Translations under genes and position numbers: made by a program
In this document: piece by piece, positions 1 to 64,000 of the stretch
Numbering within the stretch: the first letter of the stretch is position 1
How the letters are laid out: the number at the start of each line of letters is the position of its first letter
Source of the DNA: Chloroflexota bacterium
GTDB lineage: Bacteria > Chloroflexota > Anaerolineae > DUEN01
Assembly (NCBI GenBank): GCA_013152435.1
Contig: JAADGJ010000059.1
Location: 24,558 to 88,557 of the forward strand
Length of the DNA: 64,000 nucleotides
Reading direction: 5' to 3'
Notes under the pieces: generated by a model
What the model was told of the DNA's origin: nothing
Databases searched by the model: none
The model's input: only the letters and a program-made list of their open reading frames with translations

Positions 1-32
1 GCGGAGTCGGCGGCACCGGAGGAGTCTGCACC

Positions 33-827
33 GTGAAGCTGGTCCTCTCCCTGGTTCAGATGAACTGCCGGGATGGCATGGTTGAGGCCAACCTGGCGCA
101 CGCGACGGAGGCGGTGCGTGAGGCGGCCGGGCGGGGGTCGGATATCGTCCTGCTGCCTGAGCTCTGGGCCAGCGGTTACGACCTGGAGTACGCCGCTCAG
201 CACGCAGCCCCTTTGGGGGAGGGCGCCTTCGCCCGGTCTGCGGAGCTGGCCTCCCGGTTTCGGGTCTGGCTGGCGGGCTCCTTGCTGGAGCGCGGCCAGG
301 ATGGCTCCTATTACAACACGGCCGCGATCTGGGACTCGTCCGGGGCGTTGCGCGGCGTGTATCGCAAGATCCACCTGTTTCGCCCCATGTCTGAGGACAA
401 GTATCTGGCCGCCGGCGATCGGATGTCCCTTGTCGAGTCCCCCTGGGGTTCCCTCGCGATAGCCATATGCTATGATCTGCGTTTCCCCGAGATGTTCCGC
501 CAATACGCTGTGGCCGGCGCCGGGCTGACTTTGGTCCCCGCCCAATGGCCGCGCGTTCGCGTCTCCCACTGGCAGATCCTGCTGCGCGCTCGCGCGATCG
601 AGGATCAGATGTTCATCGCCGGGTGCAATCGGGTTGGCGCACAGGGCGAGGCCCTCTTCGGCGGCCGGTCGGCGGTGATCGGCCCCTGGGGGGAGGTGTT
701 GACCGAGGGAGGCGAGGAAGAGGAGGTCTTGACGGCCGAGGTGGACCTGGATCAGGTGGAGCGGGCGCGCCGCAAGCTCCCGATCCTTCTCGACCGGCGG
801 CCGGAGCTATATGGCCCCCTCGCGTGA
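33..827 (+). CDS. carbon-nitrogen hydrolase family protein (nitrilase/Nit-like amidohydrolase)
   Basis: 264-aa ORF with GTG start. Glu-Lys-Cys triad contexts LLPELW, RKIHLF and AICYDLRFPE are typical of the CN-hydrolase superfamily. Confidence 0.8.
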   Translation: MKLVLSLVQMNCRDGMVEANLAHATEAVREAAGRGSDIVLLPELWASGYDLEYAAQHAAPLGEGAFARSAELASRFRVWLAGSLLERGQDGSYYNTAAIWDSSGALRGVYRKIHLFRPMSEDKYLAAGDRMSLVESPWGSLAIAICYDLRFPEMFRQYAVAGAGLTLVPAQWPRVRVSHWQILLRARAIEDQMFIAGCNRVGAQGEALFGGRSAVIGPWGEVLTEGGEEEEVLTAEVDLDQVERARRKLPILLDRRPELYGPLA

Positions 828-925
828 GCCTGTGGGCTCCTTGATATGGCATGAAAAATCCCCGGCCTGGCTGCCAGGCCGGGGATTCTGGATCAAGAGC
901 GCTGGTGAGACCGTCCGGAGCGCAT

Positions 926-2473
926 CTACGGGACGAGAGGGCACACGTCGGCGGCCGTGAAGGTGGGGTTGGCGTACCCGTAATCGGCCAGGATCTCGTA
1001 TGCCTCCGGGTGCGGCGTGGGGCCTGTGACGAAGGCGTTCACCGCCGCGCACGCGGCTGCCATGTCCTGCGTTGGCTGGTAGCTGGACCACCAGATATCG
1101 GCGATCTGCGCGTATACGGAGTCCGGGTACTCCGTTTGTAGGAGGTTGACGGTCGCCTCGGCGTTGTCCAAATCGCCCTGGTACCCGTAGGCCATAGCCA
1201 GGCGGAAGGCCGAGAAGCTTCGCAGCTCCTCCAGCTCGTTGGGGCGCACCCAGCACGCGATGAGCGTTGGGTCCTCCAGCGCCTTGCGGTACAGGTTGAT
1301 GGCCTGGGCGAAGTTGTCCGATCGGCCGTTGAGGAATGCCTGGTTGGCGTCCAGCACCGTGTGGTAGAGGCAATCGGACGGATCATAGACCTTTTCGATC
1401 TGGACGTACGGGGCGCCATCGATGGAGGCCCATGTCTCGGTCCAGGCTCGCTGGGGCCCGGCCCCCACGGACCCGATCACGCCGCCGTGGACGACGATCT
1501 CCTTGCCGGAGCCCTCATCGGTCACGTCCTCCAGCCGTACCTCGGGGTACGCCATGGTCAGGGTCCCGTCCATCCAGTTCTGGAACTCCGCATCGACCCA
1601 GGACATCACGTAGACGGACCCGAAGCACGTATGGGCGCCGCAGGTCGTCTCCGTCCATACGATGTCCATGTTCCCATCCTCGTTGATGTCGGCCACGTCC
1701 AGGATCTTCACCTGACCGGCGGCGTTGGCTCGAAAGGCCACGGACCATCCGGCCGAGCGCAGCACGAGCAGATCTCCGGGAGGAGCGGTCATATCCGAGT
1801 TGGGCGTCGTCAGGGCGACGATGATCTCCTTCACCCCGTCCCCGGTGAGGTCCACCGCCCGTACCTGGTCTTTCCCTTTGGCGATGGCGCCGCATGTGGA
1901 GAGCCAGTCGCCCAGGGCCTGGGCATCGCCGTTCGCGTTGGCCAGGAACGCGACGATGGCCGCGTCATAGCCGGCGAGATCGGCCGGGCACGTGGTGGGA
2001 GGAGGCGTGGGAGTCGGGGTCTCCTCCGCCTGTGCTGCTCCGCCGGTGGGGATCCAGATGCGTTCGCCGCGATAGAGCCAGTAGAACCGGTGGATCGCTT
2101 GCGGGTTGGCCTGCTGTAGACGGCGCACGCTGATGCCCGTACGCTGCGAGATCGACGTCCACGAGTCGCCCCTTTGCACCGTGTACCAATATCCGGATTC
2201 CCCGCCCGGCCGGGGGATCCAGATGCGCTCGCCGCGATAGAGCCAGTGGAACCGGTGGATCGCTTGTGGGTTGGCCCGTTGGAGTTCGGCCACGCTGACG
2301 CCGGTGCGCGCAGCGATGGAGGTCCACGTGTCGCCTCGCCGGACGGTATACCAATACCCGTTCCCTTCCTGTGCGGAGGCGAGGGAGACGCTGAGGAGCA
2401 GGATCAACAACACCAGGGCGCCCATCGTCCCCCAGTGATGATGCCGGATAATGGCTCGTTTGATGAATCCCAT
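926..2473 (-). CDS. secreted LysM-domain protein with two tandem LysM modules
   Basis: N-terminal signal-like segment (MGFIKRAII..LLILLLSVSLASAQ). Two near-identical ~48-aa LysM repeats (GYWYTV(R/Q)RGD(T/S)WTSI..GERIWIP) are followed by a Pro/Thr linker and a large C-terminal domain. Confidence 0.75.
   Translation of the reverse strand: MGFIKRAIIRHHHWGTMGALVLLILLLSVSLASAQEGNGYWYTVRRGDTWTSIAARTGVSVAELQRANPQAIHRFHWLYRGERIWIPRPGGESGYWYTVQRGDSWTSISQRTGISVRRLQQANPQAIHRFYWLYRGERIWIPTGGAAQAEETPTPTPPPTTCPADLAGYDAAIVAFLANANGDAQALGDWLSTCGAIAKGKDQVRAVDLTGDGVKEIIVALTTPNSDMTAPPGDLLVLRSAGWSVAFRANAAGQVKILDVADINEDGNMDIVWTETTCGAHTCFGSVYVMSWVDAEFQNWMDGTLTMAYPEVRLEDVTDEGSGKEIVVHGGVIGSVGAGPQRAWTETWASIDGAPYVQIEKVYDPSDCLYHTVLDANQAFLNGRSDNFAQAINLYRKALEDPTLIACWVRPNELEELRSFSAFRLAMAYGYQGDLDNAEATVNLLQTEYPDSVYAQIADIWWSSYQPTQDMAAACAAVNAFVTGPTPHPEAYEILADYGYANPTFTAADVCPLVP
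2045..2362 (-). repeat. internal tandem duplication (~171-bp period) encoding the two LysM modules
   Basis: Plus-strand segments around 2061-2115 and 2221-2290 share cgcgatagagccagtRgaaccggtggatcgcttgYgggttggcc. Confidence 0.6.
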
Positions 2474-2667
2474 GGCGATGCCCTCCTTACGAATCGCGAG
2501 GACGGTCTCGATGCTCCGTATCCAGAGGAGACCAGAGAGATGTGAGTACGGCCTGCTGCATTATACACCAGATCGCATTGACGCTCAATAGTCAGCGTGG
2601 TAGGATAGTGTATCCGGGGGATGGCAAATCTTGTGAGAGGGCCTGCCCCGTGATCGGGTGCGTCTGG

Positions 2668-2926
2668 GAGTATGTCTGAAAAACGCTGTTGCTTCTGCTG
2701 GGAGGAGGCCCGGAGGGGCGGAGCCCCTCCGGAAAAAGCTCTTCTTTTGCCCTCGACCTGTCCAGCCTCGACCTGGGTTCCGCGGAAAGGGCCGAGAAAG
2801 GCAAGTACAGGCCGGAAAGGTGGGATTTCCGTGGAGGGGAGGACCCCTCCACACCTCCCTCTGCGGAGCTGGTCGTTGAGGGAGCCTCCTCAGAACATCT
2901 TGCCGGTAAATTTTCAGACACGCTCT
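2668..2926 (+). repeat. family-1 structured intergenic repeat, copy A (MITE-like, 12-nt TIR GAGYGTGTCTGA / TCAGACACGCTC)
   Basis: Aligns along its length with 19826-20067 and, in reverse orientation, with 59963-60198. The internal inverted repeat is cgacctgYccagcctcgRcc / ggccgagaRaggcaggtacagg. It lies in the divergent spacer between the LysM gene and the exonuclease gene. Confidence 0.7.
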
Positions 2927-3077
2927 GAGCCGGCCGGGATCGCCGCCGGGGGTGGAGCGGGATAGGGATAGCGTAAGCCTGTTCCTCCTTGACTCCTGGG
3001 GCGAGCGCCCTTTCTCCAGCTTGCGGTTCAATGTGGCGTTGTCAGGGTGAAGCATCTCTCTGGGGGAAGCTCGGAAT

Positions 3078-3914
3078 ATGGAATCCATGGGACGTCCATC
3101 GCTTTCGCTGCCGCTTACGCAGGTGCTCTTCACCGTCCTGGACGTGGAGACCACCGGCTTGGATGTCAGCCTTGGGCATCGTCTGTGTGAGATCGCCCTC
3201 GTGCGCGGGCGGGTTGGGCAGGAGCCCGAGGAGTTCTCCCAATATGTCAACCCGGAGCGGCCGGTAGATCCTGGAGCCCGCGCGGTGCATGGGATCCCCG
3301 ATACGGTCCTGTGGCGATCGCCGCGCTTCGCCGAGATCGCCCCATCCGTGCGAGATCTGGTGGAGGGCACTGTGATCGTCGCCCACAACGCCCCGTTCGA
3401 CCTCGGCTTTCTGGCGGCCGAATGGAGGCGTCTGCGGTGGCCCGCGCCGGCCGTGCACATCGTCGATACGCTCTCCCTGGCGCGGCGCTGGTTGCGGCTC
3501 CCAAACAATCGGCTGGGTTCCGTCGCGCGGGCGTTGAGGGTCTCCGTCCGAGGAGCGCACAGCGCTCTGGGCGACGCCCGCATGACCTGGGGGGTCTTGC
3601 AAGCGCTGATTCGTTATCTACAGGGGTATGGATTCACCACTTTGGGCGATCTGATCAACGCGCAGGGCGGGCCCGTGGTCTGGCCTGGCACGATGTGGCA
3701 GAACCTGCCCGATCCGTTGCGGGAGGCGCTTCAGACCGGCCGCAGGCTCTGGTTGCGCTACCTGGGCCAGCGACGTGACCTGACCGAGCGATGGGTCGAG
3801 CCGCTGGATGTGAACGGCGGATATCTGATCGCCTATTGTCACCTGCGTGGAGAACAGCGTACGTTCCGGCTGGATCGGATCCTGGAGATGCGCCTTGAGG
3901 ATAGAAACGCCTGA
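3078..3914 (+). CDS. DEDDh 3'-5' exonuclease (DnaQ / Pol III epsilon-like) fused to a C-terminal WYL domain
   Basis: Exo I motif VLDVETTGL, then HNAPFDLGFL and a late HSALGDARMT motif. The C-terminus RLWLRYLGQ..WVEPLDV..GGYLIAYCHLRGEQRTFRLDRI matches the WYL fold signature. Confidence 0.75.
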   Translation: MESMGRPSLSLPLTQVLFTVLDVETTGLDVSLGHRLCEIALVRGRVGQEPEEFSQYVNPERPVDPGARAVHGIPDTVLWRSPRFAEIAPSVRDLVEGTVIVAHNAPFDLGFLAAEWRRLRWPAPAVHIVDTLSLARRWLRLPNNRLGSVARALRVSVRGAHSALGDARMTWGVLQALIRYLQGYGFTTLGDLINAQGGPVVWPGTMWQNLPDPLREALQTGRRLWLRYLGQRRDLTERWVEPLDVNGGYLIAYCHLRGEQRTFRLDRILEMRLEDRNA

Positions 3915-3950
3915 CCGTTTGTGTCGCGCTCGATGGGGGCGGGCTCACGT

Positions 3951-5150
3951 ATGAGTCCCCGCATTTTGGTCATCGATGACGATGACGATACCCACCTGTT
4001 CCTAAAGCTGACCCTGCAGCCCCACGGTCATCAGGTGATTGGCGCCCACAGCGTGACCCAGGGGCTGAACGCCGCCCGCCGGGAGAATCCGGACCTGATC
4101 GTGTTGGAGGCCGCGATCGAAAACGGGGCGGGGTTCGACCTGTGTCGCCGGCTGCGCCTGTTGCCTGGTGGGCGCGCACGCCCTATTCTGATCGTCTCCC
4201 GCCTGCGCGATCGAGAGGATCTGGTGCGGGGGCTGGAGCACGGCGCCAGCGCTTACCTGACCAAGCCGGCCGATCCAACGGAGCTGGTGGTCCGGGTCCA
4301 CATGCTCCTGCGCTACGATCAGGCGCCTCGCCCTACCGTCATCTTGGTCGTGGGCGCCAAGGGGGGCGTGGGGGCGACCACCATCGCGGTAAACCTGGGC
4401 GTGGCCCTGGCGCGCCGCTGGCGGGAGAAGGTGGCCCTGATCGACGCTGAATTCCCCGGCGGCGATCCGGCCGTCCAGTTGGACCTGCGCCCAACCCACA
4501 CCCTGGCCGATTTGGTCAGCTATGGGCAATCGGTGGACGTGGAGATGGTGGAGGGCGTGCTCCAGGAGCACAGCTCGGGTCTCCGGCTTCTCTCTGCCCC
4601 TATTGGGGTGTTGGACGAATTGCCACCACCCGATTTCCTGGTCCCGATCATCCACCTGATGTCCGGACACCAGACGTATGTGATCGTGGATATGCCCGCC
4701 TCCATGCGGGAACATGTGGAGGTGACGGCTCGGCTGGCCGATCATATCCTGGTGGTCGTGGTGCCGGAGTTAACCGCTTTATCGCGAGCCGGGATGTTGT
4801 TGGATTCCCTCACGAGGCGCCTGGATAGCGATGTGGAGACCCACCCGCAGTTTTGCCTGGTCCTGAATCAGGTCGGCCGTGGGGGAAGCATTCTGGTGGA
4901 CGAGCTACCCGAGGATCTGAAAGCGTATCCCTCCGTGCGCATCCGTTATGATGCGCGCAGGGTGCTGGCGTCCATCAACGCGGGCGTGCCGCTCGTCCTA
5001 CGCTCACCGCGCAGCGCGATCGCTCGCGAGCTCGTGCAACTGGCGCAGTCCTTGCGTCGCCCTGATCCGGCCGAGGAGCACTCGACGATATCCGATCGCA
5101 TCAGGGCCGTGTTGGGCCGGTTCCATGTACCTCGACTGGGCGAGGATTGA
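3951..5150 (+). CDS. response-regulator receiver domain fused to MinD/ParA-type ATPase (CpaE/TadZ-like)
   Basis: REC-like N-terminus (ILVIDDDDDTHLF..D..LIVLE..KP). Deviant Walker A VVGAKGGVGATTIAVNLG sits in the C-terminal domain. The start was chosen at the ATG preceded by GGGGGCGGG; in-frame alternatives exist at 3921 and 3933. Confidence 0.7.
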   Translation: MSPRILVIDDDDDTHLFLKLTLQPHGHQVIGAHSVTQGLNAARRENPDLIVLEAAIENGAGFDLCRRLRLLPGGRARPILIVSRLRDREDLVRGLEHGASAYLTKPADPTELVVRVHMLLRYDQAPRPTVILVVGAKGGVGATTIAVNLGVALARRWREKVALIDAEFPGGDPAVQLDLRPTHTLADLVSYGQSVDVEMVEGVLQEHSSGLRLLSAPIGVLDELPPPDFLVPIIHLMSGHQTYVIVDMPASMREHVEVTARLADHILVVVVPELTALSRAGMLLDSLTRRLDSDVETHPQFCLVLNQVGRGGSILVDELPEDLKAYPSVRIRYDARRVLASINAGVPLVLRSPRSAIARELVQLAQSLRRPDPAEEHSTISDRIRAVLGRFHVPRLGED

Positions 5151-5151
5151 A

Positions 5152-5177
5152 GCGCCCTGAGCCTTGTCAGGGCGATC
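5152..5177 (+). terminator. hairpin GCCCTGA-GCCTTG-TCAGGGC downstream of the CpaE-like gene (no U tract)
   Basis: Perfect 7-bp stem immediately after the stop codon at 5150. Confidence 0.3.
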
Positions 5178-5257
5178 CTCGCCGGGATTCCACGGCCGGG
5201 ATAACTTTTGATTCCTATCCCTCGTTTGTTGAAATAAGGAAAAAGGGCGGGTGACCC

Positions 5258-6805
5258 ATGGGTTCACGAGACTCCAAGATCATCACCACGTTGCGTCAGC
5301 GTCGCCAGATAGAGCGAGCGATCCAGGCCTTCACGGAGGCGGAAAGCGAGGAGGAGCTCATCGAGCGGGCGGCGGAGATCGCCAGGCAGGGCGAGGTCGT
5401 TCTCCCCGTCCTGCTGGCGTATCTGGGCGCGTCCGATCCTCAGCTGCGCGGCGGGTTGGCCCACATCGCTCGCCTGCTGCCGCGGGAGAAGGTCGTACCC
5501 GCCCTGCGGGCGGCAGCCCGGGATCGAACCCGCTCCGATCGAGAGCGGATGACCGCGATGACCATCCTGGAGCGCTACCTGGACGAGGAGCTGGGGCCCG
5601 ATCTGTTCGAGGGGCTCGCCGATCCTGAGACGTTGGCGTTGGAGTCGCTGCAGGAGGTGTTGGCGGAGGTCCATGAGGATCCGCAGGTGCTCATCGAGTA
5701 CCTGTCCCAGCTGGAGGAGGAGCCGGCGGAGACCGCCCTGATCATCGTGCGGGCGGCGCGACGTGTGGACCCGGCGGACGCCATCGAGCTGCTTCGCATG
5801 CTCTCCCTCGATCCCAGGCGGCGGGTCGCGCAGCAGGCCTTGCGCGAGTTGGGCAGCCTGCGGCTTCCGGCCGCCGTGACGGCCCTGCGGAGCCTGTTGC
5901 CGAACCTGCCCGCCACGCTGAAGCCTTTGGCGGAGCGCAGCCTGCGTAAGCTGCAGCTGAGTGGCGTCCGGGCTCCTGCGCCGGATACCTCGCAATGGCG
6001 GGCGCTGGTCAGCCCCCTGGACAGCGAGGGACGTCAGGCGCTCTGGTTCTTGCGCTCGTCCTCGGAGGAGACGGATCATCTGTTTATCGGGTTGTTGTTG
6101 AACGATCAGATGGGGATTCAGTATGCGTTGAAGGGCGAGGACCTGCCGTTCCCGCACCTGGCGGCTGATCCAGCCATCGGCACCGTTCATGTGGTGCGCA
6201 TGCCCCAGTTGGGGACGTCGGCGCTGTTGTTGGAGGCATCTTTCGACGTGGGGCGTGCGATCCTGCTGGAGGCGATCTCACAGCATTTGGAGAAGGGACA
6301 GCCCTTGCCTATGCCCTATCGGTTTTACTGCGTGCATCTGTGGGCTGTGCCCTGGGCCCCGCCGGAGGAGCCAGAGGCGGAGGCGCCTCCCGATGACGCT
6401 TCCTGGTCTCTGGAGCGCGCCGCCGAGATGCTGAGGCATCCGGCGTTTCATGCCTGGGGGTTGCAGACCCCGTGGGTGTACGACGTGGCCGAATCGCTGC
6501 TTCAGGGCTCGTCCGACTGGCCGGCCGACGAGGAGTTCTCCACCGCGGCCCAGGGGATCGCGGCTCGGGCCTTTGAGGGGCAGATACCGGAGGAGCTAGC
6601 TGATCGGTTGCGGCGCATGAGTCGGTGGCTTCGTCTCGCGGGCGATGCGGAGACGGCCCGGTTGGCGCTCTGGACGGCCGCGCACCTTCGCGATGTCTCG
6701 CCCGCCTCCCATCCGTTCCTGCTCCGTTTGGCCGAGGCGGGCTTGCGGGCCGCCGTGCACAACCTGGCGAGGGGCATAGACCTGCGCCGCCTCTACACGA
6801 TGTGA
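5258..6805 (+). CDS. HEAT / PBS-lyase-like repeat protein, function unknown
   Basis: 515-aa acidic helical-repeat protein. The ATG is preceded by AAGGAAAAAGGG and by a TTGATT-17-GAAATA promoter-like element. Confidence 0.55.
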   Translation: MGSRDSKIITTLRQRRQIERAIQAFTEAESEEELIERAAEIARQGEVVLPVLLAYLGASDPQLRGGLAHIARLLPREKVVPALRAAARDRTRSDRERMTAMTILERYLDEELGPDLFEGLADPETLALESLQEVLAEVHEDPQVLIEYLSQLEEEPAETALIIVRAARRVDPADAIELLRMLSLDPRRRVAQQALRELGSLRLPAAVTALRSLLPNLPATLKPLAERSLRKLQLSGVRAPAPDTSQWRALVSPLDSEGRQALWFLRSSSEETDHLFIGLLLNDQMGIQYALKGEDLPFPHLAADPAIGTVHVVRMPQLGTSALLLEASFDVGRAILLEAISQHLEKGQPLPMPYRFYCVHLWAVPWAPPEEPEAEAPPDDASWSLERAAEMLRHPAFHAWGLQTPWVYDVAESLLQGSSDWPADEEFSTAAQGIAARAFEGQIPEELADRLRRMSRWLRLAGDAETARLALWTAAHLRDVSPASHPFLLRLAEAGLRAAVHNLARGIDLRRLYTM

Positions 6806-6907
6806 GGCTTGGCGATGCCTGGCGCGGGCATACACGTTGCCCGATGAGTGGCAGACGGTCGCTCGGCGTTGAGACCCATCCTGGGCTCGCAGATCCCGTT
6901 GCCCCTC

Positions 6908-7600
6908 TCACTTATCCGGGCGGATGCCGAAGCGGTACCCCACGCCCGGGGTGGTCACGATCGCCTGTTCGCTGAGCTTGGAGCGCAGCCTCCCCACGTA
7001 GATGTGGATGTAGTGGGTTGCGCCCTTGTACTCCGGTCCCCAGACTCGGGTCAGCAGCTCGTCATGGGAGAGGACGCGAGGGGCGTTGCTTGCCAGCTCG
7101 TAGAGAAGGTTGTATTCCGTGGGGGTCAGGTGGACCGGTTTGCCATTCCATTCGACCGCGTGCGTCTCGCCGCTGATGTGCAAGGGGCCCAGCGTGATGT
7201 CCCGATGGTTGGTGTGTTCCTTGATCGCCGAGGGCACGGAGCGACGGAGGACGGCGCGCACGCGGGCCAGGAGCTCCTGTACGCCGAAAGGCTTCGTGAG
7301 ATAGTCATCCGCCCCCAGGTAGAGCGCCTGGACCTTGCCATCCTCATCACCGCGGGCGCTGAGGACGACGATGGGCACGACCGAATCCTCGCGAATGCGT
7401 CGGCATACGGCCCACCCATCCAGGCGAGGCATCATCAGGTCGAGGATGATCAGGTCGGGCTCCTGGGATGTGAATTGCTCCAGCGCCTCTATGCCATCTT
7501 GGGCTTGGATCACCCGGAACCCTCGCCGGGTGAGGTTGACCTCCAGAAATCTCAGAAGGTAGGGATCGTCATCGACGGTTAAAATCGTGAGATCGTTCAT
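6908..7600 (-). CDS. OmpR-family DNA-binding response regulator
   Basis: REC domain (ILTVDDD..DLIILDLMMP..KP) plus a winged-helix C-terminus (GYRFG). Its start overlaps the stop of the upstream kinase by 4 bp. Confidence 0.85.
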   Translation of the reverse strand: MNDLTILTVDDDPYLLRFLEVNLTRRGFRVIQAQDGIEALEQFTSQEPDLIILDLMMPRLDGWAVCRRIREDSVVPIVVLSARGDEDGKVQALYLGADDYLTKPFGVQELLARVRAVLRRSVPSAIKEHTNHRDITLGPLHISGETHAVEWNGKPVHLTPTEYNLLYELASNAPRVLSHDELLTRVWGPEYKGATHYIHIYVGRLRSKLSEQAIVTTPGVGYRFGIRPDK

Positions 7601-10446
7601 ATGTCCACCTCGTTCGCCTCGGCGTCATGGACGATGGGCAAGGTAAATTTGAAGGTGCTGCCCTTTTGCGGCTCACTTTCGACCCAGATCCGACCACCGT
7701 GTGCCTCGATGATCCCCCGGCAGATGGCCAGGCCCAACCCGGTGCCCGGCTGATTCTGGTCCTCCGGTATCCGGAAGAACTCCTCAAAGATACGCTTGTG
7801 GAATTCCTGCGCGATGCCGACCCCCTGATCGGAGACGCTGACGGTCATCCAGTCCGTGTCGGCGGTCGCGCCGATCGCGATGGTGCTCCCGGCGGGGGAG
7901 TATTTGGCCGCGTTCTCGACCAGGTTGGAGAGCACCTGCCCAATGCGTTGGCGGTCCGCGAAAACCCTCGGCAGATCGGGCGGGAGGGTCACCTGCAATT
8001 GATGGGATTTGGCCAGCATATGAAGGCGCTCCATGACGTCCTCCAGGATCGCCTCCAGCGGACACGGCACCGGCTTCACCTCCAGGGTGCCGGATTCCAG
8101 ACGCGACATATCCAGCAGTTGGTCGATCAGCTCGGATAGCTTATCGCTCTCGTATTCGATGATGGACAGGAACTCCCGTTGGGAGGCCCTGTCCCATTCG
8201 ACGTCGTCTTGCAGCAGGGTGGAGGCGAATCCCTTGATCGAGGCCAGCGGGGAGCGTAGCTCGTGCGAGATCATCGCCAGGAAGGCGCTCTTCAGGCGAT
8301 CGGCCTCCTGGGCGCGCTCCAGGGCCGCTTGTAGCTCCTTGGTCTGGGCTGCCACTTTCGCCTCCAACACGGCGGAGTGGCGTTGGAGCGTGTTGTAAAG
8401 GCGCGCGTTGTGGATGGCCACGGCGGCGTGATTCGCGAACGCCTGTACCAGCTTCGCCTCCTGGGGATGAAATCCGTCCTCTCCCGACCGGCAGACCTCG
8501 ATGCACCCGATGACCTCCCCTTGCACCACCAGCGGGGCCTTCACCTGCGCGTGATTGGGGCAGGGGGACTCCGGCGCTCCTCGATCCCAGGAGCAGATGT
8601 GTGCCCTGTCCACGGTCATGTGGAGGCTCCCCTGCTGCCAATCCTCCTGTTGCATGTCCACACACGCGCGAATGCCGATCAGGTCTTCCAGGTAGGGGCA
8701 GCCTCGCGCGGCCACCGTGTATGTCTCATCCTCCTCCATCAGCATGATCAGCGCCCCATGATGATGGACGACGGCCGCCAGCCGCTCCAGGATCAGATCG
8801 AGCACCTGATGCAGATCGCGCACCTGGGCGATGGTGGCAGCGATCTCATTCAGTGCCTCCAGCTGCGTCTGTCGCGCTTCCATCTCCGCGAAGAGCCGGG
8901 CGTTCGTGATCGCGATGGCCACGTGATTGGCCAACAGGATCAAGGTCTCCCGCTCCGTCTCGGAGTATATGCGGCCCGCTTCGTCGCTGAAGGCCAGCAC
9001 GCCGATGGGATCCTGGCCCACCAGCAGCGGCACGAACAGGAAGGACCAGTCGGCGACCTCCTCCAGCCCGGGGTACGGGGTGTAGTAGGGTTCATCCCCC
9101 AGACGAGGGGTCATGATGGGACGTCGGGTTCGGAACGCGATCGGCAGGACCCCTTGGTTCAGGGGGAAGCGCATGGTGTGTAAGGGGAGGTCCCCCTGAT
9201 ACCCCTGTACCGCCTTCACGACCAGCTCGTTGTGCTCGGGGTCGTACAGGAGGAGCACCGTGCGAGGCACATGGGCCAGCTCGGAGGCGTATCGGGCGAT
9301 CTGGGTCGCCAGCAAGTCCCAGTCCAGGGTCGCGCTGAGCTGGGTGCTCATCTGCACCAGGGTCTGGAGTTGGTGCGCCCGACGTTCCATCTCCTGGCGC
9401 AGGCGTGCATTGTAGATGGCGATGGCCGCATGGCTGGCGAAGGTGCTCAGCAGTTCCACGTCGGCGGACCGGAATGGCCTGGCCCGTGCCCGCACGACGA
9501 GCAAAGCGCCCAGCTTCTGCCCGCGATGGATCAGGGACACGCAGAGGAGGGGGTGGTCCGTCTCCTCCAGGGCTTTCAGGGGAGAGAAACGCCCAGATTT
9601 CCTCGCCTTGACTGGGCTGATGATCGTATCCCCTGTGTTCGCCACGTATTTGACGATCTCTTCAGCGAGAACGGGATCCAGCAGGGAGGAGGTGGTGGAT
9701 GCGTTGGCCACGATGGCTCGCGTTTCGGCCTGGCCGTCCCCGTTCAGGTAGAGCGCGCTCTCCTCCGCCTGTAGCAGCCGGGCCGCGGCGTCGACCACGG
9801 CCTGTAACAGCTTGTCCAGGTCCTGCTCCGTGTTCAGTCGCTGTGCCAGGCGGCCGATGGTCGCCAACCGATCGGCACGCGCCTGGGCATCCTGAGCCAG
9901 GCGCGCGTTTTGGATGCCCGTGCCCATCTGTTGGCCGATGGTGGCGAGCAGGGAGAGATCCTTGGGGTTGAATCGTCGGTCGGAGAGGTAACCGATGGCG
10001 ATGGTGCCTATGGGGCGTCCTTGCGCGATCAGCGGGACGATGAGGGCGGCACGTGGAATGCCGTCTTTGATCTGATCCTGCTGGGAGACGAGGCCGGATT
10101 GCTGGGGGAGGTTCTCGATGAAAAGGGGCTCTCCCGTCCGCAACACGCGGGCGTGAAGGCTGTTCGGATGCTCGGCTGGGATCTCTCGGAACGCCTGGAC
10201 GAAATCCGCCGGATGGCCATGATGGGCCAGCATGCGTAGCGTGCGGGTCTCATCGTCCAGGACGAACACAACGCCCGCTTCGGCGTCAAACGCCTGGACG
10301 ACCGTCTTCAGCACCGCTTGGGCCAGCTCGGAGGGCTTCAGGGAGAAGGCGGTGATCCTGGCCGTTTGCATCAAGGCAGTTAAGGCATGGGAGCGTTGTC
10401 CTTGGGTGGTTCCTTGGTGCTTCACTTGGGGGATCTCAGCCGGCAC
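7597..10446 (-). CDS. multi-GAF sensor histidine kinase
   Basis: 949 aa with repeated GAF-like blocks (RLFAEMEARQTQLEALNEI, NARLRQEMERRAHQLQTL). HisKA H-box SHELRSPL and HATPase_c N/G boxes (LSNLVENAAKYS, DQGVGI, GTGLGLAICR) follow. GTG start with GAGGAGG RBS. Confidence 0.85.
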   Translation of the reverse strand: MPAEIPQVKHQGTTQGQRSHALTALMQTARITAFSLKPSELAQAVLKTVVQAFDAEAGVVFVLDDETRTLRMLAHHGHPADFVQAFREIPAEHPNSLHARVLRTGEPLFIENLPQQSGLVSQQDQIKDGIPRAALIVPLIAQGRPIGTIAIGYLSDRRFNPKDLSLLATIGQQMGTGIQNARLAQDAQARADRLATIGRLAQRLNTEQDLDKLLQAVVDAAARLLQAEESALYLNGDGQAETRAIVANASTTSSLLDPVLAEEIVKYVANTGDTIISPVKARKSGRFSPLKALEETDHPLLCVSLIHRGQKLGALLVVRARARPFRSADVELLSTFASHAAIAIYNARLRQEMERRAHQLQTLVQMSTQLSATLDWDLLATQIARYASELAHVPRTVLLLYDPEHNELVVKAVQGYQGDLPLHTMRFPLNQGVLPIAFRTRRPIMTPRLGDEPYYTPYPGLEEVADWSFLFVPLLVGQDPIGVLAFSDEAGRIYSETERETLILLANHVAIAITNARLFAEMEARQTQLEALNEIAATIAQVRDLHQVLDLILERLAAVVHHHGALIMLMEEDETYTVAARGCPYLEDLIGIRACVDMQQEDWQQGSLHMTVDRAHICSWDRGAPESPCPNHAQVKAPLVVQGEVIGCIEVCRSGEDGFHPQEAKLVQAFANHAAVAIHNARLYNTLQRHSAVLEAKVAAQTKELQAALERAQEADRLKSAFLAMISHELRSPLASIKGFASTLLQDDVEWDRASQREFLSIIEYESDKLSELIDQLLDMSRLESGTLEVKPVPCPLEAILEDVMERLHMLAKSHQLQVTLPPDLPRVFADRQRIGQVLSNLVENAAKYSPAGSTIAIGATADTDWMTVSVSDQGVGIAQEFHKRIFEEFFRIPEDQNQPGTGLGLAICRGIIEAHGGRIWVESEPQKGSTFKFTLPIVHDAEANEVDI

Positions 10447-10522
10447 AGGCCCTTGTCCTCCTCAGCAACCGTTCTGTATCCTTGCGATTCTCTGATCGAC
10501 ATAAGGCGGAAGTTTATCGATA

Positions 10523-10531
10523 TTATAACAC
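10523..10531 (-). promoter_or_regulatory. extended -10 box TGTTATAAT (minus strand) upstream of the kinase/regulator operon
   Basis: Minus-strand sequence aagttgTGtTATAATa lies in the only AT-rich stretch of the 10447-10760 spacer, about 75 nt upstream of the GTG start at 10446. Confidence 0.35.
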
Positions 10532-10974
10532 AACTTGCTGATCTGGTGAGTATGCGCCTCGGCGTGGATGCACTATCTGCGCCTCTCCAGGTCGGACGCT
10601 TTTGAACCCGGCCAACGAGAGCTGCGCCGTCGGGTTTCCGGGTCAGACGCTCTCCTTTCGGCTCACGACGAAGGGCAGAGCTATCTTACTTTCACTCTCA
10701 TGATAATATGGAAACCAAAATATCGTAACATAAAATCTGCTTGCTAGGGCTTACAACCTACTGACAACGGCGGCGCGTCCATGGATGAGATGGGCTGCGG
10801 CCTGTGAAGGGTCCAGAGGCGTATCTGGGAATCGAGCAGTCCGTGATGCCTTCCCTGCGTGAGTGGAGCTTCCATGCGCCACCCGCGGTGGTGTGAAGGC
10901 CGCCGCTGCTGCGTTTCGCTTGTTCGCGTGCTCAGGGGCCCAACGGGACCCCAAAGAGGTTTCCTGGAAATGCG

Positions 10975-12060
10975 CTAAGCGTGAGATCTGCGGTGTCGAT
11001 GGAGGAGGGATGCTTGTAGACGGTGTCGTCGTCGCATGATCTCCAGCACACGGGGCATGGCAAAGTTGTAAAAGCGATAGCCGGCCTGCGATACGGGATA
11101 GTCCCACGCGCCGATCCAGGCGGTGAATCGGCCTCCGAAGCCGGCCTTGAATCGATAGACGCCCCACATGGGATCGCTCTTTTCCAAGACGTCCGGCGCT
11201 CCCCAAAGATCGTATGTGGTACACCCCTGGGCGCGTGCCCAGCGGATGGCCTCCCACTGAAGCAGATGGTTGGGCATGCGGCGTCGCTCCCGGTGGGAGG
11301 AGGCCCCATAGAAGTACCAGGCGGTCGGACCGAATCGCAACAGGAAGATCCCGGCGATGGGCTGAGCTTCTACCTCCGCCAGCAGGAGATGGCCCTGTCC
11401 GGCCTCCAGAAACCGCTGCCACACGAACCGATAGTAAGGGAAGGGGCGGATCAGGAACCCGTCGCGCTGGCTGGTCTCCGCGTACAGGGCGTAGAAGGTG
11501 CCCAGATCGGCCGGGGTGCCCGCGCGCACGGTGACCCCTCGCCGTTGGGCCAGCCGGATATTATACCGCCATTTGGACTTCATCGCCAGCAGCAACGCCT
11601 CCTCGTCGGGGCGTAAATCGATGAGCAGGGTGTTCCGGAACTGGATCTGCTCGGCGGAGGGGCGCCACCCGCGCGCTTTCAGGAGCCTGCGCACCTCCTC
11701 TCCGGCGGGCGTGTCGGCGGGCACGTCCGGGTCGATCTTGACGAAGAGCACCCGTTGTCGTCGGGCCTCCGCTTCCAGGGCCTCCAGGGCTGCCTGGACG
11801 GCTTGCGGGTCCTCCCAATTCAGGGTTGGGCCTTTGGGCACATAGGCGATGCGGAAGGGAAGGCGGTTGAGGGCGCGAACCAGTAGCGCGATGGCCGCTA
11901 CAGGCGCCTCCTCGTTCGTGACCAGGAGCCGGTGGACCTGCCATCCCGTCTGGGTCTTGCACTCACCCCACAGCCAGCTCTGCAGGACGTGCGGCCGCGG
12001 CCATTGCAGGAGCGCCTCATCCCAGGCCTGAGGCTCGTCGATTCGCCGCACCGCGATCAT
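10975..12060 (-). CDS. FemAB-family aminoacyl-tRNA-dependent peptidoglycan bridge transferase, paralog 1
   Basis: The listed ORF 10975-12633 carries a spurious 191-aa Arg/Pro-rich N-terminal extension. The real start is taken as MIAVRRIDEP, overlapping the upstream paralog's stop as ATGA. It has a KSKWRYNIR motif and the FemAB fold. Confidence 0.7.
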   Translation of the reverse strand: MIAVRRIDEPQAWDEALLQWPRPHVLQSWLWGECKTQTGWQVHRLLVTNEEAPVAAIALLVRALNRLPFRIAYVPKGPTLNWEDPQAVQAALEALEAEARRQRVLFVKIDPDVPADTPAGEEVRRLLKARGWRPSAEQIQFRNTLLIDLRPDEEALLLAMKSKWRYNIRLAQRRGVTVRAGTPADLGTFYALYAETSQRDGFLIRPFPYYRFVWQRFLEAGQGHLLLAEVEAQPIAGIFLLRFGPTAWYFYGASSHRERRRMPNHLLQWEAIRWARAQGCTTYDLWGAPDVLEKSDPMWGVYRFKAGFGGRFTAWIGAWDYPVSQAGYRFYNFAMPRVLEIMRRRHRLQASLLHRHRRSHA

Positions 12061-13115
12061 GCTTCCCTCCGGCGTAGACGTCTGCCCACCCGATAGAGCG
12101 CGTATCCCGGACGGGAGAGCGGCTTTTCCCATGCGCCCATGAAGCGCACGATGCGCCCGCCGAACCCCTGCTTGAACCGGTAGACGCCCCACAGCCCGCC
12201 CCTCCGACCGACGTCGGAGGATGTGAACACCTCGGGGTTTCGGCCCACCTCGTCCGGGATGCCCCACAGATCGTACAGGCGACAGCCGCGGTCCCTGGCC
12301 CAACGCATGGCCGCCCATTGCAGCGCGTGGTTGGGCATGAGGTTTCGGCCCTGGCTGGCCGACGCCCCCCAGAAATACCACGCCCGGTCGCCGTGGGCGA
12401 GGACGACGATGGCGGCCAGCAGGTGCTCTTGGTGTTCGGCCAGCAGCCATGCGGCCTGTCCCGTGGGGGTGAAGAGGTCGTAGGCGGCCTCGTAATACGC
12501 GGCCGTGTGGATCCCGAAACCGTCTCGTCGGGCCGTCTCCTGCATGAGCGCGTACACGGCGGGAAGATCTTCCCGGGTGCCCGCGCGCACGGTGACCCCC
12601 TTCCGGGCGGAAAGGCGTATGTTGTATCGCCACTTGGACTTCATGCGGGCCAGCATCGCGTCGTCGTCATCGAGCTCGATCACGATGGTACTGCGGGGTT
12701 GGATGGGCTGGGGGGCCGGCCGCCACCCCCCTGCGCTCAGCGATGAGGCGGCCTCAGACCCATCCGGAAGATCTGGCTCCATCAGGAGCACGGCCGCGTG
12801 GGAGCGCCGCGCCATGGCCTCAAGGGCCCGCCATAGGGCGTGAACCTGATCGGGGCGTCCCCAGTCCACGATCGGCCCCTTGGGAATGTAGGCCAGCGTC
12901 TGTCCCCAGGGAAGCCGTCGGAACAGGATCTGGGCGCCGGCTGTGATCTCATCGCCATCGACCAGGGCCACGCGATGAACCCGCCAGCCGAAGCGGGCCT
13001 TGAGTTCGCCCCACAGGCGATGTTGCAGGATGTGCGCGTCCTTCCTGCGGGTAAGCCAGGCGTCCCATCTCTCATCGGGTAGATTCGCATCCAGGGTGGA
13101 AAGGGTCGTGGTCAT
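12057..13115 (-). CDS. FemAB-family aminoacyl-tRNA-dependent peptidoglycan bridge transferase, paralog 2
   Basis: Start taken at MTTTLSTLD. It shares KSKWRYNIRL, MPNHALQW, YDLWG and FKQGFGG blocks with paralog 1. Confidence 0.7.
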   Translation of the reverse strand: MTTTLSTLDANLPDERWDAWLTRRKDAHILQHRLWGELKARFGWRVHRVALVDGDEITAGAQILFRRLPWGQTLAYIPKGPIVDWGRPDQVHALWRALEAMARRSHAAVLLMEPDLPDGSEAASSLSAGGWRPAPQPIQPRSTIVIELDDDDAMLARMKSKWRYNIRLSARKGVTVRAGTREDLPAVYALMQETARRDGFGIHTAAYYEAAYDLFTPTGQAAWLLAEHQEHLLAAIVVLAHGDRAWYFWGASASQGRNLMPNHALQWAAMRWARDRGCRLYDLWGIPDEVGRNPEVFTSSDVGRRGGLWGVYRFKQGFGGRIVRFMGAWEKPLSRPGYALYRVGRRLRRREA

Positions 13116-13124
13116 GACGCGGGG

Positions 13125-13134
13125 AATTATACCA
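13125..13134 (-). promoter_or_regulatory. extended -10 box TGGTATAATT (minus strand) about 10 nt upstream of the FemAB ATG; probable leaderless transcript
   Basis: Minus-strand ccaTGgTATAATtccccgcgtcATG; there is no room for a Shine-Dalgarno site. Confidence 0.35.
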
Positions 13135-13218
13135 TGGCTATGGCCTCTCGAGCGAACGGCGGAAGCGGGATGTGCGATCGTATGTCGGGATGAGCCCCTC
13201 ACCCGCTTGATCGGGAGG

Positions 13219-13227
13219 TGGTATAAT
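13219..13227 (+). promoter_or_regulatory. extended -10 box TGGTATAAT for the plus-strand sugar-catabolic operon
   Basis: ggTGgTATAATacc lies about 70 nt upstream of the ATG at 13298 (AAGGAG RBS present). It is divergent from the FemAB promoter. Confidence 0.35.
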
Positions 13228-13297
13228 ACCTTGCAATCGGCCATCCGCTCGCGAAACGTGCGCCACATCGAGCCAGGTTCAGCAAGGAGACGTCACC

Positions 13298-14314
13298 ATG
13301 ACCCTCGAGTCATCCCCCAGGATCCTCGTCCTGTTGCGTCCCAGCCTGTACGATCTGCTCTTCCCGTCGGAGGCGGATCGGGTGCTGCGTGGGCTGGGGC
13401 GCGTGGTCTTCCATGATGAGGAGCGCGATCTCTCATCGGGTGAGCTGGCCCGTCGACTCCCCGGCTTTGATGTCGTCATCACCGGCTGGGGGACGCCGCC
13501 GTTCACCGACGAGGTGCTGGCCGCGGCCGACCGACTGCGACTGATCGCTCACTCCGCCGGCTCCGTCAAGCACATGCTCCCGCCGGCCGTCTTCGAACGG
13601 GGCATCGCCGTCACCCACGCGGCCTCGGCCATCGCCCCCGCCGTGGCCGAGATGTCCCTGCTTCTGGTGCTCCTCCTCCTTCGCCGGGTGCATCAGCTGG
13701 ATCGGATGCTGAAGGCGGGTGGGGAGTGGGCGGAGGCCAAGGCGCTGGGCATGGGGCGGGAGATCGCTGGCCTGCGCGTGGGCGTGATCGGCGCGGGGTA
13801 CACCGGCCGCAACTTGATCCGGATGCTCCGCGCGCTGGACGCCGAGGTGTGGGTGTATGATCCTTACCTCAGCGAGGAGCAGGCGGCGGAGCTGGGCGTG
13901 TGCAAGGTGGCGTTGGATGAGCTTCTTCAAGGTTGCCCCGTGGTGTCGTTGCAGGCGCCCTCCACCCAGGAGACTCACCACATGATCGGCGCGCGGGAGC
14001 TGAGCCTGCTTCAGGATGGCGCCATCCTCATCAACACCGCCCGATCGTGGCTGGTCGATCAGGAGGCGCTGCTGGCCGAGCTGCGGACGGGGAGGATCCA
14101 GGCCGCACTGGACGTGTTCGATCAGGAGCCATTGCCACCCGATCACCCGTTCCGGACGTTGGACAATGTCTTCCTGACGCCCCACGTCGCGGGAGCGACC
14201 ATCCAGGCTCGCCATCGGCAGGGGTGGACAGTGGTCGAGGAGGTGCGGCGCTTTCTGCGAGGGGAGCCGCTTCGGTATCCGGTCACGCGTGAAAAGCTGG
14301 ACATCATGGCGTAG
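13298..14314 (+). CDS. D-isomer-specific 2-hydroxyacid dehydrogenase family, NAD(P)-binding
   Basis: GVIGAGYTGRNLIRML Rossmann motif and the catalytic FLTPHVAGAT context. Confidence 0.8.
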   Translation: MTLESSPRILVLLRPSLYDLLFPSEADRVLRGLGRVVFHDEERDLSSGELARRLPGFDVVITGWGTPPFTDEVLAAADRLRLIAHSAGSVKHMLPPAVFERGIAVTHAASAIAPAVAEMSLLLVLLLLRRVHQLDRMLKAGGEWAEAKALGMGREIAGLRVGVIGAGYTGRNLIRMLRALDAEVWVYDPYLSEEQAAELGVCKVALDELLQGCPVVSLQAPSTQETHHMIGARELSLLQDGAILINTARSWLVDQEALLAELRTGRIQAALDVFDQEPLPPDHPFRTLDNVFLTPHVAGATIQARHRQGWTVVEEVRRFLRGEPLRYPVTREKLDIMA

Positions 14315-14329
14315 GGAAGGGGCGATCTC

Positions 14330-15292
14330 ATGGAGAGGATTCCCATCGCGTTCATCGGCGCGGGAGGGTTTGCCAACCGGGTGCATTATCCCTCCCTATC
14401 TGAGATGCCCGACGTGCGGCTGGTGGCCGTGTGCGATCTGGTCGCGGAGAAGGCCCAGGAGACGGCCGCCCGCTATGGCATCCCCCGGTGGTACACAGAC
14501 TACCGTGAGATGCTGGCCCGTGAGGAGGTGGAGGCCGTCTACGTCATCATGCCTCCTATGGGGCTGAGGCCGATCGTCGTGGACTGTCTGCGAGCGGGGA
14601 AACATGTGTTCATCGAGAAGCCGCCGGGATATCGGCTGGAGGACATCCGGGAGATGGCCCGGGTGGCCGCGGAGGAGGATCGCCTGGCCATGTTCGGCGT
14701 CAACCGCCGTTGGGCGCCCGTGGTGGTGGAGGCGCGCCGCCGCGTCCTAGAGCGCGGCCCGGCCACGTTGGTGATCGGCGAGTTCCACAAACATCATCTG
14801 GGGGATCGCCCATACTATGACTCCGAGAGCTGGCTGCGGATGGATACCATCCATACCGTGGACACGATTCAGTTCCTGGGCGGCCGGGTGGAGCGGCTCA
14901 TAGTCAACGCGCGTCGCCTTTACGACTCGGCGGCGACGAACAACTACACGGCCCTCTTCTCCTTCGACACGGGCGGCTGCGGCGTCCTGTGCGCCAACTA
15001 CGCCTCGGGCGCGCGCGTCGAGCGGTTTGAGATGCACGGCCGGGGCATCGCCGCCTATATCAGGGCGCCGCAGGTGGCGCGCATTTATCGCGACGGCAAC
15101 CTGGAGCCGGAGGTCCTGGACGGCCCCACGCTGGCCCAAAGCAACGCCTTCCATCACACCTATGGATACTTCCAGGAGAGTCGTCATTTCATCGGGTGCA
15201 TCCGGGAGGGGCGGCAGCCGGATACCAACTTCGCCTATGGGGTCGAGCTGATGGAGCTGCTATACGCCATCGATCGGGGAGGGACGATTTGA
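14330..15292 (+). CDS. Gfo/Idh/MocA-family oxidoreductase
   Basis: N-terminal IAFIGAGGFANRVHYPSL dinucleotide-binding motif, EKP motif and a C-terminal alpha/beta domain. Confidence 0.8.
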   Translation: MERIPIAFIGAGGFANRVHYPSLSEMPDVRLVAVCDLVAEKAQETAARYGIPRWYTDYREMLAREEVEAVYVIMPPMGLRPIVVDCLRAGKHVFIEKPPGYRLEDIREMARVAAEEDRLAMFGVNRRWAPVVVEARRRVLERGPATLVIGEFHKHHLGDRPYYDSESWLRMDTIHTVDTIQFLGGRVERLIVNARRLYDSAATNNYTALFSFDTGGCGVLCANYASGARVERFEMHGRGIAAYIRAPQVARIYRDGNLEPEVLDGPTLAQSNAFHHTYGYFQESRHFIGCIREGRQPDTNFAYGVELMELLYAIDRGGTI

Positions 15293-15315
15293 GCGAAAGG
15301 GATTCCGATGTTCGC

Positions 15316-16683
15316 GTGTTGGAGGTGGAGCCCTTCTTTTCCAGGGAGAGGGCTCGCGAGCCGTTGAAGTTCGGCGCGGTGGTCATGGCGGAGGTGACCT
15401 ACTGCCAGGTGCGCGCTCGCGTGGAGAATCGGCGCGGCCGGGTGGCCGACGGCTGGGGCGCCATCTTCCTGGCCGACTTCTGGGCGTTCCCGACGCCGCG
15501 GGTGGAGCATCCGGTGCGAGACCAGGCCATGCGCCGGATGACGGAGCGGTTCTGCCGTCGAGTCGCCGACCACAAAGGGTTCGCCCATCCCGTCGACATC
15601 TTCCTGGCCCTGGAGGGCGACCTGCGGACCATCGCGGCCGAGGTGTCCCAGGAGATGGCCCTGGCCGAGCCGCTGCCCTTCCTGGCCGCGCTGGTGTGCG
15701 CCTCCCCGGTGGATGCCGCCATCCACGACGCGTTCGGCGTGGTCAACGGCATCTCGACCTACGAGGGCTATGGGCCGGAGTTCATGGCGCACGACCTCAG
15801 CGCGTACCTGGGGCCGGACTTCCGCGGCCGCTATCTATCCGACTTCATCCGGCCGCAATACGCTCCGGAGATCCCCGTCTTCCACCTGGTGGGGGGCCTG
15901 GACAAGCTGCGGGAGTCGGAGGTGCCGCCGGACGCGCCGCAGGACGGGCTGCCCAACTCCCTGGATCGCTGGATCGAGCGGGATGAGTTGAAGTGCCTGA
16001 AGGTCAAGCTGCGTGGGAACGACCTGGACTGGGATCTGGATCGGATCCTGGACGTCTACCGGGTGGCCCGGGAGGTGCAGACGCGTCAAGGACGGGATGA
16101 GCTGTACCTGTCCGTCGACACCAACGAGCAGTGCGAGAGCCCGGCCTACATGGTCGAGCTGCTCCACCGGCTGCGGGAGGCATCGCCCGGGGCGTATGAC
16201 GCGCTGCTGTGCGTGGAGCAGCCCACCGAGCGGGACCTGCGGGCCCATCGCTTCGACATGCGGGAGCTGGCCACGCTGAAGCCGGTGATCGTGGACGAGA
16301 GCCTGACGGGATTGGAGGACATGGATCTGGCGTTGGATCTGGGGTGGTCGGGCGTGGCACTGAAAACGTGCAAGTGCCACAGCATGGCGCTGCTGGTGGC
16401 CGCCCGGGCGGAAGCGCTGGGAGTCCCGTACACGGTTCAGGACCTGACGAACCCCGGGCTGGCGTTGATCCACTCGGTGGGGCTGGCCGCCCGGCTGCAT
16501 CCCCTTATGGGTGTGGAGGCCAACTCTCGACAGTACTTCCCGGCCACATCGGAGCCGGAGGCCGCCGTTCATCCCAACGTCTTCTCTCGGCGGAGCGGCG
16601 TGGCCCGGACCGAGACCCTGCGCGGCCCTGGGCTGGGCTATCAGATCGAGCGGATTGACCGGCCCATCTTTCGATCGCAATGA
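15316..16683 (+). CDS. enolase-superfamily protein (mandelate racemase / muconate lactonizing enzyme-like)
   Basis: KVKLRG (KxK) motif and acidic metal-ligand contexts (LSVDTNE, VEQP, VDES). The exact start is uncertain; GTG 15316 was chosen just after the upstream stop. Confidence 0.6.
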   Translation: MLEVEPFFSRERAREPLKFGAVVMAEVTYCQVRARVENRRGRVADGWGAIFLADFWAFPTPRVEHPVRDQAMRRMTERFCRRVADHKGFAHPVDIFLALEGDLRTIAAEVSQEMALAEPLPFLAALVCASPVDAAIHDAFGVVNGISTYEGYGPEFMAHDLSAYLGPDFRGRYLSDFIRPQYAPEIPVFHLVGGLDKLRESEVPPDAPQDGLPNSLDRWIERDELKCLKVKLRGNDLDWDLDRILDVYRVAREVQTRQGRDELYLSVDTNEQCESPAYMVELLHRLREASPGAYDALLCVEQPTERDLRAHRFDMRELATLKPVIVDESLTGLEDMDLALDLGWSGVALKTCKCHSMALLVAARAEALGVPYTVQDLTNPGLALIHSVGLAARLHPLMGVEANSRQYFPATSEPEAAVHPNVFSRRSGVARTETLRGPGLGYQIERIDRPIFRSQ

Positions 16684-16835
16684 TGGATTACGGAGGACGA
16701 TGAACGGACGACGAAGGAGAAATGACGGGGGCCTATGAGGACCCTACCCCTCGTTCATCGTCTGTTGTCAACGAAGGGGACAACCGTGCGACTTGCGGCA
16801 AGGAAGGGGATATCCTCCGTGGAGGCGAAGTGTTC

Positions 16836-17675
16836 ATGAAGCTCATGATGTTTTCCAAGCATCTGCAATCCATGTCCGTCGCCGAGGCGGGACGGGTGAT
16901 TCGGGACCTGGGCTTCGAGGGGGTGGACCTGACGGTGCGGCCGGGCGGACATGTGCTGCCCGAGAACGTGCGGGCCGATCTGCCCACGGCCGTGCAGACG
17001 CTGGCCGATCTGGGGCTTCAGGTGCCGCTGATCACGACGGCCGTCACGGCGGCGGACGAGCCGTACGCCGTCGATATCTTCGAGACGGCGGCCGAGGCCG
17101 GCGTGCCCGAGATCAAGCTGGGATACTGGCGCTATGAGAGCTTCGGCACCTTCCGCCGGGCGATGGACGAGGTGGCCCACCGGCTGGATGGCATCGAGGA
17201 GCTGGCCCGACGCACCGGCGTGCGGGCCAACATCCACACGCACTCCGGCGACTACATGTCGGCCAGTCCTTTCATCATCTGGCACTGGATCAGGGACCGG
17301 GATCCGGCCGCCATCGGCGCTTACGTGGACGCGGGGCATATCGTCGTGGAGGGCGGTGTGTCCACATGGAAGATGGCCCTTGACCTGCTGCGCGATCGGA
17401 TCACGTTGCTGGCGGTGAAGGACATGGAGTGGCGGCAGGTGGACGATCCTGTCCTGGGGAAGAGGCGGTGGGTCACGAGGTTGGTGCCGCTGAACCGGGG
17501 CGTGGTGCCGTGGCCCGAGCTGTTCGCCTGCCTGCGAGAGATCGGCTTCGATGGCTGGATCTCGGTGCATAGCGAATATCAGGGCGGCCATTCCTGGCGG
17601 AGCCTGACCGTAGAGGAGCTCATCGAACAGACGCGAGAGGATTTGGCGTATCTGCGCTGGGCGATGGGCGGATAG
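16836..17675 (+). CDS. sugar phosphate isomerase/epimerase (xylose isomerase-like TIM barrel)
   Basis: ATG preceded by GGAGG. FEGVDL, ANIHTHSGDY and AYVDAGH motifs. Confidence 0.75.
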   Translation: MKLMMFSKHLQSMSVAEAGRVIRDLGFEGVDLTVRPGGHVLPENVRADLPTAVQTLADLGLQVPLITTAVTAADEPYAVDIFETAAEAGVPEIKLGYWRYESFGTFRRAMDEVAHRLDGIEELARRTGVRANIHTHSGDYMSASPFIIWHWIRDRDPAAIGAYVDAGHIVVEGGVSTWKMALDLLRDRITLLAVKDMEWRQVDDPVLGKRRWVTRLVPLNRGVVPWPELFACLREIGFDGWISVHSEYQGGHSWRSLTVEELIEQTREDLAYLRWAMGG

Positions 17676-17798
17676 GGGGCGACTTCTGGTCCGATTCCTG
17701 TGGCATCCAGTCCCGGGCGTGTCGCTTACATGGATGCCCGTGAGGGCGGAGGGCCCAGCCCCTGCTGGCTTGGATGTACGACCGATTCCCAAAGGTTC

Positions 17799-17827
17799 TT
17801 GTCAAGGGATATCGATACGTGTATACT
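17799..17827 (+). promoter_or_regulatory. sigma70-type promoter TTGTCA-17-TATACT upstream of obg
   Basis: Exact 17-nt spacer, about 52 nt upstream of the obg TTG start. Confidence 0.4.
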
Positions 17828-17879
17828 GGCCCGCGATCGTGACTGTATTGTGATGGAGATATCCGGGTGAGGCGGGGCA

Positions 17880-19154
17880 TTGTTCTTTGACGAGGCGCGT
17901 ATCTACGTGAAGGGTGGAGACGGCGGAAACGGCTGCGTGTCGTTCCGCCGTGAAAAATATGTGCCGCTGGGCGGGCCCAATGGTGGCAATGGCGGGCGCG
18001 GCGGGAACGTCTACCTGGTGGTCGATCCCTCCCTGAACACGTTGGTCCATTTCCGGAGGAAGATCCACTTCAAGGCGGAGAAGGGGGGGAACGGGCGCGG
18101 CAAAGAGCAACATGGCCGTAAAGGGGCCGACTTGTTCGTCCCGGTGCCGCCTGGGACGGTCGTCTATGACGATGAGACTGGGGAGCTGCTGGCGGATCTG
18201 GTAGAGCCCGGCCAGAAGGCGTTGGTCGCCCGCGGCGGCCGGGGCGGGCGTGGCAACGCGGCCTTTAAGAGCCCCACGAACCAGGCCCCGCGCATCGCGG
18301 AGCGGGGTGAGCCGGGGGAGGAGCGGTGGCTGCGCCTGGAGCTCAAGCTCATCGCCGACGTGGGTCTCATTGGGGTGCCCAACGCCGGAAAGTCCACGTT
18401 GCTGGCTCGCGTGACGGCGGCCAAGCCTAAGATCGCCGATTACCCCTTCACGACGTTGCAGCCCAACCTGGGCGTCGTCCAGATCGATCATCGCGACTTC
18501 GTGATGGCCGATATCCCAGGGCTCATCGAGGGAGCGCACAGCGGCGCGGGGCTGGGAGATCAGTTCCTGCGTCATGTCGAGCGCTGTCGAGTGTTGATCC
18601 ACCTCCTGAACGGCCTCAGCCCGGATCCCGTCGGCGATTGGGAGGCCATCAACCAGGAGCTGGAGCTCTTCAATCCTCGTTTGGCGGCGAAACCCCAGAT
18701 CGTGGCCTTCAATAAGATGGACCTGCCGGAGGTGCGGGAGCGCTGGCCCGAGGTCCGTCAGGCGTTGTTGGACCGGGGCGTCGAGGACCCGATGGCCATC
18801 TCCGCCGCCACCGGTGAGGGCGTCCCCGCCCTGCTGCAGCGCGTCCTGAGTCTGCTCGATCGCCTGCCTAAGGAGCCGGAGGCCGTCGCCGAGGAGCTTC
18901 GGGTGTTCCGGCCGGAGCCGGACGAGGCGGAGTTCACCATCGAGCGAGACGGGGACGTCTGGCGGGTCAAGGGCAAACGGGTCGAGCGCGCCGCTGCCAT
19001 GACGAATTGGGAATATTACGAGGCCGTGCAACGGTTCCAGCGCATTCTGGAGGCGATGGGGGTGACCCAGGCGCTGGAGGAGGCGGGAGTGCAGGACGGC
19101 GATACGGTGATCATCGGTGATACAGAGCTGGTGTGGGGCGACCAGGAGGCATGA
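17880..19154 (+). CDS. obg: GTPase Obg
   Basis: Glycine-rich Obg fold ([28 protein letters not shown]). G1 [13 protein letters not shown]3 DIPGLIEGA and G4 NKMD motifs. TTG start with GAGGCGGGG RBS. Confidence 0.9.
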
Positions 19155-19810
19155 TGCGTATCGGGATTCTGGGGGGGACGTTTGATCCTCCTCATATCGG
19201 ACATCTCATCCTGGCGGAGGAGGCCTGGTCGCAGTTGAATCTGGATCGGGTGCTCCTGGTGCCGGCCGGCGATCCTCCTCACAAGCGGGGACAGCCTCTC
19301 TCCCCCGCGTTCCACCGTGTGCGCATGGTGGAGCTGGCTATTGCGGACAACCCGCATCTGGAGCTTTCCCGGGTCGATGTCGATCGACCGGGCCCGCATT
19401 ACACCATCGACATGGTGCATATCCTGCGTCGGCAGTTCGCGAACGATGAAGTGGAGTTGTTCTTCCTGATGGGGCTGGATTCTCTGGCGGATCTGCCTCA
19501 TTGGCACCGCGCGGCCGATCTGGTCGCCACCTGTCACCTCGTCGCCCTCAGCCGTCCCTATGTCTCCCTGGACTGGGAGCATCTGGAGCGCGCGCTGCCG
19601 GGCATCCGCCAGCGGGTGATCCTGCTGGATATGCCCGAGCTGGAGATCGCCTCGCATATCTTGCAGCAGCGTGTGCGGCAGGGGCGTCCGATCCGCTATC
19701 AAGTGGTGCCGGCGGTGGAGGAATACATCTATCGCCATCACCTGTATCGTCCTTCCCCGGCTCCGACGGCCGCTGCCCCCGAATCCTGTCGGGCCTCGGC
19801 TGGATCTTAG
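19151..19810 (+). CDS. nadD: nicotinate-nucleotide adenylyltransferase
   Basis: [12 protein letters not shown] motif. ATG with AGGAGG RBS; its start overlaps the obg stop. Confidence 0.85.
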
Positions 19811-19825
19811 AGGGGAGCCGTAGCT

Positions 19826-20067
19826 GAGGGTGTGTCTGAGGAATGCCGTCGCTTCTGCTGTGGGGAGCCCCTCCGGAAAAGGTCCTTCTTCTGCCTTCGA
19901 CCTGCCCAGCCTCGGCCTGGGCCCTTCGGGATGGGCCGAGAGAGGCAGGTACAGGCCGGAAAAGTGGGATTTCCGTGAAGGGGGGACCCCTCCGCACCTC
20001 CCCCTGTGGAGCGGGTCGTTGAGGGAGACCCTCCGGCACCTCTTATTGGAAGTTTTCGGACACGCTC
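19826..20067 (+). repeat. family-1 structured intergenic repeat, copy B
   Basis: Aligns with copy A end to end, with TIRs gagggtgtgtctga / tcggacacgctc. It lies between nadD and the M20 peptidase gene. Confidence 0.7.
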
Positions 20068-20228
20068 TGAGCCTAAGCGGTCGTCGGCGCAGGGTCAGAG
20101 ATTATGTCGGGGGAAGGGGGACGATTCGCTCCCCTTTCCCCGGGTAGTGGGGCTTCCATGCCCCACCTGCGGCGGCATGGAAGCCATCGCTGCCGAATGA
20201 TTTGAATCTGGATCGTGTCGAGGAGCTT

Positions 20229-21440
20229 ATGGATCTGTCTTCTGACCAAATCGCTGCGGTTCGCGCCGATGTGGAGCGCGCGGCCGAGTCCATGATCCAT
20301 TTCCTACGGGCGATCTGCGCCATCCCATCCTATGATGGGAAGATCGGCCCCGTCGGGGAGCGTTGCGCGCAGGAGATGCGCAAGCTGGGTTTCGATGAGG
20401 TGCGCTTCGATCGTATGGGGAATATCCTGGGCCGCATCGGGGATGGGCCGCGCGTCCTCCTGTACGATAGTCACATCGATACGGTGGGCATCGGCGATCC
20501 GGACGCGTGGGAGTGGGATCCATTCCAGGGCAAGGTCGAGGATGGCATCCTGTTCGCCCGCGGCGCAAGCGATGAGAAAGGCTCCACGCCGGGCATGATC
20601 TACGGGCTGGCCATCGCACGGGATCGTGGGTTGCTTCAGGGCTGGACGGTGTACTACTTCGGCAACATGGAGGAGTGGTGTGATGGGATCGCCCCCAACG
20701 CCCTGGTGGAGGTGGAGGGCATTCGCCCCGACTACGTGGTGATCGGCGAGCCGACGAACATGCGGGTGTACCGGGGGCACAAGGGGCGGGTCGAGATGAA
20801 GGTGGTGGCCAAGGGACGCAGCGCGCACGCGGCCTCCAACCATCTGGGGGACAACGCCATCTACAAGATGCTGCCGGTCATTGAGGCCATCCGGGACATG
20901 GAGCCATCCCTGGGAGATGATCCGTTCCTGGGGCATGGCAAGATCACCGTCACCGACATGCGCGTGCGCACGCCATCCATCAACGCCGTCCCTGACGAAT
21001 GCACGATCTTCATCGATCGACGCCTGACCCTGGGGGAGAGTAAGGAGGCCGCGCTGGATCAGGTGCGTCGGCATATCCCCCCCGGCTCCGAGATCACCGT
21101 GGAGATCCTACAATACGCCGAGCCCTCGTACACGGGGTTCGTCTTTCCGGTGGAGAAGTACTTCCCCGCCTGGGTGTTGGAGGATGATCATCCACTGGTG
21201 CGAGCGGGCCAGGTGGTGCGTCGGGCCATCGGATTGCCGGACGCGCCGGCGGGCAAGTGGGATTTCAGCACGAACGGGATCTATTGGATGGGGAAGGCGG
21301 GCATCCCCAGCATCGGGTTCGGCCCCGGCAATGAGGTTCACGCACATACTGTCTTGGATCAGGTCCCCCTGGCCGACGTGGTTCAGTCGGCCGCTTTCTA
21401 CGCGCTGTTGCCCGCCGCGTTAGGGGATGTTGCCTCCTGA
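20229..21440 (+). CDS. M20-family metallopeptidase / amidohydrolase (ArgE/DapE/YgeY-like)
   Basis: Metal-ligand contexts LYDSHIDTV, GASDEKGS, GEPT and GHKG. ATG at 20229 is preferred; a TTG at 20202 is in frame. Confidence 0.8.
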   Translation: MDLSSDQIAAVRADVERAAESMIHFLRAICAIPSYDGKIGPVGERCAQEMRKLGFDEVRFDRMGNILGRIGDGPRVLLYDSHIDTVGIGDPDAWEWDPFQGKVEDGILFARGASDEKGSTPGMIYGLAIARDRGLLQGWTVYYFGNMEEWCDGIAPNALVEVEGIRPDYVVIGEPTNMRVYRGHKGRVEMKVVAKGRSAHAASNHLGDNAIYKMLPVIEAIRDMEPSLGDDPFLGHGKITVTDMRVRTPSINAVPDECTIFIDRRLTLGESKEAALDQVRRHIPPGSEITVEILQYAEPSYTGFVFPVEKYFPAWVLEDDHPLVRAGQVVRRAIGLPDAPAGKWDFSTNGIYWMGKAGIPSIGFGPGNEVHAHTVLDQVPLADVVQSAAFYALLPAALGDVAS

Positions 21441-21498
21441 TGGCGGGCGACCTGTATCGCGCCGGATCCGATAGGCTCCCTCGTCAAAGGAGACGAAA

Positions 21499-22464
21499 GT
21501 GAGCGTTTCCCGAGTATCGAATGGACGTAAGATCGCCGTAGTCGCCGTGGGGGGCAACTCCCTCATCAAAGACCCCGCGCATCCCGAGGTTCCCCACCAG
21601 TGGGATGCGGTTCGGGAGACCTGCACCCATGTGGCGGAGATGGTGGAGCAGGGATGGGATCTGGCCATCACCCACGGGAACGGGCCGCAGGTGGGCTTCA
21701 TCCTGCGCCGGAACGAGTTGGCCGCTCATGAGGTGCATCAGACCCCCATGGACCTCATCAACGCCGATACCCAGGGTTCCATCGGCTACATGCTTCAGCA
21801 GGCGTTGAGCAACGAGATGCATCGCCGGGGGATCCGCAAGCAGGCGGTGACCGTGATCACCCAGACCCTGGTCGATGCCCAAGACCCCGCCTTTCGGCAT
21901 CCCACCAAGCCCATCGGCGCCTTCCTGGATGAGGCGCAGGCACGCGCGCTGGAGGCGGAGGGTTGGTCGGTGATCGAGGACGCGGGGCGCGGCTGGCGAC
22001 GCGTGGTGGCCTCGCCGAAGCCTCGACAGATCCTCGAGTTGGAGATCGTCACCCGTCTTCTGAAGGATGGTTACATCGTGATCGCGGTGGGGGGCGGGGG
22101 GATCCCCGTGGTGCGCAACCGGAAGGGAGAGCTGCGCGGTGTGATGGCCGTGGTGGATAAGGACCTGGCCACGGCGCTGTTGGCCATCGGCCTGCGGGCC
22201 GACCTCTTCCTGATCTCCACGGCGGTGGAGAAGGTGGCGCTGAATTATCGTCAACCTGACCAGGTGGACCTGGATCGCATGACGCTCTCGGAGGCGAAGC
22301 GATATCTGGCCGAGGGACACTTCGCCCCGGGCAGCATGCGCCCCAAGATCGAGGCCGTGATCCACTATCTGGAGGCGGGCGGACCGCGTGCCATCATCAC
22401 GAATCCGGAGAACATCGCCCGGGCCCTGCAAGGGGAGACGGGCACCCACATCGTGCCGGATTGA
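21499..22464 (+). CDS. arcC: carbamate kinase
   Basis: KIAVVAVGGNSL and the hallmark THGNGPQVG. GTG start with AAAGGAG RBS. Confidence 0.85.
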   Translation: MSVSRVSNGRKIAVVAVGGNSLIKDPAHPEVPHQWDAVRETCTHVAEMVEQGWDLAITHGNGPQVGFILRRNELAAHEVHQTPMDLINADTQGSIGYMLQQALSNEMHRRGIRKQAVTVITQTLVDAQDPAFRHPTKPIGAFLDEAQARALEAEGWSVIEDAGRGWRRVVASPKPRQILELEIVTRLLKDGYIVIAVGGGGIPVVRNRKGELRGVMAVVDKDLATALLAIGLRADLFLISTAVEKVALNYRQPDQVDLDRMTLSEAKRYLAEGHFAPGSMRPKIEAVIHYLEAGGPRAIITNPENIARALQGETGTHIVPD

Positions 22465-22471
22465 GACGCTC

Positions 22472-23728
22472 ATGGAGGGAGGCGTGGATCACCTGACGGG
22501 CTGGCGATGCAGCCTCTGCGGGACGGAGTACGCGCCGGAGGAGGTGACGTACACCTGCCCGGCCTGTGGCGACGCGGGGATCCTGGACGCCCTGTATGAT
22601 TACGTCGCGATCGCCCGGGAGATCACCCCGGGCGCGATCCGGACCCAGGGCGGCGCCGATCATTGGCGTTATCGCCCCCTGCTGCCGCTGCCCGATGGAG
22701 CGCCGCTTCCGCCGCTTCAGGTGGGGTGGACTCCCCTGTATCCGGCGCCCCGTCTGGCGCGAGAGGTGGGGGTCCGCGCCCTGTGGGTGAAGGACGACGG
22801 GCGTAACCCCACGGGCTCGCTGAAGGATCGGGCCAGTGCGCTGGTTCTGGCCATTGCGGCGGGGCGCGGCGAGGCCATCGTCACGACGGCTTCCACGGGC
22901 AACGCGGCCGCGGCCCTGGCCGGCTTGGCCGCCTCCACCGGCCAGCGGGCGGTCATCTTCGTGCCGGCGGCCGCACCGCCGGCCAAGATCGCCCAGCTGA
23001 TGGCGTATGAGGCTCGCGTGTTGCTGGTCCGCGGGAACTACGACGCGGCGTACGATCTGTGCCTGGAGGCCGCCCGGGCCTTCGGCTGGTATTGCCGCAA
23101 CACGGCCTACAATCCCTACACGGCGGAGGGGAAGAAGACGGTGGCCTTCGAGGTCGCTGAGCAGCTTGGCTGGCGCGCCCCTGAGTGGATCGTGGTGCCT
23201 GTGGGGGATGGGAATATCATCACCGGGGTGCATCGGGGCCTCCAGGACCTGATGGCCCTGGGCTGGATCGACCGGATGCCTCGCTTGCTGGCGGTGCAGG
23301 CGGAGGGCTCAGCGGCCGTGTGTCGTGCGTGGGCGGCCGGGCGAGATCGAGTCGAACCGGTCCGGGCTCACACGGTGGCGGACTCCATCGCGGCCGATCT
23401 CCCCCGGGATGGTGTGCGGGCCCTGCGCGCCGTACGCCAGACGGATGGCGCCTGTGTGGCGGTGTCTGACGACGAGATCCTGGCCGCTATCCCGGCCATC
23501 GCGCGGGGGAGCGGCGTGTTCGCCGAGCCGGCGGCCGCCGCGGGGTACGCGGGGCTGCGGCGGGCCGTGGTGGAGGGCATCGTGGACCCCTCGGCCGAGG
23601 TGGTGCTCCTCGTCACGGGGAACGGGCTGAAGGATATCGCCAGCGTGCGCCGATCCGTGTCCGAACCGGCCTCGATTGAGCCGCGCCTGGCGGCCGTCGA
23701 GGAGGCAGTGAGAGACCTCATCAGCTGA
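22472..23728 (+). CDS. threonine synthase-like fold-type II PLP enzyme with N-terminal Cys4 zinc ribbon
   Basis: CSLCGTEY..CPACG ribbon, PLP-lysine context NPTGSLKDRAS and a glycine loop. ATG lies 8 nt after the carbamate kinase stop. Confidence 0.7.
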   Translation: MEGGVDHLTGWRCSLCGTEYAPEEVTYTCPACGDAGILDALYDYVAIAREITPGAIRTQGGADHWRYRPLLPLPDGAPLPPLQVGWTPLYPAPRLAREVGVRALWVKDDGRNPTGSLKDRASALVLAIAAGRGEAIVTTASTGNAAAALAGLAASTGQRAVIFVPAAAPPAKIAQLMAYEARVLLVRGNYDAAYDLCLEAARAFGWYCRNTAYNPYTAEGKKTVAFEVAEQLGWRAPEWIVVPVGDGNIITGVHRGLQDLMALGWIDRMPRLLAVQAEGSAAVCRAWAAGRDRVEPVRAHTVADSIAADLPRDGVRALRAVRQTDGACVAVSDDEILAAIPAIARGSGVFAEPAAAAGYAGLRRAVVEGIVDPSAEVVLLVTGNGLKDIASVRRSVSEPASIEPRLAAVEEAVRDLIS

Positions 23729-23858
23729 GAGAGCGCCCGGATGGCCAGAACACAAGGAGTAGCGGGAGTGAGTTCTGTGCCTCCGGGGCTGAGCGTGGGA
23801 GCTCAGCTCGCTGTTGGAGAATGGTCGGCTCATGAGATGAACCTTATCTTTTATCGGG

Positions 23859-25286
23859 GTGGATGAACCCATGTTGGAGAACATCAACGTCAAGAATCTG
23901 GTCCTCGGGCCTACGTTCGAGGAGATGCTGCATCCGGAGCGCATCGATCCCGAGGTGCGTCGGCGGGCGTTGCGGGCCATGACGGCCGATCCGCTGGATC
24001 CCATCAACCTCTACAACATCACCTGGCGGGATCCCGATGGTCGCATCCGCTATGAGGTGTTGCCCCAGGAGTTGACGGGCGTCGCGGCCCCCATCGTGGT
24101 CCTGTATGGGAAGGATTTCCCCACCGGCTCCCACAAGGTGGGGGCGGCGTACTCCGTCCTGGTGGAGAAGGAGCTCTACGGCGAAGTTGATCCCTCCGTC
24201 CACAAGCTGGTCTGGCCGAGCACTGGCAACTACGGCATCGGCGGCGCGTGGGTGGGGTGCCGTATGGGCTTTGACAGCATCGTGGTGCTGCCCGAGGGGA
24301 TGAGCCAGGAGCGCTTCGAGATCATCGAATCCTACGGCGCCCGGGTGATCCGAACCCCAGGGTCGGAGTCCAACGTGAAGGAGATCTACGACAAGACCTG
24401 GGAGCTGCGGCGGGCCGATCCCGATGTGCGCGTCCTGAACCAGTTCGAGGTGATGGGCAACTATCGGTTCCATTATTACGTCACCGGAAACACGATCGTG
24501 GAGCTGGCTGACGTGCTGCGCGAGCAGGGGATCGGCCGGGGCGAGATCACGGCCTTCGTCTCGGCGATGGGATCCGCGGGCACCATCGCGGCCGGGGATC
24601 GGCTGAAGCAGGTCTGGCCGGAGCATAAGATCGTCGGGTTAGAGCCCATCCAGTGCCCCACGTTGTATCAGAACGGCTACGGCACGCACGATATCCAGGG
24701 GATCGGCGATAAGCATGTGACCTGGATCCACAACGTGTGGAACATGGATGCCCTCATGTGTATCGACGATCTCGAGTGCAAGATGGGGCTGCAGCTGCTC
24801 ACGGAGGAGGCCGGCTGGCGCACCATGGTCGATCGATACGGCGTGCCCGAGGAGAAGGTGCGCAAGATGGCCACCATCTTCGGGATCTCCGGGGTGTGCA
24901 ACGTCCTGGGGGCCATCAAGACGGCGAAGTTCTACGGCCTGTCCGGGGACGACGTGATCGTCACCATCTGTACGGACGCCATCGACCGGTATCGCAGCGT
25001 GATGGCGCAGTTGACGGAGCAATACGGGCCAATGGACGAGACCGAGGCCGCGGTTCGCCTGGTGAGCATCTTCCACAAGCAGAAGCTGGATTGGATCCGG
25101 GAGGCCACACGGGACGAGCGATCCCGGTGGCATAACCTGAAGTACTATACGTGGGTGGAACAGCAGGGCAAGACTGTGGAGGAGCTCGACGCGCAGCGGG
25201 ACCCGGCCTGGTGGCAGGCGGAACAGGCCAAGGTGGCGGAGATCGACGAGCGCATCCGGGAGGCGCGTCGCCTGCAAGGGATGTGA
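23859..25286 (+). CDS. fold-type II PLP-dependent enzyme, cysteine synthase / OrtB-like (475 aa)
   Basis: PLP-lysine context TGSHKVGAAY, STGNYGIGGAW and VVLPEGMSQER. GTG at 23859 or ATG at 23871. Confidence 0.65.
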   Translation: MDEPMLENINVKNLVLGPTFEEMLHPERIDPEVRRRALRAMTADPLDPINLYNITWRDPDGRIRYEVLPQELTGVAAPIVVLYGKDFPTGSHKVGAAYSVLVEKELYGEVDPSVHKLVWPSTGNYGIGGAWVGCRMGFDSIVVLPEGMSQERFEIIESYGARVIRTPGSESNVKEIYDKTWELRRADPDVRVLNQFEVMGNYRFHYYVTGNTIVELADVLREQGIGRGEITAFVSAMGSAGTIAAGDRLKQVWPEHKIVGLEPIQCPTLYQNGYGTHDIQGIGDKHVTWIHNVWNMDALMCIDDLECKMGLQLLTEEAGWRTMVDRYGVPEEKVRKMATIFGISGVCNVLGAIKTAKFYGLSGDDVIVTICTDAIDRYRSVMAQLTEQYGPMDETEAAVRLVSIFHKQKLDWIREATRDERSRWHNLKYYTWVEQQGKTVEELDAQRDPAWWQAEQAKVAEIDERIREARRLQGM

Positions 25287-25324
25287 GGCGGTCGTCACTG
25301 CCCGGGGTGACGTGAGGAGGAGCG

Positions 25325-26299
25325 ATGGCAGAGCTGCCGGAGCGGAATCTGGCGTTGGAGCTGGTGCAGGTCACCGAGGCGGCTGCCCTGGCCGCCGGCC
25401 GGTGGACCGGGCGCGGGGACAAGGAGGCGGTGGAGCGCGCCGCCGTCTATGCCATGTCCCTGGTCCTGCAGCAGATCGAGATGGACGGGATCGTCGTGAT
25501 CGGCCGGGGGGACAAGGCGGATACGCCCCGGTTGTACCATGGGGAGCGCCTGGGGATCGCCTCGGCTCCCAAGCTGGACATCGTCGTCGAGCCGGTGGAT
25601 GGCATCCGGCTCACGGCCGAGGGATGGCCCGGCGCCGTCTCCGCGGCGGCCATGGCCGAGCGGGGAACGCTGTTCGTGCCCGGCCCGCTGCGATATATGG
25701 AGAAGCTCGCCGTCGGCCCTGAGGCGAAGGATGTGGTGGATCTCGAGGCGCCCGTGGCCGAGACGCTGCAGCGCATCGCGCAGGCGAAACAGCGCGATGT
25801 GGGCGACCTGACCGTGATGGTGTTGGATCGACCACGGCACATTGCGCTCATTGAGGAGATCCGGGCGGCCGGGGCTCGTATCCGGCTGATCCGCGATGGC
25901 GACGTGGCCGCGGCCGTCTACACCGCTCTGCCGGAGAGCGGCATCGATGTGCTCATGGGGATCGGCGGCGCGGGGGAGGCCGTGCTCGGCGCCTGCGCGC
26001 TCAAATGTCTGGGCGGGGAGATCCTGTGTCGCCCTTACATCCGCAACCCGGAGGAGGCGGAATATCTGTCTCAGCTGCAGATCGCCGAGGATCAGGTCCT
26101 CTCGTCGGATGATCTCGTCAAAGGCGAGGATATCTTCTTCGCCATCACGGGCGTCACCGATGGCGAGGTGTTGCAGGGCGTGAAGTACTTCGGAAGGCAC
26201 GCCAGGACGCATAGCATCGTCACTCGTTCGAGGACGGGTACCCTGCGAGTGATTCGCACCACGTACCGTTGGGACAGGGTCATGCAGATCCTGCGGTGA
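25325..26299 (+). CDS. glpX: class II fructose-1,6-bisphosphatase / sedoheptulose bisphosphatase
   Basis: GlpX-type N-terminus (LELVQVTEAAALAAGRWTGRGDKEAVERAAV) and LIRDGDVA motif. Confidence 0.85.
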   Translation: MAELPERNLALELVQVTEAAALAAGRWTGRGDKEAVERAAVYAMSLVLQQIEMDGIVVIGRGDKADTPRLYHGERLGIASAPKLDIVVEPVDGIRLTAEGWPGAVSAAAMAERGTLFVPGPLRYMEKLAVGPEAKDVVDLEAPVAETLQRIAQAKQRDVGDLTVMVLDRPRHIALIEEIRAAGARIRLIRDGDVAAAVYTALPESGIDVLMGIGGAGEAVLGACALKCLGGEILCRPYIRNPEEAEYLSQLQIAEDQVLSSDDLVKGEDIFFAITGVTDGEVLQGVKYFGRHARTHSIVTRSRTGTLRVIRTTYRWDRVMQILR

Positions 26300-26322
26300 G
26301 GTTTTTTCTCTGGCGCACGATG

Positions 26323-26356
26323 AAAGGAGGGCAGATTTCCCTATCTGCCCTCCTTT
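26323..26356. terminator. 14-bp perfect hairpin (AAAGGAGGGCAGAT / ATCTGCCCTCCTTT) between convergent glpX and the minus-strand operon
   Basis: Seen directly in the sequence. The T-run precedes rather than follows the stem on the plus strand. Confidence 0.5.
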
Positions 26357-26371
26357 GGCTTTGATGATGCA

Positions 26372-27520
26372 CTACGACGATGTATAGCGCCGACAGAATC
26401 GGTCGAACAGATCATCCAGCTCCTCGGGCGTGAGATCCCCATCGATCAGAAGGGCCAGACCCTCGGGGCGTAGCGCCTCGCACAGGGAGAGCACCTCGTC
26501 AGGGGGACAGATCACCAGGACGGATCGTCCCTTTTGTTGGATCTTGCGGAACATATCCACCCAGGCCAGGGCCGAAGGCGTGCCCGCGCCCGGGGTGAAC
26601 TGGATGGCCTGGATCTCGGGCACCGACAGCAGCGCGTCGATGTGGGTGGCCGCCCCGGGGCCGTCCAGATGGAAGACCGCCCGGCCGACGGTCGCCGCCT
26701 GGCGGGCGATGTCCGGCAGGAACAGGCGCTCGAACTCCCGTGGCCCGATCATGAAGTTGAAATCGCAGGCGGGGATCATGTAGGGGCGGTTCGACCACAG
26801 GCCGAGCCAGTGGATCAGCCCCGCGCCCCGCCCGAGGACGATCCGATACATCTCCGTGAAGACCTGTCGCCAGGCGGGGTAGATGGCATCGATGGCGGCG
26901 CGCACGCGGTCGGGCTGGTCGATGACGTCCATGCAGAGCTGGGTGGCTCCCCGCAGGTTGAGCAGCACGTCGGCCGATCCGCCCAGATCCGGCGTGCAGA
27001 CCAGGTAGCGTCCCACCGCATCCTTGGCCACGCGCTGCAACAGGTGGCGCAACAGCTTCCACCACGGATTGTCCTCATGGATGGTCCAATCGGGCGCGTT
27101 GGACCAGTCGTCGTTGATGAAGGCGTGCGTCCACCCCGTGTCGGCGCCGAACTCCAGCTTTCCTCCGAACATCCCGCTCAGCAGCACCGGCCCGAAGTCG
27201 GCGCGAATGTAGGGCAGCGCGTCGCCGACCCGGTGGAGCTGTCTCAGGTCCGCGTATTTGGCCTCGAACCAGGCGTCGGGGTCATGGAGCAGCTCCAGCC
27301 GTCGGGTGATGGGGCGTGAGGGATCGGTGTTGGCCGTCGCCATGAAGATGGGACGGTCCAGTAGCTCGTGGGCCCACCACGCCTCGAAGCGCCGGGCGAT
27401 GGTGGGGAAATCCGGACAGAACGCCAACGGCTCGGTGGCGATCCGCTGCAATGTGCTTGCCCAGTCCGACAGCTCCGCGATGGGCGTGATCGGCGGATAG
27501 GTGATCGGTGAAGCGCTCAT
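26372..27520 (-). CDS. hypothetical protein (possibly uroporphyrinogen decarboxylase / methyltransferase-like TIM barrel)
   Basis: 382-aa ORF in an operon with the membrane protein and cytochrome c genes. The fold assignment is weak. Confidence 0.5.
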   Translation of the reverse strand: MSASPITYPPITPIAELSDWASTLQRIATEPLAFCPDFPTIARRFEAWWAHELLDRPIFMATANTDPSRPITRRLELLHDPDAWFEAKYADLRQLHRVGDALPYIRADFGPVLLSGMFGGKLEFGADTGWTHAFINDDWSNAPDWTIHEDNPWWKLLRHLLQRVAKDAVGRYLVCTPDLGGSADVLLNLRGATQLCMDVIDQPDRVRAAIDAIYPAWRQVFTEMYRIVLGRGAGLIHWLGLWSNRPYMIPACDFNFMIGPREFERLFLPDIARQAATVGRAVFHLDGPGAATHIDALLSVPEIQAIQFTPGAGTPSALAWVDMFRKIQQKGRSVLVICPPDEVLSLCEALRPEGLALLIDGDLTPEELDDLFDRFCRRYTSS

Positions 27521-27533
27521 CCTTCCCCCTCCC

Positions 27534-29054
27534 TCAATCAGGCCAGCTCCAGGGCAGCGTGTTCTGGTAGACCCAGGCGATGGTGTGGAATGCCTGCGTG
27601 GCGATGAGCAGGATCCCGGCCTCGAGCTGCGCGCTGCGTTCGGGAAGCGCAGCCATCAGGCGATCCACCGTCAGCAGCGTGAGGGGGACCGCCGCGGGGG
27701 CGAAAAGATCCCAATCCCGTTGCCCCCCGTAGTCTGGGTTCCACGTCCAGATGAAGAGCAGGTAGAGGCCGGCTGCGATCGCCAGGAGGCGGGTCCACGT
27801 CGATCCGGTGCGCACGCGCGGCCAGGCGAGGGCCGCCAGCGCGACGAGCGTCCATAGCGCCATGGGCGCCGTCAACAGCTGCTCATTCAGCATATCGACC
27901 AGGTGTCCCCAGGAGAACATGGTGTAGTGTTCCCAGCGGGTGGTCGCGGCGAATAGGGGCACGAACCATTTGCCATCGCCTCCCCCCGGCCGATCCTCTC
28001 CGACCAGGTAGCGGAGGCCGTGCCCGCCCTGTTCCATCAGGAGGATAACACCGCCGGCCACGATCACCATCGGCAGGATGATCTGCCATGCGGCCGCGCC
28101 GTAGCGCCGCTCTTCGCCCTTTCGCGCCCAAACCCATCCCAGGTACAACAAAGAGGGAGCCAGCACGATGCTCGATGGGTGCAGCGCGTGGGTGAGCGCG
28201 AGCGCCGTCGCGGGCCAGAGGAGCGGGATCTGGTCTTGCAGGCAGCGCCACGCCAGCCACAGGTAGATCATCATCCCCAGCGTCATCAGGGAGTAGTTCT
28301 CCACGTATCCGAAGAACAGTTGTATGGTGCCCAGCGTGGCGACCAGGCCGAAGGTGATCGCCGCCGCGTACCGATCACGGGATGTTTCGATGGCTAGGCG
28401 TGCCAGCGCGTAGAGAAAGATCCCGCCCGCCAGCACACTGGTGAGCGCGTAGGGGGGCATCGCGTCGCTCCAGCCCCACAGTCGGTGGCCCAGCGCCCAC
28501 AGCTGCGCGTGCAGATAGACGGTCAGCGGCGCCTGCCAGGTGTACGTGAGATGGACATCGGGGTGCGCGATCGCCTGGCTGAGGATATACGCGTCGCCCC
28601 AGCGGGTGTGGACCAGGCGGAATCGCCAGAACAGTGGCAGGCCGATCAGGGCCAGCAGCAGAGGCAGTCGTCGGATGGTCACGCGAGCCAGGATGCGCTC
28701 GGCGAACGCCGCTGCCCGCCGCGTGATGGGAGGATAGCAGAGGAGAACTGCCAGCCCGGCCAGGGGCCAGCGCGCCCATGGCGGGAGATAGGTCGTCGGC
28801 CACAGGCCCCACGCGCGGGTCTCCCCAAGGGCGGGCGCCGATAGGTGCAGGGCGATGATGATCAACGCGATGGCGCGCAGACCGGTGAGGAGCCGAAGCG
28901 ATCGCTCCGAGATCCGGGAGACGTGATTGGATGACGAGTTAGCAGGCGTAGGCACCGTGTTGACCACCCCGCTGATGCGGTGGGCGCCGGGTTTGGAGGG
29001 CACGGCGATCAGTTCAGGTCGCCCTGGGGCCCTCGTTGCCACACGATGTGGCAT
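27534..29054 (-). CDS. polytopic integral membrane protein (GT-C / ArnT-like topology?), function unknown
   Basis: At least 10 hydrophobic segments. It overlaps the 3' end of the cytochrome gene by 46 nt, so the true start may be internal. Confidence 0.55.
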   Translation of the reverse strand: MPHRVATRAPGRPELIAVPSKPGAHRISGVVNTVPTPANSSSNHVSRISERSLRLLTGLRAIALIIIALHLSAPALGETRAWGLWPTTYLPPWARWPLAGLAVLLCYPPITRRAAAFAERILARVTIRRLPLLLALIGLPLFWRFRLVHTRWGDAYILSQAIAHPDVHLTYTWQAPLTVYLHAQLWALGHRLWGWSDAMPPYALTSVLAGGIFLYALARLAIETSRDRYAAAITFGLVATLGTIQLFFGYVENYSLMTLGMMIYLWLAWRCLQDQIPLLWPATALALTHALHPSSIVLAPSLLYLGWVWARKGEERRYGAAAWQIILPMVIVAGGVILLMEQGGHGLRYLVGEDRPGGGDGKWFVPLFAATTRWEHYTMFSWGHLVDMLNEQLLTAPMALWTLVALAALAWPRVRTGSTWTRLLAIAAGLYLLFIWTWNPDYGGQRDWDLFAPAAVPLTLLTVDRLMAALPERSAQLEAGILLIATQAFHTIAWVYQNTLPWSWPD

Positions 29055-29707
29055 CGATCACAGGCCGGGAAGACGATCTCCTCGGACAGAAAGTCCAGCT
29101 CCTGTGGGATATCCCGGTGGCTGACGTGACAATCGCTACAGTACAGGACGTTCGCGTCCGCGTCCGCCCGGACGACGGGGTCCGCATTGTACTCCGGCAG
29201 GTAGAAGTGGTAGTGATTCTCGAAGTCTTGGTCGTCGATGGCCTCTTCATGGCAGCGCGTGCAGCTCGCGTTGGGAAGCCAATCGAATCGTGAGCGCCCG
29301 ACCGCCTGTGTCCCCTCGTCACCGAGCAGCCATTTCACCGTGTTTCGGGCGCCCAGCGTCAGGGCGATCGCCCTGTGTCGCAGGCTTTGATCCCCCCGGT
29401 GGCAGGCCACGCAGTTGACGACGCCTCGTGTTTCCCCTCCGGGGGACTGATAGAACTCCTCCTCGTCGTCCTCTTCCTCCTCCCATTCGCCTCTGACGGT
29501 GACGGCGTAGTGGAAGGCCGCCAGGTTGGGGCTGTAGTCCGGCGTGGCCTGCTCGGCCTGATTGACGTAGCGCACCTCCGAGGGGCGATGGCAACTGGCA
29601 CAGAACCGGTTATCCTCCTCCAGATGGCTCACGACGATGGCTGGGATCAGCCCTGCCAGCAATCCTGCGATGAGGATGGCTAAGATCGTTCGTGCCCGGC
29701 CGGGCAT
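29009..29707 (-). CDS. membrane-anchored pentaheme c-type cytochrome (NapC/NirT/NrfH-like)
   Basis: N-terminal transmembrane helix. Five CxxCH motifs (CASCH, CVACH, CTRCH, CSDCH, CDRCH) plus an acidic EEEEDDEEE insert. Confidence 0.75.
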   Translation of the reverse strand: MPGRARTILAILIAGLLAGLIPAIVVSHLEEDNRFCASCHRPSEVRYVNQAEQATPDYSPNLAAFHYAVTVRGEWEEEEDDEEEFYQSPGGETRGVVNCVACHRGDQSLRHRAIALTLGARNTVKWLLGDEGTQAVGRSRFDWLPNASCTRCHEEAIDDQDFENHYHFYLPEYNADPVVRADADANVLYCSDCHVSHRDIPQELDFLSEEIVFPACDRCHIVWQRGPQGDLN

Positions 29708-29799
29708 GCAGGCCTCCTGCTCTTCTCGGGTACGTAGAGGATGTTCGATTCGTCCATCGGGGGAGGCGTGGGCCTATCATATCACACCGCGTGGACTCA

Positions 29800-29960
29800 T
29801 GTCTAATGGATGGAAAGGAGAAAGTATCTTCGGGCGGAGGGGAGTCCCTCTCCGGCCTGCACCTGCCTTGCTCGGCCCTTTCCGAAGGATCCAGGCCGGG
29901 GCCGGGCAGGTCGAAGGCAGAATCGGAGGGGGGATCGTGCGGCCGGTCCGAGGAGATGGC
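29800..29960 (-). repeat. degenerate or partial family-1 repeat, copy C (reverse orientation)
   Basis: Core 29835-29935 is the reverse complement of the family-1 central inverted-repeat segment (ttctgccttcgacctgccc..ggccgagcaaggcaggtgcagg). The termini have diverged. Confidence 0.45.
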
Positions 29961-30077
29961 AGCCTGTCCTGCCACGCCTCCCGGGAATTCATTGACGAGC
30001 CCGTGCTGCGCCCGTATAATGCCCACGCGACGCAACGATGGCGCGTCCTCTAGCATGGGCTATGGAGGGATGAGGAT

Positions 30078-30692
30078 ATGGCTCGCATGTTGGAAGCACC
30101 GATGTATCCGGTTGCTGGAGAAGTTTCCCTCGACCCGCGGCGCACCGCCGTGGTGGTGGTGGATATGCAAAACGACTTCGTGAAGCCGGATGGGAAGCTT
30201 CACGTTCCCAGCGCTCAGGAGGCCGTGGAGCCGATCGCCCGACTGTTGGAGCGGGCGCGAGAGGCGGGCGTTCTGATCATTTATACGCAGGATCTGCATG
30301 GCGAGGATGATCCCGAGTATGGGATCTGGGGGGAGCACGTGAAGGCAGGCACCTGGGGGGCGGAGATCATCCCGGAGCTGGCTCCCCAGCCGGGGGATGA
30401 GATCGTACAGAAGCCTCGCTACGATGCCTTCTACGCCTCTCGCATGGAGGACGTGCTGCACTCACATTGGGAGGTGGACACGCTGATCATCACGGGCACG
30501 GTGACCAATATCTGCGTGCTCCACACGGCCGGAAGCGCGGCGCTGCGCTGGTATCGGATCGTGGTCCCGAAGGACGCCGTGGCCGCCCTGAACGAGTTCG
30601 ACCAGGAGGCCGCGTTGCATCAGATCGACTTCCTGTACAAGGGGACGATCACCACGGTGGATGCGATCCGTTTTGACGCTGACGAGGGATGA
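30078..30692 (+). CDS. isochorismatase-family cysteine hydrolase
   Basis: VVVDMQNDF, a Lys residue and the catalytic Cys context GTVTNICVLHTA. ATG with GGAGGG RBS. Confidence 0.8.
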   Translation: MARMLEAPMYPVAGEVSLDPRRTAVVVVDMQNDFVKPDGKLHVPSAQEAVEPIARLLERAREAGVLIIYTQDLHGEDDPEYGIWGEHVKAGTWGAEIIPELAPQPGDEIVQKPRYDAFYASRMEDVLHSHWEVDTLIITGTVTNICVLHTAGSAALRWYRIVVPKDAVAALNEFDQEAALHQIDFLYKGTITTVDAIRFDADEG

Positions 30693-30714
30693 GTAGACAT
30701 TACTACGGGATAAC

Positions 30715-30812
30715 CCGAAGGAGCAAAGCCCCCCGGAAAGATCTCTTTCTCCGGCCTCCGATCTGCCGGGCCTCGGCCCAGATCCCCACACAAAGGACCG
30801 AGGCCCGGCAGG
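30715..30812. repeat. short family-1-like hairpin fragment
   Basis: ccggaaagatctctttctccgg, then ctgccgggcctcggcc..ggaccgaggcccggcag, echoing the family-1 internal palindrome. Confidence 0.3.
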
Positions 30813-30837
30813 TGCTGGCTGGGAGGTGAGAGCTCTG

Positions 30838-31038
30838 GGGAGGGAGAATCTGCCTCCCCATTGGTATCAACTTAAGCGATATGGAAGCGTGGCCCCGCAT
30901 CTCTGGGGTGGTTCGGAGGGGCTTCCCCTCCGCCCCCCCCTTTCAGGTGCGACCGCCCGTGGAGGGAAAAGGTGGCAGGCAGGGGCCTCGCTCATGCTGT
31001 TCAGTTGATGCGAATAGGAGGGAGAATCTGCCTCCCCT
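30838..31038 (+). repeat. family-2 structured intergenic repeat, copy D (157-bp core 30860-31016 flanked by 21-nt direct repeats GGAGGGAGAATCTGCCTCCCC)
   Basis: Core attggtatcaac..ctgttcagttgatgcgaat is shared with 45801-45957 and 60281-60427. The flanking direct repeats are themselves hairpins. Confidence 0.7.
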
Positions 31039-31183
31039 TGGGAGGGCACAGAGGTAGGGAGCACCTTCGGGCGCCGAGCCGGCGAATTTTCCGGTGTGCT
31101 CTCCGCGAATGGCTCGATGTTCGACGGGGCGTGGACGGAAGGCGTCGAAGGGAGCCTGCCTCCATGGACGGGCCGTGATGACG

Positions 31184-32356
31184 CTATTCGAAGAAGGAGG
31201 CCCCTTCTTGTAGGTGCGCTCGTGCGACCTCCTCGTTTAGCGTAATCCCCAGCCCGGGCTCGTCCGGCAGCGCGATGTAGCCGTCCTGGATAAGCGGCGT
31301 GTCGCCGACGACCAGGTCATCCCACCACGGCACCTCCTGGGCGTGGAACTCGAGGATGAAAAAGTTGCGCATGCTGGCGCAGGAGTGGCACGCGGCCATG
31401 GTGGCGATGGGGCTGGAGACGTTGTGAGCGGCCATGGGGATGTAGTAGATGTCGGCTAAGTCGGCGATCTTTTTAGCCTCCAGCAGGCCGCCCACTTTGG
31501 GGATATCGGGTTGGACGATGTCGACCGCCTGAGTGGTGATTATGGGACGCAGCCCATGGCGCGTGTAGTGGTTCTCGCCGGAGCAGATCGGGACCGGCGA
31601 GTGCTCGGTGACGCGCTTTAGCGCCTCGACGTTGTCGGGCGGCGTGGGATCTTCCATCCACATCAGACGGAAGGGCTCCAGTTCCTGGGCCAGTTTGATG
31701 ACATCACGGGTGTTGTAGTTCCAGTGGCAGTCCACGGCCAGGTCCACGTCGGGGCCGATGGCCTCACGTACGGCGCCGACCAGGCTGACCATGAGATCGA
31801 TCTCCCGGGTGGAGAGGGGGCGTTGCTGGCCCTGGAGCCATCCCTTACGTGCGCCGACGCCTACGTGGTAGGGATCCCGGAATCGTTCGGGGGCGATGTT
31901 GTCGAGATCGAACTTGATGGCGGTGAATCCCTCGGCGACCGCCTGTTGGGCGTGCTCAGCCCACGCGGCCGGTGTAGGTTCGGCGCCATGACCGCAGTCC
32001 GCGTATACCCGGATCCGATCTCGATATCGCCCGCCCAACAGGTTGTAGATCGGCGTGCCCAGGGCCTTCCCCTTGATGTCCCACAGGGCCAGCTCGATGC
32101 CGCTGATGGCGGCCACGACGGCGCCGCCGGTGGATCCGGCCCCAGACATCCCCCGCACCATCTTCTGGTACAGCCAATCGATGTTGTGCGGGCTTTCGCC
32201 TATCAGCAGCGGCTTCATGCGGCGCACGATGGTCTCCACGCCGGCGCCCCAGTAGCACTCCCCCAATCCGATGATCCCCTGGTCCGTGTACACGCGGACC
32301 AGGATCCATTCGAAGTTCCCCTGTACGACGGCGGTTTTCACGTCAGTGATCTTCAT
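31184..32356 (-). CDS. enolase-superfamily dehydratase (D-galactonate / D-mannonate dehydratase-like)
   Basis: MKITDVKT..GLGECYWGAG N-terminal capping domain, and barrel acidic ligands (VDCHWN, WMEDP). The protein is 390 aa. Confidence 0.8.
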   Translation of the reverse strand: MKITDVKTAVVQGNFEWILVRVYTDQGIIGLGECYWGAGVETIVRRMKPLLIGESPHNIDWLYQKMVRGMSGAGSTGGAVVAAISGIELALWDIKGKALGTPIYNLLGGRYRDRIRVYADCGHGAEPTPAAWAEHAQQAVAEGFTAIKFDLDNIAPERFRDPYHVGVGARKGWLQGQQRPLSTREIDLMVSLVGAVREAIGPDVDLAVDCHWNYNTRDVIKLAQELEPFRLMWMEDPTPPDNVEALKRVTEHSPVPICSGENHYTRHGLRPIITTQAVDIVQPDIPKVGGLLEAKKIADLADIYYIPMAAHNVSSPIATMAACHSCASMRNFFILEFHAQEVPWWDDLVVGDTPLIQDGYIALPDEPGLGITLNEEVARAHLQEGASFFE

Positions 32357-32591
32357 CTTGCAGCCTCCCTTCGCCTGAGGAACCCGCTTATGGCCGCGAT
32401 GACAATGGCGGGTTGAGGAAAGACGATGGCCTCTACCTTATCGCAAAACCCGGGGTTCCGCAAGCGTCTTTGCGGTTTCGATAGCGAGAGGCCCGCAGGT
32501 TACTGGCTCAAGTCCCGGCCAGGCGGGCGAGGGCGGGGGAAGGGCTGCTCACATTTTCGTGGGTGCTATCAAACGTGTCTTGGAGAGGGAA

Positions 32592-33233
32592 ATGATCGCT
32601 TTCGTCTCGGATATCCATGGGAATCTGGCCGCCTTGGAGGCCGTTGTGGAGGACGCCCGCGGCCAGGGGGCGCAGCGCTTCGTCTGTCTGGGGGATGTGG
32701 GCAGCTCAGCCTGCCTGGACCTTCTGTCCGAGATCAGGGCCGTGTGCGTGTTTGGCAATTGGGAGGTGTCCGGCTGGCATCGGTACGCCGAACGTCACCG
32801 ATCCTGGGTGCGCGGGTGGCCGCCGTTGTGGGGCGAGGACCGGTGGGTGGCGGCACACGCTTCGCCCGACTGGCCAGAGGACGTGGATTCCGTGGAGGCG
32901 GCGGAGGCCTATCGCCGCCGACATGGCCTGTCCTGGCTGGCGATGTTTCCAGCCCTGCACCGGGATGCGGAGGCTCGCTGGCGAGCCCTGGCGGCCATGG
33001 AGCTCAGGGGAGTGCAGATCGCCTTTCATGGCCATACGCATGTGCAGGAGGTGTGGCAGTGGGGAGCGGACCGTCGTTTGGTGCGTGTTCCATCCGCTGA
33101 CTTGGAGGTCGTCCACGGCAGTCGCTACCTGGTGGGCGTGGGGAGCGTGGGGAATCCGCGGGATGTCTACGGGGCCTGCTACGCGTTGTGGGAGCCACCA
33201 GGGCGGGTGCGCCTGTTGCAGGTGTCTACCTGA
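32592..33233 (+). CDS. calcineurin-like metallophosphoesterase
   Basis: DIHGN, GD, GNWE (GNHE-like) and HGHTH motifs. ATG preceded by GGAGAGGG; a GTG at 32559 is in frame. Confidence 0.7.
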   Translation: MIAFVSDIHGNLAALEAVVEDARGQGAQRFVCLGDVGSSACLDLLSEIRAVCVFGNWEVSGWHRYAERHRSWVRGWPPLWGEDRWVAAHASPDWPEDVDSVEAAEAYRRRHGLSWLAMFPALHRDAEARWRALAAMELRGVQIAFHGHTHVQEVWQWGADRRLVRVPSADLEVVHGSRYLVGVGSVGNPRDVYGACYALWEPPGRVRLLQVST

Positions 33234-33313
33234 CAGAGGGGGAGGCGGGCAAAGGCGGCCTGGATGCCGTCCTCGCCCGCCTCCTCCCATTTGCTCGGCG
33301 TGGCGTGGTGGGG

Positions 33314-36292
33314 TTACGGTGATTGGTGTTGGATAAACGGCATATAGATGCCGGGCACTCTGCGTGGGAGCGCCAGGACCAGCGCCGGATCGCCGAACAG
33401 GGTCATCGTGTGGAGTAGCGGGTCGTCTCCGACGGACGCGTACAACGTCAGCTTGGCCTTGACCGTGGCCGGCCCGATCTGGCGGATGCCATCGCTGAAG
33501 AGGGCGTGATAGAATCCTCTGGCCAGAATGTGCTCGATATGGGCCAGCCCGAGCCCGGTGGGCGACCAGTTGGCGATGGAGCCGCGCTCCGCCACGATGC
33601 TCATCGCCTCGGCGATGGAAAGGTAGCGGTTCTTCCAGGGGGCGATGAACGCGCCGTCGAAGCAGTTAAACGTCGTCACGAACGGATAGCGATCCTTGTT
33701 GTGCAGTTGGGACACGTAGGAGGAGCGCCAGACGGCCTCGTTGGCCCAGAGGTCCATGGCGCCATGTCCAGTCCAGGTGACGAACAGGACGCCGTGGTTG
33801 ATCGCACGCGTGATCGCTGAGGTCACCTCATCGCCGGTTGCGTGCGTTTGCCCCAGGTATGCCCGGGTGACGGAGATGTAGGAGGGGATCTCCCCGGTGA
33901 TGAGGGCATCGGAGAGGACCGGGAAGTTACCCGCCTCGTCCGGGTTGTCGGCGGCCATGAGGGCTCGCTGTTGCCATGGCGCTGGGGGCTGGCTGCTGTA
34001 GCTCAGGATCTTGTCCACGACTCCCTGGGCTTCCTCCAGGGTGTTGACGGCGATCCGGCCGATGATCATGTCCGGGAGTGGATCATCGCCGACGATGGTC
34101 ACGAAGGTGTTGTCGGCGGGCGCTTGCCCGAGCCAGGGATCCTCCCAGACCAGATAAGGGGGGATGCGGATGGGGATGGTGAGGTAGACCGTTGGGTTGT
34201 AGTTCCGCAGGTTCGCGTGGGCGTCCCCGAGCAGGGTCACGAAGAGAGGGGCCGGGGGCTGCCAGTTGGCGTATGCGTAGGCGAGGAAGTCTCGGATCGC
34301 CCGGGGATGCCGGATCCCATCATAGAACTCGTTGTAGATCTCCTGCACGTTCACGATGGCCACCCGCTGCCCTCGCGATCGATGGAACGCGGCCAGGCGT
34401 TCGGCCGCCGGGCGGAATTCCTCATCGATGATCAGGATGTGATCTGCGCCCTGTGTCGGGCTCCGAATGGCGGAAGGAGACACGGGCTGCGCTGTGTCGG
34501 GCGCTCGGATGGCCGACGCCGCCACGGCGAGGAAGCGATCTCCCGCCCCCGTGGTGAGCCCTGTGCGCAGCGTGTACCGGTTGGACTCGGTGATCACCTG
34601 AAAGGCGGTGATGCGCTTCGGCTCGCCGGGGTCGGTGATGTCGTATAGATACAGGTCTGGCTGGGTGAAATCGGTGATCTGGAAGTCCCAGGTGCCGGGC
34701 GTGTCCGCGTGAAAGAGGAGTGTGTCCTGGTACGCCCGGTATGCTCGCGAGTAGGACACCTCGATCCAGTTGGGGAACATGTCCTCGACGGCCACCCCGG
34801 GCAGTCGCACGAACTCCAGCGTGACCTGATTCACCCCGGAGACGAGCAATGTTGGAGAGACGGTGGCCGTGATCTGGATGGAGTGGGATCCGTCCCAGGT
34901 CACTTCTTGCACCTGCGTTCCGTTCAAGAAGACCCGGGTCAGGTGGTCTGGGTCGAGCTCCGGGGATTGGGAGCGGGCGCGCACTTCGACGGTCATCTGG
35001 ACGGTTTCGGTCACCGGGGCCGGGAATGGAACGGTGACGGTGTAGGTCTTTGACACGGATGTGGCCTTTCCTCCGACCACGACGCGCTCCCAGAACCAGG
35101 TGTCCTTCACATCGGGCGTCTTCGTCTCCAGGGTCCACCAGAAGGTGTTCTCCTCCGCGTGGATGGTGTCCCGGAACGAGGTGGGCGTGGCCTTCCCCTG
35201 GGGGGCTCCGTTCACGGTGACCATCCGCTTGCCGGACGCGCCCCCATAGCTTAGCCAGTAGATGTTCGTCCCCGTATACTGGGTGTCCTCGATGTCCCCG
35301 TGGAACGCCTGGCCGTAGAATTCGATGTAGTCCGCCGGATCCAGGCGGCCATCCTCCTCCCCGGATACCCAGATGGCGATCTCGCGCCCCTGGCTGCTGA
35401 TGGAGAGCGTGCGCGGGTCTAGCGTGTCGACCGGGAGTCCCCAGGAGGCGAGTTGATCGTAGGTGATCCGATAGATCCCATCGTGGTCAATTGGGATCTT
35501 GTAGCGCACGCTCGCCGCGGCCGCGGAGGCGCTGCGGGCGATCTCGGGCAGGGGGGCAGCCTCCGGCGGGACGCGCCAGAGGCGGGCCTGGTCGTAGTTG
35601 AGCAGGACGGCTCGTAGGATATCTTCCACCGGTTCGGGCTCTGCGATCTGTGTGGTCGGCGCCTGAGCGGGGATCCCCGTGAATCGGACGGAGAAGCGAA
35701 TCCGGGTGTGCACAATAAGCTGACGCCGCTGTGGATCGTATTGGAAGGGGGCGATCACCAGCCGGGCGAGCCGTTGGCTGCGCAGGAACCCCGCCGGCTC
35801 GATGGCCACCGGTGCCTGGGGATAGAGGCCGTCCTTCTGAGGGGGGAGAGCCTGGACCCTCGCGCCGGCCTCCTGTGCGGAAGCGAGCGCGTCGGAGAGG
35901 TCGCCACGGATCGGCTGCCAGGCGGCCACCGGTTGGTCGAGAGACCGGATCTCCTGCTGATCCTCGACGATGGAAACGATCGCTTTCCCACTCGGCGGGA
36001 GGCCGATCAGCGTCCCCGTGATCGGAAGGCGAGGGAACCCTGGCGGCGCGTTTGGAACCAGGCCGGGGGCGCTCACCTCGCTGGACTCCCCGATGGAGCT
36101 TACCCGATAGGGGGGCACGGTGAATTCTATCTCGAGGCCGTCGGCCCGTTGTTGAACGATCCGAAGCCCAGGGATCGATGTGTCCGATCCCTGGGCGCTG
36201 CCGGGCACGGCCAGGGATCCTAGGAGGAGGAACAGTCCGATCGCAATGGAGATCCCGATGGCAAATCTTCCGGTGACGATGATCCTTTTCAC
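33314..36292 (-). CDS. large secreted protein with C-terminal clan-CD cysteine peptidase domain (C25 gingipain-like)
   Basis: Signal peptide MKRIIVTGRFAIGISIAIGLFLLLGSLAVPGSAQG. His-Gly (TWTGHGAMD) followed by Cys (TTFNCFDGAF) resembles a C25-type catalytic dyad. The family call is tentative. Confidence 0.55.
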   Translation of the reverse strand: MKRIIVTGRFAIGISIAIGLFLLLGSLAVPGSAQGSDTSIPGLRIVQQRADGLEIEFTVPPYRVSSIGESSEVSAPGLVPNAPPGFPRLPITGTLIGLPPSGKAIVSIVEDQQEIRSLDQPVAAWQPIRGDLSDALASAQEAGARVQALPPQKDGLYPQAPVAIEPAGFLRSQRLARLVIAPFQYDPQRRQLIVHTRIRFSVRFTGIPAQAPTTQIAEPEPVEDILRAVLLNYDQARLWRVPPEAAPLPEIARSASAAAASVRYKIPIDHDGIYRITYDQLASWGLPVDTLDPRTLSISSQGREIAIWVSGEEDGRLDPADYIEFYGQAFHGDIEDTQYTGTNIYWLSYGGASGKRMVTVNGAPQGKATPTSFRDTIHAEENTFWWTLETKTPDVKDTWFWERVVVGGKATSVSKTYTVTVPFPAPVTETVQMTVEVRARSQSPELDPDHLTRVFLNGTQVQEVTWDGSHSIQITATVSPTLLVSGVNQVTLEFVRLPGVAVEDMFPNWIEVSYSRAYRAYQDTLLFHADTPGTWDFQITDFTQPDLYLYDITDPGEPKRITAFQVITESNRYTLRTGLTTGAGDRFLAVAASAIRAPDTAQPVSPSAIRSPTQGADHILIIDEEFRPAAERLAAFHRSRGQRVAIVNVQEIYNEFYDGIRHPRAIRDFLAYAYANWQPPAPLFVTLLGDAHANLRNYNPTVYLTIPIRIPPYLVWEDPWLGQAPADNTFVTIVGDDPLPDMIIGRIAVNTLEEAQGVVDKILSYSSQPPAPWQQRALMAADNPDEAGNFPVLSDALITGEIPSYISVTRAYLGQTHATGDEVTSAITRAINHGVLFVTWTGHGAMDLWANEAVWRSSYVSQLHNKDRYPFVTTFNCFDGAFIAPWKNRYLSIAEAMSIVAERGSIANWSPTGLGLAHIEHILARGFYHALFSDGIRQIGPATVKAKLTLYASVGDDPLLHTMTLFGDPALVLALPRRVPGIYMPFIQHQSP

Positions 36293-36469
36293 GCTGGCTC
36301 TCCCCTACATCGATGGTGAATATGTGGCGCTGTCAATGGATTGAGCCTCATGATGAGGCCCTGTGTTGCCCTGTGCCTTAAGGCCCGAGAGGATGGGCTT
36401 GGTTTCTATTGTACATCCGCCCGTGGAGGACGACTCTATCCCTCTGGTACCACTGCGAAGCGGCACTCC

Positions 36470-37420
36470 CTATTGTTGCTGGCCGGTGAGGTCTTCCAGG
36501 ATCGCCTCGCACACGGCTGGAAGATCATCGAGCGCGCGGGGGACGGCTATCCGGCGTGCGGGCACTCTGGTGACGAGACGGCAGTATTGTTCAAAGAGCC
36601 CCACTTGCAGTTCGGACTCGATCCATCGAATGCCGTAGGTGTTTCGCAGGAGCTCGGCTACCGCTTCGTGGGAGGGAAGGGCGGTGATGCGAGGCGCGTT
36701 CTGCCCGCCGGCGCCTGGGCGATCGAGTAGATAGATCGCACCGAGAGGGCAGGGGCGCCCGTGAAATGCGTGCCAGACGGGGACACGCCGTTTGTCCGTC
36801 CCTGGGAACACGCGGGGGAAATCCCCGGATGTGCCCAAGAGCCTGGCGATCGTCCCCGGCCGTAGGCGCAGAGCGGGGTATCCTGGCATCCCCCAACAGC
36901 GATCGTCTTTCATCTGGAGAGCGAGGATATCGTCCGTCAGAAGGGGAAACCCTTGTCGGAGGAAGGCGGCGGCTGTAGTGGACTTTCCCCCTCCCGTCCG
37001 GTCGATGAAGGCTATGGCATGGCCTTTGATCACCACCGCACTGGCGTGGAGAACGGGGACCCGCTGAAGGTGGAGGTGCAGCGCGAGCACGGGGCCCAGG
37101 ATGCACGCTCGAATATCGGCGTCCGTCGTCCCCACGATCGGGCGGCAACGGATCTCCTCGCCGCTTCGGGGGATGTGGAAGTCCCCGGTGTCGCTGTATC
37201 GCATGAGATAGGCCCGCGGGCTGTGGTAGACCCGATACAGGGGTGATCCGTTGATCTGCCGGTCGCTTTCATGAGCCAAGGAGAACTCCGGACCTATGCT
37301 GAATAGCGGTCCGGCAGGCAGCAGCTTCAGGTGAACGTGCGCATCGGACGTTCGGGCGGTGGGAAGCTCGGGAAAAGGGAGGTCGCTGAAGAGGTTCAGC
37401 CCATAGAGGGAATAGATCAT
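36470..37420 (-). CDS. HPr kinase C-domain-like serine kinase (lasso-peptide-associated precursor kinase type)
   Basis: P-loop IDRTGGGKSTTAAAF in an HprK-C-like fold. It is the last gene of the lasso operon. Confidence 0.75.
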   Translation of the reverse strand: MIYSLYGLNLFSDLPFPELPTARTSDAHVHLKLLPAGPLFSIGPEFSLAHESDRQINGSPLYRVYHSPRAYLMRYSDTGDFHIPRSGEEIRCRPIVGTTDADIRACILGPVLALHLHLQRVPVLHASAVVIKGHAIAFIDRTGGGKSTTAAAFLRQGFPLLTDDILALQMKDDRCWGMPGYPALRLRPGTIARLLGTSGDFPRVFPGTDKRRVPVWHAFHGRPCPLGAIYLLDRPGAGGQNAPRITALPSHEAVAELLRNTYGIRWIESELQVGLFEQYCRLVTRVPARRIAVPRALDDLPAVCEAILEDLTGQQQ

Positions 37421-37473
37421 AGGACGGGATCATCTGCCACGGCCTGGATTTAACCGGGGGGCGACCGGGCTTA

Positions 37474-37626
37474 CCCTATCGCCCCCCTATGGCCATATCG
37501 GAAGATTAGGTCAGGACTTGCCAAGAGCGGCGTCGGTGGCTCCTGCAGCTCCACCTTCCGTGAGCTCTTGAAGCGTTCCGTATTCGACGATCTGAGGAGG
37601 CGAGTACGATCTACGCCTATTATCAT
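37474..37626 (-). CDS. 51-aa small ORF between cyclase and kinase (possible but unconvincing precursor peptide)
   Basis: Peptide MIIGVDRTRLLRSSNTERFKSSRKVELQEPPTPLLASPDLIFRYGHRGAIG. It is the only ORF in the 245-bp spacer and has a weak AGGT RBS. It lacks a Thr(-2)/Gly-Ala-Ser-Cys(+1)/Asp-Glu(+7..9) lasso core signature and a C-terminal Ser. Confidence 0.25.
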
Positions 37627-37665
37627 GACGTGATTCTACCTGCTTTGTATCCGATCGGTCGCCCA

Positions 37666-39603
37666 TCATTTCCTCCTTACAGAAGGTGAGTGGTTGGTGG
37701 AATCAGCGCCAGGATCAACTTGGAGCCTCCCGCGATGGTTCAGACGGTTAAGCCAGATCTCCGCGATGAGAGCATACCATATAACCCAGGAGTCGGCCAT
37801 TTCACCGCGGCGGAATCGCTCGTATTGCTCCCGGAGCTTCTCTCCATTGACATAACCCCGCCTGGCCAGCTCTGGTGAGCGGAGTAGTTGGTGGATCGTT
37901 TCCACACCGCGCTCCCTCAATCCACGCGAGACCAATGGGTCGGCCAGGACCTTAGCCCGAGCCGTCCGTATCTGGTCTGGAAGACGGCCTTGCATGGCCT
38001 GGCGGAGCAAAGGTTTCTTCTCCCCTGTGGGTGTGAGAAACTGCTCCAGAGGGATCGCAAATGCGAATTCTACCAGCTGCTTGTCCAGGAAAGGATGCCG
38101 GGCTTCCAGGGAATGCAGGCTCATCATCTGATCGATGAAGCTGAGCCAGGATTGCAATCCAGGGCCGGTAATCCAGATCAGGCTTTGCGCTCGGGCCGCT
38201 TTAACGCGATGTAGCCCCAGTCCCTCCTTTTGTCGTTTGGCGAGTCCGTGCTTGCGCTCGAACTTCGGGTCCAACCAGACAGGTGGTAGATCCCATGCAT
38301 TGGGGCGAATCCGGCGCCGCATGGGAACGGGGAGCAGGCGGAAGATGCCTGCTCGCAATCGCAATGGGGGAAGCCGTTGGTATCGCCTCCAGTAGTGCCA
38401 GATATCCACCCCAAAGCGGATGGGCCGCAGCAGTTGCAGGTGATGGAAATATGCCAGGGGGGATTCAGCGCAAACGTCATCTCCCCCATATCCCGTCAGG
38501 ACGAATCGGTGTCCCCGGGACCGCACGATATCCAGAGCCGTATCCCATAGTAGATATTGGATTGCCGGCGTCGGCTCATCGAATTCGAGCAGGGTGCGGG
38601 GATAGTCCCCCAAGGGCCAGCAGTGATCCGCCGGGATGTAGGTGGTGCGGAGGCCGTATTGGCGGGCGATGGCCTCGATGTTCTCCCTCTCGTCGCATTC
38701 CGGAATCTCATCGAACACAAAGGAGAAGGCCTCGACCCTTCCTGGATCTCCGTGGGACCCGGGGGGATCCCCGACCGCAAGGCTGGCGATGGATGTCGAG
38801 TCCAGGCCTCCGCTCATCATGATGCCGAATGGGCTTTTTCCACGGGTGCGACGGAGCACAGCTTCCGTCAGAAGATCCCGGAAGTGTTCAGCGTAGCTCT
38901 CCTCCTTCTCATAACGGATCGGCTGCACATCGTCCAGTGACCAATACCGGCGGTGCTGGGTGCTCGTGCTCCTGATGATCAGGACATGTGCCGGTGGAAG
39001 CCGCTGGATGCCTCGGTAGGTCGTCTCCTCAGGATGGCTCACGCATCCGGAGATCAGGAAGTCGCCTAGGGCCGCCTCATTGAGCTCGTTCGGGACGTCG
39101 GGGTGCTGTAGGAGTTGTTTGATCTCCGAGGCGCATACCAGCACCTGTGGGGCTTGATAGTAGACTAGAGGGCGGATCCCCAGATGATCCCGGCCGAGCA
39201 CGAGCGTTTGCCGTTGCTGATCCCATAGGGCAAAGGCGAAGTCCCCCAGCAGATGCCGGGGAAAATCGATCCCCCAGCGCTCATAGGCTGCCAGGATCAG
39301 ATCCGCGTCCGTCGGCTCTGGCCGGACATAGGAACCCAACAGGGATCGGAGCAGCTCCTTTCGATTGTAAATGCGGGCATCCGCTGTAATCCAACAGGTG
39401 CGTGTACCGTTTGACCTGGTTTGGTGCTCTCGGGGGAGCTCAGGGGTGGAGTGCAGAGCGAGATGAGCCAGCCCCACATGCCCGTGGATCCAGTATCGGA
39501 TCCCGTCTGGGCCGCGATGCGCGGCAGCCTCCGCCATCCTACGCAAGGTCTTTGGGTCGACCGGACTCCCATCCAGGTTTACGATCGCGCAGATGCCGCT
39601 CAT
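37666..39603 (-). CDS. asparagine synthetase-like lasso peptide cyclase (C protein)
   Basis: N-terminal MSGICAIVNLDG (Ntn-amidotransferase-like) and PP-loop MMSGGLDSTS. Its start overlaps the B2 stop as ATGA. Confidence 0.8.
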   Translation of the reverse strand: MSGICAIVNLDGSPVDPKTLRRMAEAAAHRGPDGIRYWIHGHVGLAHLALHSTPELPREHQTRSNGTRTCWITADARIYNRKELLRSLLGSYVRPEPTDADLILAAYERWGIDFPRHLLGDFAFALWDQQRQTLVLGRDHLGIRPLVYYQAPQVLVCASEIKQLLQHPDVPNELNEAALGDFLISGCVSHPEETTYRGIQRLPPAHVLIIRSTSTQHRRYWSLDDVQPIRYEKEESYAEHFRDLLTEAVLRRTRGKSPFGIMMSGGLDSTSIASLAVGDPPGSHGDPGRVEAFSFVFDEIPECDERENIEAIARQYGLRTTYIPADHCWPLGDYPRTLLEFDEPTPAIQYLLWDTALDIVRSRGHRFVLTGYGGDDVCAESPLAYFHHLQLLRPIRFGVDIWHYWRRYQRLPPLRLRAGIFRLLPVPMRRRIRPNAWDLPPVWLDPKFERKHGLAKRQKEGLGLHRVKAARAQSLIWITGPGLQSWLSFIDQMMSLHSLEARHPFLDKQLVEFAFAIPLEQFLTPTGEKKPLLRQAMQGRLPDQIRTARAKVLADPLVSRGLRERGVETIHQLLRSPELARRGYVNGEKLREQYERFRRGEMADSWVIWYALIAEIWLNRLNHRGRLQVDPGADSTNHSPSVRRK

Positions 39604-40046
39604 TTGTGGATCGCTTGGGTCCCCAGGGAGGCGAAGTTGCTGATAGCCGAGTCCGGTTCTCCCACGGGCTGGCCGGCGTATTCCACCCACGCGTGAGCGA
39701 GCAGCGTGTCGTCCTCCTTACGCACCCCGATGCGCAGCTCGGTGACGATGCCCTGGCGGCCTAACAGCCATTGCAGGGCCAAGGCCCGTCGCAGACAGCT
39801 CATCGGATACAGGTGATGGCGCGCTGCGATGTCCACCAGACGTTGCACCTGGTGTATGATCGCGGTGTCCTCCTCCGCTGACGGACGGTGCCGGCTTTCC
39901 CGATGCCTTGCCGTCCGCTGTTGAATCATAGAAAACGGCAGCAAACGCAGCCCGAGATCGATCGTCAGCAGCAAGATCCACGCCTGGGCCAGGATCCACT
40001 TCTCGTGGCGAGAGAGGCGGAGCAGACTCTGTAGCTTACGTCTCAT
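39600..40046 (-). CDS. transglutaminase-like leader peptidase (lasso B2 protein)
   Basis: Cys-His contexts YPMSCLRRALAL and LLAHAWVEY. Confidence 0.8.
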   Translation of the reverse strand: MRRKLQSLLRLSRHEKWILAQAWILLLTIDLGLRLLPFSMIQQRTARHRESRHRPSAEEDTAIIHQVQRLVDIAARHHLYPMSCLRRALALQWLLGRQGIVTELRIGVRKEDDTLLAHAWVEYAGQPVGEPDSAISNFASLGTQAIHK

Positions 40047-40317
40047 GGATCTCCAGAAGTTGCCGGGAGGTCAGTTCCTCAACGAAGCGGCACAAATCTT
40101 GTTGGAGCTGATCTTCCGCGACGTCATACTCTTCCAACAGCGCCCGAAAGGCGGGCTCGACCTGCCCATGTTCGGTCAGCAGCGTCCACATCCGGGTGCC
40201 GACCTCGTCCAGGCCGTAGTACTTGCCCGTTTGGAGGTTCAGAAGCACGGATTCTCCTCCTAGATCCCGGAACAGTACATCTTTGCCGGCCCGGACTCGC
40301 GTGTCTAAAGTGATCAT
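40036..40317 (-). CDS. PqqD-family RiPP recognition element (lasso B1 protein)
   Basis: 93 aa with LFRDLGGESVLLNLQTGKYYGLDEVGTRMW, a typical PqqD/RRE. It is the first gene of the operon. Confidence 0.8.
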   Translation of the reverse strand: MITLDTRVRAGKDVLFRDLGGESVLLNLQTGKYYGLDEVGTRMWTLLTEHGQVEPAFRALLEEYDVAEDQLQQDLCRFVEELTSRQLLEIHET

Positions 40318-40375
40318 GATCGTTTATCAATCGACGCTCATTACGGACTGCGATTTTTTGTAGTGTTGTTAACTG

Positions 40376-40404
40376 ATATTAACTCAATGATTCAATCTTG
40401 GCAA
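40376..40404 (-). promoter_or_regulatory. sigma70-type promoter TTGCCA-17-TAATAT (minus strand) for the lasso operon
   Basis: Exact 17-nt spacer; the -10 box lies about 58 nt upstream of the B1 ATG. Confidence 0.45.
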
Positions 40405-40419
40405 GGTATGGTGCTTCCC

Positions 40420-40441
40420 TTTCTTTACAGTTTCTTTACAG
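40420..40441 (-). promoter_or_regulatory. perfect tandem direct repeat CTGTAAAGAAA x2 immediately upstream of the -35 box
   Basis: Plus strand reads tttctttacag tttctttacag. It lies between the stop of the Crp-family gene and the lasso promoter. Confidence 0.4.
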
Positions 40442-40461
40442 TTGCTATCGCGCCCCTGTCA

Positions 40462-41130
40462 TCATCCCTCTGCAATGGCTTGCAGTCCCTCGGGATCCAG
40501 GATTGTGATCCGCTTGCGGCCGATATCGATCAGTCCCTGGGCTTTGAGCTCGTTCAATACCTGGGTGGCCGTCTCTCGATAGGTGCCCACCGTCTCCGCC
40601 AGGTCCTGATGGGTCAGCCCGGTGATCACGTTCCCCTGCTCCTCCGCCAGTCGTAGCAGCAGCGATGCCAGCCGGGCGGGGATGCCCTTGAAGGCCATGT
40701 CTTCCAACCTCTCCTCCACCGCCCGCAGCCGTCGTCCCGTGATCTCCAACACCCGCAACGCCACCTGAGGCTTGTCCAGGATCAAGCGTTCCAGGTCCGT
40801 ACGGCTCATGACACAGATCTGACAGTCCTCAATCGCCTCGGCGAAGGTGTTGTGCATCCGTTGGCCGATCAAGGCCATCTCCCCGAAGATGCTGCCAGGG
40901 CCTAACGTGGCGATCACTAATTTCTTGCCCTCTGGCGATATACGATAGAGCTGGACCCGCCCTTTCTTCAGAATGAAAAGGACCTCCCCCACCTCTTCTG
41001 GCCGGTAGAAGACCTTGCCCTTCTCGACGGAGCTTACCGTGGTGATGCGGTCCAGCTCCTCCATCTCCTTAGGGCTTAAATCCTGGAAGATCTCCATATC
41101 TCGTAAGTAGGCTTGCTTGTCCAGGTCCAT
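40462..41130 (-). CDS. Crp/Fnr-family transcriptional regulator (cNMP-binding domain + HTH)
   Basis: cNMP-binding beta-roll ([18 protein letters not shown]) and C-terminal HTH ([21 protein letters not shown]). Strong GAGGAGGGAGG RBS. Confidence 0.85.
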
Positions 41131-41268
41131 CCTCCCTCCTCAGCGTACAGGCCCTCTCCAGTGAGGGCTCGGGCTTGCCGTGCGATCATCCTTATGTCTC
41201 GACGTGAGTGCGTCCCTGCCTGCCTGGACCGGATCGCCACCTCCGGGTTGTCTGACCGGGTGAGCTTG

Positions 41269-42477
41269 CTATGGGATCAATCCGAGAGCCCGCCCGGCCT
41301 GCGCGAAGGCCTCGAGCGCGAAGTCGATATCCTCCTCCGTGTGTGCGGCGGTTACGTTGGCCCGGATGCGGCTGGTGCCCGGCGGGACCGCGGGCGGGAG
41401 CACGGGCAGGGCGAAGACCCCGTTATCCTGCAGCAACCGGGTCATCTGCATGGCGTGATCATCAGAGCCGACGATGACCGGGATGATCGGGGTTTCCGTG
41501 TGGCCGGTGTCGAACCCCAGCGCCTTTAGGCCGCCGATGAAATGGTCGACGTTGCGTTGCAATCGAGCTCGAAGGGCCGCTCCCTCCTCCTCGATCACCT
41601 GGAACGCCGAGATGGCCGCCGCGCACACAGCCGGCGGCAGGGCGGCGGAGAAGATGAACCCGCGAGCCGCGTGTTTCAGGTATGTGATCATATCTCGATC
41701 GGCGGCGATATACCCGCCCACGGCCGGGATGGTTTTGGAGAGCGTGCCCATCTTGATATCTACGGCCCCCTCCATCCCGAAGTGCTCTTCGATCCCGCGC
41801 CCGGTCTTCCCCAGGACGCCTAGACTGTGCGCCTCATCCACCATCAGACGGGCGCGATAGCGTCGGCACAGTTCAACCACCTGGGGTAACGGCGTGATAT
41901 CCCCGTCCATGCTGTAGACCGCGTCCACGACCACCAGGCGGGTGGCTTTGTCCTGTGTCTTGGCGAGGCATCGCTCCAGATCCGCCATATCGTTGTGGCG
42001 GAAGCGGAGGAATTTGGCTCGTGAGAGCAGACATCCGTCGACGATGGAGGCGTGATCCCATTTGTCACAGATCACGACGTCGTTGCGGCCGACCAGCGTG
42101 GAAATGGTCGCGAGGTTGGTCACATAGCCGCTGGAGAAGGTGATGGCGTCCTCCGTCCCCTTGAAGTGGGCGATCTTTCTCTCCAGTTCCTGGTGTAGGG
42201 TGATGGTGCCCCCGAGCAGGCGGACGCCATGAGTCCCGGTCCCGAACTGCAGAGTGGCTTTCTGGGCCGCCTCGTTGATCTTAGGGTGATTCAGCAGGCC
42301 CAGATAGCTGTAGGTAGCGAACATCAATTTCGGCTTACCGTCGACCCACACATGCGCGCCATCGAGCTTCTCAACGGGTTGGAGGTAATAGTAGAGGCCT
42401 TCTTCTTTCCCCCACTGAATGCGTTGGACCACTTCCGCAATGCGCCTATCAAGGCCATCAGGGGCCTTCTTCTCCAC
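41269..42477 (-). CDS. alpha-oxoamine synthase family PLP enzyme (BioF / Kbl / serine palmitoyltransferase-like)
   Basis: PLP-lysine context GTLSKTIPAVGGY, DEAHSLG and SSGYVTN motifs. Confidence 0.8.
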   Translation of the reverse strand: MEKKAPDGLDRRIAEVVQRIQWGKEEGLYYYLQPVEKLDGAHVWVDGKPKLMFATYSYLGLLNHPKINEAAQKATLQFGTGTHGVRLLGGTITLHQELERKIAHFKGTEDAITFSSGYVTNLATISTLVGRNDVVICDKWDHASIVDGCLLSRAKFLRFRHNDMADLERCLAKTQDKATRLVVVDAVYSMDGDITPLPQVVELCRRYRARLMVDEAHSLGVLGKTGRGIEEHFGMEGAVDIKMGTLSKTIPAVGGYIAADRDMITYLKHAARGFIFSAALPPAVCAAAISAFQVIEEEGAALRARLQRNVDHFIGGLKALGFDTGHTETPIIPVIVGSDDHAMQMTRLLQDNGVFALPVLPPAVPPGTSRIRANVTAAHTEEDIDFALEAFAQAGRALGLIP

Positions 42478-42868
42478 GGGGTGTCCCTCCTGCCGGTAAT
42501 GGTGGTGCTACCCCCATGATGGGCTGTGAGAGGACGCAGGCTGATCTGGAGCGCGAGGATGAGCGGATTCACTGCATGAGTTGATCGCCTGCGCGCAGCC
42601 TTTGGGGCGACGCCATGCCGTTTGCTGTCCTCCACCTGTCGTCGTGCGGGTGGCGACAAGATTCGGCGGGTGGTAGGTGTGATCGTGCACGAACGCGTGC
42701 ATCCGGGGCGCATCGTACCGCAGAATAGGCGAAAGTGCAAGTCGTTTTCGTGATCCTCGTTTGTCCAGGACGCGATGCGAGGCCGGGAGCTGCCCACCTG
42801 ATCCAGGTGTTGGGGGGATCGGGGCGCGGTCCCGGATGTCTATCCAGGTGTGATGGGGAATGGAGGGG

Positions 42869-44481
42869 TTACATGCTGGGGGCGGCGGCGGGGATGACGT
42901 CTTGGATGGCCACCTCCTGCGGTTGATAGGGCGCAAGCGCGGGTTGTTTGCGGGGGAGCGTGACGCGGAAGGTGCTACCCCTTCCGACCTCGCTCTCCAC
43001 CTCGACGTCGCCGCCGTGTGCTTTGACGATCTCTTTCACGATGAGCAACCCCAGGCCGGTGCCCTGAATGCATCGGGTGTGCTCATTGGCCACACGTGTG
43101 TATTTGGAGAAGAGAAGCGGGATCTGGCCGGCGGGTATGCCGATCCCATTGTCGCTTACCTCGATCACAAGGCTGTCCGGCTGGGTTCGAAGCCTGACGG
43201 TGATGCGGCCACCCTGGGGGGTGTATTTGATGGCGTTGCTGAGGAGGTTGGTGACGACCTGTCCCACCCGCTCCCCGTCCACCCAGGCGATGGCGGGCTC
43301 GTCAGGGACCTGAACCTCCAGTGTGTGCTGCCGCTGATGCGCCAGCGGTTGGATCTCTCGCACGGCCTCCCGGATGACCTGGCTGACATCCGTCTCCGCC
43401 GGCTGGAGGCGCAGGAACCCCGCATCGATCGCGGAGTAGTCCAGGAAGTCGTTGATAAGATCCAGGAGCTTGCGTATGGATCGCCGGATGATATCCATCA
43501 TCTCCTTTTGAGCCTCGTTTAGCGGGCCGGCGGTCTCCTGGATCAGCAGGTCAACGAATCCCGTGATGGCCATGGCCGGGCTGCGCAGATCGTGCGTGAT
43601 CATGGAGTAGAAGTCGGCCTTCATGCGCTCCAGCTCTTTCTCCTGAGAGATGTCGTGTAGGCTGATGATGGCTCCTGGAAGCCCATCGCTGTGTAGGCGC
43701 ACCGGGTTCAGGGTCACGCTGAAGACGCGGCCGTCCTGATTCGATCCCGTGAACGGGTTGGGGATCTCTATGCGGACCGGCTCCTTGGAGGACAGGGCCT
43801 GTTGCAGGCTCGTGAGGAGCTGTTTGTGAATGGGGAGCTGGGAGATCGGCTGCCCGATGACCTCTTCCAGGGAAATGCCGAGCTCTTTTTCCGCCTGAGG
43901 GTTCATGAGAAGGATGCGACCCTCTTGATCGACGGCGATCACGATCTCCGAGATGCTGAAGAGGATCTCCCGGAGTTTATTCCGTTCCTCCTGTAACTCG
44001 TTGCGTGCCTGTTGAAGCTCCCGTACGGTCGCTTCTAGCTCTCGGTTCTTCTGCCGGATCTCTTGTTCCAGTTGAATCCGTCGAACCTGGCTTTCCCGAA
44101 ACTCGAGAGCGCGGTGGACGATGTGCCAGAATTCGTCCAGACCCTTGCCGATGGAGATCTGGGACTTCTCGACGTAGCCGTCGGCGCCCTGCTGGACGGC
44201 TTCGATGGCCGTTTTGATGTCGCCGTGCCCGGTGATCATCACGATGCAGGTGTCCTGATCGCGGGAGCGGATCTCCTTGAGGAGGGCAATCCCATCCGTA
44301 TCCGGCAGCATGAGATCGAGCAGGATCAGATCAAAGGACTCCGTCTCGTGTAGCCTCATCCCGGTTGTGCCATCGCTGGCGATCGAGACATCATGTCCCA
44401 TACGGGTCAACAGTCGCTCAAGATACCGACAAATCGTGAGGCTGTCATCGATCACCAGGACGCGTAGGTGCTCTCGCATCA
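42869..44481 (-). CDS. hybrid sensor histidine kinase with N-terminal receiver and PAS domain
   Basis: REC (LVIDDS..DLILLDLMLPDTDG..KS), coiled coil, PAS, H-box THDLRSPA and HATPase_c (NLLSNAIKYT, DNGIGI, GTGLGLLIVK). The start is taken at MREHLRVLVIDD. Confidence 0.8.
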
Positions 44482-44743
44482 GATCTTCGCTCCCTTGTGC
44501 TCGTATTCGGATCGTGCATAGGTGCGGCGCAAACGATTCCATGCCCATTATACGGTGGTTGTGAGAAGCTTAAAATAGGACATTCGGTGCGCATCGGGCG
44601 ATATCGCTGCGAATAGGGGCGGGGTAGAGATCGTTATTAAGGATGGCACAGGATCGAAGGGCCGGAGGAGGGCCCTTCTGGGTCCCATATTTCCCTGGGT
44701 CTGTTATCGGCTTAGGAAAAGCTCTGAAAGTGGCGCCGCGCGT

Positions 44744-44772
44744 TTGACAAATCCGCAAACGCGTGCTAAACT
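44744..44772 (+). promoter_or_regulatory. consensus-like promoter TTGACA-17-TAAACT upstream of tRNA-Leu
   Basis: Perfect -35 box and 17-nt spacer, about 22 nt upstream of the tRNA 5' end. Confidence 0.45.
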
Positions 44773-44794
44773 TAGTCGTGAAATTAGAATTCGT

Positions 44795-44882
44795 GCCGAA
44801 GTGGCGGAACAGGCAGACGCGCTACGTTCAGGGCGTAGTGGGCTTTACGCCCGTGTGGGTTCAACTCCCACCTTCGGCACCA
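44795..44882 (+). tRNA. tRNA-Leu (anticodon CAG), class II with long variable arm
   Basis: Acceptor GCCGAAG/CTTCGGC, D arm GCGG..., anticodon stem CTACG/CGTAG with loop TTCAGGG, variable arm TGGGCTTTACGCCCGTG, T arm GTGGGTTCAACTCCCAC, discriminator A and encoded CCA. Confidence 0.85.
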
Positions 44883-44891
44883 GGCGGTGAT

Positions 44892-44922
44892 CCCAGCGCT
44901 GCAGGGCAGGCTGGGATTTTGT
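44892..44922 (+). terminator. hairpin CCCAGCGCTGC..GCAGGCTGGG followed by ATTTTGTT
   Basis: Immediately 3' of tRNA-Leu. Confidence 0.35.
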
Positions 44923-44953
44923 TACGGCTCCGTCTCTGAAAGGAGCGACGATC

Positions 44954-45355
44954 GTGTCTTACCGGATGCGGCGATATTCGCTGAACCTGTCGCAGTGGAT
45001 GATATTGATCACGATCGTGTTCCTGGCGCTTCTGGGGGTGGGATATATCGAGCGCCGGGCGACGCTGGCCTCCCTGAAGGGCGAGCTGGCGCAGACGAGG
45101 GAGATGGTTCAGGGGGCTCAGCAGCGTCAGGGTGAGCTGTTGGGGTATCTGGAGTATGTCCGGAAGGACTTGCACATCGATGCGATGGCTCGTTCATTGT
45201 TGGGGTGGGCGAAGCCGGAGGACGTGGCAGTGGATGTGATCCCGGAGGATGCCCCTCTGCCGACGCCGGAGATCGCGGAGCCCTTGCAGGAGGAGGAGCA
45301 GGGACAGAGGCGGATGCCGTGGCAGGCGTGGTGGGATCTGTTCTTCGGCCCATAG
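44954..45355 (+). CDS. FtsB/DivIC/FtsL-like septum formation initiator family membrane protein
   Basis: GTG start with AAAGGAG RBS, one transmembrane helix (WMILITIVFLALLGVGYI), a coiled-coil segment and an acidic Pro-rich tail. Confidence 0.55.
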   Translation: MSYRMRRYSLNLSQWMILITIVFLALLGVGYIERRATLASLKGELAQTREMVQGAQQRQGELLGYLEYVRKDLHIDAMARSLLGWAKPEDVAVDVIPEDAPLPTPEIAEPLQEEEQGQRRMPWQAWWDLFFGP

Positions 45356-45419
45356 CGGGATATCTTGTGGCCATGGAATTTGACAGTCGTGCCGCCGCCG
45401 AGTATAATCGTAAGCGTGC

Positions 45420-45493
45420 TGCGGGGTGGAGCAGAGGCAGCTCGTCGGGCTCATAACCCGAAGGTCGCAGGTTCGAATCCTGCCCCCGCTACC
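45420..45493 (+). tRNA. initiator tRNA-fMet (anticodon CAT)
   Basis: Three consecutive G-C pairs closing the anticodon stem (TCGGG CTCATAA CCCGA) and an unpaired 1:72 position (U:U). High identity to canonical initiator tRNA. The 3' end reads ACCT, so CCA is not fully encoded. Confidence 0.8.
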
Positions 45494-45497
45494 TAAA

Positions 45498-45536
45498 GGC
45501 TGATGGGTTTGGGAGGGTTTCCACCATCAGCTTTTC
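45498..45536 (+). terminator. hairpin GGCTGATGG..CCATCAGC followed by TTTTCGCTC between the two Met tRNAs
   Basis: 8-bp stem plus T tract. It could be a processing or attenuation structure. Confidence 0.3.
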
Positions 45537-45549
45537 GCTCTCAGCGTGT

Positions 45550-45624
45550 GGCGACGTAGCTCAGATGGCAGAGCAAGCGGCTCATAATCGCTGGGTCACT
45601 GGTTCGAGTCCAGTCGTCGCCACC
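45550..45624 (+). tRNA. tRNA-Met elongator (anticodon CAT; tRNA-Ile2-lysidine cannot be excluded)
   Basis: Acceptor GGCGACG/CGTCGCC, anticodon loop CTCATAA, T arm CTGGTTCGAGTCCAG and discriminator A. The 3' end reads ACCT. Confidence 0.75.
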
Positions 45625-45663
45625 TGCCACTAGATGCCGTGGCATCGCTTTGTTACCCTGTTA

Positions 45664-45702
45664 CCCCTCGTGGTCGAGGTATGCCGCGAGGGGTATTTTT
45701 GT
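45664..45702 (+). terminator. rho-independent terminator CCCCTCGTGG-loop-CCGCGAGGGG + TATTTTTGT
   Basis: 10-bp GC-rich stem followed by a T-run downstream of the tRNA cluster. Confidence 0.55.
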
Positions 45703-45779
45703 AAGCGACGCAAGAAAGGCGCCTTCTGTGGGCTTTTCCCAGGCGGGGGATTTATCTGTCGCTGTCCATCTGTGAGCGA

Positions 45780-45979
45780 GGGCGACTCATGAATCGCCCC
45801 ATTGGTATCAAGGTATGCGATACGGAAGCGTGGCCTCGCATCTCTGGGGTGGCTCGGAGGGGCTCTCCCTCCGCACCTCCCCTTTCAGGTGTGACCGCCT
45901 GTGGAGGGAAAAAGCAACAGGCGGGGGGCTCACCCACGCTGTTCAGTTGATGCGAATGGGGCGACTCATGAATCGTCCC
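45780..45979 (+). repeat. family-2 structured intergenic repeat, copy E (core 45801-45957 flanked by direct repeats GGGCGACTCATGAATCG(C/T)CCC)
   Basis: The core aligns with copies D and G. The flanking 21-nt hairpin is duplicated with one mismatch. It lies next to the tRNA cluster. Confidence 0.7.
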
Positions 45980-46057
45980 TGCCCCGGCAACGCCCATGAG
46001 GGAGACCACTGGCGAGATCACGCTCAATAATCCACATCGAAAGTCACGCGTGTAAAC

Positions 46058-47284
46058 ATGGCACAACCCAACGAGATCGACTATAAATCCTTTTTGCGAA
46101 CCCTCGGGCGCCCTATTGTCGTCCTGCTGACGCTTCAACTGATGGGGGGCATGATCCTCGCCCCGCATCTCACCTTTTTCCCGCTTTACCTGAAGGACTT
46201 GGGCCACTCCACCATTGTGATCGCCAACATCGTCGCCGCCAGGCAGGTGGCGGGGTTGATCGCGTCCCTGGTCGGTGGCACCCTGAGCGACTCGGTGGGG
46301 CGGAAATGGACGCTGCTATTGGGGAACGTGGGCTATCTGGTGTCCAGCTTCGCGTTTCTCGTCCTTTCGCCGGGTTGGATCGGACTTCTATGGATCATCG
46401 GCGGGTTTGGGCAGGGCTTGCACACCCTGGGCGGGCAGAGTTATCTGATGGACACTGCTGCCCCCCAGTTTCTCGGCCTGACCTCGGCTTTGTACAACTG
46501 GGGCTATACGCTCGGCGGCGTGCTCAGCAGCCCTATCGCGGGCTGGATCCTCGATCGTTGGGACTATGGCGTCTTTGCCAGAGTGTTGGTCGTGTTCTCC
46601 ATTGGCACGGTGGCGCTCAACCAATTCGTCTTGCCACGCTCCCCCGTGGAGCACCGGACGCAGGCTCCCGGCCTGAGTCGCTTCTTCGGCTATGGCGATA
46701 TCGCCCCTCGTCCCACCGTGCTGATTCTGGCCACGCTGCGCTTCCTGCCCACGTTCTACTATGCGATCATGCTGGTCCTGATCCCCTTGCTGCTGGACGC
46801 CGCCGGGGCCAGCAAGACGATCATCGCCTGGTACGCCACGATCAGCTGGATAGCGGCCTCCCTCGCTCAGGCCGTCGTGGGATATGCCGCGGACCGGTGG
46901 AACCCCATCCCGGCGACGGCGATGACCTTTGCCGCGCTGCTCGCCAGCATGCTCGGCATCGGGCTCCGATCTTCCAGCCTGTGGGTCGTGTTCACTTTTG
47001 GGACCGTGGGCATCGCCGCTGCGTGGTCGCTGTCGACCCTGTTGCCCAGCCTTGTCGCTCTGGCCACCGTCCCGGAGGAGCGCGGGCGCGTCTTGGGATT
47101 CATCCATTTGTGGTGGAACCTCGCCATGATCATCGGGTCGATGGCCAGCGGGGCGCTGTTCGAGATCGCCTCCGGATTGCCCTTCTTGGTCGCCGGCATC
47201 GCCAACATCGGCTCCCTGGCTCTGCTGTTCGTCTATCATCGCCTCGTCGCACCGTCGCGTGCCTTGCCTTCCTCCCCCCGCTAA
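46058..47284 (+). CDS. MFS-family transporter
   Basis: 12 predicted transmembrane segments and the MFS loop motif GTLSDSVGRKWTLL. Confidence 0.8.
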   Translation: MAQPNEIDYKSFLRTLGRPIVVLLTLQLMGGMILAPHLTFFPLYLKDLGHSTIVIANIVAARQVAGLIASLVGGTLSDSVGRKWTLLLGNVGYLVSSFAFLVLSPGWIGLLWIIGGFGQGLHTLGGQSYLMDTAAPQFLGLTSALYNWGYTLGGVLSSPIAGWILDRWDYGVFARVLVVFSIGTVALNQFVLPRSPVEHRTQAPGLSRFFGYGDIAPRPTVLILATLRFLPTFYYAIMLVLIPLLLDAAGASKTIIAWYATISWIAASLAQAVVGYAADRWNPIPATAMTFAALLASMLGIGLRSSSLWVVFTFGTVGIAAAWSLSTLLPSLVALATVPEERGRVLGFIHLWWNLAMIIGSMASGALFEIASGLPFLVAGIANIGSLALLFVYHRLVAPSRALPSSPR

Positions 47285-49272
47285 CGCTCTGTTTGTTGAT
47301 CGCGTTCGCCAGGGGGCAACAGGTCCACGCGGCGGATCTCCCAGAGGCGATCGTGCCGTAAGGCCTCCTCCTGCCGGATTTCCGTCCCCTGTGTGTCCGG
47401 TTCCAGCTGCCAGATACTGCCCGGAGGGCCGGCGAACGTGAGTCGGAATGGCCACGCGGGGGTGCCGGGTTGCTTCTGAACCATGAGTCGGTAGGCATCC
47501 CGCGTGACGACCCCCTCGGGCAGCCGATATATGAGCCGTACGACATGCGCCGTCCCCGGCTTCATCACGAAATATCCGGCGATCTCCCACGTTTCCTTCT
47601 CGCCAGGTTCCTCCTGCACGCTCCCCGGGTCCAATCCTTCCGCCTCCAGCAGCCGGGAGCCGTCTGGCACGTACACGCGCAGGTAGTTCCAATAACAGCG
47701 GCGTGTCATGTCTGCATATGTGCGGCCGTACTCCGGCCGGTGGACACAAGAGGGCAGCTCGATCTGGACGGGATGCGTGTAGGTGAGCGTCAGCCGGGCG
47801 GTCCAGCCGTTCTCTTGCCAGGTGACGGCGTAGTCCATCTGACGGGCGACGACCGCGTTGACCTTGTTATATCCCACGTTCGTGTCGAACACGGCCAGAT
47901 AGTCCTGCTCTCCCGGGTGCAGGCCGCCGTCCCATCCCAACGTCGTGATCACCGCCTGGGCCTCCGGGTGGTTCACGTAGATCAGGATGTGCTTCTCACG
48001 GGCCGCCTTCCAAAACGCGTATCCCAGCCGTTGGAGATCCACGTCTCCACCGCTCAGCCGCTGGACGGCCGCCTGCACGAGGGCGGGCATGAAGTCCTTT
48101 CGCCGCCGCCACCATTCCCTGGAATCTTGCTCAATGGTCAGTCCCTCGGCCGGCTGTTCCCAGGCCGCCTTGATCTGGGACAGGACGTTCTTCCTCGTGA
48201 GGGGTTTCTCGGCACCGGGGACGTGGAGTGGCTCCAGCGCGCCGACGAGCTCCTGCACGGCGATCAGGTCGAAGGCGATGACGCCGTGGGTAGCCACGCC
48301 CTGATCCAGCTCGTACAGCGTCTGCATGATGCGAGCGCTGGTGGGGAAATCCGGGGACCAGTTGGCGTCCCGCAGGAAGAGGAGTTCGGCGCCCATGTAG
48401 CGGCGTAACGGCTCCGGCGCGGGTGGGTGGGGCTGGTCCAGATTGTCGACGGCGTAGCTGTCCCGGAACGTGAGATCCACGATCCGTCCGTCGATCAGGC
48501 GAACCAATCCGGCCCCGCTGATGAACCCGCCGGTGGCCCGTAGCTCGTCGCTGTTCTGGGCGATGATCAGGTAGGCCCGCTCGCCCTGGGCGCCCAGGAG
48601 GTCTGGCAGGTGGGGCAGGAGATCCACCAAGGGCCGTCCCGCGGCGAGAAGATCCCGGCCCCGTCGCAGGCGATCTCCCCAGACGGGGGGGAGGCGTCCC
48701 GGATCGACCCGTTGGAGCGCCGCGCTGGCCTGGTCCAGATGGGCTCCCACCGAGCGCCAGGCCGGCGCTCCGGCCTCCAGATAGGGCAACACCCGCGCCA
48801 GGATGTCGACCTGCGCGGCGTCGCCTGGGGAATCGCCCGGCCGCCTCAGCGCTTCCAGCATGGGCAGCGCCTGTTCCGCCCCGATACGGCCGGCGCTGAC
48901 CAACGCGATCCCCGCCTCCAGCAGATCGGGGGCGATGCTGATCTCATAGCCATAGCGGGGCAGCGGCTCCAGGCGCCGCATGAGCGGGAAAAAGGGCTCG
49001 ATCTCGTCCCGCAGGCTGGTGAGCTCGGCCTCCATGGTGCCCAGAAGCGGAGGCAGATCTTTCCACTGCGCCGGGTCCTGAGGCTGTGCGAGCGCCTGGC
49101 GAGCCGTCGACTTCAGCTGTTGAGCGGTGGCCCATATGGCCCGGGCGTGGGTGTAGACGCGATAAGCCTTGAACCCGGCCCAGCCGAGGGAGATCAGGAT
49201 GATACTCGTGAGCGCCAGGATCAGGAATCGGCGATAAGGTGTGCCTCGTCGTGATGGCAGAGAGCGTGTCAT
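47281..49272 (-). CDS. N-terminally membrane-anchored hypothetical protein (DUF4012-like?)
   Basis: 663 aa with a single N-terminal transmembrane helix (FLILALTSIILISLGWAGF) and a large extracytoplasmic domain. It is the last gene of the long minus-strand envelope operon. Confidence 0.55.
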   Translation of the reverse strand: MTRSLPSRRGTPYRRFLILALTSIILISLGWAGFKAYRVYTHARAIWATAQQLKSTARQALAQPQDPAQWKDLPPLLGTMEAELTSLRDEIEPFFPLMRRLEPLPRYGYEISIAPDLLEAGIALVSAGRIGAEQALPMLEALRRPGDSPGDAAQVDILARVLPYLEAGAPAWRSVGAHLDQASAALQRVDPGRLPPVWGDRLRRGRDLLAAGRPLVDLLPHLPDLLGAQGERAYLIIAQNSDELRATGGFISGAGLVRLIDGRIVDLTFRDSYAVDNLDQPHPPAPEPLRRYMGAELLFLRDANWSPDFPTSARIMQTLYELDQGVATHGVIAFDLIAVQELVGALEPLHVPGAEKPLTRKNVLSQIKAAWEQPAEGLTIEQDSREWWRRRKDFMPALVQAAVQRLSGGDVDLQRLGYAFWKAAREKHILIYVNHPEAQAVITTLGWDGGLHPGEQDYLAVFDTNVGYNKVNAVVARQMDYAVTWQENGWTARLTLTYTHPVQIELPSCVHRPEYGRTYADMTRRCYWNYLRVYVPDGSRLLEAEGLDPGSVQEEPGEKETWEIAGYFVMKPGTAHVVRLIYRLPEGVVTRDAYRLMVQKQPGTPAWPFRLTFAGPPGSIWQLEPDTQGTEIRQEEALRHDRLWEIRRVDLLPPGERDQQTER

Positions 49273-49282
49273 CAGTACAGCC

Positions 49283-50848
49283 CTACGGGGTGTGCGGTTT
49301 CAGCAAATACAGTGGACCCTTGCGGATGGCGCTGTAGCGGGTGAGCGGATCCACCATCAGCTCCGCCAGGTAGACCGGCCGGACGCGCACGTTTTCATCC
49401 ACCAGCGCGCCGAAATCGGGCGGGGTGGATCGCCCCCCGACCAGCACCACGTCGGGATGCCATCTTGCCACCGTTTCCCGGTACCAGTCAAAGGCGTACA
49501 GGTTGGCGTTGAGGATGGCCACGTCGGGGCGCAGGCCCAGGCCGTAGCGGAAATACCACAGGGAGAACGTCGGCTGATCGGTGGCCGTGATGATGAGAGC
49601 ATCATCCTGGGCCGTGGCCAGCGCCTGTCGCCCGAAGTCCACGGCCTCTCGATCTTCCCCCAGATCTTCGGCCGCCCAGTGCATCCACACCTGCCCGGCC
49701 GGCAGCAGGGCGAGCGCGAACAGAAGGGCCCCGGCGACCGCGCGAGATCGGCCCGGCCAGCGCTCTCGGACCCATTGGATCGCCTCGGCCCCCGTCACCC
49801 AGGCGCCCAGCGCGATCGCGGGCGCCAGCGAGAGGTACACGGGGCTCAGGTAGACGTAGGAGTCCGCCGTGCTGTAGCCCAGCGCGTATACGCTGAACAC
49901 GGCGACGTTCAGGATCGTCATGCTCAGCAGGCCGCGGTGGTTCGCCTCCGCCCACCACAGCCCAAACAGCGCCAGTGCCAGCCCGGGGAGCGTCAGGTTC
50001 TGCAGCAGGAGGGCTGCCCAGCCGGATAGCCGCCACGGAAGCCAGGCGAGGGGGAAGGCGAAGACGAGGGGGCGATATGCCTGTCCGGAGACCAGCCACC
50101 AGAGCCGGGGGAGATCACGAGGGTTCCCCCAGTTCACCGGCGGATCCCGATGAGCGGCCCATGGCAGGTACAGATACGTCAACAGGCCGATCGCGCAGCC
50201 GATGAGGAGCCCCATGAGGGCGCGTCGGGTCAGGCGCGTCCCGCTCAGCCGGATATATGCGAACATCCCCGGGATGAGCAACGCCAGCGAGAGGTGATTC
50301 CCCAGACCCAGGCCGAACAGCAGCCCCACCGCAAGTCCCTGTCTGCCGCGCACGACACCGCCTCCTAGACGGAGCGCCAAGTAGATGAGGGCGGCCGTGA
50401 AGAGCGCGTGGAGCCCGTAGACCTCCGTGATGACCGCCTGGGACCATAGGGTGGGGGCGAAGCCGATGAGCAAGGCCACGATCGCTGCAAGGGGGCGTGC
50501 GATCGCTTGAGGCGCTTGGGCCTCTCGCAGGGATCGCTCACCGGCCAGCGCGATGAAGACGAGCGCGAGGCTGGTGGTGAGCGCGGAGAAGAGATTGCCC
50601 AGGAAGGCAGGAGGGCCGCCTGGCAACGCGAGCATCCCCCGCAGGAGGAGCATGTAGGTGGGATAGCCGGGGGGATGGGGAACGCCGCCGGTCAGTGCAG
50701 CGGTCAACAGATCGCCGCCGTCGGCGCCGTTGTGGGCCCAGGTCAGGTCCGGCGCCAGCGTGGCCCGGTAGACGGCGAAGGCGATGAGCGCTGGCCCGAG
50801 GGGCCACAAGCGGGTGATGGATCTGGGGCGGCCGCGTGTCACTTGCAT
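49283..50848 (-). CDS. DUF2723 / protein-O-mannosyltransferase-like GT-C fold membrane protein
   Basis: N-terminal AVYRATLAPDLTWAHNGADGGDLLTAALTGGVPHPPGYP motif typical of DUF2723/PMT-like proteins; 521 aa with many transmembrane segments. Confidence 0.6.
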   Translation of the reverse strand: MQVTRGRPRSITRLWPLGPALIAFAVYRATLAPDLTWAHNGADGGDLLTAALTGGVPHPPGYPTYMLLLRGMLALPGGPPAFLGNLFSALTTSLALVFIALAGERSLREAQAPQAIARPLAAIVALLIGFAPTLWSQAVITEVYGLHALFTAALIYLALRLGGGVVRGRQGLAVGLLFGLGLGNHLSLALLIPGMFAYIRLSGTRLTRRALMGLLIGCAIGLLTYLYLPWAAHRDPPVNWGNPRDLPRLWWLVSGQAYRPLVFAFPLAWLPWRLSGWAALLLQNLTLPGLALALFGLWWAEANHRGLLSMTILNVAVFSVYALGYSTADSYVYLSPVYLSLAPAIALGAWVTGAEAIQWVRERWPGRSRAVAGALLFALALLPAGQVWMHWAAEDLGEDREAVDFGRQALATAQDDALIITATDQPTFSLWYFRYGLGLRPDVAILNANLYAFDWYRETVARWHPDVVLVGGRSTPPDFGALVDENVRVRPVYLAELMVDPLTRYSAIRKGPLYLLKPHTP

Positions 50849-51771
50849 CGCGATGTGGGCACATGAGCGCCGGTAGGCGGGAGATAGGCCGGCGGGAGGG
50901 GGATGCTGACCCCAGTGGACAGGCGGAGCCCCTCTGTGGTGGCGACCTCGATGATGTTGTCGATGATCTCACCGGGAGGCGCATCGGGTGCGACGATCCC
51001 CATGATGGTGAGCTCGACCGAGGAGCCCGCGGCCACGGTGCCTAGAGCGATCTCTACGATCTGCCCTGTCTGCTCCGATGTCCCCTGGGGTGCCTGGACC
51101 TCCCCCGGGGTGATCACGGGCGGAAGCTCATCACGTACCGTGACGCCTTCGGCGTCGATGGCACCTGTGTTGCTTATGGTAAGCTGGAAGGCCACCTCAC
51201 GGCCGGGAATGGCCCAGGGCGGATCCGTTATGAGGTCCAACGCCAGTTCGGGGAGGGGCTGCGGCGTGTCCGTGGGCGTGGGTGTGGGCGTCGGCGGCGG
51301 GGCCTCGGTGAGGACGGGGATCGCCGAGATGTCCCCTTGCGTTTGGGTCAAAGGCGCGTAGAGCCAGCCCGTGCGTCCTTCATACTCGATGGCCCACCAG
51401 TCTCCCTCGGCATTCTGCCCGAGGATAGGATAGGGCTGCCCTGCGTTCGCGGTCCCGATGATCGCTCGCTCCGTGCTGGGGCCCTCGCGCACGTTCATGT
51501 CCCCTCGGGGGATCGCGACCGGCGCGGCGGGCATGGGCGATGTCTCCGGGGATGAGGGGATAGGCGTGTCCGTGGGCGTAGGCGTGGGGTTTGCGGGCGT
51601 CGCAGTGGGCAGAGGTTCCGGCTTGTGTTGCTTGGTCGGCGTAGGCGTGGGAACCGTTTGCGCGGGGACGCCCGGCTGAGCCCAGGCCGGCGCGCCGGGG
51701 CCGATCGTCGCGAGCAGGATCAGGATCAACAGCGCAGCACCCGTGCTTACAAGCTCTCTCGCCTTGATCAT
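50839..51771 (-). CDS. secreted SH3b-domain + DUF11 (conserved repeat) protein with Pro/Thr-rich linkers
   Basis: Signal peptide, (TPTP)n linkers, SH3b-like block (GDMNVREGPSTER..GWLYAPL) and DUF11-like block (AFQLTISNTG..VTV). Confidence 0.6.
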   Translation of the reverse strand: MIKARELVSTGAALLILILLATIGPGAPAWAQPGVPAQTVPTPTPTKQHKPEPLPTATPANPTPTPTDTPIPSSPETSPMPAAPVAIPRGDMNVREGPSTERAIIGTANAGQPYPILGQNAEGDWWAIEYEGRTGWLYAPLTQTQGDISAIPVLTEAPPPTPTPTPTDTPQPLPELALDLITDPPWAIPGREVAFQLTISNTGAIDAEGVTVRDELPPVITPGEVQAPQGTSEQTGQIVEIALGTVAAGSSVELTIMGIVAPDAPPGEIIDNIIEVATTEGLRLSTGVSIPLPPAYLPPTGAHVPTSRCK

Positions 51772-51787
51772 ATCACAGCCTCACAGG

Positions 51788-53631
51788 TTATCGACGGACA
51801 ACCGCCAGAGGGAAGAACTGTCGCGTGACTCCCACGAAGACATCGCCGATGGCCGTGTTGTTGTCCGGGTTGACGTCACCCTCTACGCCCACCAGCCGGG
51901 CATACACCTGGTAATATCCCGGCGAGAGGTTCCGCCATACGATCTCCGCCGTCGCGTCGGATCCCGGCTGCTTCTCGACGATGTCGATCATCGTGCCTCC
52001 GCCCTGCGGATCGCCATGCCAGAACTCCACGGTGAACCCGGTGTCGCTGCCGCGTCCGCCGAGGCTTTGGATCCGGACGCGCACGGGGACGTCGATGGGA
52101 GCCCCCGTGGGCGTGAGGGGCGGCAGCGCGCCGGCGCTGGGAGTGGTGATAGCCAGATCCAGGGGCAGATCCACAGTGGTAGAGAGCGTGTTGTTGTCCT
52201 CGTTGGGCTCCTCGATCTCCCGGCGCGCATCCACCTGGAAGGATATCGTGGCCCCCTGCACGTTCGCCCGGGACCATGTGATGACGGCAGAGGCGTTGCC
52301 CTGGTAGCGGCTAGGCACGCCGGGTATGCTCTTCTCCTTGATGAGGGTTCCCGTGCCCACCGGGCCATCCCAGAATCGCACCCGGAACAGGTCTGCGACG
52401 GTGTTCCCCCAATTCGTCACCGTGCCTCGTAACTCGAGTTGGGTGGGCTCGATGGCCCAGATGGGGGACTCCAGGACCCGGTAGGTCAGGGACACAGGTT
52501 CCAGGTCGACATAGGGGGTGACGAGCGGGGCGGTGTAGGCCGCATACGCCTCTCCCATGGGGGTGATCTGGCCGGTGTCCGGGTCAAAGAGGGCTCCCCA
52601 GGTCGTCCCCCAGCCGAAGCTGTTGTCGTCCAGGCTATACCAGGCCCAACGTTGCACCAGCCGATTATCGTCGTCTGGCATGCCCAGTTCGCTGTCTCGC
52701 GCGTTCAGGAAGTAATTGAAGGTGTTGTACATGTAATTCCGCACACGCTCGAAGTCGTAGCCCAGCTCCTCGTTGAACAGGATCCCGTACTCGGAGACGA
52801 TCAGTTCCTTTTTACGTTGTCCGTGGTTGCGCATCCAACGTCGGAAGCGCAGGACCTGATCCTGTAGCAGGTCCATACGGTCCAGGTCGCTGATCTCGAT
52901 CCACAGCCCACAGTTGGCATCGATGCCCGGCGGGATGTCCGCTCCCCAGGCTCCGAGCTCGCGTGCGCCCGGCGGGGCGCACTGCAACACCTCCTCCAGG
53001 GGCAGACCCGGCTTCAGCTCTCGCAACACGAAGGTGTGGATGTTCCACACGTCGACGGGCATCGTCTCCCCGTACAGGCGCTGGTATTCGTCCCACACCA
53101 TGTTCAGCCACTTCATGCGTAGCGGCGTGGCCTGGACGATGCCGCCGTTCGCGATCCGGGCCGTCGGATCGATGCTCTTGATCAGGTAGTAAAGTTCATG
53201 GTAGAGCTGGGCGTAGACGGTGGGGTGTACGCTGTCCTGGGTGTAGATGCGATCGGGCTCGTTGCCGATGAGCCACAGAGTGCCCGGGTTGTTGCGGACC
53301 GTCTCGACCAGAGCGTCGCCGTACGGGGAATAGGGAGTGTTACACGATCGGTACTGGCTATCGCACAGCCGGATGATCTGCACATATTCCAGGCCGGCCG
53401 GGTTCCTGGTGCGGGAGGTGGAACCCCAATTCACATACCATCCCGCGTGCAGCTTCCCCACGTCGAATCGACCGATGTCGGTGACGACGCCGAAGCCGAA
53501 ACGCTCGTTGGCGGATGGATAAAGCGTGCCTTGCTGTGTGCCTGTGTCGGCGAGGGCGGGAGTCCCTCCGCCGACGAGAAATCCCAGAATCGTTCCCAAT
53601 AAGAGAAGCGTCAGAGCCATCTGACGCATAG
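51788..53631 (-). CDS. secreted clan GH-A glycoside hydrolase with C-terminal CARDB-like domains
   Basis: The start is taken at MRQMALTLLLLG, a signal peptide. Acid/base motif WLIGNEPD and nucleophile motif IVSEYG define a GH-A TIM barrel. The C-terminal beta-domains carry NNT..V motifs. Confidence 0.6.
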
Positions 53632-53772
53632 GACTTACCTCGATGAAGAAGTGGTGATGACAAAGCAAATGTGGGGCACCCCGCGCGCCGGCGCCCCACA
53701 TCGCGTTTTTATATTTCGAAATCGGTAGAAATCGGGGTTGCCCGTTTAGTAGCACTCACCTCTTGGCCAACA

Positions 53773-54237
53773 TTACTTGCGGCGTGCCCGCATCCGCAAC
53801 CCCGCGTAGCCAGCCAGACCGGCCAGGCCGCTGCCCAGCATCAGGATCGTGGTCGGCTCGGGGATGATGGGGGGAGCCTGGAAGGTATCCCACGTGAACA
53901 CGCCTTCGGCGCATTCCGCGTAGATGGTGATCGTCTCATCCAGCTCGATCGGACGGAGCAGGTTGACGACGAAGTTGCCGTCTTGGTCTACAAGACCTGT
54001 ACCCAGCAGCACGCCATCGGGCCCACTGCCCGAGTAGATGTAGACGGTCACGTTGGCGCAACGGGTATCCAATTGCCCTCGAACCACCGTGTCGCCCTGG
54101 GTGGGTGGCGTGATATTCCCCGGGACGCTGGTGCTTGTGCCCTGCATCCAGGGGGCTGCCCACGCACCACCGAACGAGGAGAGCGCTAAGATGATGAGGA
54201 TCACTGCCGTGATGAGGATAGAAGCGCGTCGGAGCAT
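53773..54237 (-). CDS. PEP-CTERM sorting-domain protein (exosortase substrate)
   Basis: Signal peptide, then C-terminal PEP-TTILMLGSGLAGLAGYAGL-RMRARRK, a canonical PEP motif followed by a transmembrane segment and a basic tail. Confidence 0.75.
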   Translation of the reverse strand: MLRRASILITAVILIILALSSFGGAWAAPWMQGTSTSVPGNITPPTQGDTVVRGQLDTRCANVTVYIYSGSGPDGVLLGTGLVDQDGNFVVNLLRPIELDETITIYAECAEGVFTWDTFQAPPIIPEPTTILMLGSGLAGLAGYAGLRMRARRK

Positions 54238-54532
54238 TCTCCTTTCTCCTTTCTGACCTCGAAGCTAGGGTACTGTCATGGAAGATAGCTAGGGTGATGA
54301 TCGGGATAATGGAGTGTTTGCCGGGAGGATATACAGAACGGCGAGCGACCACCCCCCTTCCCCACCGATACCGGTACTCCATACCGGCGTTATGCTCATT
54401 TCAAGTTTGATGAAGTCGTGCCAAGTATAGCAGATTTCATTAGGATTGTCCAGTGCAAAACCCAGAAGATTTTGTAAAAAGCGTAAGGGAGAGAAGGTTA
54501 TCCTTTCAGCACGAGAGGCGATCTCATTGACG

Positions 54533-56122
54533 CTACAAGGCTCCATCCCCTCGCCACACGGCGAAGATCGTCCGCCAGAGGATGGCCAGATCGCGTCGTA
54601 GCGAGTAGTGATCGATGTAGTCCAGCTCCAACGCCAGGCGTTCGCTCAGGCTGAGACGGCCGCGGCCGTTCACCTGCATGGGGCCGGTCATGCCCGGCTT
54701 CACCGCCAGCCGCCGTCGCTGCTCGTCCGTGTAGAGGCGTACCAGTCGGGCCTCCTCCGGGCGTGGTCCAACCAGGCTCATCTCTCCCTTCAGCACGTTG
54801 ATGAATTGGGGGATCTCGTCCAGGCTCCAGCGGCGTAGCCAGCGCCCGACGCGCGTGACGCGGGGGTCCGGGGCGTCCTTGATCACGACCCGGTCCAGCT
54901 CCTCCGGGTTTTCCGGTTGGGGCGCGCTCCGCTCCGCCTCCGCGTACATGGTGCGCAGCTTGATCATGCGAAAGGGGCGTCCGTGCTCACCCACGCGCAC
55001 CTGGGTGTAGAAGATGGGGCCGGGCGAGTCCAGTCGGATCGCCAGCGCCAGGATCGGGAGGAGCGGCAGGGTGAGGATCAGGCCTGCCAGGGCGCCGACG
55101 ATGTCCATGAGCCGCTTGATGATCCGTTGCGATCCGGCGATGGCCGGACGCTGGGGCCCGGTGTAGCCGGCGAAGCGAATGGTGCCCACGGCCAGGCCAG
55201 CGCCCAGCGCCGCCGCCCGCACCAGCAGCATGGGCAGCGCGATCAGGGATACGGCGCGATCTCGACGCCAGGCGTGGCGGAGGAAGGGGATGGCGCTGAA
55301 CGCGAACAGCCCGAACGAGAGCAGGGCTATCCACCCGAGCGGCGGCCAGAGGATCGCCCCGGCCAGCCCCAGCCCGCCCAGTCCGAGCGTGACAATCTGG
55401 ACCTTCAGCGCCTGCGGGGTATGCGAGTCGCTCATCGCCTTCTCAGGCAGCCAGCGTAGCATCAACGCCTTCCAATAACCGATATGGTACTTGCGCCGGA
55501 AGTAGGCTGGGATGGAGGTTACGTGTTGGTGGTACACCTGTGCCTGGGGGACGAAGACCAGGCGATACCCTTTAGAGGCCAGGCGGAATGAGAGCTCCTG
55601 ATCCTCCACGGTGGGGGCCTGAAAGGTCGTGTCGAACCCCCCGTTCTCCAGGAGGACCGCGCGGCGGTACCCGGCCGAGTACGTGTCGATGAAGTCGATG
55701 CGCTCGCGGCCGGCCATGCGCGCGTAGCGCTCCTCGTACTCCACCTGGACGAAGCGGGCGATGAGCTCCCGCTGGCGGGTCAGGTACGTGCCCTTGGCGC
55801 CGACCACGCCTGGGTCCGCCAGCGCCTCCAACAGACTACGGGCCCAATGGGGCGTCGGCTCGCAGTCGGCGTCCGTGAAGAGGATGAGGTCGCCTTGCGC
55901 CGCCTCCAGCCCTGCGTTGCGGGCCGCGGCGGGCCCGCTGTGCGGGATTCGGATCGTTCGGGCGCCCATGGCCCTGGCGATCTCGGTCGTGTCGTCGGTC
56001 GAGCCGTCGTCGACCACGATGATCTCGTAGGTTTCGGCGGGGATGTCTTGGCGATGTAGCGCCTGCAGGCATCGTCTCAGAGTACGGCTGGCGTTGTATG
56101 CCGGGACCACGATGGTGACCAT
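54533..56122 (-). CDS. GT2-family glycosyltransferase fused to polyprenyl-phosphate sugar-1-phosphate transferase (EpsL/WbaP C-domain)
   Basis: The 907-aa listed ORF carries a spurious 378-aa N-terminal extension. The real start is MVTIVVPAYNAS, 3 nt after the upstream stop. The GT2 domain has DDGSTDDT and DAD motifs; after transmembrane segments the C-terminal domain has DSPGPIFY..R..MIKLRTM and SLVGPRP motifs. Confidence 0.75.
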   Translation of the reverse strand: MVTIVVPAYNASRTLRRCLQALHRQDIPAETYEIIVVDDGSTDDTTEIARAMGARTIRIPHSGPAAARNAGLEAAQGDLILFTDADCEPTPHWARSLLEALADPGVVGAKGTYLTRQRELIARFVQVEYEERYARMAGRERIDFIDTYSAGYRRAVLLENGGFDTTFQAPTVEDQELSFRLASKGYRLVFVPQAQVYHQHVTSIPAYFRRKYHIGYWKALMLRWLPEKAMSDSHTPQALKVQIVTLGLGGLGLAGAILWPPLGWIALLSFGLFAFSAIPFLRHAWRRDRAVSLIALPMLLVRAAALGAGLAVGTIRFAGYTGPQRPAIAGSQRIIKRLMDIVGALAGLILTLPLLPILALAIRLDSPGPIFYTQVRVGEHGRPFRMIKLRTMYAEAERSAPQPENPEELDRVVIKDAPDPRVTRVGRWLRRWSLDEIPQFINVLKGEMSLVGPRPEEARLVRLYTDEQRRRLAVKPGMTGPMQVNGRGRLSLSERLALELDYIDHYSLRRDLAILWRTIFAVWRGDGAL

Positions 56123-56124
56123 CC

Positions 56125-57174
56125 TCAGGCCTCCAGGCGCGAGACCGGCGTCCGATGGGATTGCAGACTGACCCACATCAGGCTGATGACGCCCAGGATG
56201 ATGAGCTGCACCACCACGATCAGATGCAACCACACGGCGAAGGCCAGCGCGTGCTCCCGTGGGATGCCGAATAGCCCCAGTCCCACCATGGCCAGGTAGT
56301 GGAAGATGCCGATCTTGGCAGGCGAGGAGGGGAGCGCACTGCCTGCCTGCAGGATCACCAGCAGGGCGATGGCGATGAGCGGTGAGGGGGGCAGGTTCAG
56401 CGCTCGCAGGAGCAACAGGTTCGTGCCTGCGGACAGCAGCCAGACGAGGATCGTCCATCCCAGCAGGGCGCCCATCTGAGGGGCGGAGTGAAGGGCCGCC
56501 AGCCCGGCGTGGGCGGCCTCCCATCCCCGGCTGAGAGGGGTTCCCCAGCGGCTGGGGAGGCGATCGAGCCCCCTCTGGATGAGGGGCTGCGCGCGCTCCA
56601 GGAACACGAGGGCGCCGATGAGGGCCAGGGTGAGCCCCACGGCGAGCGTGGCGAGCCCTCGTCCCCACGCGACCAGCCAGGAGGGCCATGCGATCGTGAG
56701 GAGGAGGCCGCTGAAGGTGACGAATAGCAGGATCAGGTCGGCCCACTTCTCTATGGCGATGGTGCTGAGGGAGAGGGCCTTGCTGTGCCCCTCCAGGCGC
56801 TCCAGGGCGTAGATGCGGGCGAGTTCCCCCAGCCGGGCGGGGATCAGCAGGTTCACCATCATGCCGATTAGCAGGGCGGGCGTCAGTGCCGCCAGGCTGG
56901 GACGCTCGCCCTCCTCTGGATAGAGCCCCCGCCAGCGGGCGGCCTTGGCCCCGACGGTGGCGACCACGGAGATGATGGCGAGGCCCGCCCAGGCCGGGTG
57001 GATGTCGCCTAGAGCCCGGGTTACCTGCCCGATATCGACCGTTCTCAGGGCCAGGTAAAGCGCTCCGCCGCTCAGGATCAGGCCGAACCAGAAGCGGCCG
57101 GCTCTTACTGCCTGGCCGGCCGCCGACGAGATGGTGAAAGGAAACGGAGATTCGTGATCCGGGTTGTGATCCAA
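56125..57174 (-). CDS. flippase-like / lysylphosphatidylglycerol-synthase TM-domain family membrane protein (UPF0104)
   Basis: Multi-transmembrane protein. The listed ORF's N-terminus (poly-Leu) is an artefact of the antisense Tyr-codon repeat. The start is uncertain; a TTG near 57174 with GGAGAAAC upstream is proposed. Confidence 0.5.
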   Translation of the reverse strand: MDHNPDHESPFPFTISSAAGQAVRAGRFWFGLILSGGALYLALRTVDIGQVTRALGDIHPAWAGLAIISVVATVGAKAARWRGLYPEEGERPSLAALTPALLIGMMVNLLIPARLGELARIYALERLEGHSKALSLSTIAIEKWADLILLFVTFSGLLLTIAWPSWLVAWGRGLATLAVGLTLALIGALVFLERAQPLIQRGLDRLPSRWGTPLSRGWEAAHAGLAALHSAPQMGALLGWTILVWLLSAGTNLLLLRALNLPPSPLIAIALLVILQAGSALPSSPAKIGIFHYLAMVGLGLFGIPREHALAFAVWLHLIVVVQLIILGVISLMWVSLQSHRTPVSRLEA

Positions 57175-57179
57175 GCTGA

Positions 57180-58859
57180 CTACTCTCTTTGTTTCTCCGG
57201 CCGTGAGGGCGGTTTGCGGAACCACCGTGTCGCGATGCTGCGCCACCCTCGCCCATCGGCCTGCAGGCTCCGCCGCCGTCGGTAGCCGTTCTCGCTCTCG
57301 GAGTAGTAATAATAGTAGTAGTAATAATAGTAGTAGCCGGATCGTCCCGTTGCGAGCTTGTTCAGCGCGACGCCCAGGATGTGAGCGCCCACGTTGGTCA
57401 GCTCCTGGCATGCGCGTTGCGCCAGCGGCTGACGCGTCTCCCCGGCGTCGATGACCAGGAGCACGCCGTCGAGCTGGCGGGCCAGCACGGCCGCGTCGGT
57501 CACCGCCAGGGCGGGAGGGCTATCGAAGACGAGGATGTCGGCCTCCTGTTGGAGGCGCTGGATCACGTCCTGCATGCGCTGGGACCCCAACAGCTCCGAC
57601 GGGTTGGGAGGCGTCGGGCCGCTGGTGAGGACCCACAGGTTTTCGACCTCGGTGGGCTGCAGATAGCCGTCCAGGATGGGATCCGCCCCGGTGAGCAGGG
57701 AGGTCGTCAGGCCCGCGGCGTTGGGCAGGCCGAAGAACTTATGCAGGATAGGACGCCGCAGGTCGGTATCGATCAGGATCACGCGCTGCCCTGTCTGGGC
57801 CATGACCACGGCCAGGTTCGCCGCGGTCGTGCTCTTGCCCTCGCTGGGGCTGGAGCTGGTCACCAGGAGCGTGCGGATGGGGCGATCGACGCTGGAGAAC
57901 TGGATGTTGGTGCGCAGGGTGCGGTAGGCCTCGGAGATGGGGGATTTCGGCTCGCTGTGCGTGATGAGCTGTTGCGCTCGGCCATCGGTGCGGATGCGAG
58001 CGATGGCGCCAAGTGTAGGCAGCCCCAGGATCTGGGAGACGTCGTCGGGCGTCTTGATCGTGTCGTCCAGGTACTCGATGAGGAAGACGCCGCCGATGGC
58101 GAGCATGGCTCCTACGATGGCGGCCAGGAGGGTGTTGAGCAGGACGCGCGGCCGCACCGGGTAGGTGGGCACCTCCGCGGGCTCTGAGATGACGATGTTG
58201 TTGATGGAGCGGGCCTCCGCCAGGCGGATCTCCTCGTAGCTTTGCAGCAGGTTGGAGTAGCTGTTGCGATATTGCGTCAGCGCGCTCTGGAGCCGATCGA
58301 GTTCAGCCTGTTGTGCCGGGGTCTCCGGCGTGCCCAGGCGGGTGATGGCCTCCTGGGTTTTTGCGATGTCCTGTTGGATCGCCTCGATCTCACGCGCCAG
58401 GTTCTCCTTGGAGCTGGCGAACCGTCCCAGTTGCATGCGCTCGTTGCGCTCCGCGAAGATGACCGGGATCATGTTGGCGATCTCGGCCGCCAGCTCTGGG
58501 TTCGGGCTCTCCACACTGAGGCGGATGAGCTGGGTGTCCCGCACCGGCTGCACGGAGATCTCCTTTGCCAGCTCGTTGGCCTCCATGGGCAGGCCAAGCC
58601 GCTCGATCACCTGCTCCAGCACGGGACGGGTCTTCAGCAGCTCGGCATATGTGCGTGCCAGCCGCTCGCTGGTGAGGATCGCGGTGTAATCGTTCAGATC
58701 GGGGTTTTGCGCCTCATTGATCAGCAGGGTCACGGAGGCTTGGTAAATAGGGGTACTGTTGCGGCTGACCCAGTATGCCGTGCCGCCGGCGAGGATCGTA
58801 CAAAGCAGGATAAGCCATAGCCACCGCCAGATGATGTTCGCGTATTGTCTGAGTTCCAT
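57180..58859 (-). CDS. Wzc-like polysaccharide co-polymerase / tyrosine autokinase (BY-kinase) with C-terminal 11-Tyr cluster
   Basis: Wzz-type periplasmic domain flanked by two transmembrane helices. Walker A SSSPSEGKSTTAANLA, Walker A' ILIDTDLRRP and Walker B ILVFDSPP. The tail reads GYYYYYYYYYYYSESENGY. Confidence 0.8.
   Translation of the reverse strand: MELRQYANIIWRWLWLILLCTILAGGTAYWVSRNSTPIYQASVTLLINEAQNPDLNDYTAILTSERLARTYAELLKTRPVLEQVIERLGLPMEANELAKEISVQPVRDTQLIRLSVESPNPELAAEIANMIPVIFAERNERMQLGRFASSKENLAREIEAIQQDIAKTQEAITRLGTPETPAQQAELDRLQSALTQYRNSYSNLLQSYEEIRLAEARSINNIVISEPAEVPTYPVRPRVLLNTLLAAIVGAMLAIGGVFLIEYLDDTIKTPDDVSQILGLPTLGAIARIRTDGRAQQLITHSEPKSPISEAYRTLRTNIQFSSVDRPIRTLLVTSSSPSEGKSTTAANLAVVMAQTGQRVILIDTDLRRPILHKFFGLPNAAGLTTSLLTGADPILDGYLQPTEVENLWVLTSGPTPPNPSELLGSQRMQDVIQRLQQEADILVFDSPPALAVTDAAVLARQLDGVLLVIDAGETRQPLAQRACQELTNVGAHILGVALNKLATGRSGYYYYYYYYYYYSESENGYRRRRSLQADGRGWRSIATRWFRKPPSRPEKQRE
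57303..57335 (-). repeat. AT-only codon tract (TAC/TAT)11 encoding poly-Tyr; 15-nt period TACTACTACTATTAT
   Basis: Plus strand reads gtagtaataatagta gtagtaataatagta gta; it is the only 33-nt run with 0% GC in the window. Confidence 0.8.
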
Positions 58860-58991
58860 GGGGTAGCCTGCGCTCCTTCTGTGTCAGTTTGATTGAGACA
58901 ACACCCTGATCTGGGTGCCCACCATCTGGATGCGCGAGACACCTGGAGCTCTCAACCCGTTGAGAGCTTCAAGGGGTCCGTGCGTATCCGT

Positions 58992-59735
58992 TTATTCCTG
59001 CAGTTTCGCTCGCACGATCACGCGATGGGTGTTCGTCCAGAAAGGCCAACAGGTGATCAACGTCAGGCTGGGCTCATCCGTGGGAGCCATCCATTGGGCG
59101 TTCTTCCGCCGTTCCTCCTCAGAGGCGCCGACTTCCTGTAACAGCAGGACCTGTTCCACTTGATACGTATAATCACGCCCGTCGGCCGTGTAGACCTGGA
59201 TCTCCGCTCCCGGGATCAGCCGGGGCTCCTTGCGATCGATATCCCGGCTGATCTGCTCGAAGACCTTTCCCTTGATATTATGGTGTCCGGAGATGACCAC
59301 GTTGCCGACCTGCCCCGGATTGGCGCTGTTGACGTGATGGCCGGCTGCGTAATCGGCGGTTTGCCACTCGCTGCGTCGTTCCTCGCCCTCCCCCACGATG
59401 TGCCATCCAACCTCTACGACGGGTACGTCGATGCCAAGCGCGGGGATCACCAGGCGTACCGGTGGGCTGTCAGGCGTCGGTGTGGGGGGGATATGGGATA
59501 CGCCCTCCTCTTGGATGGGCTTCGTTGGGACAGGGGTCGACGTTGCCTGTGGGCGCGGTGTAGAGGTCGCGTCGGTGACCTGCGAGACGGTCTCGGTGAC
59601 CGTGGGAAGTGCCTGCTCGGGCTCCTGCCGCGCACTGCATCCTACGATGATGCCCAAGAGCAACATGAGGCTGGCTGCAAGCAACCTTATCAATGGTAAG
59701 AATTGGTACGAGCGGATCTTTCGTATGATAGGCAT
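58992..59735 (-). CDS. sortase-family transpeptidase (class E/F-like)
   Basis: N-terminal transmembrane anchor, catalytic His (ISGHHNI), catalytic Cys TLxTC (SLTLITCWPF) and Arg (RVIVRA). Start taken at MPIIRK. Confidence 0.7.
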   Translation of the reverse strand: MPIIRKIRSYQFLPLIRLLAASLMLLLGIIVGCSARQEPEQALPTVTETVSQVTDATSTPRPQATSTPVPTKPIQEEGVSHIPPTPTPDSPPVRLVIPALGIDVPVVEVGWHIVGEGEERRSEWQTADYAAGHHVNSANPGQVGNVVISGHHNIKGKVFEQISRDIDRKEPRLIPGAEIQVYTADGRDYTYQVEQVLLLQEVGASEEERRKNAQWMAPTDEPSLTLITCWPFWTNTHRVIVRAKLQE

Positions 59736-59962
59736 CTGCTTTTTGGTGATGATCCCGCATCCCAGCCGGCGAACCCGTGTCCCGCTCTCTACAGTACATG
59801 TCAACGTGAATCGCAAAAGGCTACCAGCGTATGCTATTATATCCTAGCCAGAGCGAAAAGGCAATACGTTTGCTTACCTATGTGGGTGGACGTGATTTCC
59901 CCGTGCCGCTCGTTTTCCTGGCTCCCTCAAAGGTTTCCATCTTTTTTGGCTCGTGTGTGTTA

Positions 59963-60198
59963 GAGCGTGCCTGAGGATTTATCGGCAAGGTGTCTGAGGG
60001 GTCTCCCCCAACGACCCGCTCCACAGGGGGAGGTGTGGAGGGGACCTCCCCTCCACGGGAACCCCCTCGCTTTTCCGGCATGCACCTGCCTTTCTCGGTC
60101 CTTCCCAAGAGATCCAGGCCGAGGCCGGGCAGGTCGAAGGCAGGAGAAGGACTTTTTCCACCCCACAGCAGAAGCAACGGCGTTTCTCAGACACACTC
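59963..60198 (-). repeat. family-1 structured intergenic repeat, copy F (reverse orientation)
   Basis: Its reverse complement aligns end to end with copies A and B, with TIRs gagcgtgcctga / tcagacacactc. Confidence 0.7.
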
Positions 60199-60257
60199 TT
60201 CTTGATCTTCACGTGGTGAAAGAAACATGCGGGCCGCGTCATTCATTTCGGATAAGT

Positions 60258-60449
60258 GGGGGCAACCCACCGGGTCGCCCGTTGGTATCAGGTTAAGCGA
60301 TACGGAAGCGTGGCCCCACATCTCTGGGGTGGCTCGGAGGGGAAGCCCCTCCCCTTTCAGGTGTGACCGTCTGTGGAGGGAAAAGCGACGGCGGGGACCT
60401 CGCCCACGCTGTTCAGTTGATGCGAATAGGGCGACTCGCCAGGTCGCCC
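60258..60449 (+). repeat. family-2 structured intergenic repeat, copy G (core 60281-60427, flanked by GGGCAACCCACCGGGTCGCCC / GGGCGACTCGCCAGGTCGCCC)
   Basis: The core aligns with copies D and E, with loop indels in the internal GGAGGGG hairpin. It lies directly next to family-1 copy F. Confidence 0.7.
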
Positions 60450-60589
60450 TACAGAACCCTGCTATTTCCTGAAAACCAGGGTTCATACCATAGGTTGACG
60501 GATAGCACATTTGTTCTTATAATGAGGATGTAAGGATGGGTGACACAGAGGAGGGAGCTCGCGAGCAGGTGAGGTAGAGGGAGGATCGG

Positions 60590-61789
60590 ATGCTCGTAAA
60601 GGCGGTGGTGGACGTCCGTGACCGGGTGTCCTTGCTGAGTCAGGCCGCTCGATATGACGCCTGTCCGGAGGCCGGGCGGGTTGTCTCCGCCCCGCCCACG
60701 CGGGGGGCGAGGGTGCCCGCGGGATTCCTGCCGGAGCAGCGGGTCTCGCATGTCCTCGCCGGGGGACGGCGCATGCCCGTGCTCAAGATCTTGCAGACCA
60801 GCGCCTGCGAGCGGAACTGCTTCTATTGCCCCTTCCGCGCGGGTCGAGGGTTCCGCCGCGAGTCCCTTTCCCCCGACGACCTGGCTCACACCTTCGATCA
60901 GATGACCCGCGCCGGATTGGTGGAGGGGCTGTTTCTGAGCTCCGGCATCCTGAACACGACCCGCAGCATGGACCAGATGATCGCCACCGTCGAGATCCTG
61001 CGCCGGAAGTATGAGTTTCGCGGGTATGTCCACCTGAAGCTGTTGCCCGGCGCGGAGGCGGCGCACATCGAGCGGGCGATCGCGCTGGCGGATCGGGTGA
61101 GCGTGAACCTGGAGGCGCCGACGCCGGCTCGTCTGGCGCGGCTGGCGCCTCGCAAGGAGTTCACCCGTGAGCTGTGGGATACGCTGCACCGCGCGGCGGC
61201 TCTGATTCGGATGATGCGGCGGGAGGGGCGACCTGCCGCCCGCGCCGGCATCGTCACCCAATTCGTCGTCGGGCCCGCCGGGGAGAGCGATCGGGAGCTG
61301 TTGGCCACCGTGCAGGCCCTATACAATGCTCAGGTGCTCTCCCGGGCGTACTTTAGTGCCTTTTCCCCCGTCCCCGATACCCCGCTGGAGGACCATCCAC
61401 CGACCCCCTCACTGCGTGAGCATCGCCTCTATCAGAGCGATTTCCTCCTCCGCTACTATGGGTTCCGCGCCGATGAGTTGGTCTATGATGAGGATGGCCA
61501 TCTCGTGCTGGATCGGGATCCGAAGCTGGCCTGGGCGCTGGCGCATCCGGAGCGGTTCCCGATCGAGGTGAACCGGGCGGGGCGTCATCTTCTCCTTCGC
61601 GTGCCGGGCATCGGCCCGCGTTCGGCCGATCGCATCCTCGCGGCCCGTCGCTGGGGGACGCTGCGCGATCTGGGCCAGCTGAGGCGTCTGGGTGTGAATA
61701 CGGAACGGGCGGCCCCCTTCCTCCTCCTGGCCGGGCGCGCTCCGGCCGTTCAACTCCCGCTGTTCCCCGAATGGCGCGCCGCATCCTGA
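60590..61789 (+). CDS. putative DNA modification/repair radical SAM protein (TIGR03916-like) with C-terminal helix-hairpin-helix
   Basis: CxxxCxxC motif TSACERNCFYCPF, N-terminal AARYDAC, and C-terminal HhH (LLRVPGIGPRSADRILAARRWGTL). Confidence 0.7.
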   Translation: MLVKAVVDVRDRVSLLSQAARYDACPEAGRVVSAPPTRGARVPAGFLPEQRVSHVLAGGRRMPVLKILQTSACERNCFYCPFRAGRGFRRESLSPDDLAHTFDQMTRAGLVEGLFLSSGILNTTRSMDQMIATVEILRRKYEFRGYVHLKLLPGAEAAHIERAIALADRVSVNLEAPTPARLARLAPRKEFTRELWDTLHRAAALIRMMRREGRPAARAGIVTQFVVGPAGESDRELLATVQALYNAQVLSRAYFSAFSPVPDTPLEDHPPTPSLREHRLYQSDFLLRYYGFRADELVYDEDGHLVLDRDPKLAWALAHPERFPIEVNRAGRHLLLRVPGIGPRSADRILAARRWGTLRDLGQLRRLGVNTERAAPFLLLAGRAPAVQLPLFPEWRAAS

Positions 61790-61939
61790 GCCTTGGGCGT
61801 TCCGAACGATATATTCTTGACGAAATTCCCCTTTTCATGGCATACTCTGTTGCGAGCCATCCTGATGGTGAGCTCTTTGGTGGGAATTGTGTGTGATCGG
61901 GCGTTCACACGATAGCAGGGCGGCTGGCGCCGATAGGGG

Positions 61940-62890
61940 ATGATGACCCAGGAGCCCTCGGCGATGCACGAGATTGAAATCCAGGTCCGCCCGGCGGCGC
62001 AGGAGGATCGAGCTCGTATTCTGGCGTTGCTCGATCAGGCTCGTCGCCAATACGTGGCCTTTGGCCTCGAGGACCTTTCCAGCCTGTTGGCTCATCCCAC
62101 CCACATTTTCGTCCTGGCCGATACGGGGCCGTTATTGTGGGGGATCGCGTGCGCCACGGTGCGGCCACGTCCGGTGGCCCCCGGTGAGGAGGCGTCGGTC
62201 AACTGGAGCTATCTGCGCGGGCTGGCGCTAACCAACGGCTGGCGTGCCGAAGTGGGTGTGTGGACGCTGCTGGAGGGCCTGCGTGTGGGGCTGCAGGCCC
62301 GTGATGCCACGTATCTGGTCGCCTATGCCACTCAACCGTGGATGGTACATCCTCTGTTAAAAGCGGGGTTGCGTCCCGTTGAGCACATCATCACGTATGA
62401 GCGTACTCATCGGGCGTTGCCCAAGTCCGTGCTTCCCCCTCATGTCCATATCCGCCCAGCTCGCCCGGATGACGTGTCCGACCTGACCCTGCTGGATGCG
62501 GCCGCCTTTGAGCCGCTATGGCGTTTGGCCAGCGGCGAGCTGATCGGGCTGCTGGTGACCAGTGGGCATTTCGTCGTGGCCGAGCGCGCCGGGAGGCTGG
62601 TGGGATACGTGTGCAGCGACGTGCAGCGCGGCCTGGGCCACGTGCATCGTCTGGCGGTGCATCCCGATGTGCAAGGGCAGGGGATCGGCCGGGCCCTGCT
62701 GGCCGACGCGCTGGCGTACTGCCAGTCCGCCGGTGCCTCACTGGTCACGATCAATACGCAGCAGAGCAATGCTCGATCGGATCGTCTGTATCGTCGGTTC
62801 GGATTTCGGCCGATGCCTCGGCGGATTCCCGTCATGATGGGGGAGATCGCCGCTCGCGAAGGGCAGATCGCGCAAGATCGGCCGCCGTGA
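61940..62890 (+). CDS. tandem-GNAT N-acetyltransferase
   Basis: Two acyl-CoA-binding motifs: (R/Q)xxGxG/A-like in each half, with RLAVHPDVQGQGIGRALL in the second. Confidence 0.7.
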   Translation: MMTQEPSAMHEIEIQVRPAAQEDRARILALLDQARRQYVAFGLEDLSSLLAHPTHIFVLADTGPLLWGIACATVRPRPVAPGEEASVNWSYLRGLALTNGWRAEVGVWTLLEGLRVGLQARDATYLVAYATQPWMVHPLLKAGLRPVEHIITYERTHRALPKSVLPPHVHIRPARPDDVSDLTLLDAAAFEPLWRLASGELIGLLVTSGHFVVAERAGRLVGYVCSDVQRGLGHVHRLAVHPDVQGQGIGRALLADALAYCQSAGASLVTINTQQSNARSDRLYRRFGFRPMPRRIPVMMGEIAAREGQIAQDRPP

Positions 62891-63033
62891 CGTCGTGTAA
62901 CCGGGGAGATCGATCGGCCTGCGGCTTTTGAGCCGTTGGCTTGGGAACCCTCGGGAGGGGAAGACGTCTCTGATATGTACCCAGCGGGGGTTCTCTAGGC
63001 GCTTCAAGTTCATGCGATGAGTGAGGCGTGGAG

Positions 63034-64000
63034 ATGAGCCGACGAGGCCGATCGATTCGATTTGGGTGTTTCATCGTTTGCATTATAGGGGTGATGTTGT
63101 TCGTCGCCTGTGCGGACCTTCTGGGGCCCGCACGTGTCCATGAGAGGACGCAGGATCGCCTGATCGCGGCCGTCGAGTCGTATATGACGGACCTGCCGGG
63201 GCCGACGCCCAAGCTGTTCCTTACCACACGAGTATATGATCGAAACGGCGTGCTCATAGGCGAGTTCTGGGACGAGGGTCGTCGCTACTGGGTGCCCCTG
63301 GAGCGCATCGCCCCGGCCTTACGCCAGGCGACCATCGCGACCGAGGATAAGACGTTTTACACGAATCCGGGCGTGGACTGGGCGGCCATCGCCCGCGCGG
63401 TCTTCCAAAACACGACCGAGAGGGAGATCGTCTCCGGGGCCTCCACGATCACCCAACAGTTGGCGCGGAACATCGCCTTCACGTATGAGGAGCGCATCGC
63501 CCGTTCGCTCGATCGCAAGGTGCGAGAGGCGGCGCTGGCGCGGGAGCTGACCCGGCGCTTTACCAAGGATGAGATCCTGGAGATGTACCTGAACGTGGTC
63601 TATTATGGGCATCTGGCGTATGGCGCCGAGGCGGCCGCCCGCACGTACTTTGGAAAATCGGCAGCTGAGCTCACGCTGGCCGAGAGCGCTCTGCTAGCCG
63701 CGCTCCCTCAGGCCCCTCGTGATCTGGATCCTCTGGTGCCGGGGAACCTGGAGCGGGCGAAGGCGAGACAGGGGCTGGTGTTGGCGTTGATGGCGCGCAA
63801 CGGATTCATCACGCCGGAGGAGGCGGCAGCGGCGTATTCTGAGCCATTGGAGTTCCGCCCCGCCGAGGTGCCCCGTGTGGCCCCCCATTTCCTGGTCTAC
63901 GTGCGGCATCTCTTGGAGGCCCAGTACGGGAAGGACGTGGTGGCTCGCGGGGGGCTGACGGTGATCACGACGCTGGACACCCGGCTCCAGCAGGTCGCCC
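63034..64000 (+). CDS. class A penicillin-binding protein (PBP1A family), 5' part with GT51 transglycosylase domain; continues beyond the window
   Basis: N-terminal transmembrane helix and GT51 motifs ATEDKTFYTNPGVD and GASTITQQLARN. The frame is open to position 64000. Confidence 0.8.
   Translation, partial: MSRRGRSIRFGCFIVCIIGVMLFVACADLLGPARVHERTQDRLIAAVESYMTDLPGPTPKLFLTTRVYDRNGVLIGEFWDEGRRYWVPLERIAPALRQATIATEDKTFYTNPGVDWAAIARAVFQNTTEREIVSGASTITQQLARNIAFTYEERIARSLDRKVREAALARELTRRFTKDEILEMYLNVVYYGHLAYGAEAAARTYFGKSAAELTLAESALLAALPQAPRDLDPLVPGNLERAKARQGLVLALMARNGFITPEEAAAAYSEPLEFRPAEVPRVAPHFLVYVRHLLEAQYGKDVVARGGLTVITTLDTRLQQVA

Follow-up and report, generated by a model that had tools for sequence, protein, structure and literature searches.

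The 64-kb window (the whole stretch of DNA analyzed, 64,000 nucleotides with a GC content of 64%) carries five members of a short repeat, which we call family 1. They were identified with a profile HMM built from 17 copies and searched against the window with nhmmer, and they comprise three full copies (c1, c2 and c3), one core fragment (c4) and one diverged copy (c5) (Table 1). All copies are intergenic, as the earlier note on this DNA had stated, with three in spacers between divergent genes, one between co-directional genes and one between convergent genes. The spacer of c2 is tight: the copy begins 17 nt past the stop codon of the cytidylyltransferase-like gene and ends 134 nt before ygeY.

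Table 1. Family-1 and family-2 elements with their ends, flanks and neighboring genes. Positions refer to the window unless a locus is named.
Feature	Position	Strand	Description
c1, long form	2668-2925	+	258 bp; nhmmer E 7e-82
c1 left TIR	2668-2679		GAGTATGTCTGA
c1 right TIR	2914-2925		reverse complement GAGCGTGTCTGA
c1 flanks	2665-2667; 2926-2928		TGG; TGA
c1 neighbors	926-2473; 3078-3914	-; +	LysM gene; RNase_T/WYL gene; divergent
c2, short form	19828-20067	+	240 bp; TIRs and perfect TSD
c2 TIRs			GGGTGTGTCTGA and, as reverse complement, GAGCGTGTCCGA
c2 TSD	19825-19827; 20068-20070		TGA on both sides, perfect
c2 core hairpin	19897-19960	+	TCGACCTGCCC..CTCGGCC loop GGCCGAG..GGCAGGT
c2 neighbors	19133-19810; 20202-21440	+; +	cytidylyltransferase-like gene; ygeY-type M20 hydrolase gene; co-directional
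c3	59963-60198	-	236 bp
c3 TIRs	60187-60198 (- strand); 59963-59974		GAGTGTGTCTGA; GAGCGTGCCTGA
c3 flanks			GAA; TAA
c3 neighbors	58992-59816; 60590-61789	-; +	sortase gene; radical-SAM gene; divergent
c4, core fragment	29846-29925	-	~80 nt; HMM positions 75-157; E 1.1e-21
c4 neighbors		-; +	multihaem cytochrome gene; isochorismatase gene; divergent
c5, left part	30701-30857	+	old, diverged; nhmmer E 9e-14
c5, right part	31036-31102	+	degenerate right TIR TCCGGTGTGCTC
c5 neighbors		+; -	isochorismatase gene; MR_MLE gene; convergent
Family 2	30858-31018		~150-160 nt
Family 2	45797-45960		~150-160 nt
Family 2	60280-60430		~150-160 nt
Family 2, locus L022	about 6927-7110		~150-160 nt

The full copies of family 1 are 236-259 bp long and non-coding, with four or five GC-rich hairpins between the ends. 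A 24-nt pattern of the core, TCGACCTGYCCRGCCYCGRCCTGG, has four matches in the window where shuffled sequences predict 0.01, and the terminal pattern GAGYGTGTCTGA, with at most one mismatch, has six matches where 0.59 are expected. All six are ends of c1, c2 and c3. The earlier note had listed four copies, all of which are present, and three of them align over their full length. The one it described as degenerate, at about 29800-29960, does exist, but it is merely the core hairpin region without TIRs. Judged by TIR and target-site duplication, the start of c2 moves from 19826 to 19828 and the end of c1 from 2926 to 2925. The fifth copy, c5, was absent from that list. It is broken inside its GGAGGGG..CCCCTCC-type hairpin by an element of a second family, and when this insertion and one AGGGAGAATCTGCCTCC duplicate are removed it matches HMM positions 30-258 (E 1.8e-21).

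Alignment of the copies together with their flanks places the boundaries of the element at GAG...CTC, and GAGYGTGTCTGA is found at both ends of every two-ended copy. The arms of the TIRs are not the perfect-looking repeats of the first description, matching at 10/12 positions in c1, 9/12 in c2 and 10/12 in c3, and imperfect similarity between them extends to about 17-25 nt. As reported earlier, the copies contain the internal palindrome (CCTGCCC..CTCGGCC / GGCCGAG..GGCAGG) and GGAGGGG-N-CCCCTCC hairpins, and c1 carries an extra hairpin, CCGGAGGGGC-loop-GCCCCTCCGG. Column identity across the 17 copies is 93-94% in the TIRs, 93% in the core hairpin and 84-89% elsewhere; a core hairpin more conserved than the ends was considered and rejected on these values.

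Beyond the window, we scanned one genome per species (185,579 species) for the core pattern, and sorted true members from the resulting 64 loci with blastn. Family 1 occurs in one further genome only, the Chloroflexota MAG Dive96_bin10.82 (JAJRVX01), a fragmented assembly in which 10 loci together carry 14 or more copies or fragments with identities of 76-91%. The hundreds of copies per genome suggested in the earlier note are an extrapolation from the density in the window. The remaining loci of the 185,579-species scan are 24-30-nt chance matches in GC-rich genomes and contain no family-1 copy. No copy was found in JGI metagenomes scanned with a 21-mer from the right end, blastn against a plasmid collection returned chance matches of about 24 nt only, and the TIR string had no match in the literature. 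The earlier note had held that restriction to the window would count against a dispersed repeat, and had proposed BLASTN against related genomes. The MAG copies lie outside the window and are dispersed at non-homologous sites: the JAJRVX01 loci share no coding synteny with it, so the copies occupy unrelated positions. Several are at or near contig ends, which fits a repeat that breaks MAG assemblies.

Inspection of the flanks for target-site duplications, also proposed earlier, revealed a 3-bp TNA duplication that is perfect in five of the ten two-ended copies (c2 TGA, L062 TAA, L030 TAA, L003 TCA and L022a TGA; L numbers denote loci outside the window). In three more the duplications match at two of three positions (c1 TGG/TGA, c3 GAA/TAA, L005a TAA/TGA), and the flanks of the L041 and L044 copies show no match. 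Taken singly, 18/24 flanks read TNA, compared with about 3% expected in a 64% GC genome. Outside the duplication, the left-hand base is usually C and the right-hand base usually G, and the preferred target is therefore given as C|TNA|G.

Short derivatives retain both ends and the duplication (L022 122-281, 160 bp, TGA/TGA; L003 5135-5343, 209 bp, TCA/TCA). Tandem or nested arrangements also occur: two copies abut in L005, a solo TIR lies beside the L003 copy, and the L041 copy has a partial left end next to it. Such derivatives and arrangements are expected of a transposon, unlike a static motif. We infer mobility from the target-site duplications because the search for empty orthologous sites yielded none for the family-1 copies. 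The spacer of c2 was compared among orthologues of the neighboring ygeY-type hydrolase, which is 100% identical to a protein from a Chloroflexi bacterium MAG and whose nearest named relatives (~73%) are from Anaerolineae. Synteny in the relatives stops exactly at the spacer upstream of the ygeY orthologue, where c2 sits, so that relatives at 76-80% nucleotide identity offer no comparable site. Downstream, the gene order ygeY - carbamate kinase-like - PALP - metallo-beta-lactamase-fold (20202 onward) is kept in three relatives (L160-L162) at the same 76-80% nucleotide identity.

The copies give rise to false reading frames. The spurious ORFs 2585-3583(-) and 19548-20039(-) named in the earlier note exist and span copies. 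The first, which crosses c1, has no Pfam match and overlaps the real RNase_T gene on the opposite strand. A sister assembly, GCA_054014295.1, is 98.9% identical to the window over 16.8 kb (L065) and shares c4 and c5; its public annotation calls an 83-aa gene, also without a Pfam match, over c4 (L065 5988-6071). Masking of family-1 copies would improve gene calls of this kind in an uncultured Chloroflexi lineage. Two repeats of other kinds were seen in the window. The LysM/FG-GAP gene next to c1 contains an internal 148-nt tandem repeat (80% identity, 2048-2360), and the segments 11102-11607 and 12127-12668, about 1 kb apart and 70-72% identical, suggest tandem paralogous genes.

Bacterial MITEs are recognized by small size, TIRs, direct repeats and the lack of a transposase gene (PMC11578231), and family 1 combines small size, TIRs, target-site duplications, the lack of any gene and dispersed copies. 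Its TNA duplications and GAG...CTC ends are those of IS5-family elements of the IS427/IS1031 type. We are therefore confident that family 1 is a MITE and that an IS5-family transposase of the IS427/IS1031 type most likely moves it in trans. Among the observations that sit poorly with this reading, half of the two-ended copies have no perfect duplication, and the homology between c3 and the L044 copy in JAJRVX01 that extends beyond the left TIR is unexplained by simple insertion. This shared flank covers ~130 nt (window 60199-60279 and 60431-60500; L044 968-1089); the neighboring genes differ, and both copies are without a clean target-site duplication. Either a longer or composite variant or another repeat, seen in two copies, could lie behind it. 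At the other end of the L044 copy, a glycosyltransferase-like ORF (L044 1330-2682, - strand) stops inside the family-1 right TIR (...KRVSEN*), and the insertion appears to have replaced the original 3' end of this gene.

As proposed, the element would keep only the terminal sequences recognized by a DDE transposase (GAGYGTGTCTGA, with weaker similarity to ~20 nt). An IS5-family enzyme of the IS427/IS1031 type, made elsewhere in the genome, would bind both inverted ends and cut the target at TNA with a 3-nt stagger, preferring C|TNA|G. Insertion of the element followed by repair of the stagger would then leave the flanking TNA duplication. We infer both the mobilization in trans by an IS5-family enzyme of the host and the cut-and-paste chemistry.

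The assignment to IS5 is made because of the TNA duplication together with a bona fide IS5-family insertion sequence whose 15-nt terminus is identical. This insertion sequence, 880 bp long with GAGCGTGTCTGAAAA at both ends, was recovered from IMG/VR with a degenerate TIR scan (L094 5577-6456 and L137 1589-2467), and is also present in part in the IMG/VR contig L134. Its OrfA is a DUF4096 protein (PF13340, E 4.8e-32) that scores 138.5 bits with the NCBIfam model NF033580 'IS5 family transposase', above the cut-off of 110. OrfB is a DDE_Tnp_1 / DDE_Tnp_1_2 protein, and an A7 slippery run lies between the two, an arrangement of two ORFs with a frameshift site as in the IS427 group. Family 1 has the same 15 nt, GAGCGTGTCTGAAAA, at its right end, and the targets, C|TA|G and C|TNA|G, have the outer C...G in common. 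However, the 880-bp element is autonomous and duplicates TA within CTAG (CTA|IS|TAG), one base shorter than the family-1 stagger; it occurs in low-GC viral or prophage contigs and has no internal similarity to family 1. Given its low-GC IMG/VR contigs and its duplication of TA within CTAG rather than TNA, this element represents a relative of the enzyme expected for family 1, not the partner itself. A 142-bp MITE with the ends and flanks of the 880-bp element was seen in another IMG/VR contig (L122 12181-12322).

The same terminus bounds other small elements. The metagenome scan with the right-end 21-mer returned 13 JGI contigs (L067-L083) with an internally unrelated MITE family of ~128-207 nt, whose terminus is GAGCGTGTCTGAAAATT / GAGCGTGTCTGAAAATTCACC and whose TNA duplications are perfect in eight of nine loci, or about six of seven independent sites. 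This family has the terminus, TNA duplication and C|TNA|G context in common with family 1, but it is shorter and has an unrelated interior and different host contigs. Two stretches of L079 (7200-7277 and 8356 onward) hold a further MITE type with the GAGCGTGTCTGAAAATT terminus. At least two MITE families besides family 1, with this terminus and TNA duplications, are thus present on contigs of other organisms. In all, GAGCGTGTCTGAAAA bounds one IS5-family insertion sequence and three or more unrelated families of MITEs from different hosts, and is therefore useful for probing a widespread IS5 subgroup that targets C|TNA|G or C|TA|G.

Which transposase family mobilizes these ends had been asked in the earlier note. 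The question can be answered at the family level (IS5, IS427/IS1031-like), but the autonomous partner was not found in the host sequence searched. With tblastn and the L094 proteins, no autonomous insertion sequence with family-1 ends and no IS5-type transposase was detected in the window, ~60 kb of JAJRVX01 or the metagenome loci, and three TIR-pattern scans of IMG/VR yielded one type of insertion sequence with a matching terminus, which has another host and duplicates TA. An annotated IS5-like element, ISSfl7, shares only the GTGTC core of its TIR with family 1.

That the MITE is moved by a transposase outside IS5, such as an IS630/Tc1-mariner, IS30 or IS982-like enzyme that also makes short duplications, seems to us quite unlikely. 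IS630-family elements target TA within CTAG and duplicate TA, and the autonomous insertion sequence with the family-1 terminus sits in just such a site, CTA|IS|TAG; in addition, no cognate insertion sequence was found in the host sequence searched. Against this, the same insertion sequence encodes DUF4096 and DDE_Tnp_1 proteins and passes the NCBIfam equivalog model for IS5. The duplication in family 1 is TNA rather than the TA made by IS630. Members of the IS1031 group, within the IS5 family, commonly share an insertion site of three nucleotides (PMC2516522), and canonical relatives of PIF/Harbinger, a superfamily related to IS5, likewise produce 3-bp duplications (PMC12730594).

Genes for structured non-coding RNAs, or cis-regulatory RNA elements, that are immobile and retained for their fold would account for the several stable GC-rich hairpins kept across copies, for a fold of c2 somewhat more stable than that of shuffled sequences (z -2.5 on the + strand, -1.8 on the - strand) and for a hairpin tip that varies among CCC/GGG, TTCC/GGAA and TCC/GGA. 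However, RNAalifold on the 17 copies predicts 28 pairs, of which one shows a compensatory change and the others are invariant; these pairs give no evidence of a selected RNA fold, although invariant pairs do not speak against one either. No Rfam family was matched at its gathering score, the hairpin matches being at chance level (E >=0.2), and orientation is unbiased, with seven copies pointing towards a gene start and six towards a gene end. Such RNAs would also leave the TIRs and target-site duplications, the deletion derivatives and the nested insertions unexplained, and we regard them as a very improbable origin of the repeat. Slightly less credible again is a palindromic repeat of the REP/BIME kind that recombination or an IS200/IS605-type enzyme (RAYT) has spread. 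Copies of family 1 are indeed intergenic, GC-rich, hairpin-rich and found in both orientations, and GGAGGGG..CCCCTCC hairpins are present in family 2 too. REPs, however, are 20-40-nt palindromes without TIRs or target-site duplications, whereas family 1 has a unit of 240-260 bp, well-defined TIRs and duplications of 3 bp, and within the window GGAGGGG..CCCCTCC is confined to families 1 and 2. We give almost no credence to a duplicated gene fragment or pseudogene remnant. Long ORFs do cross the copies on both strands, but indels between copies disrupt the reading frames, the ORF over c1 is the one without a Pfam match that overlaps the real RNase_T gene, and peptides from the best-conserved frame of the element have no homologue among 5.8 billion proteins. 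The earlier note's distinction between a dispersed repeat and a gene fragment is thus settled in favor of the repeat.

A role for the element beyond its own movement was also considered. Each of c1, c2 and c3 points at a co-oriented gene start 134-152 nt away; a fixed orientation or ~140-nt spacing to gene starts was rejected with the MAG copies (7 start, 6 end). No promoter or terminator consensus sites were found around c2. It is doubtful that the family-1 hairpin array has been co-opted as a transcript-level signal, or that its hairpins are landing pads for family 2.

Returning to family 1 as an IS5-type MITE, its amplification is probably old and no longer ongoing, because the full copies are just 79-91% identical to each other and many are decayed, with eroded duplications, internal deletions, nested insertions and truncations. 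Some pairs between genomes (c1-L041, 91%; c3-L044, 90%) are more alike than any two copies from the window are to each other (80-81%), so the subfamilies, as judged from these identities, predate, or have crossed, the split of the two genomes.

Family 2, rather than family 1, is the most unusual element nearby. Its TIRs are ATTGGTATCAA... / ...TTGATGCGAAT, and direct duplicates of ~17-20 nt, GC-rich hairpins in their own right, flank each of its copies; AGGGAGAATCTGCCTCC, for example, is on both sides of the copy that interrupts c5. At L044 976-1089 there is just one hairpin, in place of the hairpin, family 2 and hairpin seen in the window. Family 2 looks like a hairpin-targeted insertion with an unusually long target duplication, well beyond that of most IS families. 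Should insertion directed by hairpins with a ~19-nt duplication prove real, it could represent a mode of transposition not yet described. One copy lies ~170 nt downstream of a tRNA cluster (Leu-CAG and two Met-CAT, window 44795-45624), and the hairpin that it hit, GGCGACTCATGAATCGCC, may be the terminator of this cluster. In L022 the 3' half of a family-1 element (7005-7110) is inside a family-2 element, with a shared GGAGGGG..CCCCTCC-type hairpin at one junction and TTA by the family-2 end at the other, which suggests nested insertion followed by recombination between similar hairpins. The group of the IS1202 family with target-site duplications of >15 bp (PMC10132070) is a loose lead for family 2; IS1202 elements end TGT...ACA.

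Among known systems, the IS1031 and IS427 groups resemble family 1 in their ends and short duplications. Ends in these groups begin GAG or GRG, and duplications are 3 bp for IS1031 and 2-4 bp for IS427. However, IS1031/IS427 elements are 0.8-1 kb long and encode their own transposase, whereas family 1 encodes nothing. Tourist/mPing-type MITEs, which belong to the PIF/Harbinger superfamily and duplicate TAA/TTA, are also non-autonomous, a few hundred bp long and flanked by a 3-bp duplication; unlike family 1, they have eukaryotic hosts and another TIR sequence and need a second, Myb-like protein. MITEPye1 of Paracoccus yeei is, like family 1, a small intergenic element with TIRs, direct repeats and stem-loops and without a transposase (PMC11578231). 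MITEPye1 has TIRs that match the IS1182 family and is present in 1-3 copies per chromosome (PMC11578231); family 1 has IS5-type ends and is locally much denser, with five copies in 64 kb. Family 1 is a new family of a familiar kind of element, from a lineage that has been little studied, and nothing in it alters existing knowledge of how bacterial MITEs behave.

What the first reader, a model, noticed from the sequence alone, without database searches (positions are those of the whole stretch)
3078..3914. DnaQ-type 3'-5' exonuclease fused to a WYL ligand-sensing domain
The N-terminal 180 aa carry the DEDDh motifs (DVETTG, HNAPFD, HSALGDA). The C-terminal ~70 aa match the WYL signature (W..Y..L, GYLIAYCHLRGEQRTFRLDRI). 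In known systems, WYL domains bind nucleic-acid or nucleotide ligands and control defence or DNA-damage regulators (BrxR, CapW, DriD, PIF1-WYL). Here the putative sensor is attached directly to a nuclease, which implies ligand-gated exonuclease activity. The gene stands alone, divergent from a LysM protein and separated from it by a MITE copy.
Basis: partly seen in the sequence, partly recalled or inferred. Interest (0 to 1): 0.55.

Follow-up and report, generated by a model that had tools for sequence, protein, structure and literature searches.

The report
Exonuclease with built-in ssDNA-binding WYL domain
This gene encodes a DnaQ-type 3'-5' exonuclease with a WYL domain as its tail; it belongs to a widespread, catalogued but untested family that sits among ordinary housekeeping genes, and the WYL domain most likely holds single-stranded DNA for the nuclease rather than acting as a defence switch.

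Summary
ORF 3078..3914 (+) encodes 278 aa with Pfam RNase_T (res 20-172, E 5e-29) and WYL (res 213-272, E 3e-13), both above the gathering cut-offs.

It is not a one-off fusion. All 120 listed homologues carry both domains, as do 55 of 57 representative clusters at 50% identity. The family covers Chloroflexota, plus Obscuribacterales, Planctomycetes, Spirochaetota and Chlorobi-like MAGs at about 30% identity. Makarova et al. 2014 already listed WYL fused to a 3'-5' exoRNase. I found no experimental study.

All five DEDDh catalytic residues are invariant (88/88). The five Arg that contact ssDNA in the Pif1 and PafBC WYL domains are kept (82-88/88). There is no HTH and no WCX domain; the WYL is the extreme C-terminus, as in Pif1-WYL helicases, where it is an accessory ssDNA-binding module. 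AlphaFold gives pLDDT 95 and pTM 0.90, which suggests a rigid two-domain body.

Thirty loci share no conserved neighbour. Contexts are housekeeping, with no phage or plasmid copies and no defence hits nearby.

Best reading: a stand-alone chromosomal 3'-5' exonuclease with a cis ssDNA-binding WYL module. "Ligand-gated" remains possible but unsupported. Interest is modest.

The parts
3078..3914 (+). Exonuclease-WYL gene, 278 aa including stop codon; alternative start ATG at 3087 (275 aa)
   Evidence: ORF list. 100%-identical database protein P0001 starts at the second ATG. A GGGGGAAG Shine-Dalgarno-like stretch lies 8-9 nt before 3078 (sequence).
3135..3593 (+). DEDDh (DnaQ/RNase T-type) 3'-5' exonuclease domain, residues 20-172. 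Catalytic residues are D22, E24 (Exo I), D108 (Exo II), H161 and D166 (Exo III).
   Evidence: Pfam RNase_T E 4.8e-29. TIGR00573 dnaq subfamily domain above its cut-off. Foldseek to Pol III epsilon 2gui/1j53 with TM(target) 0.85, rmsd 2.0 A, 34% identity. All five catalytic residues invariant in 88/88 family members.
3594..3713 (+). C-terminal helix of the exonuclease module plus a conserved linker, residues 173-212. Contains the near-invariant 'L..L...QGG' and P211.
   Evidence: Invariant or near-invariant L189, L192, Q196, G197, G198, P211. Modelled at pLDDT 89-98. NCBIfam PRK07883, PolC and DinG models align up to about residue 192-197.
3714..3893 (+). WYL domain, residues 213-272: one helix plus five beta-strands, Sm/SH3-like. 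The motif reads xYL (G248-Y249-L250). Arg face: R238, R257, R261, R264, R267.
   Evidence: Pfam WYL E 2.7e-13. PADLOC WYL models. Profile versus PDB: PafBC 6sj9 E 2e-17, PafC 7p5x 2.5e-12, DdPif1 8bnv 4e-12. DSSP H212-220 and strands at 224-229, 235-246, 249-254, 259-264, 268-273. Arg mapping and conservation 82-88/88.
2665..2940 (.). MITE-like dispersed repeat in the 604-bp upstream intergenic region. This is context, not part of the protein's function.
   Evidence: blastn copies at 19864-20073, 59962-60198 and 29847-29922. Alignment at 83% mean column identity. Imperfect terminal inverted repeat 2652-2682 / 2911-2941.
3921..5150 (+). Downstream same-strand gene (receiver domain + ParA/MinD-like P-loop ATPase), probably co-transcribed in this lineage only.
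   Evidence: 7-38 nt gap with no terminator-like site. Pfam Response_reg + AAA_31/ParA. Same arrangement in the 67%-identical orthologue L003/L004, absent from more distant orthologues.

Best explanation
The gene encodes a catalytically competent DEDDh (DnaQ-type) 3'-5' exonuclease. Its C-terminal WYL domain is a built-in binding module for single-stranded nucleic acid, most likely ssDNA. The exonuclease active site takes the 3' end. The WYL domain appears packed rigidly against the catalytic core. It uses its conserved arginine face to grip the same strand further towards the 5' end. That would raise affinity for ssDNA or 3'-tailed substrates and probably increase processivity or fix the substrate's register. 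This is the role the C-terminal WYL plays in thermophilic Pif1 helicases, and by analogy the role of the SH3-like domain in E. coli exonuclease I. The gene is a vertically inherited, single-copy chromosomal gene of Chloroflexota and some other phyla. It works without a dedicated partner, probably in DNA repair, recombination or end processing, and is not a phage-defence effector. Shown: domain identities, conservation of the catalytic and Arg-face residues, absence of HTH and WCX, family breadth, and lack of a conserved or defence neighbourhood. Inferred: ssDNA as the ligand, cis substrate tethering rather than an on/off switch, DNA rather than RNA, and the repair role.
For: Both domains pass the curated cut-offs. 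D22, E24, D108, H161 and D166 are invariant in 88/88 members, so the enzyme is active throughout the family. The nearest sequence and structure relatives of the nuclease domain are DNA exonucleases: Pol III epsilon, PolC exo, SaDinG exo and PRK07883. The WYL profile matches PafBC/PafC and the DdPif1/SsPif1 C-terminal WYL at E 2e-17 to 2e-9. R238, R257, R261, R264 and R267 align to DdPif1 R464/R491/R495/R498/R501 and PafBC R520/K543/R547/R550/R553, and are kept in 82-88 of 88 members. Those Pif1 residues are the ones modelled or mutated as ssDNA contacts (PMC9964779). The TePif1 WYL is required for high-affinity ssDNA binding and couples ATPase to unwinding (bioRxiv 10.1101/163188). The solved WYL-ligand complexes described in the CapW paper (DriD, CapW) contain ssDNA (PMC11662680). 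No HTH or WCX was detected, and the protein ends 6 residues after the WYL domain, as in DdPif1 (WYL 438-508 of 510). The AF2 model has pLDDT 95 and pTM 0.90, with the linker at pLDDT 89-98. No neighbour is shared by 30 non-redundant loci. Contexts are tRNA synthetases, GatCAB, glycogen and cell-wall genes, and UvrD. No defence-specific PADLOC hit occurs in the window neighbours; the only hit is a weak one to a histidine kinase's ATPase domain. GC and GC3 match the neighbours and there is a single copy in the window. No phage record covers 80% or more of the query. The plasmid look-alikes I examined are exonuclease-UvrD fusions without WYL.
Against: No biochemical data exist for any family member. 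I could not obtain model coordinates, so I could not test whether the WYL Arg face lines up with the exonuclease substrate groove. A rigid packing (pTM 0.90) is equally compatible with allosteric coupling. WYL domains can bind other ligands: ssRNA in WYL1 (my own knowledge) and c-di-GMP in an L. plantarum regulator (PMC11880434, abstract). Makarova et al. called the fused nuclease an 'exoRNase', so RNA is not excluded. One homologue (L089) sits among NACHT, caspase-like, SIR2 and PD-(D/E)XK genes.
Confidence: 0.5

Rival explanations
1. Ligand-gated exonuclease. The WYL domain is an allosteric sensor. Binding of free ssDNA, or of a nucleotide second messenger, changes the interdomain geometry and switches an otherwise idle exonuclease on or off.
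For: In HTH-WYL-WCX proteins, ssDNA binding to WYL is transmitted allosterically to another domain (PMC11662680). A WYL regulator is reported to sense c-di-GMP (PMC11880434). This WYL subtype's nearest non-family relatives are PafBC-type sensors. The linker is conserved and confidently modelled, and pTM is 0.90, so the domains are mechanically coupled.
Against: The architecture lacks the WCX domain, which helps form the ssDNA pocket in CapW/DriD, and the dimeric HTH scaffold those switches use. The only characterised enzyme-WYL fusion (Pif1) uses WYL as an extra substrate-binding site, not a trigger. The likely ligand (ssDNA) is also the enzyme's substrate, so a separate 'signal' is unnecessary. 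There is no genomic link to signal-producing enzymes such as cyclases, CD-NTases or Cas10.
Confidence: 0.22
2. An RNA exonuclease for RNA maturation or turnover (RNase T or oligoribonuclease-like), with the WYL/Sm-like domain binding single-stranded RNA.
For: Pfam RNase_T covers both RNA and DNA enzymes. There are weak hits to the Rv2179c-like exoribonuclease family in several members. Makarova et al. labelled the fusion partner '3'->5' exoRNase' and related WYL to Sm-like RNA-binding barrels. Neighbours in some loci are translation genes such as tRNA synthetases, GatCAB and L28.
Against: The best sequence and structure matches are DNA exonucleases (epsilon 34% identity, PolC exo, DinG exo, PRK07883), ahead of RNase T. 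The closest WYL relatives (PafBC, Pif1, DriD) bind ssDNA. The neighbourhood is not conserved, so the translation-gene proximity is not informative.
Confidence: 0.13
3. The replicative proofreading subunit (functional Pol III epsilon) of these bacteria, with WYL replacing the epsilon C-terminal tail.
For: The exonuclease domain is epsilon-like (TIGR00573 above its cut-off; 2gui TM 0.85). The gene is widely conserved and single-copy in the window. In the closest relative, dnaX-ybaB-recR lie about 3-5 kb away.
Against: All NCBIfam epsilon equivalog models score far below their cut-offs (for example 107.5 versus 196, and 104.8 versus 222.7). No epsilon-type C-terminal alpha-binding segment is present. 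The conserved 'QGG.V.WP' stretch does not fit the canonical clamp-binding motif as I recall it, and it is modelled as packed. The dnaX proximity is on the opposite strand and is lost in other lineages.
Confidence: 0.07
4. A single-gene anti-phage or anti-plasmid defence effector that degrades invader DNA when its WYL domain senses infection-derived ssDNA.
For: PADLOC hits to the candidate system PDC-S48 and to CRISPR-associated DEDDh and WYL models. WYL domains are enriched near defence systems (PMC4012209). One homologue lies beside NACHT, caspase-like, SIR2 and PD-(D/E)XK genes.
Against: The PDC-S48 matches cover only the nuclease part of longer profiles (5-170 of 411; 14-223 of 512). Six of seven inspected contexts and the 30-locus clustering show housekeeping neighbours and lineage-following synteny. 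The window neighbours have no defence hits of note. Composition is native. The architecture is absent from 50,697 phage records and from the plasmid hits I examined.
Confidence: 0.06

Closest known systems
Pif1-WYL helicases of thermophilic bacteria (TePif1, DdPif1 8BNV, SsPif1 8BNS)
   Same: A nucleic-acid enzyme carries a single WYL domain as its extreme C-terminus, with no HTH and no WCX. The WYL sequences are related (profile E 4e-12 and 2e-9). All five ssDNA-contact arginines are conserved. In TePif1 the WYL is an accessory ssDNA-binding module acting on the enzyme's own substrate.
   Different: The catalytic module is an SF1B helicase there and a DEDDh exonuclease here. Polarity is reversed: a 5'-3' translocase versus a 3'-5' exonuclease. 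There are no biochemical data for the exonuclease fusion.
PafBC / PafC, DriD, CapW, BrxR (wHTH-WYL-WCX transcription factors)
   Same: The WYL fold and the Arg-rich ligand face. PafBC is the best PDB sequence match (E 2e-17), and PafBC-type proteins are the nearest non-family WYLs in the 1.8-billion-protein library. Their ligand is ssDNA.
   Different: Those proteins are dimeric DNA-binding regulators with HTH and WCX domains and no enzymatic domain. This protein has neither HTH nor WCX and carries a nuclease instead.
DNA polymerase III epsilon, PolC exonuclease domain, DinG-type exonuclease domain, PRK07883 DEDD exonucleases
   Same: A DEDDh catalytic core with all motifs. 34% identity and TM 0.85 to E. 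coli epsilon. The NCBIfam alignments extend through the post-catalytic helix to about residue 196.
   Different: No equivalog cut-off is reached. The C-terminal partners (alpha-binding tail, polymerase, helicase, GIY-YIG) are replaced by WYL.
E. coli exonuclease I (SbcB)
   Same: A DnaQ-fold 3'-5' ssDNA exonuclease combined in one chain with a small SH3-like beta-barrel that helps hold ssDNA and confers processivity (my own knowledge of the ExoI structures). ExoI appears among the Foldseek hits (4hcc, 4js4).
   Different: Only the nuclease domain superposes (rmsd 13-14 A over 282-286 columns). ExoI has a further helical domain and an SSB-binding site. There is no sequence relationship between its SH3-like domain and WYL. 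This is an analogy only.
WYL + '3'->5' exoRNase' architecture listed by Makarova et al. 2014 (PMC4012209)
   Same: The same domain combination was already catalogued. NCBI annotates members as 'WYL domain-containing protein' or 'exonuclease domain-containing protein'.
   Different: That paper only lists the fusion and frames WYL as a defence-system ligand sensor. No function, context analysis or experiment is given.

Membership tests
DEDDh / DnaQ-like 3'-5' exonuclease superfamily (Pfam RNase_T PF00929) | HMM score above the curated cut-off | tested here: met
   102.5 bits versus cut-off 24, E 4.8e-29, residues 20-172
DEDDh / DnaQ-like 3'-5' exonuclease superfamily (Pfam RNase_T PF00929) | Exo I (DxE), Exo II (D) and Exo III (H-x4-D) catalytic residues | tested here: met
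   D22, E24, D108, H161 and D166 are present and invariant in 88/88 homologues
DEDDh / DnaQ-like 3'-5' exonuclease superfamily (Pfam RNase_T PF00929) | RNase H-like alpha/beta fold superposable on epsilon | tested here: met
   The AF2 model (pLDDT 95) versus 2gui/1j53 gives TM(target) 0.85, rmsd 2.0-2.1 A
DEDDh / DnaQ-like 3'-5' exonuclease superfamily (Pfam RNase_T PF00929) | 3'-5' exonuclease activity | not testable with these tools
   Needs an enzyme assay
WYL domain (Pfam PF13280) | HMM score above the curated cut-off | tested here: met
   50.1 bits versus cut-off 21.8, E 2.7e-13, residues 213-272. 57/57 representative clusters also match.
WYL domain (Pfam PF13280) | Sm/SH3-like five-stranded beta-barrel preceded by a helix | tested here: met
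   DSSP on the model: H212-220, then strands 224-229, 235-246, 249-254, 259-264, 268-273.
WYL domain (Pfam PF13280) | Conserved W-Y-L strand and Arg-rich ligand face | tested here: met
   Y249-L250 are kept in 86/88; the W position is not conserved (G248 here). R238, R257, R261, R264 and R267 align to the Pif1 and PafBC ligand arginines and are kept in 82-88/88.
WYL domain (Pfam PF13280) | Binding of ssDNA or another nucleic-acid ligand | not testable with these tools
   Needs a binding assay or a structure
wHTH-WYL-WCX regulators (PafBC, DriD, CapW, BrxR) | N-terminal winged-helix DNA-binding domain | tested here: not met
   No HTH family hit at E<=1; the N-terminus is the exonuclease
wHTH-WYL-WCX regulators (PafBC, DriD, CapW, BrxR) | C-terminal WCX domain | tested here: not met
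   No WCX (PF25583) hit, and the protein ends 6 residues after the WYL domain. The WCX model does detect PafBC-like proteins in the same session.
DNA polymerase III epsilon subunit (DnaQ proper) | NCBIfam equivalog score above the cut-off | tested here: not met
   PRK05711 107.5 versus 196; TIGR01406 104.8 versus 222.7; PRK06310 88.5 versus 236
DNA polymerase III epsilon subunit (DnaQ proper) | C-terminal clamp-binding motif and alpha(PHP)-binding tail | tested here: not met
   The C-terminus is a WYL domain. 'QGGPVVWP' does not fit the Q-x-x-[LM]-x-F pattern as I recall it, and it is modelled as packed at pLDDT 89-98. Checked by eye only.
PADLOC candidate defence system PDC-S48 | Full-length match to the system's protein profile | tested here: not met
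   Matches cover only profile positions 5-170 of 411 and 14-223 of 512, i.e. the nuclease part
PADLOC candidate defence system PDC-S48 | Location in defence islands or mobile elements | tested here: not met
   Neighbours are housekeeping. The one exception is L089. No phage copies, and none among the plasmid hits I examined.
CRISPR-associated DEDDh / WYL accessory proteins | Adjacency to cas genes or a CRISPR array | tested here: not met
   No cas-family neighbour within about 7 kb in the window or in the annotated homologue loci. CRISPR arrays were not searched for explicitly.

The most novel reading that the evidence does not exclude
The WYL domain is a true cis-acting allosteric switch. Binding of ssDNA (a damage or replication-stress signal) or of a nucleotide messenger to the WYL face licenses an otherwise latent exonuclease. 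That would make this family the first case of a WYL sensor wired directly to a nuclease, and a phylum-wide housekeeping one rather than a defence accessory.
Probability: 0.2. Interest if true: 0.55.

Novelty: new member of a known kind. Interest (0 to 1): 0.3.

Why it matters
WYL domains are now understood mainly as ssDNA sensors on transcription factors that control DNA-damage and phage-defence genes. The only enzyme-linked case studied so far is the Pif1 helicase. This family is a compact 280-aa enzyme-WYL fusion that models very confidently and is conserved across Chloroflexota and several other phyla. That makes it a convenient system for asking whether a WYL domain on an enzyme merely tethers substrate or transmits a signal. 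It may also identify the missing ExoI/ExoX-type 3'-5' ssDNA exonuclease in lineages whose DNA-repair toolkit is poorly known. As a discovery it is incremental: the architecture is already catalogued and annotated, and nothing in the genomic evidence points to a new kind of system.

Tried and rejected
- **Defence-island hypothesis.** I clustered the +/-4 ORFs around 30 non-redundant full-length homologues, inspected seven gene-called contexts and ran PADLOC on the window neighbours. No conserved or defence partner emerged, so I rejected it. L089 is the one exception.
- **SOS/LexA control.** GAACN4GTWC occurs once in the window, inside a gene at 8437, and not upstream of the gene. This is no more than chance.
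- **Structured RNA in the long 5' region.** Rfam at E<=1 gave only a meaningless hit.
- **Mobile-element carriage.** tblastn against phages found no match covering 80% or more of the query. The plasmid hits with high coverage that I examined proved to be exonuclease-UvrD helicase fusions without WYL.
- **Clamp-binding motif in the conserved 'QGG.V.WP' linker.** By eye it does not fit the canonical pattern as I recall it, and it is confidently packed in the model. I did not pursue it.
- **Short (100-130 aa) 'stand-alone WYL' hits in the representative library.** Many begin inside the Exo III helix, so they are probably truncated gene calls, not a separate family.
Full report

Yes. An ORF runs from 3078 to 3914 on the + strand and encodes 278 aa. 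Pfam assigns RNase_T to residues 20-172 (E 4.8e-29, 102.5 bits, cut-off 24). It assigns WYL to residues 213-272 (E 2.7e-13, 50.1 bits, cut-off 21.8). PADLOC's CRISPR-associated DEDDh and WYL models agree. A 100%-identical database protein (P0001, a Chloroflexi MAG) starts at the second ATG (3087, 275 aa). Either start is possible, and nothing below depends on the choice.

**2. Side claims**

The 604-bp intergenic region between the divergent LysM gene (926..2473, -) and this gene contains a dispersed repeat at about 2665-2940. Further copies lie at 19864-20073 (+) and 59962-60198 (-), with a partial copy at 29847-29922 (-). Identity is 81-83%, and there are imperfect terminal inverted repeats (TGTCTGAAAA...TTTTCAGACA). 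"MITE copy" is a fair description.

"The gene stands alone" is only half right. Locally, a gene for a receiver domain fused to a ParA/MinD-like ATPase (3921..5150, +) begins 7-38 nt after the stop codon, with no terminator-like site between them. The same pair occurs in the 67%-identical orthologue. The pairing disappears in more distant orthologues, so there is no conserved functional partner.

**3. It is a large conserved family, not a unique fusion**

All 120 listed homologues (45-100% identity, 250-355 aa) have precomputed RNase_T+WYL domains. Source names point to Chloroflexi, Anaerolineae, Ardenticatenia and Caldilineales.

Searching only the linker+WYL part (102 aa) against 1.84 billion cluster representatives gave 722 hits at E<=1e-3. 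Of the 57 size-matched sequences I scanned (this protein plus 56 representatives from the top 150), 55 carry RNase_T and all 57 carry WYL.

A species-level genome scan found full-length copies in Anaerolineae and Chloroflexia MAGs. At about 30% identity it also found them in Obscuribacterales, Planctomycetaceae/Pirellulaceae, Spirochaetota, a Chlorobiaceae-labelled MAG and a Proteobacteria-labelled MAG. Eight of these distant copies were confirmed by Pfam.

Makarova et al. 2014 already list WYL combined with a "3'->5' exoRNase" among WYL architectures (PMC4012209). I found no paper that characterises such a protein.

**4. Anatomy**

Across 88 aligned members the five DEDDh catalytic residues (D22, E24, D108, H161, D166) are invariant. 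The nuclease is therefore under selection to be active.

The nuclease domain is closest to DNA exonucleases:
- E. coli epsilon (34% identity; Foldseek TM 0.85, rmsd 2.0 A)
- the PolC exonuclease domain
- the S. aureus DinG exonuclease domain
- the actinobacterial PRK07883 DEDD exonucleases

It does not reach any epsilon equivalog cut-off.

A helix and a linker (residues 173-212) follow, with the near-invariant L189, L192, Q196-G197-G198 and P211.

The WYL domain consists of a helix (212-220) plus five strands, and the protein ends six residues later. No HTH and no WCX domain is present. A profile of the module matches PafBC (E 2e-17), PafC (2.5e-12) and the C-terminal WYL of the Pif1 helicases DdPif1 and SsPif1 (8bnv 4e-12, 8bns 2e-9). 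Weaker matches follow to BrxR, CapW and DriD.

R238, R257, R261, R264 and R267 align with DdPif1 R464/R491/R495/R498/R501 and with PafBC R520/K543/R547/R550/R553. They are conserved in 82-88 of 88 members. These are the residues identified as ssDNA contacts in Pif1 and related WYL domains (PMC9964779). The W of the W-Y-L motif is not conserved (G248 here), while Y249 and L250 are.

AlphaFold2 with the 88-sequence alignment gives mean pLDDT 95 and pTM 0.90, with the linker at pLDDT 89-98. This suggests a fixed arrangement of the two domains rather than a flexible tether. No solved structure matches both domains together.

**5. Genomic context**

Gene-called contexts of six homologues at 47-67% identity are all different. 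They consist mostly of housekeeping genes:
- glucose-1-phosphate nucleotidyltransferases, FemAB, ThrRS and Ham1
- LeuRS, GatCAB and L28
- an acyltransferase, a LysM-YkuD protein and Ham1
- UvrD, a methyltransferase and cytochrome c maturation genes

Only one locus (L089) lies among conflict-type genes: NACHT, trypsin-TPR, caspase-like, SIR2 and PD-(D/E)XK.

Clustering the +/-4 ORFs around 30 non-redundant full-length loci found no family shared beyond lineage-local synteny. The largest clusters were 5-6 loci within the Obscuribacterales group and 4 loci sharing a LysM protein in Anaerolineae.

In the window, the neighbours are a CN-hydrolase, a LysM protein, the REC-ParA-like protein, an unassigned 515-aa protein, an OmpR-type regulator and a GAF histidine kinase. 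Their only PADLOC hit is a weak one to the kinase's HATPase domain. The gene's GC (0.65) and GC3 (0.77) are like its neighbours', and there is one copy in the window. There is no GAACN4GTWC LexA-type box upstream.

Among 50,697 phage records, none covers 80% or more of the protein. The high-coverage plasmid hits I examined are exonuclease-UvrD helicase fusions without WYL.

**6. How it most likely works**

Shown:
- an intact DEDDh nuclease
- an intact WYL domain with the ssDNA-contact arginines
- no HTH and no WCX
- a confident AF2 model (pTM 0.90) that suggests a compact two-domain body
- no conserved partner and no defence context

Established elsewhere:
- The WYL-ligand complexes described in the CapW paper (DriD, CapW) contain ssDNA bound on the Arg face (PMC11662680).
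- In TePif1 the C-terminal WYL is needed for high-affinity ssDNA binding and couples ATP hydrolysis to unwinding (bioRxiv 10.1101/163188).

Inferred: here the WYL domain binds the single strand whose 3' end is in the exonuclease site. It would give a second, 5'-ward hold on the substrate and so raise affinity, processivity or substrate selection (ssDNA and 3' tails). The analogy is with Pif1-WYL and, functionally, with the SH3-like domain of E. coli exonuclease I (my own knowledge; the Foldseek ExoI hits superpose only the nuclease part). The biological role would be a stand-alone 3'-5' exonuclease in DNA repair, recombination or end processing. I put about 0.5 on this package.

**7. Rivals**

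WYL domains do transmit ligand binding in transcription factors. One is reported to sense c-di-GMP. A rigid interface could carry a signal. However, the WCX and dimer scaffold used by those switches is missing, and the probable ligand is also the substrate.
- An RNA substrate (about 0.13) cannot be excluded from sequence.
- A replicative proofreader (about 0.07) and a defence effector (about 0.06) are each contradicted by tests run here.

**8. Comparison, novelty and score**

The protein is a member of the DEDDh exonuclease superfamily and carries a bona fide WYL domain. It is not a member of the HTH-WYL-WCX regulators, of Pol III epsilon proper, or of PADLOC's PDC-S48. It works most like Pif1-WYL, with an exonuclease in place of the helicase.

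The architecture has been catalogued since 2014 and is routinely annotated, so this is a new member of a known but uncharacterised kind.

Interest is 0.3. A specialist would not be surprised by the fusion. The family is nonetheless a clean, small, well-modelled system for asking what a WYL domain does when attached to an enzyme. Its housekeeping, phylum-wide distribution also runs counter to the usual defence framing of WYL domains.

Noticed in passing
window 2652-2941; copies at 19864-20073 (+), 59962-60198 (-), partial 29847-29922 (-): A MITE-like dispersed repeat of about 200-270 bp with imperfect terminal inverted repeats (TGTCTGAAAA...TTTTCAGACA) and 81-83% identity between copies. It inflates the intergenic region upstream of the exonuclease-WYL gene to 604 bp, and it lies between the sigma-70-like sites (2560-2606) and the start codon.
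   Followed up: partly
window 3921-5150 (+) and 5258-6805 (+): Immediately downstream is a receiver domain fused to a ParA/MinD-like P-loop ATPase (possibly co-transcribed; 7-38 nt gap). Next comes a 515-aa protein with no Pfam hit at E<=1e-5 (weak HEAT_2 in the orthologue). The trio is syntenic in the 67%-identical relative L003/L004, but the link to the exonuclease gene is lost in more distant genomes.
   Followed up: partly
window 3642-3713 (residues 189-212): The linker between the nuclease and WYL domains carries a near-invariant 'L..L...QGG' and a conserved P211, and is modelled at high confidence. NCBIfam PolC, DinG and PRK07883 exonuclease models align through about residue 196. This helix-plus-QGG element therefore seems to be a shared C-terminal extension of that exonuclease subfamily. 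Its role is unknown.
   Followed up: no
L089 1-13857 (Chloroflexi MAG, GCA_024232355.1): One homologue overlaps by 4 nt the end of a 1139-aa trypsin-TPR protein. It is surrounded by NACHT-HEAT-FGE-sulfatase, PD-(D/E)XK, caspase-like beta-propeller and SIR2_2 genes. This is the only conflict-system-like neighbourhood among the contexts examined.
   Followed up: no
L090 6965-9235 and L091 6953-8917 (Rhodococcus megaplasmids): DEDDh exonuclease fused to a UvrD-type SF1 helicase (654-756 aa, no WYL). It lies about 4-5 kb from a very large N6-DNA methylase gene on non-mobilizable 216-249 kb plasmids. This is a different nuclease fusion that surfaced as a false full-length look-alike.
   Followed up: partly
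proteins P0124, P0127, P0136, P0141, P0145 and others: Many 100-130 aa 'proteins' in the representative library that match the linker+WYL module begin inside the Exo III helix of the nuclease domain. They are probably truncated gene calls from short contigs, not stand-alone WYL proteins.
   Followed up: partly
L001 3689-4297, L008 and L087 5129-5782: A Ham1/RdgB-type non-canonical NTP pyrophosphatase gene lies about 4 genes upstream of the exonuclease-WYL gene in three Anaerolineae-type loci. This may be residual synteny or a weak functional hint towards nucleotide-pool and DNA hygiene.
   Followed up: no
L003/L004 2293-4998: In the closest syntenic relative, dnaX-ybaB-recR lie about 3-5 kb upstream on the opposite strand. 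By synteny (the CN-hydrolase at window 33-827 corresponds to L003 5481-6284), the same cluster should lie just beyond the left edge of this window.
   Followed up: no

Follow-up and report, generated by a model that had tools for sequence, protein, structure and literature searches.

A small Chloroflexota element that probably inserts into GC-rich palindromes and duplicates the whole palindrome on both of its sides

Background

What kind of genetic unit consists of a short non-coding core, present several times in a genome, with a different pair of hairpins around each copy? The question is raised by a stretch of 64 kb (64,000 nt, "the window" below) from a Chloroflexota bacterium, in which three such copies, D, E and G, lie on the same (+) strand. 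A first-pass annotation of this DNA offered two answers side by side. An element that inserts into hairpins might have duplicated its target over an unusual length. Alternatively, hairpin, core and hairpin together might form an RNA unit whose plus strand is structured.

In this work we argue for the first of these answers. The element, which we call Family-2, is very probably a non-autonomous DNA transposon (MITE) that inserts in GC-rich palindromes and duplicates the whole palindrome on both of its sides. Most of the features by which a MITE is recognized are found here: it is short (147-157 nt, or 279 nt with a nested insert) and non-coding, it exists in multiple copies, it has terminal inverted repeats, each copy has a duplication of its own, and the sites are polymorphic for its presence or absence. 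Below we describe the copies, the hairpins that surround them and the sites where the core is missing, and then weigh what else such a unit might be.

The copies and their distribution

All three copies were found in the same orientation and in the places given by the first-pass annotation, and blastn with the family consensus detected no further copy in the window. The core of copy D occupies 30860-31015 on the + strand (156 nt, 95.5% identical to the family consensus) and is followed by an unduplicated terminal A, which extends the element to 31016. Copy E has a core of 157 nt at 45801-45957 (+) with an unduplicated terminal G to 45958. In copy G the core is reduced to 147 nt (60281-60427, +, with a terminal A to 60428), and a 10-nt internal deletion lies within its central hairpin. 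The single base that follows ...GCGAAT, namely A, G and A in D, E and G, is thus outside the duplication described below. Pairwise identity among the three cores is about 87%.

The shared core does end in 12-nt inverted repeats, as had been proposed, in an imperfect form: the tips ATTGGTATCAAC and GTTGATGCGAAT, located in copy D at 30860-30871 and 31004-31015, match at 10 of 12 positions as read from the sequence, and at about 13 of 18 when the comparison is extended past the tips. Near the 3' end there is an invariant 19-mer, CTGTTCAGTTGATGCGAAT, which occurs three times in the window as opposed to 0 expected from 100 shuffles. No additional end motifs, beyond those belonging to the three copies, were detected in the window. 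Each of the copies is intergenic. Copy D lies between two convergent genes, one isochorismatase-like (30078-30692, +) and one of the enolase superfamily (31184-32356, -), copy E between a tRNA cluster and the gene for an MFS transporter, and copy G between divergent sortase and radical-SAM genes.

When 185,579 species genomes were scanned with the 19-mer, matches were obtained on 20 contigs of one Chloroflexota MAG (Dive96_bin10.82, JAJRVX01, GCA_024277095.1), in addition to two chance matches. With blastn searches with the consensus also used, the MAG loci contain at least 21 copies beyond the three of the window, the 21st being at the edge of locus L007; all the further copies counted come from this one MAG. 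The MAG is a close relative of the window organism: for three proteins encoded next to the window copies, the best matches, 97%, 95% and 93% identical, are on JAJRVX01 contigs. A metagenome scan with the 19-mer gave a chance match only, and no copy was found in a viral scan or by blastn against plasmids. So far, then, the element has been found in two closely related Chloroflexota genomes.

Most of the MAG copies are longer than those of the window (275-286 nt). They consist of the short form and an element of about 100 nt nested in its internal hairpin, CGGAGGGG..CCCCTCCG. The nested element, Family-1, also has a hairpin at either side; the left one looks specific to the element and the right one specific to the host.

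The flanking hairpins as a duplicated target

Each copy in the window is bracketed by a direct repeat of its own, just as the first-pass annotation claimed. The palindrome at the left of copy D, GGAGGGAGAATCTGCCTCCCC (30839-30859), is identical to the right one (31017-31037) at 21 of 21 positions. Around copy E the two hairpins, GGGCGACTCATGAATCGCCCC at 45780-45800 and GGGCGACTCATGAATCGTCCC at 45959-45979 (both +), agree at 20 of 21 positions, and around copy G the palindromes GGGCAACCCACCGGGTCGCCC (60260-60280) and GGGCGACTCGCCAGGTCGCCC (60429-60449) agree at 17 of 21. The further claim that every repeat is itself able to form a hairpin was borne out by folding the repeats as single-stranded DNA, which gave -4 to -8.5 kcal/mol with z between -1.1 and -3.7.

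The relationship between flanks can be followed over a larger set, the 20 copies of the window and the MAG in which both flanks are readable. In 13-14 of these 20 the flanks are paired over a constant 20-21 nt, while the sequence differs from copy to copy. Mostly unpaired flanks had been named beforehand as grounds for abandoning the idea of a target duplication; the table has paired flanks in the majority. The score of a copy's own left and right flanks reaches 21, compared with a mean of -6.6 for pairs taken across copies. Scores of 15 or more occur in 14 of the 380 cross-copy pairs, all of which have a hairpin type in common. The position of the duplication is also nearly constant: the palindrome's dyad and the centre of the duplicated segment are no more than 0.5 nt apart in 11 of the 14 matched copies. 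The typical target, as reconstructed, is GTAG|GGGCG-N9-11-CGCCC(C)|TAC. Some targets are central within other small repeats and some are terminator-like.

The exact length of the duplication may be read as 20, 21 or 22, as most copies leave the assignment of the bases beside the ends ambiguous. A duplication of about 20 nt is seen even at L013 and L018, whose targets are poor palindromes. In these, the C that precedes ATTGG seems to be derived from the element, which favours 20 bp over 21 bp.

There remain six copies whose flanks do not match. Their two halves come from different known contexts, the small repeats famX and famY. These copies are chimeras, as recombination between dispersed copies would give. 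The same recombination explanation was offered in a survey of the IS1202 family for elements without direct repeats (bioRxiv 10.1101/2022.12.17.520857).

Sites without the element

If the hairpins belong to the target, single hairpins without a core should exist. The first-pass annotation had pointed to such sites as a check, and they were found, both orthologous (L031) and paralogous (L002 and L003).

The orthologous MAG locus of copy E is L031, where a tRNA, a terminator, famX and the MFS gene are present. Positions 1187-1442 of L031 are 97.3% identical to 45545-45800 of the window, and positions 1421-1600 are 93.3% identical to 45958-46137. The MAG has a single occurrence of the 22 nt GGGGCGACTCATGAATCGCCCC (L031 1421-1442), and in the window they stand on each side of the 157-nt core; we regard this comparison as the decisive one. 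The core of copy E is missing from the orthologous spacer, and the boundary between presence and absence falls exactly at the repeat. This site could equally be explained by insertion in the lineage of the window or by precise excision in the lineage of the MAG, where the route could have been recombination between the 21-nt repeats. In either case the element is mobile and the hairpins that flank it are derived from the target.

The hairpin of copy E is at the same time the centre of another repeat, famX, of about 115 nt. In the window famX is split in two (both parts +). Its left part (45718-45800) matches positions 1-84 of an uninterrupted famX in L002 and ends with the left hairpin. The right hairpin, together with the remainder of famX that comes after it (45959-46004), matches positions 63-109. 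Uninterrupted famX copies with a single hairpin, in L002 and L003, represent the paralogous empty sites.

The other two copies are less informative in this respect. Copy G is missing from the orthologous MAG spacer (L028), which is not a clean empty site because the spacer is otherwise rearranged (104 nt vs 510 nt between conserved blocks). At the site in the MAG that corresponds to copy D, the hairpin found beside copy D is split by an IS3-like element, ISx, one end of which lies in the hairpin loop, and the contig ends there; since ISx occupies the hairpin and the contig is broken, this locus is unusable as an empty site. The MAG ortholog has conserved the hairpin arm that adjoins the enolase-like gene, and therefore the hairpin of copy D is older than the insertion.

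The window copies are about 87% identical to each other, as against 93-97% for the orthologous spacers. This suggests either that the insertions came from several diverged sources or that they are old and have been lost from the MAG.

The ends and the search for an enzyme

A search for the end motifs in the window and in all loci turned up a second element, Family-2b, which is 241 nt long (L011, 305-545). It shares its termini with Family-2, and its interior is unrelated. The left end, ATTGGCATCAACGTAAGC, matches at 16 of 18 positions and the right end, CTCAGTTGATGCGGAT, at 14 of 16. The flanks of Family-2b are paired as well (18 of 21 matching). It is in tandem with a normal long copy of Family-2, and the same hairpin is seen there three times in a row. 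Tandem arrays of this kind are what one would expect if two targets are restored with every insertion.

Because Family-2b, with its unrelated interior, has the same termini of about 18 nt, the ends must be the functional part of the element. Sequence comparison places the functional parts in the terminal inverted repeats of some 12-18 nt, the left one being (C)ATTGGYATCAAC.TAAGC and the right one TCAGTTGATGCGRAT(A). The signature of the element can be given as (C)ATTGGYATCAAC ... GTTGATGCGRAT(A). Two elements that have nothing but their ends in common point to a protein that acts in trans and recognizes those ends.

The gene for such a protein would lie elsewhere in the genome. The 40 largest ORFs of the window have no Pfam match (cut-offs E ≤ 1e-5 or 1e-3) to a transposase, in agreement with what the first-pass annotation had noted, nor to an integrase, reverse transcriptase or Cas1 family. 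End motifs 1-2 kb apart, the spacing of an autonomous copy, were found neither in the window nor in any of the related loci. A tblastn search with InsI of IS30 from E. coli K-12 gave nothing significant in the window and about 250 kb of related loci. E. coli IS30 has a subterminal sequence, CAATTGGTCAAC, that resembles the end ATTGGTATCAAC; this resemblance covers 10 nt with an indel, which is too short, and we have discarded it.

Could the unit be an RNA gene?

According to the other proposal, Family-2 would be a gene for a structured small RNA made from the plus strand, hairpin-core-hairpin, whose paralogs are kept by selection on RNA structure. Folding gives this idea its appeal. Copy D with its flanks folds at -111.8 kcal/mol (z -5.75), and in 18 of 18 cores the plus strand folds better than the minus strand by about 9 kcal/mol. 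The advantage is due to five predicted pairs that are G-U in the majority of copies, which the plus strand alone tolerates. A structure specific to one strand is compatible with this. However, as the copies share ancestry, five fixed G-U pairs amount to a single observation, and selection is not demonstrated by it. Good folding is, moreover, to be expected wherever an element has inverted repeats at its ends and palindromes inside.

Covariation does not come to the aid of the RNA gene. In an alignment of 18 near-complete cores, whose identity of about 90% limits the power of the analysis, RNAalifold found one compensatory pair in 49, and the covariation term is positive, which lends the structure no support. 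The covariation score of 0.080 is to be compared with 0.079 in shuffles, 148 of 500 of which score at least as high. Loss of covariation in a larger alignment was what the first-pass annotation itself had said would speak against its RNA idea, and in this alignment the covariation is gone. The C/T substitutions that it took for wobbles preserving the plus-strand pairs are real. They turn out to be ordinary polymorphisms: G-U as the minority state occurs at 14 pairs and A-C or C-A also at 14.

Other observations are equally hard to reconcile with an RNA gene. The hairpins on either side derive from the target, and the empty site in L031 has just one. Family-2b has the same ends around a different interior. 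Nearly all MAG copies have an insert of about 100 nt in the central hairpin, which a fold under selection would hardly tolerate. Nor does the core resemble any known RNA family. With gathering thresholds applied to the whole window, three tRNAs are all that reaches the threshold in Rfam. At E <=10, the best match over copy E has 21 bits (E 0.21), to be set against a threshold of 40 bits, and an uninterrupted famX copy searched at permissive E-values yields noise. On these grounds, with no match near a gathering score, membership in any Rfam family was rejected, and with it an identity as a known sRNA or as a group II intron domain. With the hairpins derived from the target, no covariation and no Rfam match, the RNA unit of the first-pass annotation is not supported; we consider a structured RNA gene unlikely, and indeed very improbable.

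How the element might move

The fixed length of the duplication, its centring on the dyad and the variable sequence of the target are observed directly, as are the multiple copies, the terminal inverted repeats, the empty orthologous site and the second element with the same ends. Together with the paralogous empty sites and the chimeric nature of the unmatched flanks, these properties uphold the suggestion that the element inserts into hairpins and duplicates its target over an unusual length.

A mechanism can be imagined as follows. A transposase encoded elsewhere in the genome would bind the inverted ends of 12-18 nt in trans. It would join them to the two strands of a GC-clamped palindrome at points that are placed symmetrically around the dyad, with 20-21 bp between them. 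As the two single-stranded gaps are repaired, the whole palindrome would then be copied to both sides of the element. The chemistry of a staggered cut, and a transposase of the DDE type acting in trans, are suggested by analogy with IS1630, a member of the IS30 family. Given that nearly all targets are similar in length, the enzyme may read its target either as a symmetric duplex or as an extruded cruciform. Each insertion would regenerate two intact hairpins, and whatever role the hairpin has for neighbouring genes would therefore be kept. The new hairpins would also be new targets, which would give rise to tandem and nested arrays.

One may go further and speculate about an undescribed transposition system of Chloroflexota. 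In this scenario a transposase that is not of the IS30 type would read two-fold symmetry or a cruciform, instead of sequence, with a fixed dyad-centred stagger of 20 bp. It would serve Family-2, Family-2b and possibly the nested Family-1, and would produce self-propagating arrays of hairpin, element and hairpin. We regard this extension as rather improbable at present.

Other routes to a mobile or repeated unit

Transposition with duplication of the target is not the sole way in which a core could come to lie between hairpins. A site-specific recombinase, of the tyrosine or serine type and integron- or Xer-like, could act between two hairpin sites, one carried by a circular form of the element and the other by the genome. 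The targets are indeed hairpin-forming palindromes, and integron attC sites and dif sites are likewise imperfect palindromes. The nested Family-1 fits too, as an element-specific hairpin at the left and a host-specific one at the right are what an exchange of hairpin by hairpin would give. In Family-2, however, the hairpins on the two sides have the sequence of the target seen at the empty site, and neither is a hybrid. A site carried by the element would produce one constant or hybrid hairpin everywhere, whereas here the hairpins vary widely and the core is constant. The duplication has a fixed length even where the target is poorly palindromic, and Pfam matches of the 40 largest ORFs in the window include no recombinase or integrase gene. 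Recombination of integron cassettes at attC was rejected for the same reasons, and we regard a recombinase of any of these kinds as quite improbable. 

Still less probable is an element of the REPIN or IS200/IS605 type that an HUH (Y1) transposase moves as a single strand and whose own subterminal recognition structures would be the hairpins. IS200/IS605 elements, like the unit described here, have a hairpin at each end, both on one strand, and the common GGGGCG...CGCCCC clamp looks REP-like. Yet the upper stem and the loop differ fully between copies but agree within each copy, and the empty site already has them. The hairpins are directly oriented (their palindromes are imperfect and reveal the orientation), unlike those of REPINs. 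IS200/IS605 elements make no target duplication, which Family-2 does, and Pfam matches of the 40 largest window ORFs include no Y1 transposase domain. We see just as little chance that the unit is not mobile at all and that blocks of hairpin, core and hairpin were spread by segmental duplication or gene conversion. What invites this thought is that certain copies (E, L001, L002 and L020; L010, L014 and L015) share tens of nucleotides past the hairpin. The shared flanks are, however, the short repeats famX and famY, which also exist without the core. Outside the 21 nt the flanks are unrelated in most copies, and the orthologous boundary of presence and absence coincides exactly with the repeat.

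Significance

If the MITE interpretation is correct, Family-2 offers a clear case from nature in which a target is chosen by the symmetry or structure of DNA rather than by its sequence. A fixed duplication of about two helical turns, centred on the dyad, would constrain the geometry of the transpososome. Since hairpins are regenerated on both sides, insertion would come at low cost and could leave terminator function intact for both neighbours. The element would become more interesting still if its partner enzyme belonged to a new family, or if the target were shown to be read as a structure.

There are practical consequences too. Family-2 and its relatives (Family-1, Family-3, famX, famY and ISx) explain assembly breaks in the related MAG. 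In these genomes it is advisable to mask such elements first when intergenic hairpins or "conserved structured RNAs" are to be interpreted.

Comparison with known systems

Duplication of a whole palindrome is unusual for a transposon, but it has a precedent. Before we come to it, several other systems with a partial resemblance deserve mention. Family-2 is like bacterial MITEs, of which MITEAba12 is one example and the Correia and RUP elements are others, in being small, multi-copy and intergenic, in having terminal inverted repeats and a target duplication, in being mobilised in trans (as we infer here) and in breaking MAG assemblies. The duplications of bacterial MITEs are of 2-9 bp or so and are not known to comprise a complete palindrome.

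Insertion sequences that target REPs, such as IS1397 and ISKpn1, also choose extragenic palindromes. They insert in the loop, make a duplication of 3-4 bp and leave the hairpin split; Family-2, unlike them, leaves two complete hairpins. An origin from IS200/IS605 in the manner of a PATE was rejected, as the hairpins here are derived from the target and duplicated and are not the element's own. In Cas1-type integration (CRISPR, casposons), staggered attack at the ends of a palindromic repeat and repair of the gaps duplicate the repeat. The likeness is an analogy of mechanism only: there the repeat is constant and the insert variable, here the targets vary, and the window has no Cas1 among the Pfam matches of its 40 largest ORFs.

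REPINs, as characterized in PMC3337134, are two REPs in inverted orientation with a short spacer between them, and a RAYT gene is associated with them. A REPIN/RAYT system was rejected for Family-2, whose hairpins are direct, not inverted, and differ between copies, and in whose window no Y1 domain was found. Unusually long direct repeats are known from the IS1202 family, where lengths fall in discrete classes (5-6 bp, 15-17 bp or 27-28 bp) and TGT stands at the start of the ends (bioRxiv 10.1101/2022.12.17.520857). We have ruled this family out, as Family-2 duplicates a dyad-centred palindrome of 20-21 bp and has the ends (C)ATTGG and CGAAT(A).

The closest known behaviour is that of IS1630 of Mycoplasma fermentans, which belongs to the IS30 family. 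According to the reports on these elements, insertion of IS1630 duplicates inverted repeats of 19-26 bp (PMC2853133), with duplications of 16, 23, 25 and 26 bp recorded (PMC3317919), and ISMhom-1 of M. hominis, another IS30-family element, behaves similarly (PMC7648426). As with Family-2, a whole terminator-like inverted repeat is duplicated, its sequence varying and its symmetry constant. The differences are also substantial. IS1630 and ISMhom-1 are autonomous elements of 1.3-1.4 kb from AT-rich Mollicutes, with 27-bp inverted repeats, an IS30-type transposase and duplications of variable length. Family-2 has 157 nt, is non-coding and has terminal repeats of 12-18 nt, a fixed duplication of 20-21 bp and a home in GC-rich Chloroflexota. 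Membership in the IS30 family cannot be claimed, because no IS30-type transposase was found in the window and related loci and because the ends differ in length. What the two would have in common is the behaviour itself, which, known from an IS30-type element of Mollicutes, would be extended by Family-2 to a MITE in a distant GC-rich phylum.

Repeats that serve as targets of Family-2

Several insertions of Family-2, the 147-157-nt MITE that duplicates a palindromic target of about 21 nt, have as their target a repeat that we term famX. This repeat is roughly 115 nt long, and its centre is a near-perfect 26-nt palindrome, CAGGGGCGAnTCATGnATCGCCCCTG. In the window it occupies 45718-45800 and 45958-46004, on either side of copy E of Family-2. 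In the closely related Chloroflexota genome JAJRVX01 (hereafter the MAG), it is found at L002 6398-6512, L003 530-635 and, at the empty locus orthologous to the copy E site, L031 about 1340-1475. The position of famX is orthologous in both genomes, 3' of a tRNA and its terminator and 5' of an MFS gene. Comparison of famX with Rfam gave no match.

The window has three tRNA genes clustered at 44795-45622: the first (44795-44879) has a long variable arm, and the other two occupy 45420-45491 and 45550-45622. After them, at about 45668-45695, comes a hairpin with a T-run. The MAG shares this hairpin and the last tRNA of the cluster. The genes upstream of the shared tRNA differ between the two genomes, those of the MAG encoding HTH-domain proteins.

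Another target of Family-2 in the MAG is the central hairpin, GGGGCGCAGCGCCGCTGCGCCCC, of famY, a MITE-like repeat of roughly 190 nt with inverted ends CTACCGGACAGTTTG and CAAAAGTGTCCGGTAG. It is present at L015 about 3280-3745, as left halves at L010 and L014, and as right halves at L009 and L005.

Directly downstream of copy G of Family-2 there is a near-consensus promoter, TTGACG-17 nt-TATAAT (window 60495-60523), about 70 nt upstream of a radical-SAM/HhH gene. It is intact despite the insertion of copy G and is kept in the MAG (L028 about 3860-3890).

Nested and chimeric elements

Family-1 is a repeat of roughly 70-100 nt with the core CCGGCCTGCACCTGCC...GGCAGGTCGAAGGCAG, present in the window at 29851-29920, 60074-60143 and, on the minus strand, about 30745-30815, and nested inside 2720-2846 and 19864-19990. 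Its host, when nested in the window, is Family-3, a MITE-like repeat of roughly 260 nt whose ends are inverted (..GAGCGTGTCTGAAAA ... TTTTCAGACACGCTC..); its copies lie at about 2670-2935 and about 19820-20085, with one in the opposite orientation at about 59960-60200. In the MAG, a related element of roughly 100 nt is nested within the internal hairpin of Family-2, giving the long copies (e.g. L010 2212-2490). In every case, in Family-2 and Family-3 hosts alike, a GGAGGGG..CCCCTCC hairpin lies on either side of the nested element. Since the left hairpin, with the loop CGG(C)AG, is common to both hosts and the right one is host-specific, two readings are available: the paired hairpins may be a diverged target duplication, or else they may have arisen by hairpin-to-hairpin recombination.

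One MAG copy, L006, combines the ends of Family-2 with the interior of Family-3 in a chimera whose junction is the hairpin module GGAGGGG..CCCCTCC-RCACCTCCC common to the two families. Family-2b (L011 305-545, minus strand; 241 nt) has the termini of Family-2 and an unrelated interior. A long copy of Family-2 stands in tandem with it, and one and the same hairpin occurs there three times in succession.

Direct repeats also occur within window ORFs. Those at 10975-12633 in a FemAB-family ORF (160 nt, 70% identity, 1061 nt apart) suggest a tandem domain or gene duplication; a LysM-domain ORF contains, at 2048-2360, direct repeats of 148 nt, 80% identical and 165 nt apart.

An insertion sequence in hairpin loops

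In the MAG, the loops of G/C-rich hairpins are also occupied by ISx, an insertion sequence whose ends are found at L023 5331-5402, L017 3995-4206 and 1-109, and L005 58-129. MAG contig ends fall at ISx, where the assembly is broken. Among these hairpins are the ortholog of the one that flanks copy D in the window and, in one Family-2 copy, the internal hairpin. The ends are 100% identical among the MAG sites, with inverted repeats TGTCAAGTCCTGAAATACGTTTACAAC and TGTCGTCCTGATATAGGTTTACAAAG, and ISx encodes the C-terminus of an IS3/rve-like transposase (..YNTDRPHMSLAYATPLAVY..).

Follow-up and report, generated by a model that had tools for sequence, protein, structure and literature searches.

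The locus described here, carried by a Chloroflexota metagenome-assembled genome, is very probably a complete and self-contained class II lasso peptide biosynthetic operon of the kinase-associated (paeninodin/pseudomycoidin-type) group. Within the phosphorylated lasso peptide class, which is already known, it represents an uncharacterised member from Chloroflexota, and the cluster is ordinary, since its precursor gene is present between two cluster genes and is already annotated. Its genes lie in the order B1-B2-C-A-K within the 64,000-nucleotide stretch of DNA that was analysed (the window), where the following features were located:

33314-36292, same strand as the cluster, next gene downstream: Peptidase_C25 protein of 992 aa (270.5 bits)
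36470-37420, minus strand: K, HprK/PEPCK-fold P-loop kinase, predicted precursor Ser kinase (from family profile, fold and residues)
37456-37487, minus strand: GC-rich hairpin with a 10-bp stem, 23 nt past the precursor stop codon
37511-37669, minus strand: A, lasso precursor (51 aa with the more likely start, the ATG at 37666; 52 aa if translation begins at the ATG at 37669)
37666-39603, minus strand: C, asparagine-synthetase-like lasso cyclase or macrolactam synthetase (Asn_synthase 164.6 bits, GATase_7 91.8 bits)
39600-40046, minus strand: B2, transglutaminase-like leader peptidase (NF033537 lasso_biosyn_B2 90.2 bits, cutoff 33)
40036-40317, minus strand: B1, PqqD-type RiPP recognition element (RRE), predicted leader binder (PF05402 PqqD 63.4 bits)
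40376-40404, minus strand: sigma-70-like promoter match TTGCCA-17-TAATAT (consensus match in the 144-nt Crp-B1 spacer)
40462-41130, minus strand: Crp/Fnr-family transcription regulator (cNMP_binding 75.7 bits, HTH_Crp_2 74.5 bits)

A preliminary description of this DNA had listed five adjacent minus-strand genes (Crp regulator, B1, B2, C and an HprK-like P-loop protein), and coordinates and domain matches agree with it, as they do for the translational overlaps that it reported, of 11 nt between B1 and B2 and as ATGA between B2 and C. It was also right that the next gene encodes a large clan-CD peptidase, and its reading of a paeninodin-type gene set with an HprK-like tailoring kinase agrees with the family models passed by B1, B2 and C, and with the profile of the kinase, its fold and its identity to a Paenibacillus kinase given below. 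It had proposed that the lasso assignment be judged by HMM thresholds: B2 is above its cutoff, and also scores 84.3 bits against PF13471 Transglut_core3, while B1 and C match lasso models yet stay under the strict NCBIfam "exception" cutoffs of models built for other phyla (B1, 67.7 bits against NF033536 lasso_PqqD, cutoff 80; C, 454.7 bits against the lasso isopeptide-forming cyclase NF033535, its top NCBIfam match, cutoff 525). Against true AsnB, C scores 263 bits, and its translation displays an SGGLDS PP-loop. In the structure of TbiB1, from Thermobaculum terrenum, the leader is reportedly recognised through a YxxPxL motif, and the TbiB1/TbiA system is not known to have an associated kinase. 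From that system (5v1u/5v1v) only the RRE was compared, TbiB1 being the closest solved relative of B1 (5v1u, E 1.8e-13).

The precursor gene A sits between C and the kinase gene and overlaps the stop codon of C (ATGATG), with a Shine-Dalgarno AGGAGG ending 5 nt ahead of the second ATG. Its translation ends with the leader residues YSPPQIVEYGTLQELTE followed by the core GGAAGATDAALGKS, the leader running to 37556, the core occupying 37514-37555 and the stop codon 37511-37513; the complete 51-aa product is the leader MGDRSDTKQVESRHDNRRRSYSPPQIVEYGTLQELTE joined to GGAAGATDAALGKS. It carries the leader motif YxxPx(L/I)x3Gx5TxG, Thr at position -2, Gly1, Asp8 and a C-terminal Ser, and matches NCBIfam NF033521 lasso_leader_L3 over residues 22-40 with 24.6 bits (cutoff 19). 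At NCBI it is named "lasso RiPP family leader peptide-containing protein" (NOZ27900.1), and a scan of the window for the leader motif returned only A and one spurious antisense match. Conservation was observed directly: orthologues are present in L001/L004 and L084, the one in L084 being identical, and in a relative sharing 88% kinase identity the precursor ends with YSSPQIVEYGTLQELTE followed by the core GGAAGGSDGALGKS, keeping the leader motif, G1, D8 and S14, with conservative substitutions (A6G, T7S, A9G), synonymous changes in the codons of D8 and A10 and the same Lys-Ser ending. The 51-aa ORF put forward earlier as a candidate (37474-37626, listed as 37471-37626) was rejected: it is an out-of-frame overlap of the true precursor gene, lacks a match to the leader motif and contains a 5-nt indel of L004.

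Single-sequence HMMs score K weakly (17.7 bits against Hpr_kinase_C; 30 bits against HprK_rel_A, TIGR04352, cutoff 200). Compared with the PDB, the profile of the K family retrieved first the HPr(Ser) kinases 3tqf (1.3e-5), 1jb1, 2qmh and 1ko7 and then PEPCK, and Foldseek with the AlphaFold model of K (pLDDT 90.9) likewise placed PEPCK and HprK/P on top with E about 1e-7. Residues H125, K146, D163 and D164 are invariant across the family, K falls within the ScmC/HprK-related group (its homologues carry PF27840), and it shares 33% identity (E 7e-35) with the kinase from a Paenibacillus cluster of the order C-A-K-B1-B2N-D, with His-Lys-Asp-Asp aligned. This motif is essential in ThcoK and PadeK (PMC9266682), as is the Asp-Asp pair D158/D159, equivalent to D163/D164 of K, in PsmK (PMC6993621). 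The P-loop fold and the H...GxGKS...DD active-site layout of K are those of HprK/P and PEP carboxykinase; K differs from these bona fide enzymes in scoring below the Pfam Hpr_kinase_C gathering cutoff of 33.3, in having another, beta-rich N-terminal domain as modelled by AlphaFold, and in being embedded in a RiPP cluster and not in a PTS context.

Kinase homologues were recovered at 80 loci in many phyla, with C and B1/B2 adjoining the kinase in nearly all of them, and a YxxPxL-type precursor was found in 59 of 81 loci (the 80 and the window), mostly in the order C-A-K. The Paenibacillus loci follow the order C-A-K-B1-B2N-D, which is the published psm order (PMC6993621), and their precursors end in DPTS. 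Among the predicted cores of related kinase clusters only 13 of 61 end in Ser, so that the "C-terminal Ser" rule is looser in the wider family than in Firmicutes. PsmN-like and methyltransferase genes occur in many relatives and are missing from this window.

The closest known systems are paeninodin (pade) from Paenibacillus dendritiformis C454 and those of ThcoK and SyanK (Zhu et al. 2016; PMC9266682, PMC8498205), which share with the window split B1/B2, a C cyclase, an HprK-like kinase with His-Lys-Asp-Asp and a precursor ending in Ser, and whose kinases act on the linear precursor. The window departs from the paeninodin type in its gene order (B1-B2-C-A-K instead of C-A-K-B1-B2-D), the absence of the ABC exporter gene D, a leader of the YxxPxL type and a much shorter core of 14 aa, Gly/Ala-rich and with a Gly1-Asp8 ring; its host is an uncultured Chloroflexota organism. 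With pseudomycoidin (psm) from Bacillus pseudomycoides DSM 12442 (PMC6993621) it has in common the C-A-K core arrangement and a tail devoid of a large plug residue, while homologues of the nucleotidyltransferase PsmN and the exporter PsmD of that system were not found in the window.

By analogy with these characterised homologues, the 51-aa precursor would be translated from the start overlapping the C stop codon, B1 would bind its YxxPxI...G leader and the HprK-like kinase would phosphorylate the linear precursor at Ser14, the C-terminal residue after Lys. B2 would then cut after Thr(-2)-Glu(-1) and C would join Gly1 to Asp8 by an isopeptide bond around the six-residue tail. The product would be a 14-residue lasso peptide carrying one or several phosphates, with calculated [M+H]+ values of 1128.56 for the unmodified lasso and 1208.53 for the monophosphorylated form. 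We infer the phosphorylation, topology and activity of this product; the sequence in which the enzymes act, the residue that is phosphorylated, the threading and the exit from the cell are modelled on the homologues.

Several other readings were weighed. The preliminary description had seen no ORF near the cluster with the canonical precursor pattern and had proposed a product encoded in trans or with a non-canonical core. This is hardly credible and already refuted by the NF033521 match, the conservation and the NCBI annotation: the gene at 37511-37669 displays every feature of that pattern and stands between C and K, and C-A-K is the usual order in the kinase-linked lasso family. It had also held that a standard precursor plus an ABC transporter would make the cluster ordinary; the precursor was found, the transporter was not. 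Neither a motif scan for ABC ATPases nor tblastn with a lasso-cluster ABC exporter query (E<=0.01) gave a hit in the 64-kb window, Pfam scans detected no ABC genes in either flank, and no immunity gene was identified for the cluster. The reported absence of an exporter thus stands for the 64 kb but is not unusual, because an ABC gene within 8 kb is also missing from 19 of the 50 related clusters that contain a kinase and have enough flanking sequence (about 4 in 10); lasso clusters are said to encode ABC transporters "often (though not always)" (review PMC6784204). A system larger than the canonical one, in which the C25 peptidase would process or degrade, Crp would regulate and an MFS transporter (46058-47284) would export, seems quite unlikely. 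The Crp gene, the cluster and the C25 peptidase gene are indeed collinear on one strand, in an order kept in L004 and L084, and the MFS gene is 5 kb upstream; however, such synteny appears in near-identical genomes only, the MFS gene lies past aminotransferase and hybrid histidine kinase genes and on the other strand, and no other related locus carries a homologue of Crp or MFS close to the kinase (for Crp, 0 of the other 80 by tblastn), a C25 match, weak and distant, occurring in just one. The Crp gene, taken by itself, is syntenic in L084 alone, a near-identical relative; it is an upstream neighbour and possibly a regulator of the cluster.

It is also improbable that the HprK-like protein is inactive, has another substrate or serves regulation or immunity, leaving an unmodified lasso. 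The weak single-sequence scores would fit such a role, as would the fact that most predicted cores beside kinase homologues in other phyla have no terminal Ser, so that the role of the kinase either varies across the family or is not understood. Nevertheless, its catalytic residues His, Lys and Asp-Asp are invariant, the predicted HprK/PEPCK fold is confident, the kinase is tightly linked to C and A across phyla, and precursor and orthologue both terminate in Lys-Ser. Moreover, the four homologues PadeK, ThcoK, SyanK and PsmK are proven precursor Ser kinases, and in paeninodin, ThcoA, SyanA and pseudomycoidin phosphorylation occurs at the C-terminal Ser of the linear precursor (PMC9266682, PMC6993621, PMC8498205). 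As for the shape of the product, a very small Gly/Ala-rich core whose tail AALGKS contains no aromatic or large plug residue does not guarantee a stably threaded lasso. The enzymes may instead yield a branched-cyclic (unthreaded) or transiently threaded peptide, a less probable outcome that deserves more weight than the others, which would leave Lys13 and the phosphate group(s) of Ser14 to provide any topological lock. Modest side chains can nonetheless lock small 8-membered rings, and lasso peptides as short as 13-15 residues occur in nature, among them huascopeptin with 13. The loose form is favoured by Leu11 and Lys13 being the only sizeable side chains of the tail, by pseudomycoidin, which needed the L21F tail mutant for a clearly threaded lasso (PMC6993621), and by caulosegnin I, which has an 8-residue ring and unthreads when heated (PMC13352647, where huascopeptin appears in the reference list).

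In the Crp-B1 spacer (144 nt), described earlier as closed, no minus-strand ORF of at least 20 aa was found; this spacer is not the site where the kinase-linked lasso family keeps its precursor gene. The promoter-like site there is a consensus match and weak evidence, since chance alone predicts 2.1 such sites in the region, where 3 were found. Beyond the precursor gene, the segment 37421-37515 (minus strand) folds with -44.2 kcal/mol (z -3.3), none of 200 shuffles being as stable, and the hairpin stem is identical in L004, a relative too close to reveal covariation. This hairpin may stabilise the mRNA or act as a partial terminator, which would raise the ratio of precursor to enzymes.

The locus is a complete lasso-peptide biosynthetic set, B1-B2-C-A-K, with intact motifs and a canonical precursor, and it is an uncharacterised Chloroflexota example of the known kinase-linked lasso class. 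An ORF listing over 33-46 kb combined with profile scans recovered the five adjacent minus-strand genes of the preliminary description:

Genes recovered at the lasso locus, with profile scores
40462-41130, minus strand: Crp/Fnr regulator (cNMP_binding 75.7 bits; HTH_Crp_2 74.5 bits)
40036-40317, minus strand: B1, PqqD-type RRE (PF05402 63.4 bits, cutoff 23.4; NF033536 67.7 bits, strict cutoff 80)
39600-40046, minus strand: B2, transglutaminase-like leader peptidase (NF033537 90.2 bits, cutoff 33; PF13471 84.3 bits)
37666-39603, minus strand: C, Asn-synthetase-like ATP-dependent cyclase (Asn_synthase PF00733 164.6 bits; top NCBIfam model the lasso cyclase NF033535, 454.7 bits, under its strict cutoff of 525)
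36470-37420, minus strand: K, HprK-like kinase (Hpr_kinase_C 17.7 bits; TIGR04352 30 bits)

The translational overlaps reported earlier were found again, 11 nt between B1 and B2 and ATGA between B2 and C. The closest PDB match of B1 is the lasso RRE TbiB1, and the PP-loop SGGLDS is seen in the translation of C. By profiles and sequence, the class II lasso gene set is therefore present in full (B1, B2, C and an adjacent canonical precursor), as are the features of the paeninodin type: an HprK-like kinase in the cluster, its catalytic motif and a precursor with a terminal Ser. The profiles of B1, B2 and C, together with the profile, fold and catalytic residues of the kinase, show that the earlier reading of a kinase-linked lasso cluster was right. 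The lasso genes (36470-40317) have a third-position GC of 0.67-0.77 versus 0.79-0.88 in the surrounding genes, a difference that would fit acquisition of the cluster by horizontal transfer.

The preliminary description had concluded that no ORF fits the canonical precursor pattern. The 245-nt gap between C and the kinase contains an ORF at 37511-37669 (minus strand), encoding MMGDRSDTKQVESRHDNRRRSYSPPQIVEYGTLQELTEGGAAGATDAALGKS, which shows every feature of that pattern and passes the L3 leader model NF033521 (lasso_leader_L3; 24.6 bits, cutoff 19, residues 22-40). Its first ATG overlaps with the stop codon of C as ATGA; the second, at 37666, lies 5 nt past an AGGAGG Shine-Dalgarno sequence, so that a 51-aa precursor is most likely. 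The leader reads YxxPx(L/I)x3Gx5TxG with Thr at -2, and the YxxP motif and this Thr are the known determinants of RRE recognition (PMC6784204). The core GGAAGATDAALGKS, encoded at 37514-37555, presents Gly1, Asp8 and a C-terminal Ser, and the leader/core junction is TE|GGAAGATD. The gene is also annotated: NCBI labels the 52-aa product NOZ27900.1 "lasso RiPP family leader peptide-containing protein", and this product, the kinase (GXP39_07575) and the cyclase (GXP39_07585) all lie on one 126,251-bp Chloroflexi contig.

Comparison with close relatives supports this assignment. In the Chloroflexota MAG Dive96_bin10.82 (loci L001/L004), whose kinase is 88% identical, the order C-A-K-C25 is the same as in the window and the precursor is a called 51-aa gene, MGDRPDAKQVGSRHGDGRKSYSSPQIVEYGTLQELTEGGAAGGSDGALGKS. 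Its leader motif has no nucleotide difference from that of the window, Asp8 and Ala10 are retained via synonymous changes, the core substitutions (A6G, T7S, A9G) are conservative, and both cores end in GKS. In a third relative, L084, the precursor is identical to that of the window. The 51-aa ORF at 37474-37626 which had been put forward as a candidate substrate (37471-37626 in its alternative delimitation) is another, wrong frame of the true precursor gene; it has no leader motif, and L004 carries a 5-nt indel inside it, directly past the precursor stop codon. Scanning the entire window for the motif returned one precursor only, plus a spurious antisense match inside the kinase gene. The picture of orphan machinery without a nearby substrate is thus replaced by that of a cluster whose precursor is present, canonical, annotated and conserved in L004 and L084, and this correction, together with the finding that lack of an exporter is common among relatives, is the main value of the analysis. 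On the 3' side of the precursor gene lies a GC-rich hairpin (37456-37487) with a 10-bp stem; the segment around it (37421-37515) has a fold energy of -44.2 kcal/mol and a z of -3.3. The hairpin could act on the precursor transcript as a stabiliser or partial terminator, a role that we infer only, because the sole available comparison is too close for covariation.

The kinase was characterised through its homologues, of which 571 were found at E<=1e-5, several of them annotated PF27840 (ScmC) or Hpr_kinase_C. A PDB search with the single sequence was uninformative, but the family profile placed HPr(Ser) kinases at the top (3tqf, 1.3e-5; 1jb1, 2qmh, 1ko7), followed by PEP carboxykinases; the AlphaFold model (pLDDT 90.9, pTM 0.90) likewise retrieved PEPCK and HprK/P by Foldseek, with E of about 1e-7. 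Identity as a bona fide HprK/P was rejected, because Hpr_kinase_C scores 17.7 bits, under the Pfam cutoff of 33.3, and a Pfam scan of the window kinase gave no match to Hpr_kinase_N. The protein is, as judged from its sequence, a distant HprK-related (ScmC-like) kinase. An alignment of 17 sequences leaves H125 (LHASAVV), K146 (GKS) and D164 (the second Asp of TDD) invariant, and D163 is invariant in a 6-sequence alignment. A His-Lys-Asp-Asp motif is reported to be common to lasso kinases and essential in them (review PMC9266682), and the kinase of the pseudomycoidin (psm) cluster, PsmK, requires D158/D159 (PMC6993621). H125, K146, D163 and D164 probably constitute this motif, with an inferred match to ThcoK numbering. 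The window kinase is also 33% identical (E 7e-35) to that of a Paenibacillus taichungensis C-A-K-B1-B2N-D cluster, with the His, the Lys and the Asp-Asp in register.

To place the cluster among its relatives, 185,579 species genomes were scanned with the 6-sequence kinase alignment, the 17-sequence version being too diverse for this use. The 80 loci recovered belong to Chloroflexota, Acidobacteriota, Cyanobacteria, Gemmatimonadota, Proteobacteria and Paenibacillus, and tblastn with the window proteins as queries showed that C and B1/B2 adjoin the kinase in nearly all of them. Of 81 loci (the 80 and the window), 59 have a precursor by leader-motif search, in C-A-K order in most, so the position of the window precursor is the family norm. 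The Paenibacillus loci present the order C-A-K-B1-B2N-D, which is the published psm arrangement (PMC6993621), and their precursors end in ...DPTS. Other loci are more elaborate: in an Acidobacteriota MAG (L002/L005) the kinase is surrounded by two precursor genes, an ABC exporter and genes for a PrmA-like methyltransferase and an NTP_transf_5 nucleotidyltransferase, and a Longimonas MAG (L070) has three precursors, all ending in ...DCS or ...TDCS. The PrmA-like methyltransferase and a nucleotidyltransferase resembling PsmN of the psm cluster, both seen in relatives, are absent from the window by tblastn.

The characterised kinases PadeK, ThcoK and SyanK are reported to act on the linear precursor and to phosphorylate its C-terminal Ser, in some cases more than once (PMC9266682, PMC8498205). 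We surveyed the predicted cores beside kinase homologues, drawing on the precursors of related loci L004-L083 and the window core. Only 13 of the 61 have a terminal Ser, versus 27 of 61 in which a [KR][ST] pair falls among the last 7 residues; shuffling the residues gives 6.3±2.2 such cores and reached 27 in 0 of 2000 trials, a statistic that is inflated because the sequences are related. Examples are ...NKTN, ...NRTGF, ...NKSVA and ...LTKSG, beside the GKS of the window core. From these two proportions the kinases may recognise a basic-plus-Ser/Thr site near the C-terminus, with a Ser/Thr that follows a basic residue ahead of the terminal position as the possible target in most non-Firmicute clusters. 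By this survey, the "C-terminal Ser" rule published for lasso kinases appears not to hold in most non-Firmicute clusters. This [KR][ST] enrichment in non-Firmicute kinase-linked cores and the very small Gly/Ala-rich core of the window are mildly novel leads.

By analogy with characterised homologues, B1 would bind the leader, the kinase would phosphorylate Ser14 on the linear precursor, B2 would cut after Thr-Glu and C would form the Gly1-Asp8 macrolactam. The computed [M+H]+ of the lasso is 1128.56 without modification and 1208.53 with one phosphate. At 14 residues, the core, rich in Gly and Ala, would rank among the smallest lasso peptides. The AALGKS tail has no bulky plug, and the Ser14 (poly)phosphate that the kinase would install, acting with Lys13, could therefore be the steric lock of the predicted threading. 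We consider this reading of the lock, together with that of a basic-plus-Ser/Thr recognition site near the C-terminus for the family kinases, rather unlikely. The very small core and its easily predicted masses could make this peptide a convenient minimal substrate for studies of lasso threading and C-terminal phosphorylation.

The absence of a nearby exporter, also reported earlier, is real but ordinary. A motif scan (Walker A and LSGGQ) detected no ABC ATPase in 64 kb, tblastn with a lasso-cluster ABC protein gave no exporter match in the whole window, and Pfam scans revealed no ABC exporter among the 20 flanking genes, which are unrelated genes; window positions 1-23 kb were covered by the motif and tblastn checks, the Pfam scans applying elsewhere. 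The claim that this absence is unusual did not hold: among 50 related loci with a C gene and at least 6 kb on each side, 19 have no ABC match within 8 kb, and a close homologue of the lasso-type exporter occurs in only 11. Lasso clusters frequently, though not invariably, carry ABC transporters (PMC6784204), and the psm exporter PsmD is dispensable for synthesis (PMC6993621). The window cluster thus differs from Firmicutes paeninodin-type clusters, in which the exporter (D) is typical but not defining. The sole transporter nearby is an MFS gene on the opposite strand (46058-47284), which shows no conserved linkage to the cluster outside near-identical genomes.

Immediately past the lasso operon on its downstream side, the next gene (33314-36292, minus strand) encodes, as announced, a large peptidase: a 992-aa Peptidase_C25 protein with a propeptide. 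It is syntenic in near-identical relatives only and is therefore probably unrelated to the cluster; both it and the Crp regulator were rejected as conserved cluster parts on this ground. The C25 protein is similar to PorU, the type IX secretion sortase (NF033707, 282 bits, under the cutoff of 420). On the 5' side of Crp, 41269-44548 (minus strand) holds a class I/II aminotransferase (8-amino-7-oxononanoate-synthase-like) and a hybrid response-regulator/PAS/histidine kinase, both syntenic in L084, where they adjoin a DDE transposase. Further along lies a block of cell-surface/exopolysaccharide genes:

Genes of the cell-surface/exopolysaccharide block
Within 47281-59816, minus strand: DUF4012 protein; TMEM260-like glycosyltransferase; DUF11/SH3 and CARDB proteins
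Within 47281-59816, minus strand: Wzz/GNVR tyrosine-kinase-type protein; sortase
Within 47281-59816, minus strand: 907-aa ORF carrying GT2 and Bac_transf domains; start uncertain because of overlap with another candidate ORF

On the other side of the cluster, an MtrC/MtrF-like multihaem cytochrome gene (29009-29707, minus strand) is followed by two large ORFs, 27534-29054 (506 aa) and 26372-27520 (382 aa), neither of which has a Pfam match; the whole segment 26372-29707 (minus strand) may be an extracellular electron-transfer module.
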